Shown: positions 1 to 64,000 of the stretch, one piece after another
Layout of the letters: every line of letters begins with the position of its first letter
Numbering within the stretch: the stretch's first letter is position 1
From: Planctomycetota bacterium
Lineage (GTDB): Bacteria; Planctomycetota; UBA8108; SXIK01
Direction: 5' to 3'
DNA length: 64,000 bases
NCBI GenBank assembly: GCA_965223845.1
Contig: CBDCXR010000004.1
Location: 448,001-512,000, forward strand
Program-made: the position numbers and the translations under genes
Notes under the pieces: generated by a model
Databases searched by the model: none
What the model saw: only the letters and a program-made list of their open reading frames with translations
What the model was told of the DNA's origin: nothing

Positions 1-2
1 TG

Positions 3-3000
3 CGGACGCTCGTCGTCACCGCCGAGAGAGGGGGCGGAAAGACCCGATGCATCCGGGACGCTTCGCTCTCGGCCGTCGCCCTCGGTGTCCGCTCGATGGA
101 ATGGCCCCTCGCGCTTCGCGCAGCGGAGAATAGAGCTCGCGAACGCGAGTCGGGCTCTGCCGGTAGCGGGGAAGAGCTCGCCGTCGCACCCGGATCGAGG
201 CGCGACGAGCGCCTTCGCCTTCTCGATGCGTTGGAAGAGGTGCTCGCAGAACAGCCGACCGCGCTTCTCGTCGACGACGCCGATCGCTTGACCGGCGACG
301 AGGTCGCGCTTCTCTCGGCCCTCGTTTCGGACCGACAGCGCGCGCGACGGGAGGGGGCTCGGGCGCCACTCGTCTTGGTCGTCACCCAGGAGCTGGAGGG
401 ATCGGCGAGGCCGGAGGTGCTCGGACTCCTCGCGCTTCTGCGGGAGTCTTATTCGACGAGCGAACACCGACTGCGCCCCTGGGGCGAGGTGGAGCTGTCA
501 CTCTACCTCGACGAAGTTCTCCCGCCTCGGCGTGAGCTCGGAGAGTTCGAACGCGCGTTCCGCGAGCGCACGGGTGGCAATCCCGGCCTGGCGCGCGCTC
601 TTCTCCGCGAGGTCGCGCGCCGCGGCGAGCTCGTGCGCCGCACTGGGGCGTGGCGCGTCGCGCTCGAGGCGCTCGCCACGCTCGAGCCACCCGGCGAGCG
701 TCGGCTCTTCGACGAGGCGTGGATCGCGCTCTCGCCGCCCGCGCGCGCCATCGCCACGGCTGCAGTCCTCGCGTTCGATCCGAAGACCTCGCCGAGCGAT
801 GAGGACTGGGCATCGACCTGCGGCCTCGACCGGCCTGGCGTTCGCGCCGCGCGGCGGGAGATCGACGCGAGCGATCTTCTGCGCAGCGGAGGAACGCTCG
901 ACTCCGCGCTCCGGAACCTGGCCTCGGGACGACGCCTTCGGGTTCGCATCGGACGTGCAGCGGGCCCAGTCGAACGAGTTCGTCTCCGTCGTATCGTAGC
1001 GCGGTGGAGTGGGGCATCGCCGCGCGAGCGTCTCTACCAGCGTCTGCGCTTCGAGTCGGTAGACTTCGCTTCGATTCGCACGCTTGCGACGAACGGGGAC
1101 GCGGTCGACCTCAGGCTCTTCAAAGCGCACGCGACGTCGCGCGCGGACGCTGCGGACCGAGCGCGGAGCGCCCGATTCGCCGCCGAGCTCGCGATGCGCC
1201 GCGGTCAATTCGCCGCGGCCGCTGTGTGCGCACGTCTCGCCGTGCTCTCCTCCCCGACAAACGGCCACGACCACGACCGAGTTCGCGATCGGTTGCTCCT
1301 CGCGGAAGCGCTGGCGTTCGCCGGACGCACCGGCGACGCGCGAGCGGCCTTCGAGCTCGCGGCCCGCGGGGCGACGGGAGAGCTGGCCGCTCGAGTTGCC
1401 TACGGCCGCGCGGTTTTCGCGTACCGCATCAACGAGTTTCGCAACGCGGTCGCGTTTTGCGCAGAAGCAGTACGCGGCGACGGAGTCGTTCCCGCCTACC
1501 GCAGTCTCTCGGGGACGCTTGCGCTCGCGTCCGGAGATCGCCGGCGCGCCGCGGACGAATTCCGGCGTGCGTTCGCCCTCGCGACGGATCGCGGCGATTT
1601 ACGGGCGTCGGCCGCGACCGCGGTCAACGCGGCGCGACTCTACCTGCGCGAAGGTCGAAGCGGCGTCGCCGAGCGGCTTCTCGCGCGAGCAACACGAGCT
1701 TTCTCGCGCGCGGGCGAGTTCGCCGAGGCGGCGCGAGCTCGGGGCAATCTCGGCGTCGTCTACCGTCGCCGCGAGAAGATCGACGCGGCGTTCACCGCGC
1801 TCGAGAGCGCCGCGGACGATCACCGCCGGGCGGGCGACGCGGAATCGCTCGCCGCGAGCCTCGCCAGCCTGAGCGCACTCGCGCGCGAAATTGGTCTCGC
1901 CGGAACGGCTTCGCGGTATGCGCAGGCGGCGCGCAGAGCGGCGAGCCGCGCCGGAGCGGCCGCCGAATCGAGACTCGCGCGGAGTCCCGAGTGGGCGATC
2001 CACTCCGCTCTGCTCGCGCTCGATCTCGGGGGAGAAGCCGGCACGTCCGATTCTCCGAGCGGCGAGGCGAGCCGTGCGCGCGAGGGCGCGGACGCGCTCC
2101 TTCTCCGAGTGCGCTCGCGCTCCGTCGACGATCTCGCCGCCGACGAACGGCTCGCGCGACGCGCCGGCGACGAAGCTCTCGATCCCGGGGACGCTGTCTG
2201 GATCCTCGCGGCCCTCGAGCGCGCGCGAGCGAACGAGTGCGCTCGCGCCGGGGACAAGGAGACGGGTTCCGCGGCGCGACTCTCTGCTCTTGCGATTACC
2301 GGCCTCGAACGTCTCGCACGAAAGAGTCGCGTCGCGAGAGTCGGTCTCCTCACCGAGCGCATCGAACGCAGCTCGCCGGGTGAGACGGACCCGAACGACC
2401 GCCGCGATCTCGCCGCGGCGCTCGACGGACTCGCTCATCGCGGAGTCCGCGCCCGAGCCCTCGCCGTGCTGGTGCGGCGATCCGACGAGTCGGAGCGCCG
2501 CACGTTTCTCAAACAACTTCGTTCGCTCGTCGACGAGTGGACGCTCGACGTCTCGGCGTCCGATCGTCCGTCCTTCTTCGGCCGAACCGATATCGCGGAG
2601 ATCGTCAGCATGATCGAACCCACTCAGACTTCCGACTCGATCGAGTCCGATCGCTCCACCGGAGAGGTGCTCCGATTCACGCGCGAGATTCTCGCCACGG
2701 ACGACGTCCGGCGCGTCCTCCGTGAGATCGTCGACGCAGCGAGCGGGCTCACCGGTGCCGAGCTCGGCGCGCTCGTCGTTCGCGGCGGCGGGGGCTTCGA
2801 GATCGCGGCGGCGAGAGAGCACGGCGAGGATATCGAGGAGCCCGAAAGTCGCATCAGCACGACGATCGTCGATCGCACTCTCCGAGACGGTCGTCCGCGG
2901 CTGACGACGGACGCCGCCGAGGACATCACGCTCCGATCGATCACGAGTGTCGAGGAGCTCGGCCTCAGGAGCGTCCTTTGCGTTCCAGTTCGCGCACGCG

Positions 3001-4199
3001 AGGGAGGCGGCGGGGCGGTCCTCTATCTCGACAACTCCGTCGAGCGCGGCGTCTTTACGGCAAGTCAGCTCGCCCTCGTCGAGAGTTTTTGCGTCGTCGG
3101 CGCGCTCGCTTGGCGGTCGGCGGAGGAACGGCGTGAACGTGAGGAACTCGTCGGCGAGCTCACGCGCGTGCGGGCGACGCTCGAGAGCGAGCTCGGTTCC
3201 GCGCGGCGGCAAGTGCGCGAAGCCGATCGACGCGAAGCGGTGGAGTTCGACGGAATCGTCGGTGCGAGCGCGGCGATGCGTCGAGTTCTCCGGTGGATCG
3301 AGACCATCGCGCCTTCCGATCTCCCCGTTCTCATCTCGGGACCGAGCGGAGCGGGGAAGGAACTCGTCGCGCGTGCGGTCTACCGGCATTCGCGGCGGCG
3401 CGACCGGCCGTTCGTGGCCGAGAACTTCGGTGCGATCCCGGCGGGGTTGATCGAGAGCGTTCTCTTCGGCCACCGCCGCGGTGCGTTCTCGGGGGCCGAT
3501 CGCGATCAGCGCGGCCTCTTTGAGCTCGCGTCCGGGGGGACGCTCTTTCTCGACGAAATCGGGGAGCTTCCGCTCGAGCTGCAGTCGAGACTTCTCCGCG
3601 CGCTCGAGGAGGGGGAAGTGCGACCGCTCGGGAGTGAGAGTGCGATCCGCGTCGACGTTCGCATCATCGCAGCCACGAACCGCGACCTGCGCGCGGCCGT
3701 TGCCGACGGGCGTTTTCGCGAGGATCTCTACTTCAGGCTCCAAGGCGCCGAAGTCCGTGTGCCGCCGCTCTCAGAGCGCCGTGAGGATGTCGCTCCGCTG
3801 GTCGCGCATTTTCTCGCGCGGGAGACCGAGTCAGGGGCGCCCGCGCGGCGATTCTCCGCCGAGGCGCTCGAACGCCTCGAGCGCCATCGCTGGCCGGGAA
3901 ACGTCCGCGAGCTCCAGCACGAAGTGCGCCGCGCGTGTCTCCTCGCCGAGAGCCGCGTCATCGGGGTCGACGATTTGTCGGACTCCGTCCGCGAAGGCCG
4001 CGGGCTCGATGGAGGCGCGAGCGAACACGAGTCGGCCGGAGGTTCCGGGGCGTTTCTTTCCCTCAAGGAGATCGAGAAGCGCGCGATCCTCGACGCCCTC
4101 GCGCGGTTCGAAGGGCACCGCGGCAAGGCGGCGGCAGCGCTCGGAGTCGCGCGGTCGACCCTCTACTTGAAGCTGAAGAGCTACGGCGTCGCGGACTAG
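3..4199 (+). CDS. Sigma-54-dependent enhancer-binding protein, multidomain (N-terminal P-loop ATPase, TPR-like helical region, GAF, sigma54 AAA+, Fis HTH); 5'-truncated by window edge
   Basis: Frame is open from nt 3 ([14 protein letters not shown], Walker-A-like; LLVDD Walker-B-like; TGGNP). C-terminal bEBP motifs: [67 protein letters not shown]. Confidence 0.9.
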
Positions 4200-4431
4200 C
4201 GGAGAGACGCTCGCACTTCGTGCCCGTCTCGTCCGGGGCGTCCGGCTTCGGCTCGGGTCCGAATCTAGTCGGCGAATCCCTCCATCGGATGGCCTCGAGT
4301 TCACGAGCGGCTTTGATAGACTGGCCGCGTTGCGTTTCGCTTCTCGGGTACGAGATCCCCGTTGTCTCACGACGAGATTCACAAGATGCGCACGGAGAAC
4401 GACGCAGAGGGCACCGACTTGAGGCTCGAAC

Positions 4432-6327
4432 TTGACTGAGCGCTCGCTCGCGATTGCGGTTTTCCTCGGCGGAACGCTCACTCTGGGATGCGCCGCCGTC
4501 CCCCGGGCAAACGCCGCCGAGCGACCGTTCGTCATTCGGGTCGTCGACGAGGCGACCGGCCGCGGCGTTCCGCTCGTCGAGCTCTCGACGACGAACGGGA
4601 TTGCGCTCTGGACCGATTCGAACGGCATCGCTGTCTTCGACGAGCCGGGGCTCGTCGGACAGAGTGTCTTCTTCTCGGTACGCTCGCACGGTTACGAGTA
4701 CCCGGAAGACGGTTTCGGCTACCGCGGCAAGGCGCTCCTCGTGAAGCGGGGGGCGAGCGCGACGCTCCGTGTCCGACGCACGCAGATCGCAGAGCGCCTC
4801 TACCGCGTGACGGGCGCGGGCATCTACCGCGACAGCGTGCTCGCTGGGATCTCCGTTCCGATCCGGCGATCGCTCGTCAACGCGCGCGTGGTGGGGCAGG
4901 ACAGCGTCCTCACGGCGATCTACCGCGGAAGAATCCATTGGTTTTGGGGCGACACGAGCCGCGTGCGCTATCCGCTCGGAAACTTCTTTACGACGGGCGC
5001 GACATCTCACTTTCCCGCCCGCGGCGGTCTCGATCCCGCGGTCGGAGTGGATCTCGAGTACTTCGAGAACGACGAAGGCTTCGTCCGCCCGATGGCGAAG
5101 TTCCCCGGTCCGGGGCCGACCTGGTTGAGTGGCCTCGTCGTTCTGGGCGAAGCGCCGAACGAGCGGATGTTCGCTCATTACGAGCGCATTGAATCGGGGG
5201 TGATCCGCGCGTACGAGCGCGGCCTCGTCGAGTTTAGTGGGGACGAAAACGAGTTTTCGATCGTCTCGAAGTTCGAGCACGCGCAGCCGTTTCCGGGCGG
5301 AGCGCACACGCTCGTGTTGGCGCGTGAAGGAGTGCCGTACGTCTATTTCTGCGATCCACTTCCGCTCGTGCGCGTGCGCGCGGACGCGCAGAGTCTCGCG
5401 GAGCAATCGGCGTACGAATCGTATTCACCGCTCGTCGAGGGGGAGCGCGACGCGAAGACGGCGCCGCTCGACCGGAGCGAAGGCGGCGAGCTCCGCTTCG
5501 CGTGGAAGCGCGGCACCGCGCCGCTACTTCCCGCGACGCTTCACGATCGCATCCGGAAAGGGGACCTCCGGGAGGACGAGAGTCCGTACGCGCTGCGCGA
5601 CGTCGAGGCGGGAAAGACCGTAGCCGCGCACCGCGGGACGGTCGAGTGGAACGCGCACCGGCGCCGCTGGGTCTGCGTGTTCGTCGAAGTCGGGGGAACG
5701 TCGTTTCTCGGCGAGGTGTGGTACGCCGAAGCCGACCGCATCCTCGGTCCCTGGGTGTGGGCGCGGAAGATCGCGACTCACGACCGTTACAGCTTTTACA
5801 ACCCGCGGCATCATCCGTTTTTCGACGCCGAGGGCGGCCGGATCATCTACTTCGAGGGAACGTACGCGACTACGTTCTCCGGCAACTCGACGAAGACCCC
5901 CCGCTACGACTACAACCAGATCCTCTACCGGCTCGACCTGGATGATCCGCGACTCAATCTCCCCGTCGCGGTCTACGAAACGACGAGCTCAGACGGCCAA
6001 CTCGCGCTCGGGGATCACTCATCTGAAGCGGCCACAGCCGACGAAGAACGAGCGATCGCGTTTTGGGCGTTCGAACGACCGGGAGCCGACACCGTCCCGA
6101 TCCGTCTTTCGCTAGCGCGCGGTGGTGCGATGGTCTACGGCTACTCGCCCGGCGCGGAGGAGCGACCCTCGGCGACGGTGCCGCTCTGGGAGTTTACGCG
6201 AGCGAGCGACGACGGCCGTCGCTACGCGACCGACGATCGCCGACCCGACGGCGCAACGTGGAAGCGGGGGGGCGAGCCGGTCGGTTACGTGTGGCCGCAT
6301 GCCGGTCGACGCACTGCTCCGCGGTGA
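4432..6327 (+). CDS. Exported hypothetical protein (probable beta-propeller)
   Basis: 631-aa ORF with N-terminal signal peptide/possible lipobox (TLGC), WFWGDT and YNPRHHPFF motifs, beta-rich composition; start uncertain. Confidence 0.6.
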   Translation: MTERSLAIAVFLGGTLTLGCAAVPRANAAERPFVIRVVDEATGRGVPLVELSTTNGIALWTDSNGIAVFDEPGLVGQSVFFSVRSHGYEYPEDGFGYRGKALLVKRGASATLRVRRTQIAERLYRVTGAGIYRDSVLAGISVPIRRSLVNARVVGQDSVLTAIYRGRIHWFWGDTSRVRYPLGNFFTTGATSHFPARGGLDPAVGVDLEYFENDEGFVRPMAKFPGPGPTWLSGLVVLGEAPNERMFAHYERIESGVIRAYERGLVEFSGDENEFSIVSKFEHAQPFPGGAHTLVLAREGVPYVYFCDPLPLVRVRADAQSLAEQSAYESYSPLVEGERDAKTAPLDRSEGGELRFAWKRGTAPLLPATLHDRIRKGDLREDESPYALRDVEAGKTVAAHRGTVEWNAHRRRWVCVFVEVGGTSFLGEVWYAEADRILGPWVWARKIATHDRYSFYNPRHHPFFDAEGGRIIYFEGTYATTFSGNSTKTPRYDYNQILYRLDLDDPRLNLPVAVYETTSSDGQLALGDHSSEAATADEERAIAFWAFERPGADTVPIRLSLARGGAMVYGYSPGAEERPSATVPLWEFTRASDDGRRYATDDRRPDGATWKRGGEPVGYVWPHAGRRTAPR

Positions 6328-6364
6328 CCGCTCCCGAATCGCGACGTCGAGGAACCTGGATTCG

Positions 6365-7984
6365 TCATTCGTCGAGAAGTCGCACCGCCGCGTCGATGAC
6401 TTCGCGGCTGTGCCGATCGAGCGTGTCGGCGTCGAGGTTCAGGAGAGCGTTCAGAGCCTTCTCGTTCCGCTGCCACGCGAGGGCCTTGATCACGACGTGC
6501 TTGATCTCCGCGGGCGCGACGCCCAGGAGCTCTACGAGGTAGTCCGTCGACTCAGGGGTCATGACCTGCGAGAGGGTGTGGATGTTGAGCCGGGCACGAT
6601 GCCACTCACCGGAGCTGCGGTGGCGCTCGAGCTCCGTTCGGTAGGTGTCCAAGTAGCCGGCGCGGATGGCGTCGTCGTCGCCCTGGTAGGAGGCGAGAAG
6701 AATGCCCGCGAGATGTCGATCGAACTCGCCGGCGAGCGCGCCGAGTACCTTCGGGAGATCCTTCTCGCTTTTCAGATAGAGACCGAACCGAAGGAGCCCT
6801 TCGTCGTGATCGAACGCGTCACTGAGGAAGCGCCCGACGAGGAGCTCTTCCTCCGACCAGAGCCGCGAACGCATGAATCGCTGCCCCGCTTCGCTATCGA
6901 GAAGCGCCGCGAGCTCGACGACCTTCGCGTACCCCTCCTCTCCCTGACTGACGAGATCCATCGCGAGGATCCAGAGACCTTCGAGGTCGCCCCTCGCGAA
7001 GAGCCGCGCGGCGAGCGAGTCCGCTTCGGCGACCGTCGTCCGTGGGCGGTCGGACGGTGAAGCCCGCTTCGGCCTAGAATTCATCGCGGCCGCATCGCTC
7101 GCGGCCCGAGCGGCCGCGCTCTTCGCTTTCGCGGAGTCGTTCCTCAGCTCGCGTTCGAGCGCTCTTGCCTTTGCGAGGCTCGCCCTGAGCGCGTCGTTCT
7201 CTCCCCGCAGGGTTTCGATGCGGGAGTCGAGCTCCGACTGGTCCGCGATGGCCGCGTCCGCGCGCTTCGTTTCCGAGTCGAGGGCGAGATAGAGATAACT
7301 CGCGCCGAGAGTGAGGACGGCGACGGCGGCCGAAAGAGCCGCGGTGATCTTTCCGGACATCAAACTGACTCCGAGGACGGTGAGGTTGCTGTTCGAAAGT
7401 GACGATCCGGCCGCGACCGCGGAGCCGGCGCTCACGCCGGCGGCGTTCGCCCGAGCCCCGACGCTCCACGACGCTGCAAGTGCTGCGACCCACACACCGC
7501 GCGCGCCGAAGTCGTGGTCGAGTGCGCAGCGAAGCCGGGCGAGACCGCGCTTTTGACGCGTACGAACCGTTTCCACCGGGACGCCCTCGCGCCGGGCGAT
7601 CTCGCGCGGCGGAAGGTTTTCGTAGAATCGATGGAGGATCACTTCGCGGTACGGCGACTCGAGCGCAAAGACGGCGTCGGCGATCCGCCGAGCGAGGGCT
7701 TCCTTCTCGGCGATCTCCGTGACGGACGGGAGTCCTTCGCGGCGCGCGGCCAGCCACTCGCGTTCGCGGCGGCGCGTTTCCCGGCGGTGGCGTGAGATCG
7801 CGGCGTTGCGCAGCACTCGCGCGAGCCAGGCGCGACTCGTGTCGGGATGCTCGGGCGGCCGGCGAACCGCGCTCAGGTACGCCTCTTGAACGAGGTCGTC
7901 CGCGTCAGCGTCGCGCCCGACGAGCGCGGATGCGAGCGAACGGAGAAAGCTGCCGTGAGAGAGAAGAGCTTCGGCGTCGTTCAT
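6365..7984 (-). CDS. ECF sigma-70 factor with C-terminal membrane/coiled-coil/HEAT-like extension
   Basis: Region 2 (ADDLVQEAY, AWLARVLRN), region 4 (REIARREGVPVETVRTRQKRGLARLR), then Ala-rich linker, TM helix, coiled coil and HEAT-like end; start set at ATG 7984 (MNDAEALL). Confidence 0.85.
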   Translation of the reverse strand: MNDAEALLSHGSFLRSLASALVGRDADADDLVQEAYLSAVRRPPEHPDTSRAWLARVLRNAAISRHRRETRRREREWLAARREGLPSVTEIAEKEALARRIADAVFALESPYREVILHRFYENLPPREIARREGVPVETVRTRQKRGLARLRCALDHDFGARGVWVAALAASWSVGARANAAGVSAGSAVAAGSSLSNSNLTVLGVSLMSGKITAALSAAVAVLTLGASYLYLALDSETKRADAAIADQSELDSRIETLRGENDALRASLAKARALERELRNDSAKAKSAAARAASDAAAMNSRPKRASPSDRPRTTVAEADSLAARLFARGDLEGLWILAMDLVSQGEEGYAKVVELAALLDSEAGQRFMRSRLWSEEELLVGRFLSDAFDHDEGLLRFGLYLKSEKDLPKVLGALAGEFDRHLAGILLASYQGDDDAIRAGYLDTYRTELERHRSSGEWHRARLNIHTLSQVMTPESTDYLVELLGVAPAEIKHVVIKALAWQRNEKALNALLNLDADTLDRHSREVIDAAVRLLDE

Positions 7985-8275
7985 GGCATCGAGATTCTGA
8001 GCGACGGGGCGGTATGCGCGATGGGGATCGTCCGTTTCGTATCGCCATCTTGTGCCGTCGTCTAACCGGTGCACGCCGCCGCTCGGAAAGTCGGTTCAAG
8101 AAACTGGGGATTTCGTCCGTGTCCACTCGGCGCCCGCGACGATCCCCGCGGAAGTCGCCCCGAGGTCGGGTGAGATGTCCGGGAACATCGGGTATGGATG
8201 GTGGACTCGAGAATCGTCCCGAGGAGACGCGCGAAAGCGCGGAAGCGAACGTCGAGCGGTGAAGGGAAGAGACGC

Positions 8276-9376
8276 ATGAACGAACGATGGCGGGCTCCGC
8301 GTAAGCGGTTCGTCGTGGTCGGGTGGGCTACCGTATGGACCCTCGCCGCTTGCTCAGGGGGGGGCGCGCCGCGGCAGCGCGGTGGGGACGCAGCGACCTG
8401 GCGGCGCATCGAGAGCACCCGCGGACACGCGTGGGACGTCGCGTTCGCGCCGGGAGCGCGTCAGTGGGCCGCGGGCGGATCGGAGAAGCTCTTCGTTCGC
8501 AACGATCCCGATCGCGGCGGCTCGGCGCGGGCGTCGAGCGCTGCATCGAGCGCGCGGGCGAACGGTACCATCGAGTGGGCGCTCGAGGACGTCACGGGTG
8601 TCTCGTACAGTCCGGACGGGAGTCTGCTTCTCGCCTCGCGAAAAACGCGCGGTCTCGCGGTGTACGACCTCGATTCGCGCTCGCGCCTCGCGATTCCTCC
8701 GTCACTCGCTGAGCGGGATCGCGCCGGCGCCGTGTTTCTCCCGGGACGGCCCCAAGCGACGCCGCAGATTCTCCTACGCGGCGCGGATTCGACCGCGCTC
8801 GAGATCTGGAGTGTCGCGACTTGGCGCCGCGTACGCGCTTGGACCGCGCACGCGCGCGGAGTCGAAGAATTCGCAGCGAGTCCCGACGGTCGCTCGATCG
8901 TCTCGACGGACGGCTCGACGGCTCCCGTACGCGTTTGGGATTCCGAGACGGGAGTCATCGTCTGCGAGCTCGCGATTCCGGACGGCATCGACGACTCCGT
9001 CGAAGCACTCGCCGCCGGACCGAGCGGGCGCATCGCGGCCGGCGCGGGAGATCGGATCCTGCTTTGGGAACTCGACGGCGCGATGCGGCACGACCCCGTG
9101 CCGCGAGTTCTTCGCCATCACCGCGGCCGCGTGGCTCAGCTCGCGTACAGCGCGGACGGCGCGCTCCTCGCATCGGCGAGCGCGGGCCGTGTCGTCGGTA
9201 GCGATCTCGAAGCGCGCGACGTCAAGCTCTGGTGCGCGAGTTCGGGCGACCTCGTCCGAACGCTTCCCTGGGAAGGCGGAATGGTTTGGGCGGTCGCCTT
9301 CGACCCGGCGCGCGATCGCCTCGCCGTGGGAGGTGAGGGCGGAGTCGACGTCTGGGAATCGGACGAGAGCTCCTAG
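8276..9376 (+). CDS. WD40-repeat lipoprotein
   Basis: Lipobox LAAC; repeats such as VSYSPDG, AHARGV...SPDG...VRVWD, HRGRVAQLAYSADG...VKLW, VAFDP...VDVWE. Confidence 0.8.
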   Translation: MNERWRAPRKRFVVVGWATVWTLAACSGGGAPRQRGGDAATWRRIESTRGHAWDVAFAPGARQWAAGGSEKLFVRNDPDRGGSARASSAASSARANGTIEWALEDVTGVSYSPDGSLLLASRKTRGLAVYDLDSRSRLAIPPSLAERDRAGAVFLPGRPQATPQILLRGADSTALEIWSVATWRRVRAWTAHARGVEEFAASPDGRSIVSTDGSTAPVRVWDSETGVIVCELAIPDGIDDSVEALAAGPSGRIAAGAGDRILLWELDGAMRHDPVPRVLRHHRGRVAQLAYSADGALLASASAGRVVGSDLEARDVKLWCASSGDLVRTLPWEGGMVWAVAFDPARDRLAVGGEGGVDVWESDESS

Positions 9377-9407
9377 ATCCTCGCCCGCAGAGTCGACTCG
9401 CACTCGG

Positions 9408-9436
9408 TTGCCCCTCCTCGGGGCCGGCGTTAGAAT
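9408..9436 (+). promoter_or_regulatory. Sigma-70 promoter for SRP RNA
   Basis: TTGCCC-17 nt-TAGAAT, ~50 nt upstream of the SRP helix. Confidence 0.55.
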
Positions 9437-9488
9437 GCCGCTCGATCCTGCGACAATGAAGGGCGGCGTACTGCGCCGCCGACGGAAT

Positions 9489-9572
9489 GGAGCAGAGCAA
9501 TAGGGTTGCCGGGCACCGGGTCAGGTCTTAACGGAAGCAGCCCACTCGGATCTTCTCTATGTGGTCTGCTCC
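9489..9572 (+). ncRNA. ffs: Signal recognition particle RNA (small bacterial 4.5S type)
   Basis: Domain IV motif GGUCAGGUC-UUAAC-GGAAGCAGCC; terminal stem GGAGCAGA/TCTGCTCC followed by T7; conserved position upstream of dnaX. Confidence 0.9.
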
Positions 9573-9651
9573 TTTTTTTCTCTGCGCCTCCGCAGTGAAC
9601 TCCGATCGAACGTCACGCGATGCCACCGGAAGCGGGACGCGGAGGTGAGCG

Positions 9652-11637
9652 ATGAGCTTTCAAGTCCTCGCCCGGCGCTATCGACCGCGCCGTTTCGACG
9701 AGGTCGTCGGCCAGGAGTCGATCGCCGAGACCCTCCGCGCGGGCATTCTTCAGGATCGCGTCGCGCACGCGTATCTCTTCACCGGTCCACGCGGCGTCGG
9801 GAAGACGTCGATGGCGCGGATTTTCGCCAAGGCGCTCAATTGCCGGACGGCGGCCGAGGCCGAAGGCGACGCGCGCGGTGTGCCGTGCGACGAGTGCGAG
9901 ATCTGCGAGGGAATCCACATCGGGCAGGACATCGACGTCGTCGAAATGGACGGCGCCTCGCACCGCGGTATCGAGGATGTCCGGGCGATCATCGAGAGTG
10001 TCGGGCGGCCCGCCACGCGAAGCCCGTACAAGATCTTCATCATCGACGAAGTCCACATGCTCACGCGCGAGGCCTTCAACGCGCTCCTCAAGACGCTCGA
10101 AGAGCCGCCGGCGCACGTCAAGTTCATCTTCGCGACGACCGAAGCGCACCGGATTCCCGATACGGTGCTTTCGCGCTGCCAGCGATTCGATTTCCATCCG
10201 ATCACGGACGAGGCGATCGTCCGCCGGCTCGCGCAGATCGCGGCGGCCGAGAAGCGCGAGTGCGAGGACGGAGTGCTCGAGAAGATCGCCGCCTGCAGCC
10301 GCGGCGGTTTGCGCGACGCGCAGACGCTACTCGATCAACTGCTCACGTTCTCTGAAGAGATTCTGCGCGCGGAGGACCTCGAGCGAGTGACGGGACGCGT
10401 TTCCGACGGTCTCGTCGGTTCGCTCGCCGAAGCGGTGATCGAGGGGGATCACGCGGGTGTGCTCGGCGTGCTCGGCGAATGTCAGTCGGCGGGGGCCGAT
10501 CCGGCCGTCCTTCTCGATCAAGTGATCGAGGGGTTTCGCGAGCGGCTCCACGCGGCGGGCGGCGAATCGGGAGCGGAGGCGCGCATCGATCGCTTGCTCG
10601 GTGTCCTTCAGATCTGTCTCGAGACGGCGCGGCAGCTCCGGTACTCGGCGCATCCGACGATTGCGGTCGAGGTGGTCCTGCTCAAGGCGGCCCGACTCGA
10701 GGACCCGCTGGCGCTCGACCAAGTGATCGCCAAGCTCGCTGAGCTCGAAGCATCGGGGATCGCCGACGCCCCGGCGCCGCGCGCCGGGCGCGCGCGCGCG
10801 GAGCCGACCGGAGACGCATTCACCGCGCCGCGAGCCAGACGAGACGTGGAGAGCGGCGGTCGCCGCCCGAGCGAGCCACCCTCCGACTCCCCGAGCGCGC
10901 GAGACTCCGCGCGGCCGGACGTCACGGAAAGCGGCACGGCGATGGAGGCGCGCGCCGGCATCGCGGTGACGCTCGAGGAGCCAGCCGGAGACGCAGTCCC
11001 GCCGGCGCGAACCGTCGCAGAATCACTCACCGCCGTCGTCGGCACCGAAGCGCCCGATGCCGCCCCGGCGGCGGCGCGCGAGTCGAGCGTCCCCGACGCC
11101 GCTCCGAGCGGTCGGAGCCGTGCCGCGAAGTTCGACTTCGAACGATTGAGCGGACTGTGGAACCAGATCACGATCGAGCTCGAGGAACATCACCCGAGCA
11201 TCGCCCCGCTCATCGCCGGCGCCGCACTTCGACCCGGGCGGCGAAGCGATCTCGTTCGCCTCGAGTTCGCCGAAGATTTTTTTCTTCAGCGGATGCAGTC
11301 ACCCGGAAACAAGAACGCGCTCGAGCGTCTCGTCGCCGACGTAACGGGGGACGCGTGGGCACTGGAGCTCGTGCGTGGAAGCGGTGAATCCGCCTCACCG
11401 CGCGCGGAGGCCGCGGTGAAGAGAGAACGACGCACCGCCGAACCGAGCGACGACAGAGATGCCGCGGCGCGCGGAGGCAACGATGCCGCGAGCGCAGCCG
11501 CCGAGTCGGACGCCGCGGCGACCCGTGATCCCGATACGAGCGAGCGAATCCCCTCCGGAGAGGAACCCGCCGGTCGCCTCGCCGAGCGGCCTCTCGTCGG
11601 CAAGGCGAAGAAGCTCTTCAAGGGGAGGATCGTTTGA
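9652..11637 (+). CDS. dnaX: DNA polymerase III subunit gamma/tau
   Basis: LARRYRP, HAYLFTGPRGVGKT, Zn motif CDECEIC, IIDEVHML, FNALLKTLEEPP, SRCQRF. Confidence 0.97.
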   Translation: MSFQVLARRYRPRRFDEVVGQESIAETLRAGILQDRVAHAYLFTGPRGVGKTSMARIFAKALNCRTAAEAEGDARGVPCDECEICEGIHIGQDIDVVEMDGASHRGIEDVRAIIESVGRPATRSPYKIFIIDEVHMLTREAFNALLKTLEEPPAHVKFIFATTEAHRIPDTVLSRCQRFDFHPITDEAIVRRLAQIAAAEKRECEDGVLEKIAACSRGGLRDAQTLLDQLLTFSEEILRAEDLERVTGRVSDGLVGSLAEAVIEGDHAGVLGVLGECQSAGADPAVLLDQVIEGFRERLHAAGGESGAEARIDRLLGVLQICLETARQLRYSAHPTIAVEVVLLKAARLEDPLALDQVIAKLAELEASGIADAPAPRAGRARAEPTGDAFTAPRARRDVESGGRRPSEPPSDSPSARDSARPDVTESGTAMEARAGIAVTLEEPAGDAVPPARTVAESLTAVVGTEAPDAAPAAARESSVPDAAPSGRSRAAKFDFERLSGLWNQITIELEEHHPSIAPLIAGAALRPGRRSDLVRLEFAEDFFLQRMQSPGNKNALERLVADVTGDAWALELVRGSGESASPRAEAAVKRERRTAEPSDDRDAAARGGNDAASAAAESDAAATRDPDTSERIPSGEEPAGRLAERPLVGKAKKLFKGRIV

Positions 11638-11755
11638 TCCTTTCGCGAACGGCCGCGGCGATGGACGATGGTCTCGCTTCGATCGGGCGATCCTCGCGCC
11701 TTCGGCCGAGAATTGCGCACCGCCACCAGACTCTCGACACAAAGGAATAGACTTC

Positions 11756-12091
11756 ATGAGCGCAGACATGAGTGATCTCCTCCGTCAGGCCGGGCGCCTG
11801 CGGAAGGACATGGAGGGGGTGAAGGACGAGCTGCGCGAGCGGTACGTCGAATCGGACGCCGGCGGCGGGATGGTCGAGGTCGTCTTCAACGGGCAGCAAG
11901 AGCTCGTCAAAGTCTCGATCGACCCGAAGGCGGTCGCGCCGAGCGGCGACGGCAAGGTCGATGTCGACCTGCTCGAGGATCTCGTTCTCGCGGCCGTGTC
12001 GAGCGGGCTCGAGAAGTCGAAGGAGTTGATGCGGACGGAGATGGACAAAGCGACCGGCGGGCTGAGTAAGACGCTGCCGGGGCTCTTTTAG
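11756..12091 (+). CDS. ybaB: YbaB/EbfC nucleoid-associated protein
   Basis: AGGGMVEV, IDP, LEDLVLAAV, PGLF C-terminus; between dnaX and recR; AAGGA SD. Confidence 0.93.
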   Translation: MSADMSDLLRQAGRLRKDMEGVKDELRERYVESDAGGGMVEVVFNGQQELVKVSIDPKAVAPSGDGKVDVDLLEDLVLAAVSSGLEKSKELMRTEMDKATGGLSKTLPGLF

Positions 12092-12144
12092 CGGGTAAAG
12101 AAAGTACTCGGGAACGGGAATTCGAGAACGGAAACGCGCCGAGG

Positions 12145-12762
12145 ATGGACGTCTACACGAAAACCGTTCAACGCCTCGTCGCCGAGTTCGAGCGGCTTCC
12201 GGGGATCGGCCGAAGAACGGCCGAGCGGCTCGCTTATTTCGTCCTTCGCGACTCGGAAGAGGATGCCATGCGCCTTGCGCGCGCGATTCGCGACGTCAAG
12301 CAGAACGTGCGCCACTGTTCGGAGTGTTTTCATCTCTCCGAGGGTGATCGCTGCGAGATTTGTTCGGACGAGTCTCGCGACCGCACGGTGATCTGCGTCG
12401 TCGAAGAGCCGAAGGATCTCTTTGCGATCGAGGCGTCGGGATCGTATCGCGGTGTGTATCACGTGCTCCTCGGATCCTATGCACCGCTCGACGGAACGAG
12501 CGAAGCCGAACTAACTGTAGATGCTCTCGTCGCGCGTCTCCGCAAGGGCGATGTGCGCGAAGTGATCCTCGCGACAAATCCGAATTTCGAGGGAGAAGGG
12601 ACCGCCGCGTACTTGCGGGAGCGCCTCGCGGATCTTAGAAACTTGAAGATCACCCGGATCGCGCGCGGAGTGCCGAGCGGCATGCGCCTCGAGCATGTGT
12701 CGAAGACGATCGTCGCCGACGCGCTCGAAGGTCGCCGCGAGATGCCGCCGGCGCCGGAGTGA
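12145..12762 (+). CDS. recR: Recombination mediator RecR
   Basis: LPGIGRRTAERLA HhH, CSEC...CEIC zinc finger, ICVVE, YHVL, EVILATNPNFEGEGTA. Confidence 0.97.
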   Translation: MDVYTKTVQRLVAEFERLPGIGRRTAERLAYFVLRDSEEDAMRLARAIRDVKQNVRHCSECFHLSEGDRCEICSDESRDRTVICVVEEPKDLFAIEASGSYRGVYHVLLGSYAPLDGTSEAELTVDALVARLRKGDVREVILATNPNFEGEGTAAYLRERLADLRNLKITRIARGVPSGMRLEHVSKTIVADALEGRREMPPAPE

Positions 12763-12948
12763 TCGAGTGCGCTCGGTCGCGCGGTTTTAGCACGGCAGAA
12801 TCTACCGGCACGGCGGTGAGAGTGCGGGAGAGGACGCCGGAGACGATGACGGGTCGGTGACCGGCACGTGTGAAACTGAGGTCGAAACCAAAGCGGTATC
12901 GCTGGTGATTCGCGCGGTCGCAGGCCTATCGATGGGAGACGGACGATC

Positions 12949-15336
12949 GTGACGCCGGAGTTTCGCAGTCGGCGCTGGATGGGGTGCAGCGTCTCCCGCG
13001 CGGAGGTCAGTCAAGCGCGGACTAGTGTCGGGATCGCGGTCGCCATCGCAATCGCCGTCACTCTTTCCGTCGCGGTTCCGTCCGTCAGCTTCGGACAAGC
13101 CGATGGTCCATCCGCGGGCGCCGGCACGCCGGCGGTCGATCGAGAAACGATCGAGGACTCCGCCGACGCGGAGGACACGGAAGCGACGGACGGCGAGCCG
13201 GGAACGGTCGAGTCCGACCAGGCGCGCGTCGAGATCGTCGATCTCTGGTTTCCCCGGCGGGTCGCGGAGTCCGGTCTTCGTCCGTACGGCGCCTGGATTC
13301 CGGTGTACGTCGAACTGAAGAGTCGCTCCGGACTCGAGGAGGAGGCGGTCGTCGAACTCCTCACCGAATCCCAGTTCGGCGAGGATGAGCGGAGCAAGGA
13401 CCGTTACAGCGTCCGGCGCACGGTGACCGTCCCCCCCGGTACGGCTCGGCGCGTATGGCTGAACGCTCGCTGCGCACCGAAAGAGCGACAACGCGTTCAG
13501 CTCACGATCTCGACGAACGGGGCCCGGCCGGAAGATGAGCGCGTCGTCGCATTCGATCGCACTCTCGGTTTCGCCGACAGCCACGATCCGAGCCTCGAGG
13601 GCAGTGAGTCGACCGTCGCGATTCTTTTCGTCGGCGGCGGAGGTGATCGACTCCTCCCGGACGCCGCGTGGTTTCGCCGGAGTCAGTTTTCGTCGGAGTC
13701 GATGCTCGTCGCGGATTCGTGTCCGCCCGATCGATTGCCCACGACCCCGACGGGTTACCACCCGTTCGATCTCGTCGTTCTCCGCAATCTTCGCGATACG
13801 CGACTCGAGCCGGTGCAGGTCGAAGCGCTCCGGCGTTGGGTGCATCTCGGCGGCACGGTCGTCCTCGCGCCTACCGAGACCGGGGCGGAGATCCTGCGCG
13901 GTGAGCTCGCACAAGCACTCCTCGGGGAAAACTTCAGCGATCCGGGCTCCGTGGTCGAGCGCACTCCCGGTCCAGTGGTCGGCATCGATCGCCGACGCAC
14001 GCGCACCGCGATCGGATTGGCCGACGGAATCAAGTTTGTCGTCGGTGTCGAGGAATACGATCGGCCGGCGGGACCGTGGCCGAAGCTCGTTCACGCCGAC
14101 CCCATCGGCGGCGAGGTCGTGCGCGAGTTGATCGCGTTCCCGCGGAGAATCGCGGAGGATCTCGAATTCGACCCCGAGAAAGTCGACTCCGTGCGCGCGG
14201 ACGACCCCGAAGCGGCCGTTCGACTCTACTCCGAGGTTCGGCGCGGAGCGGGAGTGGTCGGCGCGCTCTGTTTCGACGGATCCACCTTCGCGACACCCGA
14301 GCGAACGCCGTGGATGCGAAGCGTGTGGGAGTGGATCCTCCGGGGCGACGGCTCAGCGGTCGGACGCGTTTTTCCGTTCCAGCGAAACGCCGCGGCCGTC
14401 GTGCAGGGCGGGCTCGTTCGTCGGCTACAGGATTCGTCGCGGGACGTGGGGTTTCCGTACATCGTTCTCCTCGTCGTCGTCTATCTCGTCCTCGTCGGTC
14501 CGGGACTCTATTTCCTTTTGAAGCGCATGGGGCGACTGCCGTGGCTGATCTGGGTCGAGCCCCTCGTCGTCTTCGTATACCTCGGTCTCATGATCGTCGG
14601 CGGCTACGTCTCGAAGGGTGTGATCACAAAGGCGCGGCAGTGGACGCTAATCTCTCACCGCATCGGCGATGAGTACGCGGTCCGGCAGAGTTACCTCGCG
14701 GTGTTCGCCGGGGCGGAGTCGCAGTACGACATCGGGATCGTGGGATCGTCGACCGTGAAGCCGATCTACGGCAACGACGAAGCCGTCCCACCGATCATCG
14801 AGATGACCTCCGACGAGACTGGACGTCAGGACGTGAGCAACGTCGAGCTCGATCAATGGGCGGAGGCGTTCGTCGTCGATTTCGACGTTCTGGCGTCGAG
14901 CCCGGAGGGCGTCGTCGTCGAGGTCGCGGCCGCGGATGGCGGGACGTCCGGCGGGGGCGCTGACACTCGCGCTCGCGACGCCGACGCGCTCCCAGAGAAT
15001 GCGCTCCCGACTCTCCGAGCGACCGTCACGAATCATCTCGACTACGCCGTGAAGACGGGCATTTTCGAGGACTCGGTGCGAGGTCAGTTCTTCCTGCCGG
15101 CCGTCGGTCCGGGCGAGTCACTCGAAGCGGAGCTCGAGCCTCTCACCGAGGAGACGGCAGATCGAGTTCCTCCGGAGTGGCGCAGCTTCGCGGCGGAGGC
15201 GGGGCAGAGCGGTTACGGATACGGTGCCGGTGCGCGCATCATCGCGGTGATCGACCGCACGGATGCAGACTTCGCGCCGGAGTGGAACGGCAATCTGCGC
15301 GAGCGCGTCGAGCTTTACGCGCAGTTTCGGCGATGA
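12949..15336 (+). CDS. Large membrane-anchored protein with glutamine-amidotransferase-like domain (ABC-system accessory)
   Basis: Signal peptide, YHPFDLVVL...ALRRWVHLGGTVVL motif, two TM helices (LVGPGLYFLLKR); upstream of ABC ATPase; start uncertain. Confidence 0.65.
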   Translation: MTPEFRSRRWMGCSVSRAEVSQARTSVGIAVAIAIAVTLSVAVPSVSFGQADGPSAGAGTPAVDRETIEDSADAEDTEATDGEPGTVESDQARVEIVDLWFPRRVAESGLRPYGAWIPVYVELKSRSGLEEEAVVELLTESQFGEDERSKDRYSVRRTVTVPPGTARRVWLNARCAPKERQRVQLTISTNGARPEDERVVAFDRTLGFADSHDPSLEGSESTVAILFVGGGGDRLLPDAAWFRRSQFSSESMLVADSCPPDRLPTTPTGYHPFDLVVLRNLRDTRLEPVQVEALRRWVHLGGTVVLAPTETGAEILRGELAQALLGENFSDPGSVVERTPGPVVGIDRRRTRTAIGLADGIKFVVGVEEYDRPAGPWPKLVHADPIGGEVVRELIAFPRRIAEDLEFDPEKVDSVRADDPEAAVRLYSEVRRGAGVVGALCFDGSTFATPERTPWMRSVWEWILRGDGSAVGRVFPFQRNAAAVVQGGLVRRLQDSSRDVGFPYIVLLVVVYLVLVGPGLYFLLKRMGRLPWLIWVEPLVVFVYLGLMIVGGYVSKGVITKARQWTLISHRIGDEYAVRQSYLAVFAGAESQYDIGIVGSSTVKPIYGNDEAVPPIIEMTSDETGRQDVSNVELDQWAEAFVVDFDVLASSPEGVVVEVAAADGGTSGGGADTRARDADALPENALPTLRATVTNHLDYAVKTGIFEDSVRGQFFLPAVGPGESLEAELEPLTEETADRVPPEWRSFAAEAGQSGYGYGAGARIIAVIDRTDADFAPEWNGNLRERVELYAQFRR

Positions 15337-15385
15337 GGGTCAACGTCGATATGCGCGGCGAGAGAGCGAACGGAGCGGCTGGGTC

Positions 15386-16459
15386 GTGAGCGAACCGGAA
15401 GCGAACGAAACGGCGGGCGAAGAGCCGCTCGCCGCCGAAGGCTCGGCGGAGAATGTCCAAGCCGCGACGTCGGTCGAGGCGAGCGTCAGCGTCGCCGCCG
15501 CGCAAGTGGAATCGACATCCGTGCCGCGACCGATCGTGAGCGTGCGCGGGCTGAAGAAGCACTACGGCGAAACCTACGCGGTGCGAGATCTCTCGTTTGA
15601 CGTCATGCCCGGGCACATCTTCGGCTTCATCGGGCCGAACGGCGCGGGAAAGACGACCACGCTTCGCGTTCTTGCGACGCTGCTCGAGCCGACGGCGGGA
15701 TCGATTACCGTCGACGGCTACTGCGTCGAGGCGGACACGGAGATCGTGCGGCAACTCATCGGCTACATGCCGGATCATTTCGGCGTCTACGACGGAAACA
15801 CCGTCGAAGAGTACCTCGAATTCTTCGCCGGCGCGTACGGTGTTCCGCGAGCGCGGAGGCTCGGCACGATTCGCGACGTGATGGCGCTCACCGATCTCAT
15901 CGCGCTCGGCGACCGAATGGTCGGGTCGCTTTCGAAGGGCATGAAACAACGGCTCTGCCTGGCGAAGACGCTGATTCACGATCCCAAAGTGCTCATCCTC
16001 GACGAGCCGGCGTCCGCACTTGATCCGCGAGCGCGCATCGAGTTTCGCGCGCTCCTCAAGGAGCTGCGGACGATGGGAAAGACGATCATCATTTCGAGTC
16101 ACATCCTGACCGAGCTCTCCGATGTGTGCGACGCCGTCGCGATCATCGAGAAGGGCGAGCTCGTCGACAGCGGCGCGATCGCGCACCTTCAGAAGAAGGG
16201 ACAGCGCGGCGACCGGGTGCGGATGCAGCTCCTTGCGGACGCGAACGGAGTCGAGGAGATCCTCGGCGGCGAAGCGGATGTCTCGTCGGTTCGGGCGGTC
16301 GGAAAGGACGTCTCCTTCGAATACCTGGGTGCACCCGAGGAGTTCCATCGGCTCGTCGAGCGCATAGCGTCGCGCGGCGTGCCTTTCCTCTCGATCGAGT
16401 ACAACCCGACCGATCTCGAGGATCTCTTCCTCGAGCTCACGCGAGGAGACGTGCAATGA
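15386..16459 (+). CDS. ABC transporter ATP-binding protein
   Basis: GPNGAGKTT, LSKGMKQR, LILDEP, SSH motifs; start uncertain. Confidence 0.93.
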   Translation: MSEPEANETAGEEPLAAEGSAENVQAATSVEASVSVAAAQVESTSVPRPIVSVRGLKKHYGETYAVRDLSFDVMPGHIFGFIGPNGAGKTTTLRVLATLLEPTAGSITVDGYCVEADTEIVRQLIGYMPDHFGVYDGNTVEEYLEFFAGAYGVPRARRLGTIRDVMALTDLIALGDRMVGSLSKGMKQRLCLAKTLIHDPKVLILDEPASALDPRARIEFRALLKELRTMGKTIIISSHILTELSDVCDAVAIIEKGELVDSGAIAHLQKKGQRGDRVRMQLLADANGVEEILGGEADVSSVRAVGKDVSFEYLGAPEEFHRLVERIASRGVPFLSIEYNPTDLEDLFLELTRGDVQ

Positions 16460-18068
16460 GCGATGGAGACGCGACCGCCGCCCCGGCTCCGGCGCGGAGC
16501 TGGCTGCGGACGAAGATCGACCTTCTCCAGGCGCTCGGCTGGCCGATCCTCCTCCGCGAGCTGCGAGCCGACTTCCGGCGGAATCGATTTCTGCTGACGC
16601 ATTCGCTTTGCCTCTGCCTTCTCGGCACGGTGGTCCTCGTTCTCGTCGCGGCGCAAGTCGAGAACATCGAGAACACGCCGGTTCAGATCGGACGACGACT
16701 CTTCGGGCTCTTCTTCGATCTTCAGTACCTGGTCGTGCTTCTCGTGTTTCCCGCGTTCAGTGCGACGACGTTCGCCGAAGAGCGCAATCGCTTCACTCTC
16801 GATCTCCTTCTGACGACGACGCTGAAGCCGCGTCAGATCGTCTGGGGGAAGTTCCTCGCCTCGTCGGTCTATTGCCTCCTCTACGTCATCGCGAGCATTC
16901 CACTCATGGCGGTGTCGTTTCTTTTCGGCGGGATCACTCTCGTCGAAGTCACGGCGGCCTACCTCCTGCTCATCGCCCTCACCCTTCTCGTCTCTATGCT
17001 CGGAGTGTGCATCTCGAGTTGCTATTCGACCGGACTCCGCTCGACGCTCACGATGTACGCCGCAGTCTTCGCGATCGTCATCGCGTCGATCTACTACTAC
17101 CGTGAAACAGGGACGGAGTTCCTCGGCGATCAACCGATCATCCGTCACGTGCTCGATGCGACACTCGGCTGGGGAAGTCCGGGCTTCGTCGGTGCGCTGT
17201 TCGCCGTGGTCGGAATCCTCGGCGCCGCATTCGGGTATCTCTTCATCGTGACGACCAACCGAATCCGCCCGCCGGCGGACAACAAGGCGACCGCGCTCCG
17301 CGTACTGACGCTATTCGCGGTCGTCGGCGTCTTGTGGACGCTCGCGTGGTCGCGCTGGCAGTCAGCGGGCGCCGACCCGTGGTCCGTCGTTCTCTGGACG
17401 GCGTTCACGCTCGGCTTCGTCGCGTGGATCTTTCCGACCGAGGACGCGCAGGTCTCGCGCCGGAATCGTCGGGCGTTCGGGCGCGTCGCGAAGATTTGGT
17501 ATCCCCTTCGAGTCTTCGCCCCGGAGCGTTCTGGGGCTTCGTGTACGCCGTCGTAACGTCGACGGCGGTCTCCGCGGGGCTTCTCGCGCTTTGGGGCGCA
17601 ATCGGCGACGTCCAGCTCGATGGCGGCGTGTCGCTCGTCGAAGGGATGCTCGGGTTCTTCCCGTTTTACTTCGCCGCGATCGCCGCGGGCGGGTTTCTGC
17701 TCGCAGTCGCTGATTTCAGCCCGCTCTACGCCCGTCTCACCGTGCTCTTCGCGCTCGTGATCACGGTCCTCCTTCCGGTGATCTTCGCGCTCACCGAGGA
17801 GCCCGACGCGGTGTGGACGCTCTATTATCTGTCGCCCGTAACTCTGTGGTGGTCACTCGATCCCGATCCACACATCGACACGGAAATCACCTACGAGCTC
17901 TACGGCGTGCCGGTCATTCAGATCGCGCGACTCGTCTACGGTGGGCTGGCGGTCGCATTCTTGCTCGTCGGTGTCATCGTCGCTCGACGGAGCGGATATC
18001 CGCTTCTCAGCTTCGCCGAGCGCCCGGCACCTACGAAACCGGTCGCAGAACCAGTCGCGGCCGATTGA
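16456..18068 (+). pseudogene. ABC-2-type permease interrupted by a 1-nt frameshift (real lesion or sequencing error)
   Basis: ATGA overlap with ATPase; PILLRELR, EERNRFTLDLLLTT, IVWGKF motifs. Frame ends VFAPERSGAS* at 17556, while the other frame continues PGAFWGFVYAVV with more TM helices to 18068; one extra base near 17520-17525 joins them. Confidence 0.75.
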
Positions 18069-18209
18069 CGAGTCCGTTCGCGAGTGCCGTCGCGCTGGAA
18101 TCGAGTTCGTCCCTCGCGCGTAGCACCGGCGGGGAGCGAGAGCTGCTGGACAGCTCGCGACATGGAACGTACCGCCGGTCGCCGACCCGTTCGCGTCAAT
18201 TAGGCCGGA

Positions 18210-18779
18210 TCACTCGCCGGTCGCCCTTACCGTAAACAGCGGATCTCCGACGTTGACGACGTCCCCCTCGCTCACGTGGATTTCCGCGACGCGACCCGCG
18301 AGATCTGCACGGATCTCGTTCTCCATCTTCATCGCTTCGAGCGTGAGAACGACGTCACCCGTCTCCACGTCGTTCCCCGGAAAACGGAAGAGCGACCCGA
18401 TGATTCCCGTGAGCGGAGCCTTCGTAGTGAGCTCGTCGGTTGACCTCGCCTCCGGCGAAAGCTTGCGGCGCAGGCGATCTCGCTCGGTTTCGACGACCGC
18501 TTCAACGACGCCGTTCGCGACGGCGACGCGTACGGGAGTGTCGGCTGAGCGCGCGACGGGATCGAGGATCGTGGCGACGAGGCCATCTTCCGCCGTGCGT
18601 TCCCCGTTGCCGTTTCTCTGGTCGCGCACGTAGATCTCCCGTCGGTCCTTCGCGGCAAGAAACGGAGGGAGCGCCGTGAGGCAGAACGCCATCGACTCGC
18701 CGTCGATCTCGACGATTGCACGGTCGCCATCGAGCGTGACGACGGCTTCCCGGTCAGTGGTGGTGACGAAGTACTTCAT
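18210..18779 (-). CDS. Biotin carboxyl carrier subunit of acyl-CoA carboxylase
   Basis: LEAMKMENEI biotinylation motif; start overlaps the stop of the biotin carboxylase gene. Confidence 0.9.
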   Translation of the reverse strand: MKYFVTTTDREAVVTLDGDRAIVEIDGESMAFCLTALPPFLAAKDRREIYVRDQRNGNGERTAEDGLVATILDPVARSADTPVRVAVANGVVEAVVETERDRLRRKLSPEARSTDELTTKAPLTGIIGSLFRFPGNDVETGDVVLTLEAMKMENEIRADLAGRVAEIHVSEGDVVNVGDPLFTVRATGE

Positions 18780-20317
18780 GGATAATGCTCGAATTGACCC
18801 GGTTCGATGACCCACGCTGGAAGCGCGGTCTCGCGCTCTTCGCGCGTGCGCCCGGAGGTGAGTCCACCGTTCGCGGCGGCGCGGCGCATCCACGCCGCGG
18901 CAGCGGCGACGCGGGCATACTCCCGAGTCGAGAGTGGCGGTGGGCCGCCGGGGGGGAGCGACTCGAGATACTGGCAGTGCGTGCGGGCGCCGCGAACCGC
19001 GGCATCGTCGAGGAGCCGAAGCCCGAACGCGAGGTTCGTGGCGATTCCGTCGACTCGCGTCTCTCTGAGTGCCAGTCGGAGTCGTGCGAAAGCAGCGTCG
19101 CGGTCGCGGCCGTGCGCGATGATCTTGGCGAGAAGCGAGTCGTAGTGGGGGGTTACGACGGTACCGAGCTCGAGTGCGGTGTCGACGCGGACTCCCGGTC
19201 CGCCCGGCAGGCGAAGACCCTTTACCGTCCCGGTCGACGGGAGCCAACCGCGCGCGGGATCCTCCGCGGTGAGGCGGAACTCGACGGCTGCGCCGCGCGG
19301 CTGGAACCGGACGGCATCGAGGTCGCCGGTCCACTCGGGAAGACGTCGGCCCGCCGCGATTTCGATCTGTGCGGCGACGAGGTCCGTGCCCACGACTTCC
19401 TCGGTGATCGGATGCTCGACCTGAATGCGCGGATTCATTTCGAGAAAGAAGGGAGACCCGTCGGGGGCGACGAGAAACTCGAGCGTTCCCGCGCCGCGGT
19501 AGCGTGCCGCGCTCACAGCTCCAGCCGACGCGCGGAGGAGTCGAGAGCGCACCGCGTTGTCGAGTCGGGCTGCGGGAGTCTCTTCGAGGATTTTCTGGTG
19601 TCGACGCTGGAGCGAACAGTCGCGTTCGGGAAACACCTGAACTCCGCCGCAGCCATCGCCGAGAAACTGAATCTCGATGTGGCGTGCTTCGACGAGGAAC
19701 TTCTCTAGGATCACGTCGCTCGAGGCGAAGGCCTGCTCCGCTTCGTTGCGCGCGGCGCGCCACGCCGGTTCCAGGTCTTCGGCTCGTTCGACGACGCGGA
19801 TCCCCTTACCGCCGCCCCCGCCGGTCGCCTTGAGGAGGAGCGGGAAGCCGATCGATCCCGCGCGAGCGTGGAGCTCGGCCGGAGTCGTCGGTGGTTGGCG
19901 GTCACCGCGGACGGGCGGGACGCCGAGCGCTTCGAGCGCGGTGTACGCGGAGCTCTTGTCGGCGAATTGCTCGAGGGTTTCGGGGCGCGGCCCGAGAAAC
20001 ACGAGCCCCTCGGATTCGACGCGGCGCGCGAACTCGGCGGACTCGGAGAGAAAGCCGTAGCCAGGGTGGATGGCGTCGGCCTCGGCGGCGCGAGCCGCCG
20101 CGAGGAGCGCGTCGATGTTGAGGTAGCTCTCGGCCCCCGTCGCACCACCGATGGCGACCGAGCGATCCGCGAGCCGAACGTGCAGGGCCTCGCGGTCGAC
20201 GTCGGAATAGACGGCGACGGACTCGAGTCCAACCGAACGCACGGCGCGGAGGACGCGCACGGCGATCTCGCTTCGGTTCGCGACGAGAATTCGGTGGATT
20301 GGTGTCGAGTCGGGCAT
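18776..20317 (-). CDS. Biotin carboxylase subunit (propionyl/acetyl-CoA carboxylase)
   Basis: ILVANRSEIA, IHPGYGFLSE, KATGGGGGKG, ERDCSLQRRHQK, FLEMNPRIQVEHP, YDSLLAK. Confidence 0.93.
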   Translation of the reverse strand: MPDSTPIHRILVANRSEIAVRVLRAVRSVGLESVAVYSDVDREALHVRLADRSVAIGGATGAESYLNIDALLAAARAAEADAIHPGYGFLSESAEFARRVESEGLVFLGPRPETLEQFADKSSAYTALEALGVPPVRGDRQPPTTPAELHARAGSIGFPLLLKATGGGGGKGIRVVERAEDLEPAWRAARNEAEQAFASSDVILEKFLVEARHIEIQFLGDGCGGVQVFPERDCSLQRRHQKILEETPAARLDNAVRSRLLRASAGAVSAARYRGAGTLEFLVAPDGSPFFLEMNPRIQVEHPITEEVVGTDLVAAQIEIAAGRRLPEWTGDLDAVRFQPRGAAVEFRLTAEDPARGWLPSTGTVKGLRLPGGPGVRVDTALELGTVVTPHYDSLLAKIIAHGRDRDAAFARLRLALRETRVDGIATNLAFGLRLLDDAAVRGARTHCQYLESLPPGGPPPLSTREYARVAAAAAWMRRAAANGGLTSGRTREERETALPAWVIEPGQFEHYP

Positions 20318-20375
20318 GATCGGTGAGGAAATGAGACGTCCGCGATGGACGCGGGGCGGCGTTCGTCTGAAGGCG

Positions 20376-21953
20376 CTAAAGAGGCATGTTCCCGTGCTTT
20401 TTCGCCGGAATCCCCTGTCGCTTCGTTCTGAGGAGCGCGAGGCACTCGACGAGACGCCGGCGAGTCGTTCGCGGCGCGATGATGTCGTCGACGAAGCCCT
20501 CTTCCGCCGCTCGGAGAGGATTCGCGAAGTGCTCGCGATACTCTTCGACACGCTGCGCTTCGATCTCATCCGGCGCCGGTGAGCTCGCGATCTCCTTCCG
20601 GTGGAGGATTTGCACTGCGCCCTTGGCTCCGAGCACGGCGATTTCGGCCGACGGCCACGCGAAGTTGTAGTCGGCGCGGATGTGCTTCGAGCCCATCACG
20701 TTGTACGCGCCGCCGTAGGCCTTGCGCACGATCACAGTGATCATCGGCACCGTTGCTTCGCAGTAGGCGTATAGGAGCTTCGCGCCGTGACGGATGATGC
20801 CCGCGTGCTCCTGCTGGGTACCGGGAAGGAAGCCCGGGACGTCGACGAAAGTGACGAGCGGGAGATTGAAGCAGTCGCAGAATCGGATGAAGCGCGCTCC
20901 CTTTACGCTGCCGTCGATATCGAGCGTGCCGGCGAGGTGCATCGGTTGATTGGCGACGATGCCGACGGCTTCGCCGGCGACGCGAGCGAATCCCGTCACC
21001 ATGTTTCGCCCGTGGTGACGCTGCACTTCGTAGAAACTGTCCGCGTCGACACAAGCTTCGATCACGCGTGCCATGTCGTAGGGCTTCCCGGCGTCGGGCG
21101 GGACGATCGTGTCGAGCTCGGGGCTCTCGCGGTGCGGAGGGTCGTCGCACGGTTCGACCGGCGATCGCGAGCGGTTGTTGTCGGGGAGGTACGCGAGGAG
21201 CTGCCGGATCCCGTCCATGCAGTCCGCTTCGTTCGGTGCGAGAAAGTGAGCCACTCCACTCGCTTCGTTGTGAACGCGCGCGCCGCCGAGCTCTTCGTGA
21301 TCGACCTCCTCGTGCGTCACGGTTTTCACGACGCTCGGCCCTGTGAGGTACATGTAGCTGGTCCGCTCGACCATGAAGATGAAATCGGTCAGTGCAGGAG
21401 AATAGACCGCACCGCCGGCGCACGGACCGAGCACGGCGGAGATCTGCGGGACGACACCCGAAGCGAGCGTGTTGCGAAGAAAGATTTCCGCGTAGCCGGC
21501 GAGACTCGCAACTCCCTCCTGAATGCGCGCGCCGCCGGAGTCGTTGAGGCCGATGATCGGCGCACCTACGCGCGTCGCGGTGTCGATGGTCTTCAGGATC
21601 TTTCGCGCATTGGCGGATGAAAGGCTGCCACCGTGGACCGTGAAGTCCTGGCTGTAGATGAACACCGTTCGGCCGTCGATGCTCCCGCTTCCCGTAACTA
21701 CGCCGTCTCCTGCGTGCGGCGCCTGCGCGAGGCGGTTCGACGCTGGCCGTGGTGCGACGAGCGCGTCGACTTCGCGGAAGCTTCCCTCGTCGAGCAGAAG
21801 ATGCAGGCGCTCTCGTGCGGTGAGCTTTCCCTTGGCGTGCTGAGCATCGACGCGCGCCTTGCCGCCACCCTCGAGGCTCTGCTGCCGGAGAGCGGCGACG
21901 CGTTCGTCGATGGACGCGGCGGAGATCGGAGTGGTCGAGTGCGGATCACTCAC
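20376..21953 (-). CDS. pccB: Propionyl-CoA carboxylase beta (carboxyltransferase) subunit
   Basis: [63 protein letters not shown]; GTG start at 21953. Confidence 0.93.
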
Positions 21954-22392
21954 GAGAGTCCTCCTCTCCGGCGGAATCGCCCTCGCGAATGAACTCGAAG
22001 AGGACGCCGTCGGCGCCGCGCGGGTGAACGAAGAAGACTTCGCTTCCCTCGGCCCCGCGCCGCGGGCTCTCGTCGAGAACGGGGACATCGCGCGCACGTA
22101 GCTCGGCGAGGACTTCGCCGAGGTCGCGCTCGCCGCGTGTGAGCGCGATGTGGTGAACGCCCCGCCGGCCTTTCTTGAGAAAACGTGCGATGGCGCTGTC
22201 CTCGCGCGACGAACCGAGCAGCTCGAGGCGGCAGTTGCCGAGATCGAAGAATGACACTCGAACGCCCTCGGAAGGGACTTCTTCGATAGGTGATGCCGAG
22301 ATGCCGAGAAGAGCCGCGTAACGCTCGCGCGCCGCTTCGAGATCATCGACTGCGATTCCGATGTGCGCGACTGCGACGGCTTCGTCACTCAT
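21946..22392 (-). CDS. mce: Methylmalonyl-CoA epimerase
   Basis: HIGIAV, LELL, GVHHIA, GAEG...FVHP...GVLFE (VOC family); operon context. Confidence 0.92.
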
Positions 22393-22802
22393 CGCTTCAC
22401 CTCCTCGTTCAGGAACTCCACGATCTCACGCATCGTCGACGACGGTCCGAACACGCGGCGCAGACCGGACGCGAGGAGCCGAGGAGTGTCGTCCGGGGGG
22501 ATCGTTCCGCCGCCGAAGAGAACGACGCGGCCCAGATCGATCGACTGTTCGCGCAGCGCTGCTGCTACCGCGGGAAAGAGGCTCAGGTGTGCCCCGGAGA
22601 GATTTGAAACACCGACAGCATCGACGTCTTCCTGCGCGGCGGCGAGCGCGATTCCGGCGGGCGTCGCCCGGAGGCCGGTGTAGATGACTTCCATCCCGGC
22701 GTCGCGGAGCGACTTGATGAGAACTTTGATTCCGCGGTCGTGCCCGTCGAGTCCGGGCTTCGCGAGGAGAACGCGGATGGGGCGAGCGCCGGCCTCGGTC
22801 AT
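22389..22802 (-). CDS. Methylmalonyl-CoA mutase B12-binding (C-terminal) subunit
   Basis: [10 protein letters not shown] (DxHxxG), [21 protein letters not shown]. Confidence 0.92.
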
Positions 22803-24379
22803 TCGCGGTGCTCCCCGAACACGTCCGCGAGGGCACCGGACATTTCGCCGATCGTCCCGCCCGCGTGGGCGCACGCGATGAGAGGAGGGAGGACGTTCTC
22901 GCCCGCACGCGCCGCGCCGACGAGTGCGGTCAACGCGGCTTTCGATTCACCGGCGTTTCGCTTCTCCTTAAAGTGCGTGAGACGCTCGATGCGCTGGTGC
23001 TCGAGGCGCGGATCGACTCTCTCGATCGGGACTTCGCTCGCCGCGCCTTCGGAGCGAAATCGGTTCACGCCGACGACGACGCGTTCGCCGGAGTCGACGG
23101 CGCGGAGATGCCGATAGGCTTCTTCTTCGATGAGCGCCTGCTGGTAGCCTTCCTCGACGGCGCGCACGGCGCCACCGAGGTGATCGATCTCTCGGATGAT
23201 CCTCTCGGCCTCCTCCTCGAGTGCGTCGGTGATGGCTTCGACGGCCGGTGCGCCGCCGAACGGATCGGCGACGTCCGCGAGCCCGGACTCGTAGGCGATG
23301 ATCTGCTGCGTGCGAAGCGCCGTCCGCGCCGACGTCTCGCTCGGAAGGCCGAGCGCTTCGTCCATGCCGTTCGTGTGGAGCGACTGCGTCCCACCGAGAA
23401 CGGCGGCGAGCGCCTGAATCGTCACGCGGACGACGTTGTTCTCCGGTTCGACGGACGTGAGCGTCGAGCCCGCCGTCTGGGTGTGGAACCGCATCCGCGC
23501 GCACGCGGGATCATCGATTCGAAATCGTTCGCGTACGATCTTCGCCCATAGGCGCCGAGCGGCGCGGAACTTTCCGATTTCTTCGAGCAGGTGGTTGTGT
23601 GCGTTCCAGAAGAAGGACACTCGACGCGTCACGGTGGCGAGGTCGAGGCCGCGATCGCGGGCGACGGTCAGGTACTCGATGGCGTTTGCGAGCGTGAAGC
23701 CGACTTCTTGCGGAGCGGTGCAACCGGCCTCACGCATGTGGTAGCCGCTGATGCTGATCGGGTTCCACCGGGGGAGGTTCTCGGCGCAATAGGCGAAGAT
23801 GTCACCGGTCAATCGCAGCGACGGCTGAACCGGCATGCGGTAGGTCCGACGGGCGATGAACTCCTTCAGCATGTCGTTCTGCAGCGTTCCGCGCAGCGCG
23901 CTGAGCGGCGTGCCGCGGCGCTCGGCGACGGTGACGAGAAACGCGAGCAGCATCGCGGCCGTCGAGTTGATCGTCATCGAGATGCTCACCTCCTCGAGCG
24001 GAATTCCCTCGAGGAGCGCCTCCATGTCATCGGCGCAGGAGATCGGCACGCCGACCTTGCCCACCTCGCCCGCGGCGAGAGGATGGTCCGAGTCGTAACC
24101 GATCTGCGTCGGGAGGTCGAAGGCGACGCTGAGGCCCGTCTGCCCCTCGCCGAGAAGAAAGTGGAAGCGCCGATTCGTTTCGCTCGCGTCGCCGAATCCC
24201 GAATACTGACGGAAGGTCCACAGCCGTCCGCGGTACATCGTCTCGTGGATGCCGCGAGTGAACGGATATTCGCCGGGTCGCTCCGCGGGTCGCTCGGCCG
24301 GGTAGACCGGCGCGAGCACAGTGCCGGAGGGCGTCGTGCGTTCGGAGCTCGCCGTGGGTTCAGGGCTGGGGGGGCTCAT
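22799..24379 (-). CDS. Methylmalonyl-CoA mutase substrate-binding (N-terminal) subunit
   Basis: [16 protein letters not shown] (Tyr specificity residue), [35 protein letters not shown]. Confidence 0.93.
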
Positions 24380-25145
24380 AGATAACTTCTCCGGCCGTCA
24401 CCGAAACGATGTCCGGCGCGGAACCGTGATCGGTGCGCTCGACGAGGAGCTCGCCGTGCGCGCCTAGGCCCTGCACGACTCCGCGCCAGCCGGCTCGCGC
24501 TTCCGTGCGCACTTCGACGCGGCGCCCGCAGTGGGCGAGATCGGTACCTACCAGTTCCGGTATCGACCGCCCCGAATTGAACTCTTCATAGCGCGGCCAG
24601 AAGTTCTCGAGGATCCGCCGCGCGATCGTCTCGGGGTCGGTCGTTACCGGGCTTCCGGCCGTGACGAGAGACGTCGCGATGGCTTCGATCTCAGGCGGCA
24701 TCTCGGCGCGTCGATCGCCGAAATCGATATTGATCCCGATTCCCATCGCGATCCACGCGTTTTCCGCGTCGCTGCGGACTTCGCCCAAGATGCCCCCGAT
24801 CTTGCGCGACCCGACCTGGAGGTCGTTCGGCCAGTAGAGCTCGACATCGGGCACGCCGATGTGGATGAGCGTGCGTCGCACCGCCGCTCCGGCAACGAGC
24901 GATAATCCCGACCAGACGGCGCGATCGCGCGTCGGGCGGAGGAGCACGGACATCCAGAGTCCCGCGCCGCTCGGGCTCCACCACGATCGGCGGACGCGCC
25001 CGCGGCCGCGCGTTTGCGCTTCGGCGAGGTGCGTCGTTCCTTCGGGCGCACCGGCGGCGCCGGCCTCGAGGATGGTGTCGTTCGTCGACGTGACGACACC
25101 GAGCTGATGAAGTGGGAACTCGGGCTGCACTCGGTCTTCCGGCAT
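24360..25145 (-). CDS. birA: Biotin--protein ligase (no N-terminal HTH)
   Basis: STN, AEAQTRGRGR, WPND, KIGGIL, GIGIN; first gene of the carboxylase operon. Confidence 0.9.
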   Translation of the reverse strand: MPEDRVQPEFPLHQLGVVTSTNDTILEAGAAGAPEGTTHLAEAQTRGRGRVRRSWWSPSGAGLWMSVLLRPTRDRAVWSGLSLVAGAAVRRTLIHIGVPDVELYWPNDLQVGSRKIGGILGEVRSDAENAWIAMGIGINIDFGDRRAEMPPEIEAIATSLVTAGSPVTTDPETIARRILENFWPRYEEFNSGRSIPELVGTDLAHCGRRVEVRTEARAGWRGVVQGLGAHGELLVERTDHGSAPDIVSVTAGEVIYEPPQP

Positions 25146-25296
25146 GCATTCCTCCGTGTGCGCCGGTAGGATCGGCCGTGGATTGGACGGCGCGCCTCGT
25201 GGTCGAGGACGGCGACGGCCATCGTACTGCGGGAGGCCGCCGTCGGGACCCTCGCTCCTCGACCTCGCGCGTCGTCCGCGCCCTCGACGCGTTGCC

Positions 25297-25623
25297 ATGA
25301 ACGAACCCGATATGGACACGACCAACGACGATCCGGTCGAAGGAGATCGTCTCCTCACGACGGCGGAGATCTTGTCGGCCTGCGGGATCACGCACCAAGT
25401 TCTCTATCGGTACGAGACCTTGGGCCTCATTCGCGCGGCGGGGCGAAGTCCGAGCGGAAAGCGGCTCTTTCTCCGGCGGGTCGTGGACATGGTCGAGCTC
25501 ATCCAAAGGCTCAACCGATCGGGATACTCGCTGCGCGAGATCAAAGCGATCTACTTCAAGGACGATCGCGTCGCGCGCGCGGCGGGAGAACCCGGGGAGC
25601 CGAAGCGCGACTCTGGCGCCTGA
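25297..25623 (+). CDS. MerR-family HTH regulator
   Basis: LLTTAEIL...QVLYRYETLGLI...GKRLF...GYSLREIK. Confidence 0.8.
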   Translation: MNEPDMDTTNDDPVEGDRLLTTAEILSACGITHQVLYRYETLGLIRAAGRSPSGKRLFLRRVVDMVELIQRLNRSGYSLREIKAIYFKDDRVARAAGEPGEPKRDSGA

Positions 25624-25705
25624 ACGAGAGTGCGGGGGACATCGCAGGACGCCGCCCCGCGGAGACAGGGCCGAGCTCGAGAACGCAGGGCGGGCCGGAC
25701 GACCG

Positions 25706-25990
25706 TCAGCGCCGAAAGAGCTCCTCCCAAGTCGAGCGGGCGCGACTCACTTTCTCCTCCATCGCGAGGAGGCGCGTGTCGGCCATGCGAAACTCCTCGC
25801 AGTAGTTGAGCGTGTCGCGACTCCCGACGAACGACGTGTGGGGGAGACTACAGTTTCGATTCTGGTGATCGAACCGCTGGCAATTGAGGCAGCAGTGAAG
25901 GTACGCGCCGCACCCCTCGCAGACCTCGCGTGCGCGAGGCTGACTGCCCACGCCGTTCCACCGCGTGCTACAGCGATAGCACTTCTTCAT
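25706..25990 (-). CDS. Small Cys-rich (putative metal-binding) conserved hypothetical protein
   Basis: MKKCYRC...CEGC...LHCCLNC...NYCEEF...WEELF; purine-rich stretch before the ATG. Confidence 0.7.
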   Translation of the reverse strand: MKKCYRCSTRWNGVGSQPRAREVCEGCGAYLHCCLNCQRFDHQNRNCSLPHTSFVGSRDTLNYCEEFRMADTRLLAMEEKVSRARSTWEELFRR

Positions 25991-26388
25991 GGTCTCTTCT
26001 CGCTTCTTTTCGTTCGCGGCGATCGGCTCGCGACGTCTTCCGGAGGGAGGACACCGCGGGCCGGGGTGCCGCACCGGAACTCCTCCGTCCGGGGCGGCGT
26101 GCGCCGGTTCCGTGCTGTTATCGGAAGCTCGCCGAGCGATCGAGGTTCGTTATCGGCGTCCGAAAGATCGAACTCGAACGCTGATTCTCGCGGCGAGGGC
26201 TCCTCAGCTCCTCGCCCTCGATCGAACGGGCGGGCGGATTGTCTCGAATGGGACGTTCGATTGCAACCCGAGAGCGACCCGGGGGCCTCGCTCGTCGGAC
26301 GCGGGCTGAACTCGGAGCAAAGTCGGACGTGCCGAACCGCCGATCGAAGAGCAAGCCGTGCTTCGCGCGGTCGGTCCCGTTTTCCACC

Positions 26389-26416
26389 TTGTGTGGAATC
26401 CTAGGGGCCGTATAAT
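26389..26416 (+). promoter_or_regulatory. Sigma-70 promoter upstream of structured leader and fusA
   Basis: TTGTGT-16 nt-TATAAT. Confidence 0.5.
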
Positions 26417-26441
26417 CCGAAGTTTCGTCCCGAGATTGCCT

Positions 26442-26709
26442 TGTGGTGATCACCCGGTGGCGAATCCCCGGCCGGAGACCAGTCCCTTGGACGGTTCGAA
26501 GCTCTACTCAACGGACCCAGCCCGGAGCCGCCGCGAGTTCGCGGGGGACGCCGGTCTACTGTCCGTCCGGGTTTAGAGCTTCCTCCTCCGACCCCTCTTC
26601 CGCGGCGACGACTCGTCTCGAGCCCGGACTTTCGCTCCTCGCGGCGTCCAGCCCGAGCGGCGGAAAACCCGGAGCGATTCCGAGCTGGTTCGTTCCGGCC
26701 GAGTCCACA
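26442..26709 (+). ncRNA. Putative structured RNA / long 5' leader of unknown class
   Basis: Nested complementary arms: AGTCC/GGACT, GACG/CGTC, GAAGCTCTA/TAGAGCTTC, ACGGAC/GTCCGT, CCGCG/CGCGG; outer arms CGGCCGGA/TCCGGCCG and TGTGG/CCACA. Confidence 0.4.
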
Positions 26710-26840
26710 GCCGCGGGTCGGCGCACTTCGCCGGCGATATCTTTGCGCGCTAGTTGAACGAGCTCGCCGTGAGTTCCGTCTTAGAAAACAGCGAATCCGA
26801 CCAAGACCGCGGACCTCGTCCGCCAGGGAGCCAGAAGATC

Positions 26841-28937
26841 GTGTCCTCGGTAGCGGCCCAGCCCAAGAAAAAGAACTCCAAGCGTTCACCCCTCGAGAAG
26901 CTTCGCAACATCGGCGTCGTCGCCCACATCGACAGCGGAAAGACGACCGTCACGGAGCGTATGCTCAAGCTCACCGGCCGTATCCACCGGATCGGAGAAG
27001 TCCACGACGGCGAGGCGGAGATGGACTTCATGAAGGAGGAGCAGGAGCGAGGCATCACGATCGGCTCCGCGGTGACGAACTTCGGTTGGGGGGAGACCCG
27101 GATCAATCTGATCGACACTCCGGGACACGTCGACTTCACCGCCGAGGTCGAGAGATCGCTGCGGGTCCTCGACGGCGCCATCCTCGTGATCGACTCGGTG
27201 GCCGGCGCGCAGGCGCAGAGTGAAACGGTCAATCGGCAGATGAATCGCTACGACGTCTGCCGCATCGCATTCGTGAACAAGATGGACCGCGTCGGAGCGA
27301 GCTTCGGTGCAGCCGTCGACTCTCTGCGCACTCGACTCCATCTGCATGCAGAAGCCGTGCAGATTCCGGTCGGGGAAGGCGCGGATTTCTCCGCGACCAT
27401 CGACCTCGTCGCGATGAAGCAGATTTGCTTTCCCGAAAAGTCGGACGACCCCGCGGACTTCGTCGTCCGGGATATCGACGAGTCTGAGCTCGAGCGCGCG
27501 CTCGGGGCGCGCCACAAGCTCCTCGAGACGCTGTCGATGTGGGACGACGAACTGATGGAACTCGTCCTCGAAGAGACGGATCCACCGGTCGAGCTCGTCA
27601 AGCGCGTCATTCGTCGCGCGGTTCTCAGCGAGAAATTCGTTCCGGTCTTCCTCGGTTCGGCTCTGCGCAACCGGGGCGTGCCGGCGCTCCTCGACGCGGT
27701 CGTCGACTACCTCCCGAACCCGCTCGACAAGGGCGCGGTTCAGGGGCGGGATCCGGCGACGGATGAGCCTCGGGCGTACCCACCGGAGCCGGATGCCGAT
27801 CTCGGAGCGCTCGTGTTCAAGACGGTCCACTATTCGACGGGTGACCTTACCTTCGTGCGGGTCTACTCGGGGACGTTCGAGTCGGGCGAAGGACTCTACA
27901 ATCCGCGACTCAAGCGACACGAGCGCATCGGTCGACTGTACCAGGTGCACGCGAAATCGCGCGAGCCCGTCGAGCGGGCGACCGCCGGCGAGATCGTCGC
28001 CTGCATGGGACTCAAGGAGAGCGCGACCGGCGACTCGCTCTGCCGGAAGAAGAATCCGATCGCGTACGGAGCGACGAACTTCGCGCGGCCGGTGATCTCG
28101 ATGGCGATCGAGCCGGTGGCGAGCAGCGATCGCGATAAGCTCGGTCACGTGCTCGGCTTGATCGCGAGGGAGGATCCGACGTTCTTCGTCGCGACCGATC
28201 GCGACACCGGCGAGACCGTCATCTCCGGCATGGGTGAGCTCCACCTCGAGGTGGTCTCGCACCGGATCCGCGACGAGTTCAAGATTGCCGTCGTGACCGG
28301 AAAGCCGCGCGTCGCCTACCGTCAAACGCTTTCGAAGGACGCGAAGTTCGAGACACGCCACGTGAAGCAGACTGGCGGCTCCGGCCAATTCGCGGTCGTG
28401 GTCGCCGAGTTCGAGCCGATCGAAGGCGAAGAGATCGAGTGCACCGACACGATCACGCAAGGGCGCGTGACGAAGGAGTTCCTCGCCGCGTTCGCCCGCG
28501 GAGTGCGCGAGTACTTCGAGGGTGGGGGACAGCGCGGGGCGCAGATCCTCGGCGTTCGCTGTACCGTGATCGACGGTCAGATGCACGACGTCGACTCGAG
28601 CCAGGTCGCGTTCTACGCCTGCGGCGTGCAGGCGGCTCGACGCGCCGAAGAGCTGTGCGCCCCCGTTCTCCTCGAGCCGATCATGGCGGTCGAGGTCTCC
28701 GTTCCCGAAGAGTATCTCGGCGGCGTGCTCGGCGATCTCAACTCGCGTCGAGGTACGGTGCAGAACCTCGTGGACGAGGCTCAGAATCGCGTCGTGCAAG
28801 CGCGCGTCCCGCTCGCCGAGCTCTCCGCGTACTCGACGACGCTTCGCAGCGTGACGAGCGGACGCGGCGACTACTCGATGGAGCCGGCCGGGTATCAGCC
28901 GGTTCCGCCGGCAGTCCTCGCGAAGATGCGGGGCTGA
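26841..28937 (+). CDS. fusA: Elongation factor G (stand-alone paralog, outside the str operon)
   Basis: RNIGVVAHIDSGKTT, EQERGITI, DTPGHVDF, NKMD, GMGELHL, KQTGGSGQF, LLEPIM; start uncertain. Confidence 0.92.
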   Translation: MSSVAAQPKKKNSKRSPLEKLRNIGVVAHIDSGKTTVTERMLKLTGRIHRIGEVHDGEAEMDFMKEEQERGITIGSAVTNFGWGETRINLIDTPGHVDFTAEVERSLRVLDGAILVIDSVAGAQAQSETVNRQMNRYDVCRIAFVNKMDRVGASFGAAVDSLRTRLHLHAEAVQIPVGEGADFSATIDLVAMKQICFPEKSDDPADFVVRDIDESELERALGARHKLLETLSMWDDELMELVLEETDPPVELVKRVIRRAVLSEKFVPVFLGSALRNRGVPALLDAVVDYLPNPLDKGAVQGRDPATDEPRAYPPEPDADLGALVFKTVHYSTGDLTFVRVYSGTFESGEGLYNPRLKRHERIGRLYQVHAKSREPVERATAGEIVACMGLKESATGDSLCRKKNPIAYGATNFARPVISMAIEPVASSDRDKLGHVLGLIAREDPTFFVATDRDTGETVISGMGELHLEVVSHRIRDEFKIAVVTGKPRVAYRQTLSKDAKFETRHVKQTGGSGQFAVVVAEFEPIEGEEIECTDTITQGRVTKEFLAAFARGVREYFEGGGQRGAQILGVRCTVIDGQMHDVDSSQVAFYACGVQAARRAEELCAPVLLEPIMAVEVSVPEEYLGGVLGDLNSRRGTVQNLVDEAQNRVVQARVPLAELSAYSTTLRSVTSGRGDYSMEPAGYQPVPPAVLAKMRG

Positions 28938-29094
28938 TCCGCGTCGTCGTTTGAGCGCCCCCGGTCGCTTGCGATCGCACGCGACTTGCGAGCAACCGAG
29001 GGCGCCGCTTCGAGGCCGGGATCATCGTTCTCGCTCCCGATCTCGCCGCACTGGGTCGTTGACGAGCTCTCGGGCCGGCCCGTACGGTGGCGAT

Positions 29095-29913
29095 ATGGCT
29101 CGGCTGATCATCTTCGACGAGCGCGTACGCGCAATCGACTTGCCGAACCGCCCGGTGGTGATCGGGCGGTCCCTCAAGTCGGACATCCCCATTCGCGATC
29201 GACTGCTGTCGCGGCGGCACTGTCAGATTTCGCCCCGTTCCGGGTCGAGCACCGGTGCGGCGGCGCGCAGCGAGGCCGTTTTCTCCGATCTTCGAAGCCA
29301 GAACGGTTCTTTCCTCAACGGCGTCCGCGTCGACGAAGCGAAGCTCGAGTTCGACGATGTGATCGAGATCGGCTCGACCGTGATGGTGTTTCTCGACACC
29401 GAAACCTGGGAGCGAGGTGAGGGGCTCACCAAGCTTCGCAACCCGGTCAAGGCGCAGGAACTCGTTCAGCGCCTGCGCCGCATCGCGCGGAGCGAGAACG
29501 GCGGCGATGCGGGCGGAGTCGAGAGAGCGACGGGGGCGGTCGCGACGGAGGCGGTCGAGGCCGAGTTCGCGCAGTGGGCGACGGGGCAGCTGCGGAAGTC
29601 GCCGTTTCTCGAAGAGCTCATCGCGGGCTACGTCTCTCAGCGGGTCGTCGCGATTTTCCTCCGGCGACTGCCGGAGCTTCGGCGGGCGATATCCGAAGCG
29701 ATCGATCGTGTCATGCTGCCGGAGTCGTTCGAGGGGGACGCCGAGTCGTTTCGTGCCGTCGTCGCCGACGCGGTGCGCGGTGCGCTCCGAGAGGTGGTGG
29801 GCGACGCCGAGAGCGGGACCCGGGACGACCGACCGAGCGCGGCCCGAGCGGGCGGCGGCGAGAAGAGCGACCCGCAGACCCCGACGGAAGGCGAAGAAGG
29901 AGCTCGCGAGTGA
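29095..29913 (+). CDS. FHA-domain protein with helical C-terminal domain
   Basis: IGRS...LSRRH...DLRSQNGSFLNG...DVIEIG (FHA GR/SxxH/NG signature). Confidence 0.88.
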   Translation: MARLIIFDERVRAIDLPNRPVVIGRSLKSDIPIRDRLLSRRHCQISPRSGSSTGAAARSEAVFSDLRSQNGSFLNGVRVDEAKLEFDDVIEIGSTVMVFLDTETWERGEGLTKLRNPVKAQELVQRLRRIARSENGGDAGGVERATGAVATEAVEAEFAQWATGQLRKSPFLEELIAGYVSQRVVAIFLRRLPELRRAISEAIDRVMLPESFEGDAESFRAVVADAVRGALREVVGDAESGTRDDRPSAARAGGGEKSDPQTPTEGEEGARE

Positions 29914-30830
29914 AAGCGACCGACGACGTCCGCACCCTCCTCAGTCAGGAGGAAGTCGACGCGCTCCTCGACGAGTCGAGCTCACCTGCGGGCGAGGAGC
30001 GAGCGGACGGCGATCCGCCCGCCTCTGCTCGACCGAGGATGATCGTCGCGTCGCGACGCGGTCCCGACGCACGCCTCCTGCGCGCGCGACTGCAAGCGAA
30101 CGGAGCGGTGGTCGATTCCCTCCGCGACGGTCTACGCATCCTCGACTTGCTGCGGGCGCGGAGCTACGGCCTCGTCGTCACCGATGCAGAGCTCTGGGCC
30201 GATCGCGCGGCGCTCCTCGTCGAGCGCACGGCCGAGATCGAGCCGCCCCCAGTCGTCGCGTTCTTCGTCGAGCGATCGACCGCGCGCTCGAGCCTCCCCG
30301 TCGGCGCCACCGTCATTCCCTGTCCGATTCCGGCGGGCCGCGTCGAGCTCACTGCGCGCGAGCTCGTGGCCGCGGCCGGTGCGACGGACCGATCGAGCGG
30401 AGTGGTGGCCGCGCTCGACCGCGCTCAACCGGAGAGCGAAGCCGAGGGCGAGACGTCGTGGCTGCGGTTCTTTCTCGAATCGCAGCGCGCGCTCTCGCGC
30501 GGAGGCGGGAGAGCCACGCTCAGAAGATCGATCGCCACGCTCGCGCGAGACGTGCTCGGCGCGCGGGCCGTTGGCGTGACGACGACGAGCGCCCACGGGT
30601 TCGAGCGGCTGGTCGTCGCGGAGGACGCCGATGCGGCCGCCCACTTCGACGTTGGCGATCGCGCGGAATTATCGGCGCGAGATCGCCGCGACGCGATCGT
30701 GATCGACGAGTGCGGCGAAACACTCGAGATCTCCGAACTCCCGAGCGCGGTGCGCGCTCTCGCGCTGGACTATCGGAACGATCTACGCGCGCTCGTCGAG
30801 AGGATCGCGCGCGCGGACGGAACGCGTTGA
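29910..30830 (+). CDS. Protein with N-terminal FliM-N-like peptide and degenerate receiver-like domain
   Basis: GTGA overlap with the FHA gene; LLSQEEVDALL; DGLRILDLLRARSYGLVVTD resembles the REC alpha2-beta3 segment. Confidence 0.6.
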   Translation: MKATDDVRTLLSQEEVDALLDESSSPAGEERADGDPPASARPRMIVASRRGPDARLLRARLQANGAVVDSLRDGLRILDLLRARSYGLVVTDAELWADRAALLVERTAEIEPPPVVAFFVERSTARSSLPVGATVIPCPIPAGRVELTARELVAAAGATDRSSGVVAALDRAQPESEAEGETSWLRFFLESQRALSRGGGRATLRRSIATLARDVLGARAVGVTTTSAHGFERLVVAEDADAAAHFDVGDRAELSARDRRDAIVIDECGETLEISELPSAVRALALDYRNDLRALVERIARADGTR

Positions 30831-30947
30831 TCGCGCTCGCTGTTACCGGCCCATCGCAGCAAGCGAGCGTGCATCACCATCGTTTGCGCATCGCCCGGAC
30901 CAGAAGCGTGCCGACACACGCACGCACCGCCGCTGCGTCCGCTCGAG

Positions 30948-30975
30948 TTGCCGGCTGATGCCCGCCGTGTATACT
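30948..30975 (+). promoter_or_regulatory. Sigma-70-like promoter
   Basis: TTGCCG-16 nt-TATACT upstream of the 31214 gene. Confidence 0.4.
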
Positions 30976-31213
30976 TCCCTGCACATCCGTTCGATCTCCG
31001 GCTGATTTTCGGCCGCGCCGATCGAAGATCTCGAATCGAGCCGCGCGACGGACGATTCGCGGGCGTGCGGAGATCGAGTCGCGTCTTGCGACGGTTCGTG
31101 CGCCGGGTTGCCGGTCTCTGGCAGTTCCCAGCGCCGGTCGAGTCCAGACCGTCGAATCCAGACCAACCCAGCTAAGCAGCATTGACGATTTTGGGGTCTG
31201 AGGAGGACTTCGG

Positions 31214-32752
31214 ATGATTGTGCGAGAGTCTCGCTTGTTTGCTCTTCTTGCCGTGGCACTCGCGGCGGTCGCGCTCTCCGGGTGCACGTCGGCGGATCTG
31301 GTTGCCCAAAAGGACAAGGAGATCTCCGAGATTCGGTACGAAGCGGATCGGCTGCGCGGATCGCTGGCGGCGGCCGTGTCCGACGCGCGTGAGCTCAAGA
31401 AGAGCCTCGAGGCGTCCGAGTCCGAGACGAAGAACGCGAAGGACGAAGTCGCCGGACTGACCGCGAAGCTCACCGCGGCGAACGAGCAGCTCGAGCTCGC
31501 CTCTGAAGAGAGGAGTCGGCAGACCGTCGCGGTCGCCGACGCTGACGCGCGCGTCGAATCGCTCGAGCGCACCCTCGCGAAAGTGCGTTCGGTGGCGAGT
31601 GATTCCGTCGGTGAGCTCGCCGACCTTCGGCTCAAGGTCCAGTCGAGCGACCAGGAGCTCGCCAAGCTCCGCGACGAAGCGAAGACGCTGCGGGAGGATC
31701 GCGCGAAGCTCCTCGACAAGGTCGACCGCACGCAGGCCGAGCTCACAAAATCGAAGGCAGTCCTCCGCTCTCTTCGATCCGGCCAGTCGGATGAAGAGAC
31801 GCGCGTTGCCGAGCTCGCCGGACGAGTCGCGGACCTCGAGCACGAAAACGCCGATCTGCGCGGCGAACGGGTCGCGCTCGAGAAGCGAGTCGAAGTCCTC
31901 GACGAGCGGGACGAGAAGCTCAGTGTCGCCCTCGCCAAGCTGCAGAAGGCGCAGGAAACCGGCGAGCGAGAGATCGCGGTCGTCGAGGAGGCACCAGCGG
32001 TCGAGCAGCTCTACGTCTCGGATCCGACCGGTCTGTGGAAGGAGATCGTTGCCTTTTCGCAGAACCGCTACCAAGTGGCACGCGCGGGGAATATGGCGTG
32101 GGACACGTTCGACAAGATCGCCGTCGGGTTCGCCGGAGTGTTCGCGCTCTTCTTCCTGTGGAGCTGCCTTCGTTCGTTGCAGATCCGTAGACTGAAGCGA
32201 GAAACCGCCGATCTCCGCGAAGAGCTGCGGGAGGTGGACGAGAAGGACTCCGTACGGACTCCGCGCGCGACCACTCCGTTGTCTGCGCCGGCTCCACGCC
32301 AAGAATCTCCGCCTTCACCCCGTGCCCCGCGTCTTCCTCGGCGCGGCGGTGGGTTCTCCGCCGTGATCTCGAACAAGTCCGTCCAGCCGGATGCGACCGT
32401 CCCAGCTCCCGCTCCGGCGACGGCACCGAGCGCGCAGCTCGACGTCGACGAGGAGGGGGAGTTCGAGGACGCGCCGACCATGCTCGTCGGCGCCTCGATG
32501 CCGGCGACGACTCCGGCCGCGAGCGCTCCCTCCACCGCACCGAGCGCCGGCCGGCAGTGGGAAGCCGAAGAGGAGTTCGAAGAGAGCGGAGACGATCTTG
32601 CGAGCACGCAGATCATCTCGAATGTCAGTCGCGAGGACCTCGAAGCCGAAGGTCTGACGATGCCGGGCGCTTCGGCTGCTCCGGCCGGTGAGCGCGATCT
32701 TCTCGATGAGCTGAAGAGCGTGATCAGCGAGAAATACGGCTCCGAGAAGTAG
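31214..32752 (+). CDS. Lipoprotein with long coiled coil, internal TM helix and Pro/acidic tail
   Basis: AGGAGGA SD; lipobox LSGC; ~230 aa heptad-rich region; TM IAVGFAGVFALFFLW; low-complexity tail. Confidence 0.8.
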   Translation: MIVRESRLFALLAVALAAVALSGCTSADLVAQKDKEISEIRYEADRLRGSLAAAVSDARELKKSLEASESETKNAKDEVAGLTAKLTAANEQLELASEERSRQTVAVADADARVESLERTLAKVRSVASDSVGELADLRLKVQSSDQELAKLRDEAKTLREDRAKLLDKVDRTQAELTKSKAVLRSLRSGQSDEETRVAELAGRVADLEHENADLRGERVALEKRVEVLDERDEKLSVALAKLQKAQETGEREIAVVEEAPAVEQLYVSDPTGLWKEIVAFSQNRYQVARAGNMAWDTFDKIAVGFAGVFALFFLWSCLRSLQIRRLKRETADLREELREVDEKDSVRTPRATTPLSAPAPRQESPPSPRAPRLPRRGGGFSAVISNKSVQPDATVPAPAPATAPSAQLDVDEEGEFEDAPTMLVGASMPATTPAASAPSTAPSAGRQWEAEEEFEESGDDLASTQIISNVSREDLEAEGLTMPGASAAPAGERDLLDELKSVISEKYGSEK

Positions 32753-32806
32753 CGGCGGTGAGGCTCCGGGGGGAGTCGCTCGGCCGTTCGCTTCGAGATC
32801 ATCGAT

Positions 32807-32850
32807 GAAACGCGGGGAGCGGGACCCTGGTCCCGCTCCCCGCGTTTTTC
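32807..32850. terminator. Probable bidirectional intrinsic terminator
   Basis: AAACGCGGGGAGCGGGACC / GGTCCCGCTCCCCGCGTTT inverted repeat between convergent genes. Confidence 0.85.
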
Positions 32851-32873
32851 TCGTTTCGATCTTGGAAAGAGAC

Positions 32874-33848
32874 CTAGCGGCGTCGACGAGAAGTCGTCGT
32901 TCGCTTCGCCGCCGGCCGCCGGGCGCTCGTCCGGCGAGACGTCACTCGACGCGATGTCTTGCGAGCGGTGGTCTTCCGAGCCGTGGTCTTCCGTGCGCTC
33001 GACTTTCGAGCGGCGGGCTTCCGAGCGGTCGACTTCCGAGCGGCGGGCTTCCGAGCGGTGGTCTTCCGAGCGGTCGACTTCCGAGCGGCGGGCTTACGCG
33101 CGGTCGTCGTCTTGCGAGCGGTCGACTTGCGCGCGGTGGTCTTCCGAGCGGCGGGCTTGCGTGCAGACGTCGTCTTGCGAGCAGTCGACTTGCGCGCGGT
33201 GGTCTTCCGAGCGGCGGGCTTACGCGCGGTCGTCGTCTTGCGAGCGGTCGACTTACGCGCGGTGGTCTTCCGAGCGGCGGGCTTGCGTGCGGACGTCGTC
33301 TTGCGAGCGGTCGACTTACGCGCGGTGGTCTTCCGAGCGGCAGGCTTGCGTGCGGACGTCGTCTTGCGCGCGGTGGTCTTCCGAGCGGCGGGCTTACGCG
33401 CGGTCGTCGTCTTGCGAGCGGTCGACTTACGCGCGGTGGTCTTCCGAGCGGCGGGCTTGCGTGCAGACGTCGACTTGCGCGCGGTGGTCTTTCGGGCGGC
33501 GGGCTTACGCGCGGTCGACTTGCGAGCGGTGGTCTTTCGGGCGGCGGGCTTGCGCGCGGTCGTCGTCTTGCGAGCGGTCGACTTGCGTGCGGTGGTCTTC
33601 CGAGCGGCCGGCTTACGCGCGGTCGTCGTCTTCCGAGCGGTCGTCTTCCGAGTCGTGGACTTCGCTGCCGCGCGGCGCTTGGTCGGCGTGCGGCTCGACT
33701 TCGTGGCGCTCGCGCTGCTCCGACGAGTCGAGCTGCTGGCTCGACGCGTGCTCGAGGCACTGCGTCGGCTCGAGCTACCGGTCCTCCGTGAGGCGCGTCC
33801 GGATGACGCGTTCGTGTTCCGATTCGTGCTGCGCCTGGTCGAAGGCAT
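32874..33848 (-). CDS. Histone H1-like / HctB-like basic repeat DNA-binding protein
   Basis: 324 aa of ARKTT/ARKPA/ARKST/ARKTTT/ARKTTS repeats; CCAGGAG SD before ATG; followed by terminator. Confidence 0.8.
   Translation of the reverse strand: MPSTRRSTNRNTNASSGRASRRTGSSSRRSASSTRRASSSTRRSSASATKSSRTPTKRRAAAKSTTRKTTARKTTTARKPAARKTTARKSTARKTTTARKPAARKTTARKSTARKPAARKTTARKSTSARKPAARKTTARKSTARKTTTARKPAARKTTARKTTSARKPAARKTTARKSTARKTTSARKPAARKTTARKSTARKTTTARKPAARKTTARKSTARKTTSARKPAARKTTARKSTARKTTTARKPAARKSTARKTTARKPAARKSTARKPAARKSSARKTTARKTTARKTSRRVTSRRTSARRPAAKRTTTSRRRR
32960..33655 (-). repeat. Coding tandem repeat (15/18-nt units, higher-order ~63-nt period)
   Basis: Recurrent + strand units such as GTGGTCTTCCGAGCGGCGGGCTT and GGTCGACTT, encoding penta/hexapeptides. 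Confidence 0.9.
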
Positions 33849-34540
33849 GACGATCTCCTGGAAAGATTCTTGTCCCGACTCCGTCGCCTTCGGGCGAGCT
33901 AGGGGCCGGGGGGGCCTCTCGGCGTCCTACGCCGAACTTCACTTCCGAGTTTCTCGCGGCGACCGTTGATCGCCTGCGAAGGTCGTCACGGATGATCGGC
34001 CGTTCCCCGTCCAATCTTGGGAAAATCCGCGGGATGTGCGGATTCGGGACGGCTCTCCGCTGCGGCCGGCACCGTCGCACGTCGTTATCAGACCTGGTCC
34101 TCGAGCGAGCTGGACGACCGAAGTTAGCGGCGCGACGTCGCACCGCGCCGAGCAGAGTCGTGTGAGGATCGGGTGAAGATTGGCGCAGATTTTTCGGAAC
34201 GTCACTTCTATAATCTCTTTCGTCAGGGTCTCTTGCGGGTTTTCTCCGATTCCGACTTCCCCCGCGCCGACGGGGCGTCCGGTCGCGGCTGCGATCGAGC
34301 GGACGAACGGCTCCCAAGTCTTCATCATCTGCGGCGTCCGAGGATCTCCCGTACCCCCGGTCCGGTCTCGCGTGTCGCCGAGCCGAAGCCGGTCACGAGG
34401 TCGAGGGGCGGTCGAAACCGGTGATCCGGACGGCCTCCTTCGCTGCGCGGCAACCAAGAATAGAGTTCACTCCAGAGTAGTCCGTGGCGTCGACACTGCC
34501 CCGGACATCGAAACGGGATGGGTGGGAGAAAGGTCTCGGT

Positions 34541-36571
34541 GTGATTCGAGCGGTGTTTTCTGCGGGGTGGTGGTTCGCGTGCGTCGGACTCCTGGGATCT
34601 CCTCTCTCCGCACAAGTCGCGATCAACGAAGTGATCGCCGAAAACGGCGATGAGGGACCCGCGGATTCGGAGGGCGGCACCCCGGATCTCATCGAGCTGA
34701 TCAATCTGACCGGGGAGGACGTCGTTCTCGGAGCTCCGCTCCCGAAGGACTCTTATTACCTGAGCGACACCGAATCGCGCTCGATGAGCGGCGAGCTCGT
34801 ATTCAAGGCGGAGGAAGCGTGGAAGTTTCCGCCCGGGGTCGAGCTCGCGCCGAACGGGCGCCTCGTCGTGTTCTGCGATGGCGATCAAACCCAGACCTGC
34901 GAGGTCCACACCTCGTTTCAGATCGACTCGAACGGGAGCGAGCCCATTCTCCTCTGGAGTCCCGAGGACGACGAAGGCATGCGGTCTCTCGTCGATCGGC
35001 TCTATCTCCCTCCCCTTCGGCGCAACGTTTCGTTCGGAAGGTTCCCCGACGGATCGGGGCCGACGCCGCTGCCACTCGAGATGACGCTCGAGTTTTGCGT
35101 GTACAACCCCCCGGGAACGTCCACCTTCGGGCGCTGTCGCGTCACTGAAAACTCGGTTAGCTGCGGGGACATGAAGGTGACGAAGAGCTGCACCGGCGAC
35201 GAGAACGGTCCGGGGGGAAACCTCGAGCCGAGGATTTCACGGAGCTCCGCGTCGACGAACGCGCCGCGTGCCGGCGAGGCGGTCGTCGTCACGGCCGAGG
35301 TCACGGACGACAAGGAGCCGATCCCTAGCAACATCGTACGTGCCGAGATCCACTACCGGGTCGACGGTGAGCTGCAGCCGCCCGTGGCGATGGAATTCGT
35401 CGAGTCGCTCGACGGCACGGATCGCGTGCCGCCGCGGCCGCTCTCGCGCTGGGGAGTGTTCGTCGGTGAGATCCCCGGGCAGCCCGCGAACACCCACGTC
35501 GCGTTCCAGCTCTTCGTCGAGGACGCCGAGGGTCTCGTCAGCACGAGTCCGCGGACTCAGTGCGCCGCGGGAGTCGGACCGTGCAATGCGATCGGACTTC
35601 CCGGGCCCGGCTGCACGGTCGATCCGGACGACCCCCTTCGCTTCGCCGAGTGCGACGTGTGGGACGAGTACGTCTCCGGGTACGAACCGAGCGGAGCCCT
35701 CGAATTCCTCGTCGTGAACGAGATCGTGAGCTCGCAGTCGCGGATCCTCATCGATCCGACCGAGCTGAACGATCAGTGCGGCGGGATGGAACCCACGACG
35801 AGCTGTCGTTTCGACGACTTCATCGAAGTCTACAACGGCTCGACGGAGGCGATTCCTCTCGACAACATCTGGCTCTCCGACGGTCGATTCAACCCTCGCG
35901 GCTGGAAGTTCCCGGCGGGTGCGGAGATCGGTTCGGAGGAGTACCTGATCGTCTGGGTCGACGGCGATGGCGGAAAGTGTCCCCGACCGGACAACAAGAT
36001 CCTCGGCGATGGGCAGGATTGTCCCGACCCGACGAACGTCGAGCTCGGACGGTACCACGCTAGCTTCTCGCTCAACGCGGACGGCGATCAGATCTATATC
36101 TTCGAGGAGTCGGAGACCGGCTCGTTCGGCCTCGTTCACGGCTACGAGTATGACCTTCAGACGCGCGACACGACGTTCGCTCTCAGTCCGAACGGATGCC
36201 GCTACGGGGACTTCGTCATCCGGACGCCAACGACGGCGACGCCGGGGGCCCACAACGAGCTCGCCGGCGAATGCGTGAAGCCTCAGGTCGATCCCCTGTT
36301 CAAGCGGGGCGACATCAACGACGACTGCCAGTCGAACGTGGCGGACGCCATCTTTGGACTTAGCCATTTGTTCGGAAACGGCGCCGCGCCGGTGTGTCCG
36401 GACGCGCTCGACGTGAACGACAGCGGCGGCGTGGATATCAGCGACCCGATCTTCCTCCTCAACTATCTCTTCTCCACCGGAGCGGCGCCGCCGGCGCCGG
36501 GACCGGATCTGGCCGGCGTGGACCCGACGCCGGACGATCTCGCGCTCTGCGGGGCGAGGGACTGTCCGTGA
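34541..36571 (+). CDS. Exported lamin-tail-domain (x2) protein with C-terminal dockerin-like domain
   Basis: Signal peptide; AINEVIAEN...DLIELIN, VNEIV...DFIEVYN, SFGRFPDG, TPGAHN; FKRGDINDD...DVNDSGGVDISD; start uncertain. Confidence 0.8.
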   Translation: MIRAVFSAGWWFACVGLLGSPLSAQVAINEVIAENGDEGPADSEGGTPDLIELINLTGEDVVLGAPLPKDSYYLSDTESRSMSGELVFKAEEAWKFPPGVELAPNGRLVVFCDGDQTQTCEVHTSFQIDSNGSEPILLWSPEDDEGMRSLVDRLYLPPLRRNVSFGRFPDGSGPTPLPLEMTLEFCVYNPPGTSTFGRCRVTENSVSCGDMKVTKSCTGDENGPGGNLEPRISRSSASTNAPRAGEAVVVTAEVTDDKEPIPSNIVRAEIHYRVDGELQPPVAMEFVESLDGTDRVPPRPLSRWGVFVGEIPGQPANTHVAFQLFVEDAEGLVSTSPRTQCAAGVGPCNAIGLPGPGCTVDPDDPLRFAECDVWDEYVSGYEPSGALEFLVVNEIVSSQSRILIDPTELNDQCGGMEPTTSCRFDDFIEVYNGSTEAIPLDNIWLSDGRFNPRGWKFPAGAEIGSEEYLIVWVDGDGGKCPRPDNKILGDGQDCPDPTNVELGRYHASFSLNADGDQIYIFEESETGSFGLVHGYEYDLQTRDTTFALSPNGCRYGDFVIRTPTTATPGAHNELAGECVKPQVDPLFKRGDINDDCQSNVADAIFGLSHLFGNGAAPVCPDALDVNDSGGVDISDPIFLLNYLFSTGAAPPAPGPDLAGVDPTPDDLALCGARDCP

Positions 36572-36763
36572 GGGAGCTGGGTGCGGTCGGGAGGCCAGCC
36601 GCGAGCACGTTCGTGTTCTCGAAGGATCCGCCTCTATAATTGACCGTTCGATTCCCGCGGGCGCGATCGTTTCGCCGCCCGCGGCTCCACTCGCGCGTAC
36701 TGCGAAGCCGTCCTGAGCTCGCGGTCGGGGCGCGTGGGACAACCTCTGACGAAGGAGATTGCG

Positions 36764-38845
36764 GTGAAGCTCGTCTGTAGCTCCCTAACCCGACTCGGCA
36801 GCTCGTGCCGCGGGCGTTCGGTGTTCGGTTTCGCGTGCGCGGTGATGGCCGTGTCGTGGATCGCCGGGTCCAGCGTGCGAGCGGAGATCGTGATCAACGA
36901 ACTGATCGCGGACAACGGCGAGGTAGGGCCGGCCGACTTCGGCGGTGGCTTCCCCGACATTCTCGAGCTCTACAACACGGGTGAAGAGGACGTCGTTCTC
37001 GGAGATCCGGATCCCGGGAAGTCCTACTACTTGTCCGACGAGTGCGAGTCGCTCGACGCGAGCGAGTGCACGTTTCGGACCTTGGGTTCGTGGCGATTCC
37101 CGAGCGGAACCGTCATCCCGGCGCAGGGATTTCTCATCGTCTACTGCGACGGCGACGCCGTGGAGGGCCTCTGCGAGCTTCACGCTTCGTTCGAGCTCGC
37201 GGCGAATGGAAGCGAGGCCATCGCGCTCTGGTCGCCGCGCGACGAGAGCGGCGCGCGCACCATCGTGAGTCGCGTCTGGCTCCCGCCGCTCGATCGCGAC
37301 GTGTCCTTCGGTCGTTTCCCCGATGGCGCCGGACCGGCGATCGTTCCCGTCGCGGAAACGTTCGACCACTTCGTCTTCAATCCGCTCTCCGAGACCACCT
37401 TCGGCAGTTGTGTCGAGACCGAGGAAGATTGTCGGGGGGCCGTGCCGCCCGGGAAGCTGCGCGAGTGTACGGGAGCTGCGAACGCCGCCGGGGGAAACCT
37501 TCCTCCGGACATCGATCTCGATTCAGACGATTTCTCGACGAATGCGCCCGCGGACGGCGAGCCGGTGGTGATCACCGCGGAAGTGCGGGACGACGAACTC
37601 CCGCTCGCCGGGAACATCGTGCGCGCGTCGATCCTCTACACCGTCGACGGCATCGACCAGCCGGAAGTCCCGATGAACCTCGTCGACGAGACGGTGCACG
37701 ATCGAGCGGACGACGGGCGGCCGCTCGATCGCTACACGCGGTGGACCGGCACGATCCCCGGCCAGCCAGCCGGGAGCGTCGTCGAGTTTCGGCTCACCGT
37801 GCAGGACGTCGGCGCGGGTTCGGCCCAGGATCCGCGGACTCTTTGTCCGCCGGACACCGGGCCGTGCAATCGCATCGGCTTCCCCGGCGAGAATTGCGTC
37901 CGCGACCCCGACAATGATCTTCGCTTTCTCTCCTGTCGCGTTCCCTATCGCTACCGCGTGGGCTACGAGCCGAGCGAAGCGCTCGCCGGGCTCCTCATCA
38001 ACGAAGTCGTTGCCACGCAGACGTCAATCATCGAGGACAAGACCGACGACGCCTGCGCGGACGACAACCCCACGTGCAAATTCGATGACTATCTCGAGCT
38101 CTACAACACGTCGACCGAAGAGATCGATCTCTCCGGGATGTGGCTCTCCGATCGGCCGTTCAACCCACAAGGATGGCCGTTCCCGGAGGGGTCGACCATC
38201 GCGGGAGGCGAGCGATTGATCGTTTGGCTCGACGGCGACGGTGGGCGCTGCCCGTTCCCGGACGAGGCGCAAGACGGCGACGGGCAGGACTGTGCGAATC
38301 CGCCGACCGATCCGGCGAGCGGGGAGTATCACACGGACTTCCGGCTGTCCGGTTCCGGCGAGCAGGTTTATCTCTACGCGAGCGCGGACGAGTCGTTCGG
38401 GCTCCTGCACGGGCTGCGGTTCGGCCTCCAGACGGAGAACGTCGCGCTCGTCCTCTGTCCCGACGGCGTGCGCGGCGGCGAGTTCGGCGTCGAGTCGGGC
38501 GGTTCCCCCGGAGCGGAGAATTCTTGCTCGACGCCCGTTTTCGTGCGCGGGGACTCGAACAGCGACTGCAGTTTCAACCTCGCGGATGCGGTCTTTACGC
38601 TGAATGCGCTCTTCGGCGGGGGTGTTCAGCCGACCTGTCTCGACGCCGCGGATACGAACGACAGCGGGAACGTCGACATCAGCGATCCCATATTCGGACT
38701 GTCGGCGCTGTTCCTCGACGGAGAGCTGCCGCTTCCGCCCGGCCCGGGCTGCCCCGGGGGCGAAGATCCAACGCCCGACGATCTCCTCGGTTGTCGCTCG
38801 AGCTGCGAGAGCGAGGAAGATTGCCCGGCCCCGATCGGCGGTTGA
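36764..38845 (+). CDS. Tandem paralog: exported lamin-tail-domain (x2) protein with dockerin-like domain
   Basis: AAGGAG SD + GTG; INELIADN...DILELYN, INEVV...DYLELYN, SPGAEN; FVRGDSNSD...DTNDSGNVDISD; colinear with the upstream paralog. Confidence 0.82.
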   Translation: MKLVCSSLTRLGSSCRGRSVFGFACAVMAVSWIAGSSVRAEIVINELIADNGEVGPADFGGGFPDILELYNTGEEDVVLGDPDPGKSYYLSDECESLDASECTFRTLGSWRFPSGTVIPAQGFLIVYCDGDAVEGLCELHASFELAANGSEAIALWSPRDESGARTIVSRVWLPPLDRDVSFGRFPDGAGPAIVPVAETFDHFVFNPLSETTFGSCVETEEDCRGAVPPGKLRECTGAANAAGGNLPPDIDLDSDDFSTNAPADGEPVVITAEVRDDELPLAGNIVRASILYTVDGIDQPEVPMNLVDETVHDRADDGRPLDRYTRWTGTIPGQPAGSVVEFRLTVQDVGAGSAQDPRTLCPPDTGPCNRIGFPGENCVRDPDNDLRFLSCRVPYRYRVGYEPSEALAGLLINEVVATQTSIIEDKTDDACADDNPTCKFDDYLELYNTSTEEIDLSGMWLSDRPFNPQGWPFPEGSTIAGGERLIVWLDGDGGRCPFPDEAQDGDGQDCANPPTDPASGEYHTDFRLSGSGEQVYLYASADESFGLLHGLRFGLQTENVALVLCPDGVRGGEFGVESGGSPGAENSCSTPVFVRGDSNSDCSFNLADAVFTLNALFGGGVQPTCLDAADTNDSGNVDISDPIFGLSALFLDGELPLPPGPGCPGGEDPTPDDLLGCRSSCESEEDCPAPIGG

Positions 38846-38864
38846 CGGTCCGAGTCCGTCGGCG

Positions 38865-39833
38865 CTAGAGACGCCGTCGATCGCCGGCGACGGCGAGTCC
38901 GCCGCGGGTCGACGACCCCGTCGCTGCATGCAGGGCGAGAATCGCCGCCCCGATCGCGCCTCCGTACCGCCCGAATTCTGCGCGTGCGATGGGCGGCGGG
39001 GTGCGGCTCGAGGCGAGCGCGCGCGTGAGCGCGCGTCGTGCCGGATGGAGAAGAAGCTCGCCCGCTCCGCTCGTCCCGCCGCCGATGACCACGCGATCGG
39101 GGGACCAGAGCGGAACGAGAATCGCGAGGAGATCACCGAGGTGAGTGCCGGCGGCCCGCCACGTGCGGCGGGCGGCTGGATCGCCCTCCTGCGCGAAGCG
39201 AAACAGCTCTTCGCCGTTTCGCACCCGCACGCCCTCGCGGCGAGCCGCAGCGACGATTCCGCGCTCGGAGAGCGCCGACTCGACGCGCGTACGCCGCCGC
39301 GTGCTCGGGTTCGGGAGCGGGAGCTCGGCGATCTGCCCCGCCGTGTGGTGCGATGCCCGCACCGGTTCGCCGTCCGCGACCAGTGCCGCGCCGACTCCGG
39401 TACCGAGCGAGACGTAGAGCAGCCGCGAGTGCCCGCGCCCGGCGCCGACGAGCGCCTCGCCGACGGCTCCCGCGTTGGTATCGGCGTCGAGGTGGACGGG
39501 AATCCCGACCCGTTTCTTCACGCGTGCGGCGAGCGCGACGCCCTCGTAGGCCGGAAGATGGGTCGAGCGGTCGACCCGCGTTCGGCGCGGGTTGAGTACG
39601 CCGCAGAATGCGAGCCCGACGGCGCTCGGCGAGAACGCCCGCGCGCCTCGGCGGGCCGTGGCGCGGAGCGAGTCGATCCCGTCCGCGATCGCGGCGATCG
39701 CGTCGCCCGGCGCGCGCGGCGTCGGGAGGTCTCGGCGTTCGATCGCGCGTCCACGCCGGAGTGCGACGAGCTGAATCGATGTTCCCCCGATGTCGCAGCC
39801 CGCTGCGTCGCCGCGCGGAATTCGCGCCGCCAT
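38865..39833 (-). CDS. ROK-family sugar kinase (glucokinase-like)
   Basis: CDIGGT, DTNAGAVGE, SLGTGVG, VVIGGG, GAIGAA; lacks the CxCGxxGC zinc motif. Confidence 0.82.
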   Translation of the reverse strand: MAARIPRGDAAGCDIGGTSIQLVALRRGRAIERRDLPTPRAPGDAIAAIADGIDSLRATARRGARAFSPSAVGLAFCGVLNPRRTRVDRSTHLPAYEGVALAARVKKRVGIPVHLDADTNAGAVGEALVGAGRGHSRLLYVSLGTGVGAALVADGEPVRASHHTAGQIAELPLPNPSTRRRTRVESALSERGIVAAARREGVRVRNGEELFRFAQEGDPAARRTWRAAGTHLGDLLAILVPLWSPDRVVIGGGTSGAGELLLHPARRALTRALASSRTPPPIARAEFGRYGGAIGAAILALHAATGSSTRGGLAVAGDRRRL

Positions 39834-40071
39834 CAGTCGCCGGTTCTCTTCCGTTTCGGCAAGCTTTCGCCTAGCGGAAGCGAACCGGGAGGCGGCGGAC
39901 GGACCGATCGCGGCCGCCGCAGCGCGAACGCATCGGGGGGACGACGCGCCCCGTGCTCCGGCAGCCCTCCGAGGCCACCCCGCCTCGGCGGCGCCCGCGG
40001 CGCACGAGCTCGGCCGATCGCCGCGGGGGCGTCGGTCGCTCCTCGTCCGTGCGAGCGCCGTCGGGTGGTGA

Positions 40072-41070
40072 TCAACCGGCGATCTTTTCGAGGAGATCGC
40101 AGACTCGGCTCGAGTATCCCCACTCGTTGTCGTACCACGAGATGAGCTTCACGGAGTTGCTCTTCCCGCCCATGACGAGCGTCGAGAGCGCGTCGAACAC
40201 CGAGGAGTGCGGGTTGCCGATGACGTCGGTCGAGACGATCGGATCCTCGCAGTACTCGAGAATGTTCGGGATCTTCGCCGAGGCGACGCGGACCGCGTCG
40301 TTGACCTCTTCCTTCGTGACCTCGCGGCCGAGCTCGGCGACGAGATCGACGACGGACCCGTCGACGACGGGAACGCGCATCGCGATCCCATCGAGCTTCC
40401 CGTTGAGCTCGGGAAGAACCTTGCCGACGGCTCGGGCTGCGCCCGTCGTCGTCGGGATGATGTTTTGCGCGGCCGCGCGAGCGCGGCGGAGGTCCTTGTG
40501 CGGGAGATCCGCCAGTCGCTGGTCGTTCGTGTACGCGTGCACCGTCGTCATGAGTCCGCGCTCGAGCCCAAAGGCATCGTGGATCACTTTCGCGAGCGGG
40601 GCGAGGCAGTTCGTGGTGCAGGATGCGTTCGAGATCAGCTTGTGCTCGGGCTTCAGCGCATCGTCGTTGACGCCGAGGACCACGAGGGCGTCGATCTCGT
40701 CCTTCGGCGGGACGGTCAGGATGACCTTCTTCGCGCCCGCGGCGAGGTGCTTCTCGAGAGCCGCACGCGTCGCGAAGACGCCGGTCGACTCGACGACATA
40801 ATCCGCACCCCACTCGGCCCAAGGGATTTCGGCCGGATCGCGAATCTCAGACGCGGGGATCTCGTCGTCCCCGATGCGAAAACCCTTCTCCGTCAGCTCG
40901 ACGCGCTCGCCGAACCGCCCCATGACACTGTCGTACTTGAGAAGGTGCGCGAGCGTGGAGTTGTCCGTGAGGTCGTTGATTCCGACGACATCGATGCCGC
41001 GGTCGCGCAGAATGCGAAAGACCGTACGCCCGATGCGCCCGAACCCGTTGATTCCGACGCGGATGGCCAT
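40072..41070 (-). CDS. gap: Type I glyceraldehyde-3-phosphate dehydrogenase
   Basis: GINGFGRIGR, ISNASCTTNC, NIIPTTTGAA, WYDNEWGY. Confidence 0.97.
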   Translation of the reverse strand: MAIRVGINGFGRIGRTVFRILRDRGIDVVGINDLTDNSTLAHLLKYDSVMGRFGERVELTEKGFRIGDDEIPASEIRDPAEIPWAEWGADYVVESTGVFATRAALEKHLAAGAKKVILTVPPKDEIDALVVLGVNDDALKPEHKLISNASCTTNCLAPLAKVIHDAFGLERGLMTTVHAYTNDQRLADLPHKDLRRARAAAQNIIPTTTGAARAVGKVLPELNGKLDGIAMRVPVVDGSVVDLVAELGREVTKEEVNDAVRVASAKIPNILEYCEDPIVSTDVIGNPHSSVFDALSTLVMGGKSNSVKLISWYDNEWGYSSRVCDLLEKIAG

Positions 41071-41331
41071 CGTTGATCTCCTTGGTTGGATGTCGTTTCG
41101 TGTGGATCGAGTCTCGCGTCGAATCCCCGGCGGCGTGATTCGCCGACGCTCTCCGTCGCGACGCAGCGACGGACGCCGTGAACGCCATTCCGCGCAGCGA
41201 GGGTCGAGCCGTGGAGCGAGCTCGAGGGAGGAAGAGGATTCGCGCACGCTTCACGTCGCTTGAGGTGACGGTGAAAACGTCGCGCACCGAATGGATTCGG
41301 TCCATCGGAGTCAGTCGAAAAGAAGCGCGGG

Positions 41332-41360
41332 ATTATATCAGGCGCCCCGCCGCAAGTTAA
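41332..41360 (-). promoter_or_regulatory. Extended -10 promoter for gap
   Basis: Minus strand TTAACT-17 nt-TATAAT, with TGn directly before the -10. Confidence 0.45.
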
Positions 41361-41413
41361 CCTCGAGTTCGGCCCGTCTCACTCGCGGGTCCCGGGCGCG
41401 GAGAATCGGGAGT

Positions 41414-42325
41414 CTAGTCCGCGGACTCGAGGAGGCTCCCCGTCTCGGTCCGCGTCGGGATCGAGGGGATCGCGCCCGGGCGAGTCGTGCTCAGTGCGGC
41501 GGCCGCCGAGGCGAAGCGCATTGCGGCGGCGAGCTTCGTGCCTCGGTCGAGCTCGGCGGAGAGGACGCCGACGAAAGTATCGCCGGCGCCGGTGGCGTCG
41601 ACCGACTGCACCCGGAGGGGCGGGACGTGGACGGGATCGCCGCCCGAGCGGGCGAAGTAAGCCCCTCTCGAGCCGGCGGTGACGACGACGAGGGTCGACT
41701 CGAGCTTGGCACTCAGTCTCTCCGCGAGCTCTGCGGTCGCGCCCGAGTCGTCGGCGAGGAGCGAGCCGGCCTCCAGCTCGTTCGCAACGAGAACGTCGAC
41801 CGCGCGGAGGACGTCCGGGGGTAGGCGGGTGGCCGGCGCCGCATTGAGGACGATCGTCGCTCGCCCGGCGCGCGCGACGTCGATCGCCCGAACGACGGCC
41901 TCGATTGGGATCTCGAGCTGAAGGACGACCACTCGCGCGCCGAGAAGCGCCTCCCTCGAATCTGCGATCGCCGCCGCGTCGAGGCGCCGGTTCGCCCCTG
42001 ACGAGACGACGATCTGATTCGCGCCCCGTCTGTCGACCGCGATGAGGGCAGCGCCCGTCGACGCACCGTCGATCACCCGGACGGCGTCGACGTCGATGCC
42101 TTCCTCGGCGAGGACGCTTCGCATGGCGCGTCCCGCCTCGTCCGATCCGACCGCCCCGACGAAGCGAACCCCTGCGCCCGCCCGCGCGGCGGCGACGGCC
42201 TGGTTCGCGCCCTTCCCTCCCGGAACCGCGGCAAGGTCGCCGCCGATGACGGTTTCGCCGGGCTTGGGAAGATGCGGTACGACACTGACAAGGTCGCGAT
42301 GAATGCTGCCGACGACGGTGATCAA
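41414..42325 (-). CDS. rbsK: Ribokinase
   Basis: PGGKGANQA, LQLEIP, NAAP, NELE, DATGAGDTF. Confidence 0.92.
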   Translation of the reverse strand: MITVVGSIHRDLVSVVPHLPKPGETVIGGDLAAVPGGKGANQAVAAARAGAGVRFVGAVGSDEAGRAMRSVLAEEGIDVDAVRVIDGASTGAALIAVDRRGANQIVVSSGANRRLDAAAIADSREALLGARVVVLQLEIPIEAVVRAIDVARAGRATIVLNAAPATRLPPDVLRAVDVLVANELEAGSLLADDSGATAELAERLSAKLESTLVVVTAGSRGAYFARSGGDPVHVPPLRVQSVDATGAGDTFVGVLSAELDRGTKLAAAMRFASAAAALSTTRPGAIPSIPTRTETGSLLESAD

Positions 42326-42580
42326 GAGTCGGGTCCAAGTCCGGATGCGGAGCGACGATCGGCCTTGCAGGAAACGCCCTTGATGGGCGGTTTCGGAGCA
42401 GAGTCGAACCGAGCCTGGCGGGAGCTGCCGCCCGCTTGTTCGAGGGTTGTATTTTCGGACTCTCCCGGTTCAAATCGCAACTTCGCTCTCGACCGAGAGT
42501 CCTTCGCGACGCGGTGAGGAATCGAACTCCGAGCGGTGGCGACGCCGCAAAAAACTCGCCGCGGAAACCTTGGGGGATCG

Positions 42581-44767
42581 ATGTACACCGAGCTGAAAGA
42601 ATACGCGGCGGCGAACGACCTCGATCGGTTTGAAGACCGCTGGATGGAAGCCTTGGGCGCGGGAGACCTCGAGTCGTCTGCGATGGAGGCTCTACTCGAT
42701 GCGGCCGAGGTGGCGCTCGATCGGCAGGATTCGACCCATCGACTGGCGACTCTTCTCGAGCTCCTCTGTGCCTGCATCGCCGAAGATACGACCGCGAGGG
42801 TGACGCTGCGTCTCTTTTGGCATCTCCTCCGGTTCTTCCCGGAGAATCGTTCGTACCTGAACATCTTCTGCGAGGCGTACGTCCAGGTGTACCCCGTCGC
42901 ATCGCCGGAGCGAGCGTTTTTCGACGCCGCTTCCGTCGCGCAGAGCTCGGACGTCGCCGGCTCGCTCGCTCGACTCGACAGCCTCCTTCGCTATCGCGAG
43001 GGGGCCTTCGTCTTCCACCGCTCCGGGTGGGGCGTCGGACGGGTTCTTAGTGTCGACCCCTTCCTCAAGCAGGTGCGTGTCGACCTCGAGGAGAAGAAAG
43101 ACCACCGGATCGCGATCGACGTCGTCGATTCGATTCTGGATTTCCTCGAGCCCGATAGCTTCCAGGCGCTCCTCCTCTCGAACGTCGAGGGGCTCCATCG
43201 GCTGCGTGACGAAGATCCGGTGGGGCTCGTGACCAAGGTTCTCGACGCCTTCGGAAACCCGCTCGGCGTCAAGGATATCAAGTCGCATCTCGTACCGGCG
43301 ATCGTACCGACGAAGGACTGGACGAAGTGGTGGAACAAGACGAAGGCGCTTCTCCGCGACTCCGGGTATTTCCGCGTCGGTGACCGCGCGCCGCATCGGG
43401 TCGAGAAGCTCGAGTCGGCGATCAGCTACGCCGACGAGCTGATCCGCGACTACTACGCCTCATCGTGGCTCGAAGCACGCAAGGTCGCGAAACAGGCCGC
43501 GCGCAAGTCGGGCGGAGAGTACAAGGATGCCTGGGAGAAAATTCGCCCGCACCTTCTCGAGCTGAAGGAAGGCGATGACGTCTCCGTCGCGATCGACGCT
43601 GCGACCATTTACGAGCGCGGTGAGATCGGCGGCAGCGGCGTGCTCGCCGAAGTGCTCGCACGCTTCGGTGTCGAAAAGCTCGCCGACGCGATTCAGGGGC
43701 TGCCGGGCCCCGAAGCGCAGCGACGGGCCGCAAACGCGCTCGTGGATGCCCGTCCCGAAGACTGGCAGAACGTCGCGCGCGCGCTCGTTCTCGGACGGAG
43801 CGATGTCTTGCGGAACGTCGCGCTCGGTCTTCTCGAAGAGCGAGCACCGGAGGCCGCGCTCGAAGTGGTCGGCTCGGTTGCGGCGAACCCGCCAGCGGCG
43901 TTCGAGGCGTTTTGTTGGCTGCTGAACGTCCACGTCGCCGGATCGGATCGACCCGGCCTCGAGCCGTTTCGCCAGCGGACCTCGAGGGAGCTCGTGCGAA
44001 TGCTCCTCGACCTCTGCGACCACCAGGAGCATCGAGCGAGCCGAGTCGAGCGAACCGTCGTGAAGGAGGCGTTCGGCCGGATTCAGCAGTGCCTCGGTGC
44101 GAAGGACGGAGACTTTTTCGCCGAGGGGATTCGAGGGTTCAAGAAGTCGGAGCTCGTCGCTCTCTACTCGCGCATCGTCAACTACGACGACATTCTCCCC
44201 GATCTCAAAGCCGAGCTGCTCGGCCGTATCAGCGAGCAGGCGCCCGAGCTCGAGCAGGAAGAGCCGGCGATGCCGTGGGAGGAAAACTGCATCTACACCA
44301 CGTCGGCCGGACTCGAAAAGCGCCGCGAGCAGTTTCGCGAGATCATGGAAACGAAGCTCCCGAAGAACTTCGAGGAGATCGGTCGCGCAGCGAGCTTCGG
44401 CGACCTCTCGGAAAACGCCGAGTACACCGCGGCGCTGGAGACGCGCGATCAGCTCACGCGGCAGGCGAAGCAGATCGAGGAGGAGCTCGAGATCGCGAAG
44501 ATCATCGAGCCCGCTTCGGTGAATGCGGAGTCGATCGCGCTCGGCACGCGCGTTTCAGCGTCGGAGGTCGAGAGTGGCGAAAACAAGATCTACACCATTC
44601 TCGGTCCGTGGGACGGCAGCCCGGAAGAAGGCGTTCTCAACTACCATTCGCCACTCGCTAGGGCTCTGTTCGGACGGCGCGCGGGCGAGCAGGTCGACAT
44701 CGAGCTGCCAGGCGGGTCCTTGAGCCTTAAAATCGAAAGGATCAGCTCGCACTTCGACGAGGAGTGA
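42581..44767 (+). CDS. greA: GreA/GreB transcription elongation factor with large N-terminal extension
   Basis: C-terminal FGDLSENAEY, YTILGPWD, YHSPLA; N-terminal HRSGWGVG and WTKWWNKTK motifs, as in Chlamydiae/spirochete-type long GreA. Confidence 0.85.
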   Translation: MYTELKEYAAANDLDRFEDRWMEALGAGDLESSAMEALLDAAEVALDRQDSTHRLATLLELLCACIAEDTTARVTLRLFWHLLRFFPENRSYLNIFCEAYVQVYPVASPERAFFDAASVAQSSDVAGSLARLDSLLRYREGAFVFHRSGWGVGRVLSVDPFLKQVRVDLEEKKDHRIAIDVVDSILDFLEPDSFQALLLSNVEGLHRLRDEDPVGLVTKVLDAFGNPLGVKDIKSHLVPAIVPTKDWTKWWNKTKALLRDSGYFRVGDRAPHRVEKLESAISYADELIRDYYASSWLEARKVAKQAARKSGGEYKDAWEKIRPHLLELKEGDDVSVAIDAATIYERGEIGGSGVLAEVLARFGVEKLADAIQGLPGPEAQRRAANALVDARPEDWQNVARALVLGRSDVLRNVALGLLEERAPEAALEVVGSVAANPPAAFEAFCWLLNVHVAGSDRPGLEPFRQRTSRELVRMLLDLCDHQEHRASRVERTVVKEAFGRIQQCLGAKDGDFFAEGIRGFKKSELVALYSRIVNYDDILPDLKAELLGRISEQAPELEQEEPAMPWEENCIYTTSAGLEKRREQFREIMETKLPKNFEEIGRAASFGDLSENAEYTAALETRDQLTRQAKQIEEELEIAKIIEPASVNAESIALGTRVSASEVESGENKIYTILGPWDGSPEEGVLNYHSPLARALFGRRAGEQVDIELPGGSLSLKIERISSHFDEE

Positions 44768-44923
44768 CGCTCTCTCGTCGCGGCCCGCTCAATCGGTGGT
44801 CGAGAGACCTCGAGTGATCCGCGAGCTCCACCGCCCGCCGGCTCCGTCGCGCGGCGATGCTGGGTCCGCCCGGCGCCGGTCGCGCGTGAACCGATCTCGT
44901 CCCTTCCGATTCCGGTGCCTTCG

Positions 44924-45982
44924 ATGACCCACGATGCCGAGAGCCTTCTCAAGTCTGTCGAGGAGATCCTCTCGGACCGCGAGACCTATCCCGAAGGGAA
45001 GTACCTCGCCGATTTCATCGAGACGGCGGTGACGTTCGTGAAGGACCGCCCCGAGCGCGGCGACCTGCGGATGCTTCGCCAGGCGTTCAAGGAGCTCCGC
45101 TATGCGTTCCGCGTATTTGCTCCGTATCGGCGGGTGCGGAAGGTGTCCGTATTCGGTTCGGCGCGGACGCCCGAAGGAGCGAAGGAGTACGAGGACGCTC
45201 ACGCGTTCGCGACGATGATGACGCGTCTCGGGTGGATGGTCATCACGGGCGCCGGACCCGGAATCATGCAGGCGGCGCAGGGCGGGGCGGGGCGTTCACG
45301 GAGCTTCGGAGTCAATATCCGGCTTCCGTTCGAGCAGCGGGCGAACCCGGTCATCCACGACGATCCGAAGCTCGTGACGTTCAAGTACTTTTTCACGCGG
45401 AAGGTCGTCTTCGTTAAGGAGACGGACGCGATCGCGCTCTTTCCCGGTGGGTTCGGAACGCACGACGAGGCTTTCGAGTCCATGACCCTCGTGCAGACCG
45501 GAAAGACCGAGCCGCTCCCCATCGTCTGCGTGGAATCGGAAGGCGGGAGCTACTGGCAGGAGTGGCGGGAGTACGTCGAGCGCCATCTCCTCGGCGGCGG
45601 TTACATCAGTCCGGAGGATCTGGATCTCGTCGAGCTCGCCCACGGCGTCGACGAGGCGACAGCGAAGATCGAGCGCTTCTATCGCATCTATCATTCGGCG
45701 CGCTTCGTGCGCGGCAAGCTCGTCCTTCGCCTGCAGGCGCCGGTCGCGGATGACGTGCTCGATCGCATCAATACCGAGTTTGTGGATATCCTCGCTGAGG
45801 GGCGATTCGAGCGCGCGGAGTGTGATCCCCTCGAGGCGCGCGACGAACCGGAGACTGCGGGACTCGCTCGCCTTCGCTTCGCCTTCAACCGCCGGAGCTG
45901 CGGACGGCTGCGTCAGCTCGTGAACCTCCTCAACGAGTCCGCGGGTCGGGCGGCGGCAGCGACGCGCGAGGTCGGCGGCTGA
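44924..45982 (+). CDS. LOG family protein
   Basis: VFGSART, ITGAGPGIM, FKYFFTRK, PGGFGTHDE. Confidence 0.9.
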   Translation: MTHDAESLLKSVEEILSDRETYPEGKYLADFIETAVTFVKDRPERGDLRMLRQAFKELRYAFRVFAPYRRVRKVSVFGSARTPEGAKEYEDAHAFATMMTRLGWMVITGAGPGIMQAAQGGAGRSRSFGVNIRLPFEQRANPVIHDDPKLVTFKYFFTRKVVFVKETDAIALFPGGFGTHDEAFESMTLVQTGKTEPLPIVCVESEGGSYWQEWREYVERHLLGGGYISPEDLDLVELAHGVDEATAKIERFYRIYHSARFVRGKLVLRLQAPVADDVLDRINTEFVDILAEGRFERAECDPLEARDEPETAGLARLRFAFNRRSCGRLRQLVNLLNESAGRAAAATREVGG

Positions 45983-46042
45983 TCTGCCGATCGGGGCCGG
46001 CGATTCCGGTCGGCGGGCGCGTTCGCGCAGCGGGAGACGGTC

Positions 46043-47146
46043 GTGTCGAACGAGTTTGATCGGCGACGCCTCAGCTTTCGACCGGTGAGGGAGCGCGAGC
46101 ATCGCTTTCGCATCGACGAGATCCGCGTCGATGCCGCGTCGCCTCTCCCCGACGTCGAGCCGGCGATCGAGACCGCGATCGAACGGACGGCTGGCGAGGT
46201 GCGCGCGGCGCGCGCTCGGGGCGCTCCGGTCGTGATCGCGTTCGGGGCGCACCTCGTCAAGAACGGACTGGGGCCGCTCCTCGCGGAGCTCGTGCGGGAC
46301 GGATGGATCACCCACGCCGCGACGAACGGAGCGGGATCGATTCACGACTGGGAGTTTGCGCACCTCGGTGAGAGCTGCGAGGACGTGCGGCAGTACGTGA
46401 CCGTCGGCGAGTTCGGCCTGTGGCGCGAAACGGGCTTCCACCTCGGGGCCGCACTCGTGGTGGGTGCGCTCCGCGGTTGGGGCTACGGTCGCGCGGTGGG
46501 AGAGCTCATCGCGGCGGACGGGATCGACGTCCCCCAGGTTCGCGAGCTCGAATCGTTGGTGGAAGCTGGGAGGCGCGGCGAGGATCGCGAACGAGCGGCC
46601 GCGGCGCTCGATGTTCTCGACGCGATCGAGCAAGAGGATCTCACCCCCGGGCGCATCGCCGTTGAGCATCCCTCGCGCGAGAGCTCGATTCAGTGGGCGG
46701 CGGTGCGAGCGGATGTCCCGTTCACCGTGCACCCCGGAATCGGGCAAGACATCATTTACACTCATCCGCTCGTCCGCGGCGGCGCTCTCGGTCGTGCGGC
46801 GCTCCGGGATTTTCTCTCGTTCGCGGGCTCCGTCGAGAACCTCGAGGGCGGAGTCTACATCTCCGCCGGCTCGTCGGTGATGTCGCCGATGATCTTCGAG
46901 AAGTCGCTCTCGATGGCGAGGAATGTCCGGCTAGCGCGAGGCGAGCGCCTCGACGACTTCTCGATCGTCGTCAACGATCTCGCCGAGAGCACCTGGGACT
47001 GGGAGAAGGGCGAGCCGCCGCCGGAGAATCCCGCGTACTACGTTCGCTTCTGTAAGTCCTTCGCCCGCATGGGAGGACGGATGCGCTACGTCGGGGTCGA
47101 CAATCGAGTGTTCTTGCAGCACCTGATGCGATTCCTGCGAGATTGA
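46043..47146 (+). CDS. Deoxyhypusine-synthase-like conserved protein
   Basis: FGAHLVKNG, ATNGAGSIHD, GLWRETG, TVHPGIGQDI, GSSVMSPMIFEK. Confidence 0.6.
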   Translation: MSNEFDRRRLSFRPVREREHRFRIDEIRVDAASPLPDVEPAIETAIERTAGEVRAARARGAPVVIAFGAHLVKNGLGPLLAELVRDGWITHAATNGAGSIHDWEFAHLGESCEDVRQYVTVGEFGLWRETGFHLGAALVVGALRGWGYGRAVGELIAADGIDVPQVRELESLVEAGRRGEDRERAAAALDVLDAIEQEDLTPGRIAVEHPSRESSIQWAAVRADVPFTVHPGIGQDIIYTHPLVRGGALGRAALRDFLSFAGSVENLEGGVYISAGSSVMSPMIFEKSLSMARNVRLARGERLDDFSIVVNDLAESTWDWEKGEPPPENPAYYVRFCKSFARMGGRMRYVGVDNRVFLQHLMRFLRD

Positions 47147-47322
47147 GCGGGTCGAAGTGCTGCCGGTTTCTAGTCCGAACTCGTTCCCGCGCCCGATCCC
47201 GAACCGGCGATGAGAGGAATGCCGCTGAACGGAGCCGCTGCAGACGGCGCGGAGACCGCAGACCCGGCGAAGAGAAGATGGAGATGAACTTTGTCGGGAA
47301 CGGGAGCGGGAACCGGAACGGG

Positions 47323-47751
47323 CTACCCGATCACCTCCGGACCGAAGTACTCGAAAGCGTTCTTCTCCGTCTCGAAGACCCGCAAGCGGTAGAGGCGCGC
47401 CGGGCCGTCGAACCAGGGAGCGAGTCGATCCCAGAGCTCGAGGATCAGCACCTCGGTCGTCGGTGTCGGTCCATAGCGTAGCTCGAGACGTCGATTGAGA
47501 TTGCGGTGATCGAGCTCGCGCATGACTTCCGCTTCGACTGCGGCGTCGATGCGTGCCATCGGCGCTACGAATCCACTCGCCTCGTCGATTTCCCCTTCGA
47601 CGGTGACCTCGAGCACGTAGTTGTGTCCGTGGCCCTCTTCGTAGCTGCACTTGCCGAACGTCTCCCAGTTCCAGTCGGCGTCGCGTTCCGGATGGAAGAG
47701 GCGGTGCCCCGCGTTGAACGAGTACGCCTTCGTGACGTGGGCCCGTTTCAT
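47323..47751 (-). CDS. 6-pyruvoyl-tetrahydropterin synthase family (PTPS-II motif), copy 2
   Basis: FNAGHRL, C-SYEEG-HGHNY, LDHRNLN, PTTE. Confidence 0.88.
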   Translation of the reverse strand: MKRAHVTKAYSFNAGHRLFHPERDADWNWETFGKCSYEEGHGHNYVLEVTVEGEIDEASGFVAPMARIDAAVEAEVMRELDHRNLNRRLELRYGPTPTTEVLILELWDRLAPWFDGPARLYRLRVFETEKNAFEYFGPEVIG

Positions 47752-48215
47752 CGCATCCCGGCGGCCGGGCCGGATTCGCGTGGGGGTCGATCGCCGTAGT
47801 ACTCCGCGAAGAGCGTCGGCGATTCGTAGAGGCGGACGCGGTAGAGCGAAGCGTTGGGGCGGGAGAGTTCGGGGCGGATGCGCTCCCAAATGTCTCGCGC
47901 GAGGTTTTCGGTCGTCGGGACTCGGTCGCTCCACTCGGGAAGATCGCGGTTGAGATGGCGATGATCGAGGCGCGCGACGACGTGGCGGGTCAGGATCTCA
48001 TCGACTTCGCGGAGATTGAGCACCATGCCGGTCGCGGGATCGACTTCACCGACGACCGTCACTTCGAGTTCGTAGTTGTGTCCGTGTCCGTGCTCGTTGT
48101 TGCACGGGCCGAACACGCGGAGGTTCTCTTCCCGGCTCCAGGACTCGTTGTGGTAGCGATGCGCGGCGCAAAAGCCCACTCGCCGCGAGATGTAGACGGG
48201 GCGCCGTTCCTTCAT
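47748..48215 (-). CDS. 6-pyruvoyl-tetrahydropterin synthase family (PTPS-II motif), copy 1
   Basis: FCAAHRY, C-NNEHG-HGHNY, LDHRHLN, PTTENL. Confidence 0.88.
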   Translation of the reverse strand: MKERRPVYISRRVGFCAAHRYHNESWSREENLRVFGPCNNEHGHGHNYELEVTVVGEVDPATGMVLNLREVDEILTRHVVARLDHRHLNRDLPEWSDRVPTTENLARDIWERIRPELSRPNASLYRVRLYESPTLFAEYYGDRPPRESGPAAGMR

Positions 48216-49009
48216 GCGAGCGAGATTCCTCCGTCGATCGGTATGACGGCTCCGGTCGTCCACGACGACGCGTCCGACGCCAAGAAGACGACGAGATCTG
48301 CGACTTCGTCGGGAGTGCCGACGCGTCCGAGCGGATGGGCTGCGGCCATGTCCCGGAGAAGCGCCGCGGCTTCCTCGTCGCTGTTCGTACGTCGCCGGTG
48401 AATCGGCGTATCGACGACACCTGGACAGACGACGCAGGCCCGCACTCCGTTTGCCGCCTCTTCGATGGCGGTCGCCCGAGTGAGCATCACGAGCCCGGCT
48501 TTCGACACGCAATAGGAGGCGGCGCCCGGGATCGGGTCGACGGCGAGTGTCGACGCGACGTTTACGATGGCTGAGGTGGGGGGGCGTAGAGAAGCAGCGC
48601 CCGCGTCGGTCGCGCGAGCTCGCCGCGCGCTCTCTCGCAGATGCGGGAGTGCGATCCGGGTGAGTAGGAACGGTCCCGTGAGATTCACGGCGAGTCCGCG
48701 CTCCCAATCCGCCAGCTCCGTCTCCGCAACGGATCCCGTGATGTACTCGCCGGCGTTGTTCACGAGCACGTCGATCCGTCCGAACGCGGTCACGCTTTCG
48801 CCAACCAAGCGTTCGACGTCTTCGCGGTGTTCGTGTCTCGCGACGATCGCGCGCCCGCGGTCGGCCGGCACGCCGGCCATCGTCTCCTCGAGCTTGCCGG
48901 CGGTGCGCCCGGTTGCGACCACACACCAGCCCGCTCGTAGGAATGCGCGAGCCGTCGCCCGACCGATGCCCGAGCCCGCGCCGGTAATGACCGCGACCCT
49001 ACCGTGCAT
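48212..49009 (-). CDS. Short-chain dehydrogenase/reductase
   Basis: ITGAGSGIG, VNNAG, YCVSK, PGVVDT, IDGG; stop overlaps the PTPS start. Confidence 0.9.
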   Translation of the reverse strand: MHGRVAVITGAGSGIGRATARAFLRAGWCVVATGRTAGKLEETMAGVPADRGRAIVARHEHREDVERLVGESVTAFGRIDVLVNNAGEYITGSVAETELADWERGLAVNLTGPFLLTRIALPHLRESARRARATDAGAASLRPPTSAIVNVASTLAVDPIPGAASYCVSKAGLVMLTRATAIEEAANGVRACVVCPGVVDTPIHRRRTNSDEEAAALLRDMAAAHPLGRVGTPDEVADLVVFLASDASSWTTGAVIPIDGGISLA

Positions 49010-49339
49010 CGCCGAGTCGCCACCCGAGCTGTTCACTGGAGTCATCATCGCTGCGCGAAATCACCGAGAGATCGAGCCCGATTCCCTCGATCGACGCTGC
49101 GAAGAGAGACCGGGTGAAACGAGATCGCGCCCGAGTGTAACGTTCCCACGAATCCGCGCCAACGCTTCTCGAGATGCGCACGTTCGCAGCGATCGCGCCG
49201 ACCGGACGGCGAGTCGACCCGCGGATCGAATCCGCTCGCAAATCGCCGAACGAGCAACTACTCTGAGGCGTCCTCGAATACCCGAGAACCCGATGCCGCA
49301 AAAACGATCGGCGGCCGATCGCCGCGAGAAGGGGAGCGA

Positions 49340-49654
49340 ATGAGCGACTACATGGACCTCGTCAAGGAAGAGGCGACCGCCTTCTTCAAGGAGAGCCGCA
49401 CCGCGTTCCTCGACGACGCGGGCGAGCACGGCGGAAAGTCCGAGCGGCCGAACTACCTCCGCTGGATCGACGAGCGAGGCGAGCTCGCGGGCCGCATCGA
49501 AACGGTGACCGCGAGCTGGGGACTCAAAGAGTGCCAGTGGGTGCAGTCGAACACGCGGAGCAAGCCGCCTCCTGGCGGCGATCGCAAGAGCATCGCGTTC
49601 GGGAGCTTCCTCCAGGACGTCCGCCACGCGATCAAGAAGCTCGCGAAGAAATAG
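49340..49654 (+). CDS. Small hypothetical protein
   Basis: GGGAG SD, genome-typical codon usage, globular composition. Confidence 0.65.
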   Translation: MSDYMDLVKEEATAFFKESRTAFLDDAGEHGGKSERPNYLRWIDERGELAGRIETVTASWGLKECQWVQSNTRSKPPPGGDRKSIAFGSFLQDVRHAIKKLAKK

Positions 49655-49708
49655 CGGCGCGCGCGGTGCTGCCGGCGATGCGATCGGCCGAGTGTGCGCG
49701 CCTTCGAC

Positions 49709-50491
49709 CTACTCGTCGTCCGATCCGACGGCCGGGTCGTAGAGGAGCGTCTCCATGGTGAGCTCGGCCGACACACGCTCCTTCGCGACGACGTAGAGCT
49801 TTTCGGCGGCCTGCCGGATGTAGGCGCGGGCTTCGTCCTCGCTGCGCTCGAGAAAGCGACGAAAGTAGCTTGTCGCGAGGAGGAAGTTGCCGTTTCGGCG
49901 GCAGAGCTCGGCGACGAGGAAGACCATGTGCGGATCTTTTTCGTAGCGGAGGTCCTGACGAAACTTCCGGATCGCGCCCGTCAGGTAGCGTTTGCGCAGC
50001 CGCTTCCGAGTCCGCTCCGGCAGCTTGACGGATGGAGGGATCCGCAGGCACCAGTACGCCCGAAGGAGACGCTCGCCTTGATCGCGCGCCGAGAGGTCGA
50101 TCGCCTCGGCGATCTTCGCCGCCCAGTGGTATTGCACGTGAGGGAGCGGAGTGCGTCGACAGCGGCGTACCGATCGCGCCGGTCGGGCGTCGTCGCTAGA
50201 CGGTCCCGCGCGGGTCCCACTCTTCTTGTCGTCGTCGACGAGAAGCGGGATCGTCTCCTCGATGAGCTGCTCCTTGAGCTCGTCGGAAAGATCCCGCAGG
50301 AAGTCGCGCGTGTATCCGGAGTACCGGCAGTGATGACAGGTGTGCACTTCCGCCTGGATGACGTGCTTCCCGCGCATGCGGACGAAGAGGTCGGAGTCTT
50401 GTCCCGTTGCGAAGCCGCTTCCCACATCGCGCAACCGAAGCCGGTTGGCGCACAGAGGGCAGCTCGCTTCGATCGTCGACCAGACAACCAT
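49709..50491 (-). CDS. DUF2225-like zinc-finger/TPR protein
   Basis: CPLC...DSDL...CHHCRYSG; C-terminal FLVAELCRRNG TPR-like helix pair. Confidence 0.65.
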   Translation of the reverse strand: MVVWSTIEASCPLCANRLRLRDVGSGFATGQDSDLFVRMRGKHVIQAEVHTCHHCRYSGYTRDFLRDLSDELKEQLIEETIPLLVDDDKKSGTRAGPSSDDARPARSVRRCRRTPLPHVQYHWAAKIAEAIDLSARDQGERLLRAYWCLRIPPSVKLPERTRKRLRKRYLTGAIRKFRQDLRYEKDPHMVFLVAELCRRNGNFLLATSYFRRFLERSEDEARAYIRQAAEKLYVVAKERVSAELTMETLLYDPAVGSDDE

Positions 50492-50960
50492 TTTGGATCC
50501 CGTCTCTCTCGCTTCGTTCGCTAAGGTTCGGCTGGGAAGTGCTTCGAGGCGAGAAACGGCTCCATGGCGCTCGGATTGGCCGCGGCAAACCTAGGCAATC
50601 TCCGCGATTGTCGACTTGACGCGGCCGAGCCGAGCGTGAACGCGGCGTGTTCTCGGCCGAAGGGGTCTTCAGCGGGCGGTCCTACTCCAAACGAGCACTT
50701 TGCCCCGAAATACTCTGCTCCGAAACACTCTCCACGCTCGCGATTATACCACTACGGGAAGGTGCGCGGCGGCGAAATCAAAACGCGTACCCGTGTGTCG
50801 AAGTCGCGAAAGAACTTGCTTCACGCCCGCCGAACGCTCTCCGTTTCGGCCGCGCCCGAAGACCCTGGCGAGCGCGGCGCCGCGTGAAGATGATAGATGC
50901 GGCGGCGACTCGCGCGAGCGCGCGAGGCCGACCGTTACTCGGTGCCGGTGCGTGCCATTC

Positions 50961-52313
50961 ATGTTTCGCCGTTCAGAATTATTCCGTCGGTTCGCGGCTA
51001 ACGCAAAGCTCGGCGCGTTCGCGTCGTGCGTTCTCGTTGCTTGCGCGGGTGCGCGGGAACGGCCCGTTCTGATCGAGTTCGACGTGGTCACCGCTTCCAG
51101 TTCAACGGACGCGGACCTCGACGACTCGGACGAAAACGAGGTCGAGGTGGCTGCGGAGAGAGCGCGAGTGCGACTTTACTTACGCGGGCCCTTCTGTCGA
51201 GTCGAAGCGAGCGTTCGGAGCTCGGCCAGCGCGTCCTCGGGCGGTGCGGCGCCCGCGGCGGTGGCGATCTACGACGATGAGACCAGGGTCGTGTGGGAAG
51301 CTCGTCGCGGGCGAGAATTCGAGCGGCGCGGCTACGACGTGCTCGACTACGACGCGGCCACGCGAAGGCGGCGCGGTCGGATCGATCTCTACTCGCTGGC
51401 GATCGAGCGGCGTGGCGAGTGGGAAGGCACCTGGTCGGATCTCAACGGCTCCGGGCAGTCGCGCGAGATCGATCGGGCTCGGTTCGGCGGACGTCCGGCG
51501 CGCGTGGTTCGCCTCGCGGTCGAGCCCGGAGTCTATTGGGACGTCACGCTCGCCGCCGGCGACGTGGCCCCGGTCGACCCGGCGTTCGCGACGCCGAAGA
51601 TCCTGAGCGGTGTGTTCGGCGTCGCGCCCGGGCGAGCGGGCCGACTCGCGACGGCGCTCCGAGAGCTCCCGGTCGCCGTCGACGGCTACGTCTTGGGGGA
51701 CGACGGCATCGAGTCGGCGTTCGCCGCGACCCTCTTCGATGTCCGACCCGCTGCGCCGGCATCCGACTCCCTCTGGCCGGACGACGCTACACTCGCGCGC
51801 CGCGAGGAACTCGATCGCCGTCTCTCCTCGACGGATGTGCTCCTCGATGCGGTGTCGCGTCCGGACGCTCTGTCCACGCCGGTGACACTCAGCGAGCTGT
51901 GCCTCCGCATCGCGGCGCGGATCGAAATCGACGACGTGACGCGGGTCGTCGATCTCGTCGCCGGCGCGGAGCACGAATCCGAACGCGTCGAGCTCGCCCG
52001 CGCGCTCCTCCGCCGATTCCCGCGCCGGGCTTGGGTGGCCCTGCGGCCGAGTCTCGACTCGCCTCGGATCGAGCTGGCCGCGGGACTAGTCGAGGCCCTC
52101 ATCGCCGAGCGCCATCCGGCCGCACGCGCAAGTCTTCTTCGCGTTCTCCGCCAGCGCGACCGCTGGGCGTCCGATGTGCCACCGGAGGAGATCGAGCGCT
52201 GGGCACTCGGCCATCTCCGCGTCCTGAGTGGCATTCCTCTTGCACGTCTTCTCGAGCAGCTCCCCAGCGGGGCAGACGCCGAGCTCGAGACGTGGCTCGC
52301 ATCCGAGGAGTGA
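50961..52313 (+). CDS. Hypothetical exported protein (possible lipoprotein) with C-terminal HEAT-like helices
   Basis: LVAC lipobox candidate; beta-rich N-terminal half, helical C-terminal half; start uncertain. Confidence 0.5.
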   Translation: MFRRSELFRRFAANAKLGAFASCVLVACAGARERPVLIEFDVVTASSSTDADLDDSDENEVEVAAERARVRLYLRGPFCRVEASVRSSASASSGGAAPAAVAIYDDETRVVWEARRGREFERRGYDVLDYDAATRRRRGRIDLYSLAIERRGEWEGTWSDLNGSGQSREIDRARFGGRPARVVRLAVEPGVYWDVTLAAGDVAPVDPAFATPKILSGVFGVAPGRAGRLATALRELPVAVDGYVLGDDGIESAFAATLFDVRPAAPASDSLWPDDATLARREELDRRLSSTDVLLDAVSRPDALSTPVTLSELCLRIAARIEIDDVTRVVDLVAGAEHESERVELARALLRRFPRRAWVALRPSLDSPRIELAAGLVEALIAERHPAARASLLRVLRQRDRWASDVPPEEIERWALGHLRVLSGIPLARLLEQLPSGADAELETWLASEE

Positions 52314-52477
52314 TTCCGGAGTCCTCCCGGACGCCCGTCCCGACGGCGCCGTCGTCGCTCGCTCGGGCGCGGTCCGCGATGTCGATCGCGAACCGCGTGC
52401 GTTGCGACAGAAGGACCACTCACTCCGGCGCGGCCCTCCGCGGCGGACTCGAACAACCGCAGCATCAGGTGAAAGAA

Positions 52478-53572
52478 ATGTCCAAGACCGCGAAGAAGGG
52501 CGCCTCCTCTTCCGCCACGGCGACCGCCGTTCGGCTCGGCATCGACCTCGGAACCAACAGCTCCGTCGTCGCTGCGGCGCACGACGGGAAGCCCGTCAAG
52601 ATCGAGGACGACGTCGTACGCTCAGTGGTAGGCTTCCCGAAGGCCGGAATCATCCCCGGGATCCTGCCGAACGACTCCGAGGTTCTCTTCGGCGACGAGG
52701 CGATCGACTACCGGCTCCACCTCGACCTCAAGTGGCCTCTCAACGAGGGTGTTGTCGACGATCTCGAAGTCGCGCGCACCTTCGCGGGGCACCTCCGCAG
52801 CATCGTCGACAAGACGGGAAAGAACACGCTCTGGGGTGTCGTCGGTGCGCCCGCGAACGCCACGGCCGAGCAACAGAAAGCGCTTCGCTCGACCATGGCG
52901 GGCGTCCTCGAGCGGCTCCTGGTCGTTCCCGAGCCGTTCCTCGCGGCGATGGGACTGCGCGACGACTCGGCGTTCACCGAAAAGGGCGGCGACCCGACGA
53001 AGCACTCGCTGATCGTCGACATCGGCGGCGGAACCACTGATCTTTGCTTGGTCCGCGGCTATTTCCCGACGGCGGACGACCAGATCAGCTACCCGCAGGC
53101 TGGCGGTCACATCGATCATCTCTTCTCCGACGCGCTCGGGCGCCGCTATCCGGATCTGAAGCTCACGCCGGTGACGATCACTCAGCTCAAGGAAGAGCAC
53201 TCGTTCGTCCCGGGATTCGAGCGCGAAGCGAAGGTGAAAGTCTACGTCGACGGCCGCCCGCAGCTCGTCGACTTCACGGCGATCATCGCCGAAGCGTGCG
53301 GCGCGATGGTGCCGATCATCGTCGACGGGATCAAAGAGCTTCTCACGCGCTGCGATTCCGATTCGATCGTGAACGTGATGGAGAACATCATCGTGACCGG
53401 CGGCGGCTCGCAGATCCACGGGATCACCGAGAAGATCCAGGAAGTACTCGTCGCTGACGGGTACGACTGCGCCCGAACGATTCGCCCCAGCGACTACAAG
53501 CGCCTCGTTGCTCAAGGCGCCCTGCGCATCGCCGAGAACGTACGCGACGAGCAGTGGCAGGTGCCGATGTAG
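52478..53572 (+). CDS. MamK-like actin-family ATPase
   Basis: GIDLGT, SVVGFPK, FGDEA...LDLKWPL.EGV, VGAPA, VPEPFL, IVDIGGGTTD, KEEHSFV, NIIVTGGGSQI. Confidence 0.82.
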   Translation: MSKTAKKGASSSATATAVRLGIDLGTNSSVVAAAHDGKPVKIEDDVVRSVVGFPKAGIIPGILPNDSEVLFGDEAIDYRLHLDLKWPLNEGVVDDLEVARTFAGHLRSIVDKTGKNTLWGVVGAPANATAEQQKALRSTMAGVLERLLVVPEPFLAAMGLRDDSAFTEKGGDPTKHSLIVDIGGGTTDLCLVRGYFPTADDQISYPQAGGHIDHLFSDALGRRYPDLKLTPVTITQLKEEHSFVPGFEREAKVKVYVDGRPQLVDFTAIIAEACGAMVPIIVDGIKELLTRCDSDSIVNVMENIIVTGGGSQIHGITEKIQEVLVADGYDCARTIRPSDYKRLVAQGALRIAENVRDEQWQVPM

Positions 53573-53612
53573 TCGGTTCCGGTAACGGAGTCGACGCTCC
53601 GTCCGCGATGCG

Positions 53613-53652
53613 AACGGGCCCCGAGCCGCCCAAGCGGCTCGGGGCCCGTTTT
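53613..53652. terminator. Probable bidirectional intrinsic terminator
   Basis: AACGGGCCCCGAGCCGC-CCAA-GCGGCTCGGGGCCCGTT(TT) between the convergent actin and rpmH genes. Confidence 0.85.
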
Positions 53653-53722
53653 CGTAGCGGTGGGTTTCCGCGGGTGGTCACCCGCGCGAGAGAAACCCCT
53701 CTACGACGAGAGCAAACTCGCC

Positions 53723-53872
53723 CTACCCGCCGCGGCGCTTCTTGTGGCCAGGGAGCTTCCGGCCGATGCGGCGGCGACGGTTGATCATCTTCCGGCCGCT
53801 CTTCGTTTTCATGCGGTAGCGGAAGCCGCGCTTGTCGCGCTTGACGTTGCTCTTGCGAATTCTGACGTGCAT
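53723..53872 (-). CDS. rpmH: 50S ribosomal protein L34
   Basis: Manual translation MHVRIRKSNVKRDKRGFRYRMKTKSGRKMINRRRRIGRKLPGHKKRRGG* carries the GFRxRMxTxxGRxxxxxRRxxGR signature; absent from the ORF track. Confidence 0.9.
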   Translation of the reverse strand: MHVRIRKSNVKRDKRGFRYRMKTKSGRKMINRRRRIGRKLPGHKKRRGG

Positions 53873-53999
53873 GGTTCTGAACTCCGCGGCCGCGCGGGAG
53901 GCGCGCTGGCTCGCCGTTGTTCTCCGAGGTGGCGAGCCTCAGGGGACCACGATCGGAGTGCCCTCTCGCGGGAAGCTGCCTCGCTCGGACGGACGGAGC

Positions 54000-54027
54000 A
54001 TTATAGGGAGGGCGTTCGCGGGGTCAA
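54000..54027 (-). promoter_or_regulatory. Near-consensus sigma-70 promoter for rpmH
   Basis: Minus strand TTGACC-16 nt-TATAAT; the -35 overlaps the kdsD stop codon. Confidence 0.7.
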
Positions 54028-55046
54028 AGGCGAAACTGCCCGCGGCCCAGGATGTCGTGAAGGTGGACGATTCCCTGCGGTCGCCCGTGGGGATCGACGA
54101 CCGCGAGGGCGGTGATTCCGTGGACTTCCATGAGGCGGAGGGCGTCTGCGGCGGACGCTTCGGGCTCGACGAGCTTGGGTCGCCGCCCCATGAACGAAGA
54201 GACGGGTTCTGCGAGCAGCGAGTCCGCGGCGCCCGGCTCCGCCGAATCTCGCGCCGCGAGAACTGCTCGACGGATGTCGCCGTCCGTGATGATCCCGCGC
54301 AGTCGACCGTCGCGGTCGACGACGAGGGAGAGCCCGAGGTTGTCGCGCCGGGTCATCTCGTCGAGGGTGTCGCCGACGGTCGCGCTCTCCTCCACTTTCG
54401 GCATCGACTCACCGGAGCGCATGAGATCGCGGACGAGGTGACGAAGCCTCTCGCCGAGCGAGCCGCCGGGATGGAATCGGAGGAAGTTCTCGCGGGTGAA
54501 TCCGCGCCGTTCGGAGAGGACCATCGCGAGCGCGTCACCGACCGCGAGCGTGACCGTCGTCGACGCCGTCGGTGCGAGTCCGAGGGGGCAGACTTCGCGC
54601 TCGACCCCGACGTCGAGCCAGAGGTCGGCGGAACGCGCGAGGGCCGACTCGCCGTTCCCGGTGAGCGCGATGATCCGCGCGCCGATCGTTCGGGCCGCCT
54701 CGGTCACCGCCAGGACCTCCGCCGTCTCGCCACTCGCCGAGATCGGCATCAGCACGTCGCCCTCACACAGCATCCCGAGGTCGCCGTGGAGCGCTTCCAC
54801 GGGACGAAGGTAGAAGGCGGGAGTGCCGGTCGACGCGAATGTCGCTGCGATTTTCTCGCCGATCGTGCCCGACTTGCCCACGCCGGTGAGGGCGACCCGT
54901 CCGCGGTGATCGAGGAGCGTTTCGACGACCGTCGAGAACGCCTCGCCGAGCTGCTCGCTCGTGCGCAGGATTGCCCGCGCCTCCTCCTCGAGGATGCGGC
55001 GGCCGCTCGCGACGGCGTCCGTTGGCGGTGCTTGGCGTTCGGTCAT
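54024..55046 (-). CDS. kdsD: Arabinose-5-phosphate isomerase (KpsF/GutQ, SIS + CBS)
   Basis: TGVGKSG, STGTPA, EALHGDLG, LAPTAST, FHPGGSLG, GIITDGDIRR, HLHD. Confidence 0.92.
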   Translation of the reverse strand: MTERQAPPTDAVASGRRILEEEARAILRTSEQLGEAFSTVVETLLDHRGRVALTGVGKSGTIGEKIAATFASTGTPAFYLRPVEALHGDLGMLCEGDVLMPISASGETAEVLAVTEAARTIGARIIALTGNGESALARSADLWLDVGVEREVCPLGLAPTASTTVTLAVGDALAMVLSERRGFTRENFLRFHPGGSLGERLRHLVRDLMRSGESMPKVEESATVGDTLDEMTRRDNLGLSLVVDRDGRLRGIITDGDIRRAVLAARDSAEPGAADSLLAEPVSSFMGRRPKLVEPEASAADALRLMEVHGITALAVVDPHGRPQGIVHLHDILGRGQFRL

Positions 55047-55357
55047 GATCGACTCGATGGGGTCCCAGTCCGCGGAGGTCGAGGGTCGGTGGGGGGACGG
55101 CTCTCGAGAGGCACGTCGGCGGATGGCGATCGAGCCTGTGTTATAGCGCGGCGGCGCCCCGAGTCCACCGTCCGCGGTGTCTTGGCCGCTCGATCTCCGC
55201 CGCGGCCGCTCCGGCCTTCCCCCGTCCGGGGATTGTTCGAGTCGCCGGCTCGCGCCAGCGACGGGCGCGCATGCTAAAATCGACCGCTCACCCGGAATCG
55301 TACCCTCGTCGACCGTCGCGAGCGCGTACCGCCGACTTCCTCGGAGGACCCGACGAC

Positions 55358-58300
55358 ATGACTGCAGCGACCGTTCCGCCCGCGCGCGGCGATTCGAGGG
55401 TGATTCGATACGCCCACGAATGGCTCCGGCCGGCCGCCGTGTGCGTTGCTGCGGTGTGCGGGGCGATTCTCGCGGGATGCGATTCTTCGTCTCGTTCCTC
55501 CGGCGTGCGCGCTGCCCTTCGGATCAACGAGGTGATGGCGCGGAACAGCTCCACGGTTCTCAGGGACGACTCGGGGCGGCCGATCGTCCAGGACTGGGTC
55601 GAGCTCTACAACGACGGCCCGGAACCGCTGACGCTCCAGGGCTACAGTCTCACGGACAACCCGAGGCGCCGCGGGCGCTTCCGCTTTCCGCCGGGCGCGG
55701 AGATCGCCCCGGGCGAGTTCGTCGTCGTCTTCGTCTTCAATCGCGACCGCTGCGAGGAGCGGTGCGACGACCGCCTCGCGACTTGCCTCACCCCTCGACC
55801 CGGCGAAGACGAGCCCTCGCAGGACGACATCGCCGAGTGCGAGCGCGCCTACGATACTTGTCTCGAGTCGTGCGAGCCGGTCGGGTTCATTGCCGATTTC
55901 GGGCTCGGTGGATCGGAACGCATGTATCTCTACGACGGCGACGCGCTCGTCGATCAGGTCGGCGTAACGGAGATCCCGCCCGACGTCTCCGTCGGCCGAT
56001 TCCCGGATGGATCCGGTGGCTTCGAAGTGATCTACGCGGGGCCGACTCCGGGAACGGGCAACCGTCCCGCCGGAGTGCCTCCGCCCGCGATCTCCGCTTC
56101 GCTCAGTCCCGAGGCGTTGATTCCGGACTGCGGCGAAGACGTGACTCTCAGCTTCAGCGTCAGCGTCGAGACGGCGGACGTCGAGGCGGTCGATGTCGTC
56201 GTCGAGCTCGCCGACGTCGCGCAGTGCGGCGACCTCGTTTCGGACGAGGATTTCGCGCTCGCCGTCGAGCCGGAGTTCGTCGAAGCGGTGACCGGAGAGC
56301 CGTTCGAAGTGCCCGATCTCAACAACGAGCTGCGTACGGTCGAGCCGACCGTGTTCACCTATTCGGCGACCCTCCCGGGATCGCCGTGCGGGACGACGCG
56401 GCGCGCGCGGATTCGGGCCCGCGCGGACGAGGTCGAGACCGTCGAGCGTCTCGGGTGCTTCACTTGGGCGGAAGACCAGAGCCTCGCGCCGGTTCGCATC
56501 AACGAGTACGTCCCGCGGAACACGGAGCTCGTATTCACGTACCAGCGCGCGCGGTTCATTCGTGCGGGTCAGATGGATCCCGATCCGCCCACCCCGGCGT
56601 CCGATTGGTTTGAGCTCGTCAACTACGGCGACGCCCCGATCGATATTTCGCGCTTCGGGATCGCGAGCCTCAACGATTGGGAAGAGTTCTTGAGCGGCCA
56701 GGTCGACGTCCTCGACACGTGGACGCTCGTCGACCCCGATCCTCTCTCCGAGGAGACGCCCGAGCAGGTCATCATCGACCCGGGTTGTTTTCTCGTCGTT
56801 CTCGCCGACAACGACGGCGGGAGCGACGCGGATCAGTTCCGCCAAACCTATCGCCTCTTCGATCCTGAGATGTTCCGCGGCGACCTCGGTTGTCAGCTCA
56901 CCGATTCGAGCGGCGACCCGTATTTTTTCTCCACCGACTTCGGCCTCGACGCGACGACGCAGAATCGCATCGACGGTTTTGTCTTCGTCGACGAAAACGG
57001 TCGCCGACTCGACGCGGTCGAGCTCGCGTTCGAGAGCATTCCGCCGGATCTGGTCGACGAAACCGGCGCCGTGCCGACCGTGCGCGCGAACGTCGCCCTC
57101 GGGCGACTGCCCCTTGCCGACGAAACCTTCAGTGAAGACCTCGTGCCGGGCGAGTTTCTCTGCGTACCGACCCCGGGCGCGGACAATACACTCCTCTGCG
57201 ACGTCCCGCCGCGCTTCGATCCCGATGTGCTCGTTCTTCCCCGGAACCCTCGGGCCGGCGAGCCCGTGGCCGTCTCCGGGAAGGTCAACTTCGACCTCGA
57301 TACGACGAGCGTCGACCAGCGCTTCGAGGTCCACTATCGCGTCGAGCGCGCCGGCGGCGGTGCGTCGGACGAGGTGCTCACTCTCGCCGACGACGCCCTC
57401 GTGCTCGAAGAATCCGCGGACCAGACGGACGCCGCCGCCGCGAGTCGACTCTACGACTTCGTCGCCACGTTCCCGGGATTCGAGAGCGGAGACTTCGTGA
57501 CGTTCTTCTGCTTCGCGCAGGACCTGTCCGACGGTGGCGACAACTCGGAGGTGTTCTTCACTGAAGACGACACCCCGCGCAGCTCGATGCGTTTCGTCGT
57601 CGGATTCGAGCCGCCGGCGGACCACCCGCGGATCACCGAAGTGCTGCCGCTCAATCAGACGATCGTCTTGCCGCCGTTCGTCGACGTGCCGATGCCACCG
57701 ACTCCCGACTACGCCGAGATTCACAACCCGAGCGGGGAAGCTTGGGATCTCAGCGGATACTACCTCGCGCAGGTCGACCCGACGAGCGAGCGGCGCAGCG
57801 TGCTCTCTCGTCCGCGCGAGTGGCGGTTTCCCGACGGGACGCTGCTCCCGGCCGGCGAGTCGCTCCCGCTCTACTTCGGTGGGGTCGGGGAGGAGTTCCT
57901 CGAGGTCGATTTCAACCTGGGGTGTCCCGAGTCGCTGTTCCTCATCGCTCCGGACGATGCCGCGCGCGGCGCGCACTCGGTGATCGACTCGGTCGCGTGG
58001 GGACTGAATCTATGCAACGATCTCCCCGATCGTTCCTGGGCGCGCCCCTGCGAGAGTTTCGATACGTTCGCAGTCGTCGACCCGTCTCCCGCCGAGCTCA
58101 ACTCCGCTGCCTGGCTGCCGCCGCTCTTTCACTCCGCGTATCATACGGACGTCCAGAACGTCGCGGCACTTTGCGTTTCTCCGACGTCGTTTGTGACGCT
58201 GAACGCGCACGTCTTCGTCGACGCGGCGCTCGCTGCCTCGCTCGAGTCTCAGCGCTCCGAAGACGTGATCGACTCGGCGGTGTTCGTCGTCGACTACCGG

Positions 58301-59221
58301 GACGGAAGTGATCCGCGCTTGATCCCCGCTTCGCGGCTCGATGTGACGTGCCCCGCCGCGGGCGACTGCGTCGAGGCCCCCGAGGGCTACCGGAGCGTCC
58401 GTCTGTCGACGCTCCTCGACGATCTCTCGCAGCGATCGATCGGCGCGTCCATCGAGTACGAGATCCTCGCGACGACCGCGTGCGGGCGGATGGTCGCGGG
58501 CGGTCCCTTCAGTGTCGGAACGAGCGCCGGCGACAAGCCGGCGGTCGTGATCAACGAGATCAACCTCGCCGCGCCGCTCCCGGGCGCGCCGGACGAGCCG
58601 CGGGCCTGGGTCGAGCTTCTCAACCTCGAGGGCGGCGAAGTCGACGCTTCCGGGATGTTCCTTACCGATGACCTCCAGGTATCGCAGAAGGTCGTCGTAC
58701 CGGACGGAACCACGCTCTCGGCGGGCGGATTCGCAGTCGTTCCGATCGACGGCGCGAGCGGAATGGATCTCACGGGTCGGGACGGTGAGCTCGTCCTCAT
58801 CGACTCCGTTGCGAGAGGAAGCTGCGGGGTGGACTCCTTCGCGTTCGATTATCGCGAGCGAGAGCCATCGACCTCGCTCGGCCTGCTTCCCGACGGAATG
58901 GGAGACCCGGTTGAGCTCGAGCGCCCGAGCCCCGGTGCGCCGAACGACAGCTCGGCCCCCGTATTCCTCCGCGGCGATGCGGACGAGGACGGGAGGCTCA
59001 CCGTGTCCGACATGATTCGGATCCTCTCCATTCTCTTCGATGACGATGCGGAACGACCGGCGTGCGACGACGCGCTCGACGCCGATGACGACGGTCGCAT
59101 CGCGGTGAACGACTCGCTCTTCATCGGCAACTTTCTCTTCCAGGACGGTGACCCGATCCCGCCGCCGTATCCCGAGCCCGGACCCGATCCGACGCCGGAC
59201 GACCTCGAGTGTCGTCCTTAG
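55358..59221 (+). CDS. Large lipoprotein with four lamin-tail-like domains and C-terminal dockerin-like domain
   Basis: Lipobox LAGC; INEVMARN/DWVELYN, INEYVPRN/DWFELVN, ITEVLPLN/DYAEIHN, INEIN/WVELLN, each closed by a TPG/SP..N motif; FLRGDADED...DADDDGRIAVND. Confidence 0.8.
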   Translation: MTAATVPPARGDSRVIRYAHEWLRPAAVCVAAVCGAILAGCDSSSRSSGVRAALRINEVMARNSSTVLRDDSGRPIVQDWVELYNDGPEPLTLQGYSLTDNPRRRGRFRFPPGAEIAPGEFVVVFVFNRDRCEERCDDRLATCLTPRPGEDEPSQDDIAECERAYDTCLESCEPVGFIADFGLGGSERMYLYDGDALVDQVGVTEIPPDVSVGRFPDGSGGFEVIYAGPTPGTGNRPAGVPPPAISASLSPEALIPDCGEDVTLSFSVSVETADVEAVDVVVELADVAQCGDLVSDEDFALAVEPEFVEAVTGEPFEVPDLNNELRTVEPTVFTYSATLPGSPCGTTRRARIRARADEVETVERLGCFTWAEDQSLAPVRINEYVPRNTELVFTYQRARFIRAGQMDPDPPTPASDWFELVNYGDAPIDISRFGIASLNDWEEFLSGQVDVLDTWTLVDPDPLSEETPEQVIIDPGCFLVVLADNDGGSDADQFRQTYRLFDPEMFRGDLGCQLTDSSGDPYFFSTDFGLDATTQNRIDGFVFVDENGRRLDAVELAFESIPPDLVDETGAVPTVRANVALGRLPLADETFSEDLVPGEFLCVPTPGADNTLLCDVPPRFDPDVLVLPRNPRAGEPVAVSGKVNFDLDTTSVDQRFEVHYRVERAGGGASDEVLTLADDALVLEESADQTDAAAASRLYDFVATFPGFESGDFVTFFCFAQDLSDGGDNSEVFFTEDDTPRSSMRFVVGFEPPADHPRITEVLPLNQTIVLPPFVDVPMPPTPDYAEIHNPSGEAWDLSGYYLAQVDPTSERRSVLSRPREWRFPDGTLLPAGESLPLYFGGVGEEFLEVDFNLGCPESLFLIAPDDAARGAHSVIDSVAWGLNLCNDLPDRSWARPCESFDTFAVVDPSPAELNSAAWLPPLFHSAYHTDVQNVAALCVSPTSFVTLNAHVFVDAALAASLESQRSEDVIDSAVFVVDYRDGSDPRLIPASRLDVTCPAAGDCVEAPEGYRSVRLSTLLDDLSQRSIGASIEYEILATTACGRMVAGGPFSVGTSAGDKPAVVINEINLAAPLPGAPDEPRAWVELLNLEGGEVDASGMFLTDDLQVSQKVVVPDGTTLSAGGFAVVPIDGASGMDLTGRDGELVLIDSVARGSCGVDSFAFDYREREPSTSLGLLPDGMGDPVELERPSPGAPNDSSAPVFLRGDADEDGRLTVSDMIRILSILFDDDAERPACDDALDADDDGRIAVNDSLFIGNFLFQDGDPIPPPYPEPGPDPTPDDLECRP

Positions 59222-59528
59222 CGCGATTTGGGGGATGTTTTGCGGTTGGTCGTTGCTCCGTCCGAAGACCTACGTCTATAACTTTCGCTACTGGAACCTC
59301 CGCCGCGGGCACGCCCCCAGCGGGACCCTCCGGTAATCTCCTCCCCCGCCAATCAAATCAGCGCCCCTGCCGATATCGACGGCACGGTACACCGTGGCCG
59401 ACGACGCTGTCGCCGATCGGTATTTCCTCCGAATCGACGATGCGATCGGTCCCTCGCGTGCAGTTACGGTGCCGCTCGCTGGGTGTCCCGCACCTAGCCT
59501 ATCTGGTGATCGAGGTCGACCGTTGAAC

Positions 59529-61085
59529 GTGAATCCACTCCACTCACTCCGTTCCGTGACCAAGCTCGTGATCGTCGCGCTCGTTCTCACGAGCGTGACC
59601 GCTCACGCACAGACCCGGTTTCCGTCTCCGACGCAGCGCATCCGCGATCTCGAGAAGCGACTCACCGAGCGGATCGACGAGCTCGAAAAAGAGGTCGAAC
59701 GCCTCGAGGACGAGAAGCTCGACGCGAAGGGGAAAAAGGGCGGCGACCTATTTTCGGACGGGATCGTCACGATCGGCGACGTCGAATTGAAGCTCGGCGG
59801 CAAGATCGAGCTCCTCTACATCGACACGGACAGCGGCAGCGATGCGGTCTTCGGACGCGCAGATGAGCCGGATCCGCACTTCGAGCTCCAGCGACTCCGG
59901 CTCGCGCCTCGGCTGCGATTCAACCGCCACATCGAAGCGGCGGGGCAGATCGACCTCAAGCCGATCGAGGGACGTCTCACGCTCAAGGAAATGACGGTGC
60001 GCCATCGGTACGAACCGAACTGGTGGCTGCGCTCCACCGTGAGGATCGGGCTCGACGACCGGTTCATTCGTCCGAATCGGAGAACGAAGACGTATCCGCT
60101 CGTCGGAAACGCGTTCTGGCGCGACGAGTCGCTCGGAATCCAGTGGGCGCTGCGGATCGGCGACCCCGATGGACCACCGAAGGAGAAGAAGAAGAAAAAG
60201 AAGAAGGACGACGAAGAAACCGTCGACGTGAGCCACGAAGGCGGCACCGAAGCCGAAGACCGACTCGCGCGCATCGACGCGCGTGCGGAGTACTTCGAGG
60301 ATTCGGAGCCGAGTGTGTTCGATTTCTCGCACAACCCGGGTGCGCTCACATTCTTCGTCTCGCTCAATCAGACTTCGGTTCTCAACGAGAACGAAGTCGG
60401 CTTCGACGGCGCGGCGTTCAACGAAATCGTTCAGGACGATCGCAACCTCGACGGCGATCTCGCGATCAGCGAAGTCGGGTTCGGTCTCCGCTACGGGCGC
60501 GACTTCGATTGGCTCGGGGACCTGTCGATCCTCGGCTTCTTCTACGTCGACAGCCTCAACAACGATTCGCGCGACTTCCTCCAGCAGGATCTCACCGTCC
60601 GCGACAACGGGGGCGTCGCGCTCGCCGGCTACGGCGACTCGCGTTCACGCGACAGCAACAAGTACGGAGTCGGTCTAAACTACTTCCTTCCCGCCGAGAC
60701 GCTCATCGGACGCTGGGTGGACACGCGCGGTCGCGACGGACTCCGCATCCAAGGTCAGTGGATCCGCGCGGAAGACGGCGATCTCAAGCGAAAGGGTTGG
60801 TACGTCATGGGATCGTACCGTTACTCCTTCCGCGAGCGGCTGATCGCGGGGCGCTACCTCCGAAGCGTCGAGCCGCTCGTGCGCTACGGCGAGCTCGATA
60901 CGAACCTCGGGCCGGTCCCATCGCTTCCCGGGACCTGGGATCGCGAGCGTCTCGTGTTCGGCCTCATCACCGAAGTGACCGACGAGGTCTTGTTCAAGAT
61001 CGAGTACGCGATCAACGAGGAGGACACGGGCGTTCGGAGCGTCGACAACGACGAGCTGATGGTCGAGCTCCTCCTCCTCTTTTGA
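59529..61085 (+). CDS. Outer-membrane beta-barrel (porin-like) protein
   Basis: Signal peptide (AHA-Q), short N-terminal coiled coil, alternating beta strands, GWYV..SY, EPLVRY, FKIEY, terminal Phe; start uncertain. Confidence 0.7.
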   Translation: MNPLHSLRSVTKLVIVALVLTSVTAHAQTRFPSPTQRIRDLEKRLTERIDELEKEVERLEDEKLDAKGKKGGDLFSDGIVTIGDVELKLGGKIELLYIDTDSGSDAVFGRADEPDPHFELQRLRLAPRLRFNRHIEAAGQIDLKPIEGRLTLKEMTVRHRYEPNWWLRSTVRIGLDDRFIRPNRRTKTYPLVGNAFWRDESLGIQWALRIGDPDGPPKEKKKKKKKDDEETVDVSHEGGTEAEDRLARIDARAEYFEDSEPSVFDFSHNPGALTFFVSLNQTSVLNENEVGFDGAAFNEIVQDDRNLDGDLAISEVGFGLRYGRDFDWLGDLSILGFFYVDSLNNDSRDFLQQDLTVRDNGGVALAGYGDSRSRDSNKYGVGLNYFLPAETLIGRWVDTRGRDGLRIQGQWIRAEDGDLKRKGWYVMGSYRYSFRERLIAGRYLRSVEPLVRYGELDTNLGPVPSLPGTWDRERLVFGLITEVTDEVLFKIEYAINEEDTGVRSVDNDELMVELLLLF

Positions 61086-61445
61086 GCCGTCGAACCGCGC
61101 GCGACGCCCCGGTCCCGACGGACGGACAGCCTCGTCCCTTATCGGAAGCCGGGTCCGGAGCCCCGGGCGTCGATCGTCCGTTCGGACGTCGTCTGTTCTG
61201 ACCGCCGCGCCCGAACATCGGTCCGCTTCGAAGAAGAATTCGTGACGGTTTCGTGTGCAGAGGATAAAAATGGAGGCGCGTGTTTCCTCCCGGTGCGGCG
61301 CCGATCGGCGCTCCGGAGGAATTCGCCGGAGCTGAGGTGGGCCGCTCCGGCGGCACCGCGGGGCGTGGGAGATGTCGTTGGAGGGCCTCCGAGTCAGGCT
61401 CGGTGGACGGTGGAGACGGGGCGGTGATTCACAGGATCGAGACGA

Positions 61446-62309
61446 GTGCCCGCCTTTCGAACCGGTCGCCGCGAGCACAAGTATGAGCTCTCCCCGGCGG
61501 TCGCCGCGGCTCTTCGCGCCGACATCGCTACGCGGCTCCCTCTCTACTCGTACATTCCGGGCCGCACGGAGACCTTCGTGTCGACCGTCTACTTCGATAC
61601 GGTCGATCGCGTTCTCTTTCGCCGCGCGGAGCGTTCGTTCGACGACAATCTAAAGATCCGGGTGAAGGAGTACTTCTACCCGGTCGGGAATTCGGCGAAC
61701 GGGCGGAGCGCCGGGGATGAGCGGATCGTTCGGCGCGAGAACGAGACCATCGAGGGCGGCTTGCTCGTCTCGCCGACCTGCTACGTGGAGCTCAAAGAGC
61801 GAACCGGCGGTGTCGTCACGAAACGTCGGCTGGCACTCCCTAAGGCGCAGGTGCCGCGCTTGTTCGCCGGCGAGGACGTCGCCCCGTTCATCGAGGGTGT
61901 GAACGGCGTCGGCACCCACGGCGCAGGTGTCGCGTCGACCTACTCGCGGCTCTGTCGCGAGCTGAGTCGAGCGCGCGTCGAGTGTTCGTCGATCGTCGTC
62001 TACCACCGCGTCGTCTACCAAGAGTCCGAGTCCGATCTCCGGATCACGTTCGACGACGCGATTCGAGTGTACGCACCGCGTTCGGATCTCTACGATCGGC
62101 ATTCCGCCCTGACTCCCGCCGTGCTCGGGGAGCCGCTGCGACGGCTCGACAAGACGATTCTCGAGATCAAGTGTCCGAGAGAGTATCCGGCCTGGCTCAA
62201 GAGCACCTTGCGGCGCGTTTCTACCAAGCGGCTCTCGAAGTTCACGTCGAGTGTTCGACTCGTCCTCAAATCCGGGAGTCGGCGCCCGGGCGAGGCTGGG
62301 GACGCGTGA
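61446..62309 (+). CDS. VTC-domain (polyphosphate polymerase-like, CYTH/TTM fold) protein
   Basis: RREHKY, STVYFDT, KIRVKEY, ELKER..G...KRR, RITFD, ILEIK, SKF. Confidence 0.85.
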   Translation: MPAFRTGRREHKYELSPAVAAALRADIATRLPLYSYIPGRTETFVSTVYFDTVDRVLFRRAERSFDDNLKIRVKEYFYPVGNSANGRSAGDERIVRRENETIEGGLLVSPTCYVELKERTGGVVTKRRLALPKAQVPRLFAGEDVAPFIEGVNGVGTHGAGVASTYSRLCRELSRARVECSSIVVYHRVVYQESESDLRITFDDAIRVYAPRSDLYDRHSALTPAVLGEPLRRLDKTILEIKCPREYPAWLKSTLRRVSTKRLSKFTSSVRLVLKSGSRRPGEAGDA

Positions 62310-62611
62310 GCCATCGCGCCTGAAATCACGGTGTTTCTATCGACATCGACGGCGCTATGTCGTAAATCTGTCCTTTCGTCGGTTCGCCTCGCCACTCTCC
62401 GAGCCCCTCCCCTCGAGTCGATTCGACGGACGATTCCTCACCGCGAAGTTCCGCTCGCACGACCGACGCTCCGCGTCTCCTTCGCGCCGTCGAGATCCGG
62501 CCGGCGCGGTGAGACGGATCACGGTGAGTCGCCGCCGCGCGCCTGCGACCCACGAAGCGCTCGCGGCTGCCCGCGATTCGAACTGCAACGCTGACCGAAC
62601 CAAAAGAATCC

Positions 62612-64000
62612 ATGGCCCAGCCCGACGCGGCACCGCCGCCAGTGTTCATCGACTTTGAAGGGATCGATGGGAGCGGCAAGACGACGCTCTCCAATCGACT
62701 TGCCGCGTTTCTCGAGGAGAAGGGAATCCCGGTCCATCACGCGCGGAGCGGCGGTGTCTTTCGCTCAGAGATCTCGAAGGAAATCCGCACCCTGACGCGG
62801 GCGCCGCGCTTCCTGCGAATGAGCGATATCACGGAGCTGATGCTCTACGTCGCTCGCGACACGCAGATGATCGACGAGTTCATCCGGCCGAAGCTTCTGC
62901 CGGGTCACGTCGTGTTCAGCGATCGTTACCTCTACTCGACCATCGTGCACAGCCACCACGCGCGGGGAGTTCCGAGGGAGCAGGTCGACGCGGTGCTCGA
63001 CGTCGCAGCGCGCGGCCTCTGGCCGGATATCGTGATCTACAGCGACGTCGACCCGCTGACGTCGCGGGTGAGAAAGAAGATTCAAAAGGTTCGCGACCGA
63101 CGGCCCCTCGGGGACTTCGGGCGGAAGGGGCTGATGGGGATCGGGTTCCGCGAAGAGATGCGGAACGGCTTTCTCAAGCTCGCCGAAGAGGATCCGGACC
63201 GCTGGATCGTCATCGACAATGCGAACAGCACGATCGAGGAGTCGCTCCAGCGGATCTTCGAACGTGTCGCGACGGTGCTCGAGAGGAAGGGCTACGCCCA
63301 GCTCGAAGATCCGCACTGGGCTGATCTCTCGTCGCCGCGCGAGCGTCCTCAGACTCGTCTCCGGCGGCGCGTGGAGGAACTCCTCGCGATCGAGGACGAC
63401 GCGGCGCGGAGGAGCGCGGCCTACGATCTCTTCTACGAGGAGCTGCGCGCGCTCGCCGACGAGAATCCCGGCTATGTCGGGCTCTATCTGAGCGGGGTGG
63501 CGACGCCCGAGGCACACGAGCTGCGCGAGCGGATTCTCGATCGCGAACCCGCGCTCGTCGCATTCGGTCTGCAGGGCGTGCGGACACCGGAGTCGATGGA
63601 GCTCCGAGAGAAGCTGAAGGATTCGCAGCCGCACTACGTCGCGCGCAGTCTCTCCGGATTCGCCGAAACTCCGGAGGTTGTCGCGATGCGGGAGGCGCTC
63701 GCCTCCGTCGCTCCCGAATACGTGGCGCTCACCGTGCGCGGGGACGACACGCCTCACGCCTGGGAAATCCGCCGGCAGATCGGAAAGAACGCCCCGCGGG
63801 AAGTCTTGATCAGCCTCCGCGGCCTCGATGTCGACCTCGCCTGGGAGTACCGAGACAAGTGGTCGAAGGAGCGGCTGCTGCCGGCGCTTCTCGAGAGTCT
63901 AGGCGGTATCGACACGGAGCGTGCGTGGCGCTGGCGGGATGAACTCTCGGCGATGTACCTACCGTGGGTCCTGATGAGCCTCCGCGGCGTGATGTCGGAC
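62612..64000 (+). CDS. Thymidylate-kinase-like P-loop kinase fused to ~27-aa tandem repeats; 3'-truncated by window edge
   Basis: Manual translation: FIDFEGIDGSGKTT, ELMLYVARDTQ, FSDRYLYS, WPDIVIY.DVD, RWIVIDN, then repeats; frame open to 64000; not in the ORF track. Confidence 0.85.
   Translation, partial: MAQPDAAPPPVFIDFEGIDGSGKTTLSNRLAAFLEEKGIPVHHARSGGVFRSEISKEIRTLTRAPRFLRMSDITELMLYVARDTQMIDEFIRPKLLPGHVVFSDRYLYSTIVHSHHARGVPREQVDAVLDVAARGLWPDIVIYSDVDPLTSRVRKKIQKVRDRRPLGDFGRKGLMGIGFREEMRNGFLKLAEEDPDRWIVIDNANSTIEESLQRIFERVATVLERKGYAQLEDPHWADLSSPRERPQTRLRRRVEELLAIEDDAARRSAAYDLFYEELRALADENPGYVGLYLSGVATPEAHELRERILDREPALVAFGLQGVRTPESMELREKLKDSQPHYVARSLSGFAETPEVVAMREALASVAPEYVALTVRGDDTPHAWEIRRQIGKNAPREVLISLRGLDVDLAWEYRDKWSKERLLPALLESLGGIDTERAWRWRDELSAMYLPWVLMSLRGVMSD
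63467..64000 (+). repeat. Protein-level ~27-aa tandem repeats (six complete plus a partial seventh)
   Basis: PGYVGLYLSGVATPEAHELRERILDRE / PALVAFGLQGVRTPESMELREKLKDSQ / PHYVARSLSGFAETPEVVAMREALASVA / PEYVALTVRGDDTPHAWEIRRQIGKNA / PREVLISLRGLDVDLAWEYRDKWSKERL / LPALLESLGGIDTERAWRWRDELSAMY / LPWVLMSLRGV. Confidence 0.8.

Follow-up and report, generated by a model that had tools for sequence, protein, structure and literature searches.

A Planctomycetota VTC locus with a Tmk-like kinase/alpha-solenoid fusion and a putative OprP-like porin: a possible variant of the VTC-DUF4956-CotH set

What does a relative of the yeast polyphosphate polymerase do between a predicted porin and a nucleotide-kinase-like protein? 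The question is raised by four neighbouring genes on the + strand of an uncultured planctomycete, which encode an LTD lipoprotein, the porin, a VTC-type triphosphate tunnel enzyme and a fusion of a Tmk-like kinase with an alpha-solenoid. They lie at the end of the window, i.e., the whole stretch of 64,000 nt that was analysed. Bacterial VTC genes with DUF4956 and CotH neighbours are widespread, and to our knowledge none of them has a known function. The initial annotation had described the four genes, all of which are indeed present at their positions, and had proposed that they make a phosphate polymer, export it through the porin and bind it on a calcium-binding surface scaffold. The reading that we now prefer, with a probability of roughly 0.45, is that the locus is a lineage-specific, remodelled VTC-DUF4956-CotH set, to which part of the Planctomycetota has added the kinase/solenoid fusion and an OprP-like porin, and that it may serve the making and moving of a phosphate polymer.

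The VTC gene (61446..62309, + strand) encodes, as originally described, a stand-alone cytoplasmic protein of 287 amino acids, which scores 79.7 bits with PF09359 (cut-off 23). The profile of its family matches yeast Vtc4 (3g3q) over the whole domain with an E value of 1.2e-23. All ten significant PDB matches are chains of Vtc2, Vtc3 or Vtc4, and among solved TTM structures the Vtc4 polymerase is by far the nearest to the profile. In Vtc4, K200, K281 and K458 are said, from the work of Hothorn et al. in 2009, to be tunnel residues needed for catalysis; they align to K12, K117 and K265 of the window protein and vary little or not at all among 20 sequences. The same holds for R264, R266 and E426, which correspond to R72, K74 (a position with K or R in the family) and E240; the triple mutation R264A/R266A/E426N impairs catalysis by yeast Vtc4, according to passages of PMC9911596. 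By alignment, the protein retains the residues whose mutation inactivates the yeast enzyme. While Pfam domain, full-domain profile match and catalytic residues are common to both, the window protein is soluble and lacks the SPX domain and the fused transmembrane domain of Vtc4, and the membrane partner of its relatives is DUF4956, not a Vtc1-type protein. It is the product of the sole VTC gene of its genome. PPK1 and PPK2 are encoded there as well, so that VTC is dispensable for ordinary polyphosphate, which counts against our preferred reading.

The fusion gene (62612..64384, + strand) runs beyond the window end at 64000 and encodes 590 amino acids. Residues 1-225 are Tmk-like and score 93.6 bits with TIGR00041, above the equivalog cut-off of 83.25; they are followed by an alpha-solenoid of 365 residues, in which about 11 helix hairpins recur every 27 residues or so. 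The AF2 model is of high quality (pLDDT 90.1, pTM 0.86). In VIA, its kinase domain superimposes on Tmk of T. thermophilus with Z 22.3 and an rmsd of 1.7 Å over 182 residues, and the solenoid resembles proteasome Rpn-type repeats (Z 13.9); no Pfam family matches this tail. All 20 sequences compared, from a family with 533 representatives, share the P-loop (G17-K23), D104-R105, R45, R82 and R154. P-loop, DRY motif and lid arginines of the bacterial Tmk are kept together with its fold. The AYQG motif, in contrast, which is present in Aquifex Tmk, is replaced by VHSH in the window and varies elsewhere, with L-L-A in distant members. In work on S. aureus TMK the glutamine of AYQG reportedly binds thymine, which would make it the base-reading motif. 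The lid is longer by about 12 residues, owing to a conserved insertion, GDFGRKGL. The description as a divergent TMP-kinase-like enzyme with a repeat tail was thus apt.

The fusion is not the housekeeping enzyme. A canonical tmk of about 210 amino acids (144 bits, with AYQG) lies elsewhere in the same genome, upstream of a holB-like frame at C4:727099-727686, and a separate canonical tmk was found in five of five other genomes tested. The possibility that the kinase would prove to be the sole tmk, which the initial annotation had named as a danger to its own proposal, is thereby removed. The fusion is a paralog of the canonical enzyme: a second copy with altered motif, inserted lid and fused solenoid, linked to VTC and not to holB. 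Public records label this family of proteins of 550-600 amino acids "dTMP kinase"; the label sits on a paralog family with an altered substrate pocket. The solenoid is net acidic (48 K+R versus 56 D+E), unlike a polyphosphate-binding surface, and this also counts against the preferred reading.

The linkage to VTC can be followed through 26 related loci from as many genomes. In 24 of them VTC directly adjoins the fusion: 23 have VTC upstream, separated from the kinase by -44 to +183 nt, and in five of these the reading frames overlap; in one locus the order is reversed. The arrangement LTD-porin-VTC-kinase is kept across the order to which the window belongs, porin-VTC-kinase across its class, and the VTC-kinase pair across distant classes of the Planctomycetota; co-location in other genomes, on which the first proposal depended, is therewith established. 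Across the phylum, VTC and the fusion form a tightly coupled pair of genes, and the porin is a member of the same operon in several lineages, namely three distant ones and throughout the window's class. Among 401 sampled Planctomycetota genomes, VTC occurs in 110 and the solenoid tail in 18, which implies that the fusion has been added to only some of the VTC loci.

At the window locus itself, the spacers between the four genes measure 301, 360 and 302 nt, in agreement with the 300-360 nt reported before; they give no sign for or against co-transcription, and this has to be counted against the preferred reading. Such spacers would equally suit four functionally unrelated genes whose proximity merely reflects a gene order conserved among relatives. 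The flanking KpsF-like, HEAT and Ser/Thr kinase genes, which are of the housekeeping type, are likewise syntenic within the class. Further, a genome of the same family that consists of a single contig (G003) keeps LTD, porin and kinase, yet neither PF09359 nor the window VTC as query detected a VTC in it; this loss leaves the rest undisturbed. We nevertheless regard a mere neighbourhood as highly improbable: in other classes the synteny of the KpsF, HEAT and Ser/Thr kinase genes is gone, whereas the adjacency of VTC and kinase and the operon membership of the porin outlast it, and the frames of the pair overlap in the five loci mentioned.

The initial annotation had expected the cluster to continue past position 64000. 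It does not. The kinase gene has its stop at 64384; after a further 58 nt comes a convergent HEAT gene, followed by Ser/Thr kinase and UbiA/UbiX/UbiE genes. The observation that neither DUF4956 nor CotH is visible was correct; none is found in the part of the window examined or at the locus including the downstream genes. The expected link to these families is real in other lineages, where both share an operon with the fusion, but does not extend to the window locus. The operons read DUF4956-CotH-VTC-kinase-4xCotH-porin (L088), VTC-3xCotH-porin-kinase (L089), VTC-kinase-DUF4956-4xCotH-porin (L090) and VTC-kinase-DUF4956-CotH (L091 and L092), and in the window's own class porin-VTC-kinase-DUF4956 (L060). 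CotH belongs to the cluster in all relatives from L088 to L095. The deepest-branching operons, L091-L095, contain VTC, kinase, DUF4956 and CotH and have neither porin nor LTD protein. Of 20 other VTC loci, 19 have DUF4956 next to VTC; in the relatives DUF4956 combines an MgtC-like membrane part with a C-terminal soluble domain. The CotH genes begin with lipoboxes and are packed with the porin into the same operons at gaps of about 10 nt.

In the order to which the window belongs, DUF4956 and CotH have disappeared from this locus. The only DUF4956-like gene of its genome lies 2.83 Mb away (C4:3343062-3343898); it scores 24.3 bits, below the cut-off of 30.6, and has the same GxGxxxRFRT motif as its relatives. 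CotH yields 70 matches elsewhere in the genome and none at the locus, and the absence of both families there weighs against the preferred reading. What stands beside the pair is in either case an extracytoplasmic lipoprotein, CotH elsewhere and the LTD protein here. Since DUF4956 and CotH share the operon in other lineages, the locus can be regarded as a Planctomycetota variant of the known VTC-DUF4956-CotH set. This set, with VTC annotated as "poly-phosphate polymerase", is described in passages of PMC7112168 and PMC12345266 as an accessory gene set beside pel loci in streptococci, clostridia and bifidobacteria. The same three families co-occur with the fusion in Planctomycetota operons, the architecture of DUF4956 is the same, and CotH is extracytoplasmic in both. 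The Planctomycetota form differs in that no pel genes are seen at any locus read, in the added kinase/solenoid fusion and, in some lineages, in the porin; at the window locus an LTD lipoprotein takes the place of DUF4956 and CotH. The only genetic data on such bacterial genes, as far as the passages of PMC12345266 go, link them loosely to Pel-dependent aggregation, which in S. intermedius is lowered by mutation of the DUF4956-type or the CotH gene.

Need a polymer be involved at all? VTC and kinase could be a cytoplasmic pair, e.g., a triphosphatase or cyclase with a kinase in control of a nucleotide pool or signal, and the envelope genes separate neighbours. TTM enzymes use many triphosphate substrates, as PMC4641920 and PMC9582702 report, and the latter source describes that the tunnel domain of plant TTM1 is inactive and may regulate a nucleoside kinase. 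A VTC paralog in a further genome (G007) is found among two-component and SpoIIE genes, and G003 implies that the kinase can persist without VTC, which also counts against the preferred reading. A pair of this kind looks unlikely to us, for the profile is nearest to Vtc4 with Vtc2/3/4 as the only significant matches, DUF4956 adjoins VTC almost throughout, and the tight packing of CotH and porin into the same operons favours an envelope-directed process. The plant enzyme is at the same time a precedent for the preferred reading: its TTM domain packs on a P-loop kinase and may regulate it (PMC9582702). TTM1 and TTM2, like our pair, join a tunnel enzyme to a P-loop nucleotide or nucleoside kinase. 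Their kinase, however, is UCK-like (uridine/cytidine), their TTM domain is CYTH-type and in TTM1 inactive, and both domains sit in one mitochondria-anchored chain, whereas here two genes are involved and the tunnel residues are intact.

Between the LTD and VTC genes a beta-barrel had been noted before, and modelling bears this out. The frame is open from 59394; its likely start is TTG at 59523 or GTG at 59529, so that the gene spans about 59523..61085 (+ strand). Predicted are a signal peptide, a periplasmic coiled coil at the N-terminus, a barrel of the 16-strand type and a C-terminal Phe. The protein is without any Pfam family match. The AF2 model (pLDDT 65.9) is a porin barrel with N-terminal coiled coil; for this model Foldseek lists OprP (2o4v, E 1.7e-11) first and OprO next, and VIA gives OprP a Z of 23.8 (rmsd 3.6, 318 aligned residues), with general porins following at 22.9-21. 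The phosphate- and diphosphate-specific porins OprP and OprO of Pseudomonas aeruginosa are the best structural match by two methods over the whole barrel. R223, R243, R350, R466, R476, R497, R517 and K198 are conserved in the family, candidates for the arginine ladder and lysine cluster that line the channel of OprP and OprO, and a basic loop, RFIRPNRRTK, occurs in the window protein. The identity is only 13-16%, however, and the coiled coil and a long poly-Lys/acidic loop set the window porin apart. Two facts count against the preferred reading: the lead of OprP over general porins is about one Z unit, and none of 16 family members matches Porin_O_P (PF07396) at E up to 10. As a lead only, the nearest named set in the Atlas includes a cluster with PF07396 in 19% of its members.

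The resemblance to uptake porins invites a reading in the inward direction. The porin would admit phosphate, pyrophosphate or phosphorylated nutrients captured by the lipoprotein, the kinase would re-phosphorylate salvaged nucleotides, and VTC would store the surplus as cytoplasmic polyphosphate. Phosphate limitation induces OprP and OprO, the kinase scores above the dTMP-kinase equivalog cut-off, and the data do not fix the direction of transport. Scavenging is, in our judgement, improbable. The porin is absent from the deepest-branching operons, as is the LTD protein, and uptake through it therefore cannot be the core function; PPK1 and PPK2 are already available for storage; the kinase lacks the AYQG of its own canonical tmk; and no Pst- or Pho-type genes are seen at the locus.

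The first gene of the four (55358..59221, + strand) has an ATG at 55358 preceded by GGAGG. It encodes a hydrophobic N-terminal stretch followed by the lipobox LAGC, and the protein scores 104.7 bits with PF00932 (cut-off 34.3) in three stretches. Four INE/ITE motifs mark the starts of LTD-like modules at residues 85, 410, 788 and 1094 (numbering of the frame from 55271). Syntenic orthologs are 27-45% identical and have lipoboxes in their N-termini. At the C-terminus, two DxDxDG loops and a conserved Cys at the end confirm the tail seen earlier, which may fairly be called dockerin-like. The plain name "dockerin" is not supported, as Dockerin_1 (PF00404) scores 12.8 bits (E 0.14) in the window and 21.6 and 19.8 bits in orthologs, all below the cut-off of 22.9. 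The tail has 275 tblastn matches across its own genome and is therefore a generic module. This weakens the proposed calcium-binding surface scaffold and fits the notion of unrelated neighbours. Nor was the LTD protein found in the f5 loci or in distant ones, a further point against the preferred reading.

The initial interpretation has thus fared unevenly: co-location, the separate tmk and the link to DUF4956 and CotH stood, the continuation of the cluster fell and the calcium scaffold lost weight. How could a remodelled VTC-DUF4956-CotH set work? Cytoplasmic VTC would transfer phosphate from NTP to polyphosphate or a related phosphoanhydride chain. The fusion may be its partner enzyme or subunit, handling the nucleotide product or determining the substrate, while the solenoid might act as docking scaffold. 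DUF4956, unlinked in this genome, might then move the product across the inner membrane and the anion-type porin across the outer one, and at the surface lipoproteins would make use of it or retain it. A precedent is yeast VTC, in which polyphosphate synthesis is coupled to a membrane channel, according to passages of PMC9911596.

A bolder version makes the kinase/solenoid an obligate subunit of the VTC machine, which threads the polymer via DUF4956 and the OprP-like porin to the surface as phosphoryl donor or ligand for CotH kinases or LTD lipoproteins. We hold this to be quite improbable. If true, a polyphosphate export route that spans the envelope would be described for the first time in bacteria, and it would explain the phosphoryl-donor supply of secreted CotH kinases.

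Both parts gained by the Planctomycetota variant have a readable biochemistry: one is a nucleotide-kinase-like enzyme whose translation is coupled to that of VTC, the other an anion-porin-like channel of the outer membrane. Together, they amount to a set of parts that reaches from the cytoplasm to the surface. The locus thereby opens direct tests of whether a VTC-type polyphosphate polymerase-translocase exists in bacteria.

The four plus-strand genes that the initial annotation described are present; upstream of them lies a KpsF-like SIS+CBS gene (54024-55046, minus strand, divergent to them). They encode an LTD lipoprotein (55358-59221), a porin, a protein with the polyphosphate polymerase domain of yeast Vtc4 (VTC, 61446-62309) and a fusion of a Tmk-like P-loop kinase (residues 1-225) with an alpha-solenoid tail (62612-64384). 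The spacers between them measure 301, 360 and 302 nt. The genome comprises 7.9 Mb in 4 contigs, with a G+C content of about 66%; read past position 64000, it extends the kinase frame by 384 bases to a stop at 64384, which yields a protein of 590 aa. After 58 nt, convergent genes for a HEAT-repeat protein, a Ser/Thr protein kinase, UbiA, a UbiX-type flavoprotein and UbiE follow. Neither DUF4956 nor CotH, the usual bacterial neighbours of VTC, is encoded by the genes read downstream, so the predicted continuation of the cluster past 64000 fails in this genome. Scanned against Rfam with E values up to 1, the locus gave a single chance-level match (Hrs13, 18.6 bits vs a gathering score of 52); promoter-like sites in the locus and terminator-like sites in the spacers were not detected. 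The public sequencing runs listed as containing this stretch are four DNA runs of one study, with no RNA run among them. Elsewhere in the window, a GreA/GreB-type factor carries an N-terminal extension of about 580 aa (42536-44767, plus strand), and the C-terminal 300 residues of a 759-aa frame (51293-53572, plus strand) match MreB/actin-like ATPases.

The linkage is conserved, in layers. A VTC query found homologs in 23 of 41 relatives, the window's own genome included. The order (LTD)-porin-VTC-kinase, followed by the convergent HEAT and Ser/Thr kinase genes, recurs in 16 of the 18 VTC loci fetched; the other two hold VTC paralogs in other contexts. Across the phylum, VTC occurs in 110 of 401 sampled genomes and the solenoid tail in 18 of 401, the same 18 being found by protein and profile query. 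Among 26 related loci, one each from 26 genomes, the gene immediately upstream of the kinase is VTC in 23, with gaps of -44 to +183 nt (gene starts follow a simple rule, with a possible error of a few codons); the two frames overlap in five of these 23, all from distant classes. The three remaining loci differ. VTC is directly downstream of the kinase in L096; it is 5.2 kb upstream in L089, with CotH and porin genes between; and it is missing from the kinase locus of G003, a genome of the same family as ours. The co-location thus holds in other genomes, VTC and kinase being immediate neighbours in 24 of the 26 loci. Conservation is highest in the kinase domain, with 60-86% identity within the class; the values are 54-68% for KpsF, 27-54% for the porin, 36-45% for VTC and 27-45% for LTD.

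What is absent from the window locus is found in the operons of distant relatives, in which many of the intergenic gaps measure about 10 nt. Their orders are DUF4956-CotH-VTC-kinase-CotHx4-porin (L088), VTC-CotHx3-porin-kinase (L089), VTC-kinase-DUF4956-CotHx4-porin (L090), VTC-kinase-DUF4956-CotH (L091, L092) and VTC-kinase-CotH (L093-L095); one locus of the window's own class, L060, reads porin-VTC-kinase-DUF4956. The view of DUF4956 and CotH as parts of the set therefore stands for the relatives' operons and falls for the window locus. The CotH proteins of the distant operons start with a lipobox followed by a Gly-rich linker, which marks them as extracytoplasmic lipoproteins, like the window's LTD protein. 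Their DUF4956 proteins combine an MgtC-like membrane part with a C-terminal soluble domain bearing a GLGSFVRFRT motif. Twenty other VTC loci of the phylum, all without the kinase fusion, have DUF4956 within 9 kb in 19 cases and CotH in nine; kinase fusion and porin were found in none of the 20. From these neighbourhoods we conclude that VTC-DUF4956 is the general core of the set, CotH a frequent member, and kinase fusion and porin additions in a sub-lineage of VTC loci. In the window's order, DUF4956 and CotH have been lost from the locus, and an LTD lipoprotein occupies the equivalent position. All three loci of family f76 have a conserved gene for about 355 aa immediately upstream of VTC (L092:6782-7846, L093:4516-5592, L094:6437-7495); its product has no Pfam match and may also belong to the module.

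In the genome at large, VTC is a single-copy gene, and no DUF4956 match reaches the Pfam cut-off. There is, unlinked, a DUF4956-like membrane protein of 278 aa (C4:3343062-3343898, minus strand, equal to L114:8063-8899), which scores 24.3 bits, below that cut-off, shares layout and motif with the operon-encoded DUF4956 proteins and is flanked by BamA-like and MutS2-like genes. CotH yields 70 matches, most of them in open frames of 1000-2000 aa (e.g., C4:4784693-4785754 and C4:1370898-1371938); this family of atypical kinases has expanded to an unusually large size here.

The LTD protein starts at ATG 55358 behind a GGAGG and has the lipobox LAGC. Pfam LTD scores 104.7 bits in three stretches, and four LTD-start motifs are recognizable. 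That it might contain a hidden CotH domain was rejected, as neither the protein nor four orthologs match CotH. Its position is conserved throughout the order; with this query it was not found in the loci of family f5 or in the distant loci. The C-terminal tail (58934-59218) has two DxDxDG loops and a terminal Cys, with Dockerin_1 scoring a mere 12.8 bits. It had been proposed as a Ca-binding surface scaffold. This idea is weakened by 275 tblastn matches to the same tail across the genome (E below 1e-3), which make it, by all appearances, a C-terminal module widespread among the secreted proteins of this organism rather than a dedicated binding scaffold; it looks like a general sorting or anchoring module. 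One match falls in the window's other LTD protein (36734-38845, plus strand; 703 aa, Pfam LTD 64.3 bits), 17 kb upstream of the locus.

The beta-barrel (start likely at 59523 or 59529, end about 61085) begins with a signal peptide that ends AHA|QT; its last residue is Phe. Pfam assigns it to no family, and Porin_O_P matches none of 16 members of its family. Its AF2 model is of middling quality overall (pLDDT 65.9), with barrel strands mostly at 75-90. The model is that of a porin, and its top Foldseek matches are OprP and OprO (E 1.7e-11 and 2.1e-11). OprP also leads by VIA-align (Z 23.8, rmsd 3.6 A over 318 aligned residues), with general porins following within one to two Z units. An Atlas comparison gave a lead toward Porin_O_P, no more, and the porin profile found no match above chance among PDB sequences. 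The OprP-type assignment is weak. The N-terminal helix 79-112 of the model looks like the periplasmic stalk seen in trimeric porins; DcaP, one of these, is itself among the matches. The basic loop RFIRPNRRTK, together with a number of conserved arginines, suggests a preference for anions.

VTC itself looks catalytically intact, judged by its residues. The 287-aa domain protein scores 79.7 bits in Pfam; a profile built from 20 such proteins matches yeast Vtc4 with E 1.2e-23 and, among solved structures, only Vtc2/3/4 chains. K200, K281 and K458 of Vtc4, the importance of which Hothorn et al. reportedly recognized in 2009, align to K12, K117 and K265 of the family. R264, R266 and E426 align to the invariant R72, K/R74 and E240 of the profile; according to PMC9911596, mutating the three Vtc4 residues together impairs the complex catalytically. 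In the stretch L055:2756-12159 (G007:C7), a VTC paralog of 252 aa (106.7 bits) follows the genes for a hybrid histidine kinase, a response-regulator-SpoIIE-STAS and a response-regulator-HATPase protein; another protein nearby shows a weak TIR-like match of the CAP12/Pycsar kind.

The kinase fusion is labelled 'dTMP kinase' in public records, and with 93.6 bits it passes the NCBIfam dTMP-kinase equivalog cut-off of 83.25. It is not the genome's sole tmk: a separate Thymidylate_kin match of 144 bits lies at C4:727099-727686, in a frame with REPGGT and DRFLWSSAAYQG that a holB-like frame follows. Separate tmk frames (125-177 bits) also occur in all five other fusion-bearing genomes tested, four of 213-232 aa and the fifth (G097) inside a 670-aa open frame. 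The fusion is a paralog and not the housekeeping enzyme. Its 20-protein alignment shows an invariant P-loop, R45, E75, A81-R82, D104-R105 and lid R154, and a conserved lid insertion, GDFGRKGL; in place of AYQG, the window protein has VHSH and distant members have L-L-A. In a confident AF2 model (pLDDT 90.1, pTM 0.86), residues 9-224 superpose on T. thermophilus Tmk with Z 22.3, PPK2 reaching only about 11.

Residues 250-576 of that model fold into about 11 helix hairpins, repeating every 27 residues or so and each keeping an AW.LR motif. Pfam has no family for the tail or this repeat type. Structurally it comes closest to generic solenoids (Rpn-type at Z 13.9, CpcE/F at Z 9.8 and alphaRep at about Z 9), values that the comparison tool rates uninformative for helical repeats. 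The idea of a CHAD-like polyP binder was rejected, the tail being net acidic; the conserved Arg of each repeat could also be structural, as in HEAT-like repeats. The tail profile has 533 representatives among 1.84 billion proteins, and most members are 540-600 aa long with the tail at about 240-560, i.e., fused to Tmk. An 11-sequence tail alignment led to 17 loci, every named one titled Planctomycetota or Planctomycetia. A 627-aa fusion member, P0020, is labelled as from a Pseudomonadota MAG, all remaining labelled members being Planctomycetota; this could be mis-binning or occurrence beyond the phylum. Repeats of about 27 aa with AW.LR recur many times in 950-2400-aa proteins with transglutaminase-like core domains (P0008, P0016, P0051, P0065, P0073, P0074, P0081, P0136, P0152).

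The gene set spans the cell from cytoplasm to surface: two cytoplasmic enzymes whose genes form a coupled pair, an inner-membrane protein (unlinked here), lipoproteins and a porin. PolyP synthesis is coupled to a membrane channel in yeast VTC (PMC9911596), and a tunnel domain packs on a P-loop kinase in plant TTM1 (PMC9582702). By analogy, VTC would use NTP to build a phosphate polymer, the kinase fusion would be its partner enzyme or regulatory subunit, and DUF4956 and the porin would carry the product outwards. A complex prediction for kinase fusion and VTC from their alignments scored 0.00 in two runs, which carries no weight either way. Against the proposed working count the loss of VTC from G003, where the kinase is still highly conserved, the presence of both PPK1 and PPK2 in a genome-wide search, the long spacers in this genome, the acidic solenoid and the weak porin assignment. 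We hold with high confidence that the locus is a remodelled member of the VTC-DUF4956-CotH set and that the VTC-kinase-porin linkage is real. Polymer export as such we consider rather unlikely. The whole reading, remodelled set plus cytoplasm-to-surface mechanism, has a probability of roughly 45%.

The set itself is already in print, uncharacterised. In PMC7112168, cotH, a 'poly-phosphate polymerase' and DUF4956 form an accessory group beside pel loci of Gram-positives; mutants in two genes of that set show lower Pel-dependent aggregation, by a mechanism that PMC12345266 does not establish. In literature on DUF4956, on CotH with polyphosphate and on planctomycete thymidylate kinase, a VTC-Tmk-like-porin arrangement was not found described; the supplementary operon maps of PMC7112168 (S4, S5) and PMC12345266 (S6, S7) lay outside this search. 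Since these searches turned up no publication that counts the Tmk-like fusion or the porin among the members, we take the locus to be a new form of a known set.

What the first reader, a model, noticed from the sequence alone, without database searches (positions are those of the whole stretch)
62612..64000. Non-canonical thymidylate kinase fused to a 27-residue helical repeat
Seen: the P-loop (EGIDGSGKTT) and DRY motif are intact, but the usual TREPG becomes HARSGG and the LID reads GDFGRKGLMG instead of DRFE. After ~285 aa come repeats with consensus P-x2-V-x2-S-L-x-G-x2-T-x2-A-W-x2-R-x2-L. Established: canonical Tmk is a ~210-aa single-domain protein, and PPK2 shares the thymidylate-kinase fold. 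Inference: beside VTC, this may be a polyP-linked or non-dTMP kinase with a solenoid interaction domain. The ORF track missed it.
Basis: partly seen in the sequence, partly recalled or inferred. Interest (0 to 1): 0.7.

Follow-up and report, generated by a model that had tools for sequence, protein, structure and literature searches.

The report
Retooled thymidylate-kinase paralog beside bacterial VTC
This gene encodes a second, altered copy of thymidylate kinase fused to a ring-like helical repeat, always kept next to a polyphosphate-polymerase-like gene, so it probably handles phosphate chains rather than the DNA building block its database name suggests.

Summary
The ORF starts at 62612 and runs off the window; the whole protein has 590 aa (working name TmkL). 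Residues 11-226 are a thymidylate-kinase fold, with P-loop, DRY and LID arginines intact. Residues 285-557 are ten 27/28-aa helix-turn-helix repeats.

It is not the housekeeping enzyme. A canonical tmk sits beside holB elsewhere in this genome, and 5 of 5 other TmkL genomes checked also have one. The YQG motif is present in 61 of 61 canonical Tmk compared and in 0 of 28 TmkL. The thymine-binding Arg is Asp/Glu in 28 of 28, and the LID is longer and twice as basic.

TmkL is one well-supported clade, found in Planctomycetota and Myxococcota and far from PPK2. A Vtc4-like VTC gene lies beside it in 17 of 21 and 6 of 8 loci. A DUF4956 membrane protein often follows, and a porin-like gene often lies upstream.

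Best reading: a non-dTMP phosphotransferase dedicated to a bacterial VTC/DUF4956 module, plausibly polyphosphate-linked like the archaeal Tmk-family kinase PPK3. No activity has been shown. It is a new variant of a known kind, currently annotated only as "dTMP kinase".

The parts
62612..64000 (+). TmkL gene (working name). 463 of its 590 codons lie in the window. The ORF ends 384 bases beyond the window (L003 5613-7385).
   Evidence: The N-terminus matches homologs in alignment A1.
62642..63289 (+). Thymidylate-kinase-fold P-loop kinase domain (residues 11-226).
   Evidence: PF02223 E 3e-24. VIA Z 23.6, rmsd 1.7 over 182 residues, 37% identity to T. thermophilus Tmk 5x7j_A. All top Foldseek hits are Tmk.
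62654..62686 (+). P-loop FEGIDGSGKTT (residues 15-25).
   Evidence: F15-T24 invariant in 35 of 35 family members. E16, D19, G20, G22 and K23 are the same in 28 of 28 TmkL and 61 of 61 Tmk.
62738..62755 (+). HARSGG (residues 43-48), which replaces the canonical TREPGG.
   Evidence: R45 and G48 kept in 28 of 28. The Pro of 'EP' is present in 60 of 61 Tmk and 0 of 28 TmkL.
62846..62866 (+). Base-pocket helix Y79-V-A-R82-D83-T-Q85.
   Evidence: The canonical Arg (60 of 61 Tmk) is Asp or Glu in 28 of 28 TmkL. A new Arg one residue earlier is present in 28 of 28.
62921..62956 (+). DRY motif (residues 104-106) followed by LYSTIVHSH (107-115) in place of the canonical x-D-S-x3-Y-Q-G.
   Evidence: D104 and R105 kept in 28 of 28. 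Y, Q and G are each 61 of 61 in Tmk; Y and Q are 0 of 28 in TmkL.
63053..63163 (+). Extended basic LID (residues 148-184), including the family-specific GDFGRKGLMGIG insert.
   Evidence: Median LID length 37 against 31 residues. Median K+R 10 against 5. R154, R171 and R184 kept; R-K-G replaces R-x-E/D. R171, G173, L174 and G176 invariant in A1.
63290..63463 (+). Variable linker (residues about 227-248; the 241-250 block has the lowest pLDDT) and N-terminal capping helices (249-282).
   Evidence: pLDDT blocks and helices H249-258 and H263-282. Gappy, poorly conserved columns in A1.
63464..64000 (+). Repeats 1 to 6 and the first half of repeat 7, of ten 27/28-aa helix-turn-helix units. Repeats 7-10 and an acidic tail lie beyond the window.
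   Evidence: One Arg per repeat is invariant.
61446..62309 (+). Vtc4-like VTC (triphosphate-tunnel) domain gene, 287 aa, 303 bases upstream on the same strand.
   Evidence: PF09359 E 3e-22. Only VTC gene in the genome. Family profile matches the yeast Vtc4 catalytic domain at E 1.3e-18 over its full length. Conserved neighbour.
59394..61085 (+). Porin-like outer-membrane protein candidate (563-aa ORF; the true start is probably later; ends in Phe).
   Evidence: Conserved upstream in 4 of 5 loci of the window's subgroup. No Pfam hit. Language-model look-alikes are porin clusters: 19 of 30 hits fall in a set where 19% of members carry Porin_O_P. This is a lead only.

Best explanation
TmkL is a catalytically competent P-loop phosphotransferase that descends from bacterial thymidylate kinase. 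Its acceptor pocket has been rebuilt so that it no longer recognises thymidylate. It is fused to a ten-unit alpha/alpha repeat domain. It works as a dedicated cytoplasmic component of a bacterial module made of a Vtc4-like triphosphate-tunnel enzyme (the VTC gene just upstream) and a DUF4956 inner-membrane protein, often with a porin-like outer-membrane protein.

The most likely chemistry is phosphoryl transfer between a nucleotide and an inorganic (poly)phosphate chain, or a phosphate-terminated primer, that the VTC enzyme makes or handles. That would be a bacterial parallel to the archaeal Tmk-family polyphosphate kinase PPK3. The lengthened basic LID would contact the phosphate chain. The repeat domain, with one invariant Arg and a near-invariant Trp per unit, would bind either the chain or the partner proteins.

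Shown here: the fold, the retained catalytic residues, the lost thymidine residues, its status as an extra paralog, the single clade and the conserved gene neighbourhood.

Inferred: that it is active, what its substrate is, the polyphosphate link and the role of the repeats.
For: (1) Catalytic core kept. P-loop E16/D19/G20/G22/K23, D104-R105, R45, R118 and LID R154/R171/R184 are identical in 28 of 28 TmkL and match the canonical residue. The fold is Tmk at Z 23.6.

(2) Thymidine site lost. Y-Q-G is 61 of 61 in Tmk; Y and Q are 0 of 28 in TmkL. The Arg present in 60 of 61 Tmk is Asp/Glu in 28 of 28. The EP proline is 60 of 61 against 0 of 28 (residue alignment to T. thermophilus Tmk). That these residues bind thymine and deoxyribose is recalled from Tmk crystal-structure papers, not tested here.

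(3) The LID is 6 residues longer at the median and has twice the K+R (10 against 5).

(4) It is an extra paralog. A canonical tmk lies beside holB in this genome and in 5 of 5 other TmkL genomes searched.

(5) TmkL forms one clade: 28 of 28 rows, SH-aLRT 100, stem 1.15 substitutions per site. The whole 590 aa is 39-74% identical across the 120 listed relatives.

(6) Neighbourhood. VTC is present in 17 of 21 loci, a DUF4956-like gene downstream in 12 of 21, a secreted protein X (signal peptide, GQFK-x-P motif) in 10 of 21 and a lipoprotein Z in 9 of 21. VTC lies upstream in 6 of 8 and DUF4956 downstream in 3 of 8 further loci. All 9 TmkL genomes among 201 sampled have VTC, which 52 of 201 carry.

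(7) The VTC neighbour looks catalytic. 23 invariant columns include the E-x-K, R-x-x-E-Y, K-x-R, Y-x-R, R-x-T-x-D, E-x-K and S-K-F motifs. The profile matches Vtc4 over its full length at E 1.3e-18, better than the non-catalytic Vtc2/Vtc3 (E 1e-10 to 3e-9, partial).

(8) Precedent. Sulfolobus PPK3 is a Tmk-family polyphosphate kinase in which the TMP-binding residues, including the EP motif, are not conserved and a basic cleft takes the place of the thymidine pocket (bioRxiv 10.1101/2024.08.28.610084; abstract and section 10 read).

(9) One Arg per repeat is invariant: 35 of 35 in eight repeats, 34 of 35 in one and 29 of 35 in the tenth.
Against: No activity, binding or expression data exist.

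Curated dTMP-kinase models still score it above their cut-offs, and its nearest solved structures are true dTMP kinases.

The one solved PPK3-type protein (the 2plr/5h70 sequence set) is a weaker match than bacterial Tmk: 39.6 against 88 bits and Z 20.3 against 23.6. Any PPK3-like function would therefore be parallel evolution, not shared descent.

The acceptor-phosphate arginines R45 and R105 are kept, which fits a nucleotide or other phospho-monoester acceptor as well as a phosphate chain.

The genome already has PPK1 and PPK2, so a further polyphosphate kinase is not obviously needed.

The repeat domain's net charge is only about +4 at the median. An Arg ladder in helical repeats can be purely structural, and I could not inspect model coordinates or electrostatics.

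In the window's own genome the DUF4956 gene is 2.8 Mb away. In 4 of 21 loci no VTC gene was found nearby.
Confidence: 0.45

Rival explanations
1. TmkL is a nucleotide kinase for an acceptor other than dTMP (another NMP, dNMP or NDP). It supplies or recycles nucleotides for the VTC enzyme, for example by handling the ADP/AMP side of the reaction, and never touches the phosphate polymer. The repeats only tether it to the module.
For: The two arginines that hold the acceptor's phosphate in Tmk (R45, R105) and an aromatic stacking residue (Y79 in 24 of 28) are kept. An invariant acidic residue replaces the thymine-O4-binding Arg, which would suit a base with an exocyclic amino group (the role of those residues is recalled). 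The VTC linkage evidence is the same as above.
Against: The positions that replace Y-Q-G are variable within TmkL (L21/H6/Q1; A13/S10/G4/C1), which is odd for a specific base pocket. The extra basic LID insert is not needed for an NMP. The precedent for Tmk-family enzymes that lose TMP residues is a polyphosphate kinase.
Confidence: 0.25
2. TmkL is a regulatory or scaffolding NTPase of the VTC/DUF4956 module. In this reading it is comparable in role to the SPX domains of the eukaryotic VTC complex or to the inactive rPPK3 subunit. Nucleotide binding switches the module, and the repeat domain is the docking platform.
For: A large, rigidly packed repeat domain (pTM 0.87 for the whole protein). 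The same repeat occurs alone and in giant transglutaminase-core and AAA_5 proteins, as expected of a protein-interaction module. PPK3 has a regulatory Tmk-like subunit.
Against: In rPPK3 the DRX arginine is absent. Here D104-R105, K23 and three LID arginines are invariant, the pattern of an active transferase.
Confidence: 0.15
3. TmkL is simply a second, genuine dTMP kinase carrying an accessory domain.
For: TIGR00041 scores 92.9 bits against a cut-off of 83.25 and PF02223 gives E 3e-24. The best structural matches are all dTMP kinases. Every source that names a relative calls it dTMP or thymidylate kinase.
Against: The universally conserved Y-Q-G and the base-binding Arg are lost in 28 of 28. 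A canonical tmk-holB pair exists in the same genome, and a canonical Tmk exists in 5 of 5 other carriers. The conserved operon partners have nothing to do with DNA precursor synthesis.
Confidence: 0.07
4. The VTC-TmkL-DUF4956 genes form a nucleotide-signalling or anti-phage module: a tunnel-fold enzyme as signal maker, a kinase as modifier and a four-helix membrane protein as effector.
For: CYTH/tunnel-fold enzymes include nucleotide cyclases (recalled). The distribution is patchy, at 9 of 201 genomes in the phylum, and Planctomycetota and Myxococcota interleave in the tree, which fits horizontal transfer. TmkL gives a weak hit to a Tmk-like candidate defence protein, PDC-M51B, at E 2.5e-11.
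Against: VTC and DUF4956 hit no PADLOC model. The PDC-M51B hit is weaker than the hit to Tmk itself. The VTC gene matches the polyphosphate polymerase Vtc4 over its full length. The neighbouring genes are housekeeping (ubiquinone genes, porin) rather than a defence island.
Confidence: 0.05

Closest known systems
Bacterial thymidylate kinase (Tmk; Pfam PF02223, TIGR00041)
   Same: Same fold (Z 23.6, 37% identity to the T. thermophilus enzyme). Same P-loop, DRY motif, LID arginines and acceptor-phosphate arginines. Scores above both curated cut-offs.
   Different: 590 aa instead of about 210. Y-Q-G, the base-binding Arg and the EP proline are lost in 28 of 28. The LID is longer and more basic. 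It forms a separate long-stemmed clade. It sits beside VTC and not beside holB. It always coexists with a canonical Tmk.
Archaeal family-3 polyphosphate kinase PPK3 (Saci_2019/Saci_2020; STK_15430, PDB 5h70), bioRxiv 10.1101/2024.08.28.610084
   Same: A Tmk-family protein annotated as thymidylate kinase that coexists with a true dTMP kinase. It has lost TMP-binding residues including the EP motif, has gained basic residues near the second substrate site and lies next to a polyphosphate gene.
   Different: TmkL is nearer to bacterial Tmk than to the solved PPK3-type protein. It is fused to a repeat domain instead of pairing with a Tmk-like regulatory subunit. It lies beside VTC/DUF4956 rather than exopolyphosphatase, and it is found in Planctomycetota and Myxococcota. 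The paper's main text names neither these phyla nor a VTC linkage. Clade membership was not tested because no PPK3 sequence was on hand.
Polyphosphate kinase 2 (PPK2, PF03976)
   Same: P-loop kinase with a lid and a core related to Tmk.
   Different: No PF03976 hit at E up to 1. Z is 12.4 and 11.6 for PPK2 structures against 23.6 for Tmk. The genome's own PPK2 sits on a branch of 10 substitutions per site as outgroup. A separate PPK2 gene exists.
Eukaryotic VTC complex (Vtc4 catalytic tunnel plus membrane channel plus SPX regulators)
   Same: The neighbouring gene has the Vtc4-type tunnel domain with its charged motifs invariant. It is genetically coupled to a multi-pass membrane protein.
   Different: The bacterial VTC protein is a free-standing domain of 240-290 aa. 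The membrane partner is DUF4956, not the Vtc1-type domain. There is no SPX domain. A Tmk-derived kinase with a repeat domain is an added component with no eukaryotic counterpart known to me (recalled).
Alpha/alpha repeat solenoids and toroids (proteasome Rpn2/PSMD2 PC repeats; HEAT-like CpcE/F; designed alphaRep)
   Same: Ten helix-turn-helix units. The best whole-domain superposition is with the Rpn2 PC-repeat region: Z 13.8, rmsd 4.2 over 301 of 329 residues.
   Different: The period is 27/28 aa with its own S-L-x-G-x-D-x3-A-W-x-L-R signature. No Pfam model matches. Foldseek finds nothing at E 0.001 or better. Z 13-14 is within the range that helical repeats reach by arrangement alone, according to the tool's own note.

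Membership tests
dTMP kinase (Tmk) | Scores above the curated family thresholds | tested here: met
   PF02223 86 bits against 27; TIGR00041 92.9 bits against 83.25.
dTMP kinase (Tmk) | P-loop, DRX motif and LID arginine | tested here: met
   K23, D104-R105, R154 and R171 present in 28 of 28.
dTMP kinase (Tmk) | Thymidine-recognition residues: Y-Q-G after DRX, the Arg four residues after the stacking Phe, and the EP of REPGG | tested here: not met
   Y and Q are 61 of 61 in Tmk and 0 of 28 in TmkL. The Arg is 60 of 61 in Tmk and D/E in 28 of 28 TmkL. Pro is 60 of 61 against 0 of 28. The functional role of these residues is recalled.
dTMP kinase (Tmk) | Sole or housekeeping copy, typically beside holB | tested here: not met
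   The canonical tmk-holB pair is elsewhere in this genome. A canonical Tmk is also present in 5 of 5 other carrier genomes.
dTMP kinase (Tmk) | ATP:dTMP phosphotransferase activity | not testable with these tools
   Needs an enzyme assay or complementation.
PPK3 (Tmk-family polyphosphate kinase) | Tmk fold with TMP-binding residues, including the EP motif, not conserved | tested here: met
   Criterion taken from section 10 of 10.1101/2024.08.28.610084. The Glu of EP is still E in 16 and D in 6 of 28.
PPK3 (Tmk-family polyphosphate kinase) | Conserved positively charged cleft for polyphosphate | tested here: inconclusive
   LID K+R median is 10 against 5, but model coordinates and electrostatics could not be inspected. 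The paper's list of cleft residues is in supplements that are closed.
PPK3 (Tmk-family polyphosphate kinase) | Belongs to the cPPK3/rPPK3 clade | not tested
   No PPK3 sequence was available for the tree. Indirectly, the solved PPK3-type protein (2plr/5h70) scores below bacterial Tmk.
PPK3 (Tmk-family polyphosphate kinase) | Reversible polyphosphate:ADP phosphotransfer | not testable with these tools
   Needs an enzyme assay.
PPK2 | Match to PF03976 and a PPK2-type fold (N-terminal helix, distal bundle) | tested here: not met
   No PF03976 hit at E up to 1. Z 12.4/11.6 against 23.6 for Tmk. Outgroup on a very long branch.
Bacterial VTC/DUF4956 gene module (uncharacterised) | Conserved adjacency to a VTC-domain gene and a DUF4956 gene | tested here: met
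   VTC in 17 of 21 and 6 of 8 loci. DUF4956-like in 12 of 21 and 3 of 8. In the window's own genome DUF4956 is unlinked.
HEAT / ARM / PC helical repeats | Sequence match to a repeat family model | tested here: not met
   No repeat family at E up to 1 in Pfam. No named look-alike in the protein atlas.
HEAT / ARM / PC helical repeats | Alpha/alpha solenoid or toroid architecture | tested here: inconclusive
   Rpn2 Z 13.8 and PSMD2 Z 12.7 are at the level helical repeats can reach by arrangement alone. Foldseek finds nothing at E 0.001 or better.

The most novel reading that the evidence does not exclude
The porin-like protein, the Vtc4-like tunnel enzyme, TmkL and DUF4956 (plus a lipoprotein in Myxococcota) form a prokaryotic counterpart of the eukaryotic VTC machine. 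In this reading it is an envelope-spanning apparatus that makes polyphosphate at the inner membrane and passes it outwards, or takes it up and harvests it. TmkL would be an independently evolved, PPK3-like polyphosphate:nucleotide phosphotransferase. Its ten-rung Arg/Trp ladder would act as a rail that holds the growing chain.
Probability: 0.2. Interest if true: 0.85.

Novelty: new variant of a known kind. Interest (0 to 1): 0.62.

Why it matters
NCBI's equivalog model would also pass the family. The residues that define dTMP recognition are nevertheless gone, so this looks like a systematic mis-annotation.

Bacterial VTC-domain and DUF4956 genes are widespread but have no described function. 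In this phylum's sample 52 of 201 genomes carry VTC. My literature searches found no paper on their function.

A kinase subunit with a readable active site gives that system an experimental handle. Cultured, non-pathogenic hosts are available: Haliangium ochraceum, Archangium, Corallococcus and Citreicoccus.

If the polyphosphate link holds, Tmk would have been recruited to polyphosphate metabolism at least twice, in archaeal PPK3 and here. Bacteria would also have a third route to polyphosphate besides PPK1 and PPK2.

Tried and rejected
- Complex prediction of TmkL (alignment A1) with the VTC protein (A3): verdict 'no answer', score 0.00 in two runs, controls not run. This says nothing either way.

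- Homology between the window's porin-like ORF and the myxobacterial upstream protein X: hhalign probability 0.2% (E 0.38), so none was detected. They are treated only as analogous in position.

- Protein-atlas search with the repeat domain: no usable hit.

- Foldseek search of the repeat domain against PDB: nothing at E 0.001 or better.

- PADLOC: no hit for VTC, DUF4956 or the porin-like ORF. TmkL hits only generic Tmk-like models.

- Rfam on 59000-64000: one sub-threshold match (Hrs13, 18.6 bits against 52), taken as chance. Nothing was found in the 303-base VTC-TmkL spacer.

- Promoter and terminator scan of L003 2000-8600: no sigma-70-like site, and the terminator-like sites are all weak. 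No conclusion was drawn about co-transcription.

- Sequencing runs: four DNA holders from one study and no RNA holder listed. No reads were laid.

- The 330-aa ORF on the minus strand (62765-63757) and similar antisense ORFs cluster across loci. I take them as shadows of the conserved plus-strand gene in GC-rich DNA.

- tblastn of myxobacterial X and Z against the own genome: no hit at E 0.01 or better.

- The PPK3 paper's supplementary figures listing polyphosphate-binding residues could not be seen.
Full report
**The observation**

The window is G000:C4:448001-512000. In the genome the frame continues to 590 aa (L003 5613-7385). I call the protein TmkL as a working name.

All quoted motifs are present:
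- EGIDGSGKTT at residues 16-25
- HARSGG at 43-48
- DRY at 104-106
- GDFGRKGLMG at 167-176

Pfam Thymidylate_kin covers residues 15-215 (E 3e-24). NCBI's dTMP-kinase equivalog TIGR00041 scores 92.9 bits against a cut-off of 83.25. No Pfam family matches residues 230-590 at E up to 1, apart from two weak chance-level hits.

The repeat is statistically clear. Similarity autocorrelation of residues 281-590 peaks at lag 27 (z 9.2 against 300 shuffles) with harmonics at 55, 82 and 108.

**Structure**

AlphaFold2 with a 35-sequence alignment gives mean pLDDT 91.0 and pTM 0.87 for the whole protein. The model has a five-stranded kinase core followed by about 22 short helices.

An exhaustive structural comparison puts true thymidylate kinases on top:

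| Structure | Z | Other figures |
|---|---|---|
| T. thermophilus Tmk 5x7j_A | 23.6 | rmsd 1.7, 182 aligned, 37% identity |
| S. aureus Tmk | 21.9 | |
| PPK2 structures | 12.4 and 11.6 | |

Foldseek agrees: among the rows listed, every hit is a Tmk.

The C-terminal domain was modelled alone with 18 sequences (pLDDT 92.7). It superposes best on the PC-repeat region of proteasome Rpn2 (Z 13.8, rmsd 4.2, 301 of 329 residues) and PSMD2 (Z 12.7). Foldseek finds nothing at E 0.001 or better. By the tool's own note, Z 13-14 is within what helical repeats reach through common arrangement. I therefore call it an alpha/alpha solenoid, possibly closed into a toroid, without a close solved relative.

**It is an extra paralog, not the housekeeping enzyme**

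The genome has a second PF02223 match that scores far higher (144 bits) at C4:727099-727686. This is a 212-aa protein with the canonical VREPGGT and AYQG motifs. It is followed directly by a DNA polymerase III delta-prime gene (DNA_pol3_delta2, E 4.5e-44).

Five other genomes that carry TmkL were searched. All 5 also have a short-frame Tmk scoring 139-158 bits, beside the long-frame TmkL scoring 75-100 bits.

**What changed in the active site**

I aligned 28 TmkL kinase domains with 61 ordinary bacterial Tmk and counted residues per column. The 61 came from the same genome scan plus the genome's own canonical copy.

Kept in all 28 TmkL and matching the canonical residue:
- E16, D19, G20, G22, K23 (P-loop)
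- R45, G48, E75
- D104-R105
- R118
- LID arginines R154, R171, R184

Lost or changed:

| Canonical Tmk feature | Tmk | TmkL |
|---|---|---|
| Y-Q-G after the DRX motif | 61 of 61 each | Y 0 of 28, Q 0 of 28; replaced by L/H/Q, A/S/G/C and variable residues |
| Arg four residues after the stacking aromatic | 60 of 61 | Asp 18, Glu 10 of 28; a new invariant Arg one residue earlier |
| Pro of REPGG | 60 of 61 | 0 of 28 |
| LID motif | R-x-E/D | R-K-G |
| LID length, median | 31 residues | 37 residues |
| LID K+R, median | 5 | 10 |

The residue-by-residue alignment with T. thermophilus Tmk shows the same substitutions.

From Tmk crystal-structure papers (recalled, not tested here), the lost residues contact the thymine ring and the deoxyribose. 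The retained arginines hold the phosphates. The pattern is therefore an intact phosphoryl-transfer machine with a rebuilt acceptor site.

**Family and phylogeny**

A search of 5.8 billion proteins found 334 relatives at E 0.001 or better among the 8000 candidates scored. The 120 listed are nearly all 549-681 aa, cover about 95-100% of the query and are 39-74% identical. The only names given by sources are 'dTMP kinase' or 'thymidylate kinase', from Planctomycetota MAGs and Haliangium ochraceum.

In one genome per species, 20 full-length loci came back. Four are from Planctomycetota. Sixteen are from Myxococcota or from MAGs labelled proteobacteria that group with them, and they include Archangium violaceum, A. 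gephyra, Citreicoccus inhibens and a Corallococcus.

In a maximum-likelihood tree (quick search, SH-aLRT support only) all 28 TmkL rows form one clade. Support is 100 and the stem is 1.15 substitutions per site. The clade sits among bacterial Tmk. The genome's own PPK2, used as outgroup, sits on a branch of 10. The tree tool warned that the own canonical Tmk and PPK2 are long branches that meet. This does not affect the TmkL clade.

Planctomycetota and Myxococcota rows interleave within the clade, which suggests transfer between the phyla or old paralogy. No root or donor was tested.

Within the phylum the gene is patchy. Nine of 201 sampled genomes, including this one, have the repeat domain at E 1e-10 or better. 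That is all 3 others of the same order and none of the 6 same-class genomes from other orders.

**Neighbourhood**

The gene 303 bases upstream on the same strand (61446-62309) is a VTC domain protein (PF09359, E 3e-22). It is the only VTC gene in the genome.

I clustered ORFs from the own locus and the 20 related loci:

| Gene cluster | Loci |
|---|---|
| VTC | 17 of 21 (none found in L011, L016, L024 or the short L023) |
| ~230-aa protein directly downstream of TmkL | 12 of 21 |
| 420-490-aa secreted protein, X | 10 of 21 |
| ~250-aa lipoprotein-like protein, Z | 9 of 21 |

The downstream protein is DUF4956 in the two examples scanned: E 1.6e-11 in A. gephyra, and E 1.7e-6 (below cut-off) in a planctomycete. 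X and Z have no Pfam or NCBIfam match.

The usual myxobacterial order is X - VTC - TmkL - DUF4956 - Z. In eight further Planctomycetota loci, VTC lies directly upstream in 6 and DUF4956 directly downstream in 3. Of the other two, one locus is cut by a contig end. The other has a VTC gene about 5 kb upstream on the same contig.

All 9 TmkL-positive genomes of the phylum sample carry VTC, which 52 of 201 have. TmkL is thus an accessory of a subset of VTC systems.

In the window's own subgroup the DUF4956 gene is not adjacent. The best candidate is a 278-aa four-helix membrane protein at C4:3343074-3343613, with these matches:
- 32% identity to the planctomycete DUF4956 neighbour, E 4e-18
- Pfam DUF4956 at E 2.9e-5, below cut-off

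It lies next to a MutS2-like gene, judged by eye. Instead, a HEAT_2 protein lies convergently downstream in 5 of 5 loci of that subgroup. A 563-aa ORF ending in Phe lies upstream in 4 of 5.

That 563-aa ORF has no Pfam match. It shows no detectable profile similarity to X. Its language-model look-alikes are porin clusters; in one set 19% of members carry Porin_O_P. This is a lead only.

VTC and DUF4956 ring in exactly the same 3 of 14 control genomes.

**The VTC neighbour**

Thirteen VTC proteins from these loci share 23 invariant columns. They make up the charged motifs of a triphosphate tunnel: E-x-K, Y-x-D, R-x-x-E-Y, E-x-K, K-x-R, Y-x-R, R-x-T-x-D, E-x-K and S-K-F.

Their profile matches the catalytic domain of yeast Vtc4 over its full length (E 1.3e-18). 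It matches the non-catalytic Vtc2 and Vtc3 more weakly and only in part (E 1e-10 to 3e-9). That Vtc4 polymerises polyphosphate from ATP is stated in the abstracts listed. Its catalytic residue numbers are recalled and are not used here.

The genome also has adjacent PPK1 and PPK2 genes, so this module would add to ordinary polyphosphate metabolism.

**Precedent**

A full-text search surfaced a preprint on Sulfolobus acidocaldarius (bioRxiv 10.1101/2024.08.28.610084). I read the abstract and section 10, and term passages elsewhere in the text. It reports that:
- A third gene is the true dTMP kinase.
- A positively charged cleft replaces the thymidine pocket.
- The inactive regulatory subunit lacks the DRX arginine.

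TmkL shows the same kind of changes and keeps the DRX arginine.

The paper's main text does not contain 'Planctomyc' or 'Myxococc', and mentions VTC only as the eukaryotic enzyme. Its supplementary alignment of cleft residues could not be seen.

The solved PPK3-type protein it cites (5h70, the same sequence set as 2plr) matches TmkL less well than bacterial Tmk does: 39.6 against 88 bits and Z 20.3 against 23.6. Any functional likeness would therefore be parallel evolution, not shared descent.

**The repeat domain**

In the 35-sequence alignment one Arg per repeat is invariant: 35 of 35 in eight repeats, 34 of 35 in one and 29 of 35 in the tenth. The preceding Ala-Trp is near-invariant from repeat 4 onwards. 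This could be a ligand-binding ladder or a structural spine. I could not inspect coordinates. The domain's net charge is modest, at a median of +4.

The window's subgroup ends in a strongly acidic tail, with a median charge of -8 over the last ~16 residues across the 35 aligned sequences.

An exhaustive HMMER search with residues 240-590 found 370 representatives at E 0.001 or better. Most are 530-600-aa TmkL proteins. Others are stand-alone repeat proteins of about 170-390 aa and giants of about 920-1880 aa. Of nine non-TmkL examples scanned, five carry a transglutaminase core, one carries AAA_5 and three carry nothing. The repeat is thus a reusable module without a family model.

**Reading**

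The best-supported explanation is that TmkL is an active Tmk-derived phosphotransferase with a non-thymidylate second substrate, dedicated to a bacterial VTC/DUF4956 module.

I put about 0.45 on the specific version in which the second substrate is an inorganic (poly)phosphate chain or phosphate-terminated primer. The rivals are:
- another-nucleotide kinase serving the module (0.25)
- a regulatory or scaffolding NTPase (0.15)
- an ordinary dTMP kinase (0.07)
- a signalling or defence module (0.05)

One parallel comes from passages of PMC11677781. The Clostridium perfringens NELoc-2 locus is described there as holding two polyphosphate-polymerase-domain proteins, a CotH kinase and a HEAT-repeat protein. 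That is another pairing of VTC domains with a kinase and helical repeats. I did not examine that locus.

**Novelty**

The fold and the idea of a Tmk-family enzyme turned to polyphosphate are known. The fused architecture, the clade, its 27-aa repeat and its conserved place between VTC and DUF4956 were not found in print by my searches. These cover open-access papers and bioRxiv only.

I rate it a new variant of a known kind, and a probable systematic mis-annotation.

Noticed in passing
window 55271-59221 (+): 1316-aa protein with three Lamin Tail Domain matches (PF00932, E 4.5e-30). By eye it has two dockerin-like D-x-D-x-D-G-R repeats at its C-terminus. It lies just upstream of the porin-like ORF, and relatives lie upstream in L007 and L009.
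   Followed up: partly
window 59394-61085 (+): The porin-like ORF carries a lysine run (KEKKKKKKKDDEE) in its middle and ends in Leu-Leu-Leu-Phe. The annotated GTG start lies about 55 residues before a signal-peptide-like stretch, so the true start is probably later.
   Followed up: partly
L003 8436-10640 (-), just beyond the window: 734-aa protein with only the C-lobe of a protein-kinase domain (Pkinase profile positions 161-259, E 1.7e-9) and a long C-terminal array of D-rich repeats (WGDDDDDDSSDDDD...). Conserved downstream in the window's subgroup.
   Followed up: no
L003 7443-8387 (-), just beyond the window: 314-aa HEAT_2 protein (E 6e-6, just below cut-off), convergent with TmkL. Present in 5 of 5 loci of the window's subgroup and in L092 and L094. 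It may substitute for the missing adjacent DUF4956, or may be unrelated.
   Followed up: partly
TmkL residues 575-590 (beyond the window; L003 7335-7382): Strongly acidic C-terminal tail ending in D-F-T in the window's subgroup (-10 in this protein; median -8 across the 35 aligned sequences). It could act as an internal mimic of a polyanion substrate. Shorter or absent in the more distant members.
   Followed up: no
proteins P0148, P0178, P0182, P0167, P0195, P0237: The same 27-aa repeat occurs in giant (about 950-1520 aa) proteins with a transglutaminase core, and in one protein with an AAA_5 ATPase domain. The repeat has no Pfam model.
   Followed up: partly
G000:C4:3743755-3746265: PPK1 (730-aa frame) and PPK2 (299-aa frame) lie next to each other in the window's genome.
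   Followed up: no
L013, L015, L025 versus L017, L018, L019, L021: Myxococcaceae and Archangiaceae have two TmkL lineages with different gene orders (VTC-X-TmkL versus X-VTC-TmkL). The Corallococcus genome has two long-frame Tmk-family matches, of 572 and 588 aa.
   Followed up: partly
L020 7001-9739; G154:C176:14263-15132: In L020 the TmkL frame is split into two overlapping ORFs and the VTC protein loses similarity at its C-terminus. In G154 the TmkL match contains one in-frame TGA. These may be decaying copies or assembly errors.
   Followed up: no
L017 13130-14605 (+): In the A. gephyra group a purple-acid-phosphatase-like metallophosphoesterase (Metallophos, E 2.7e-18) lies about 3 kb downstream of TmkL in 4 of the myxobacterial loci; a relative in L026 lies upstream on the opposite strand. 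This is another phosphate-related neighbour.
   Followed up: no
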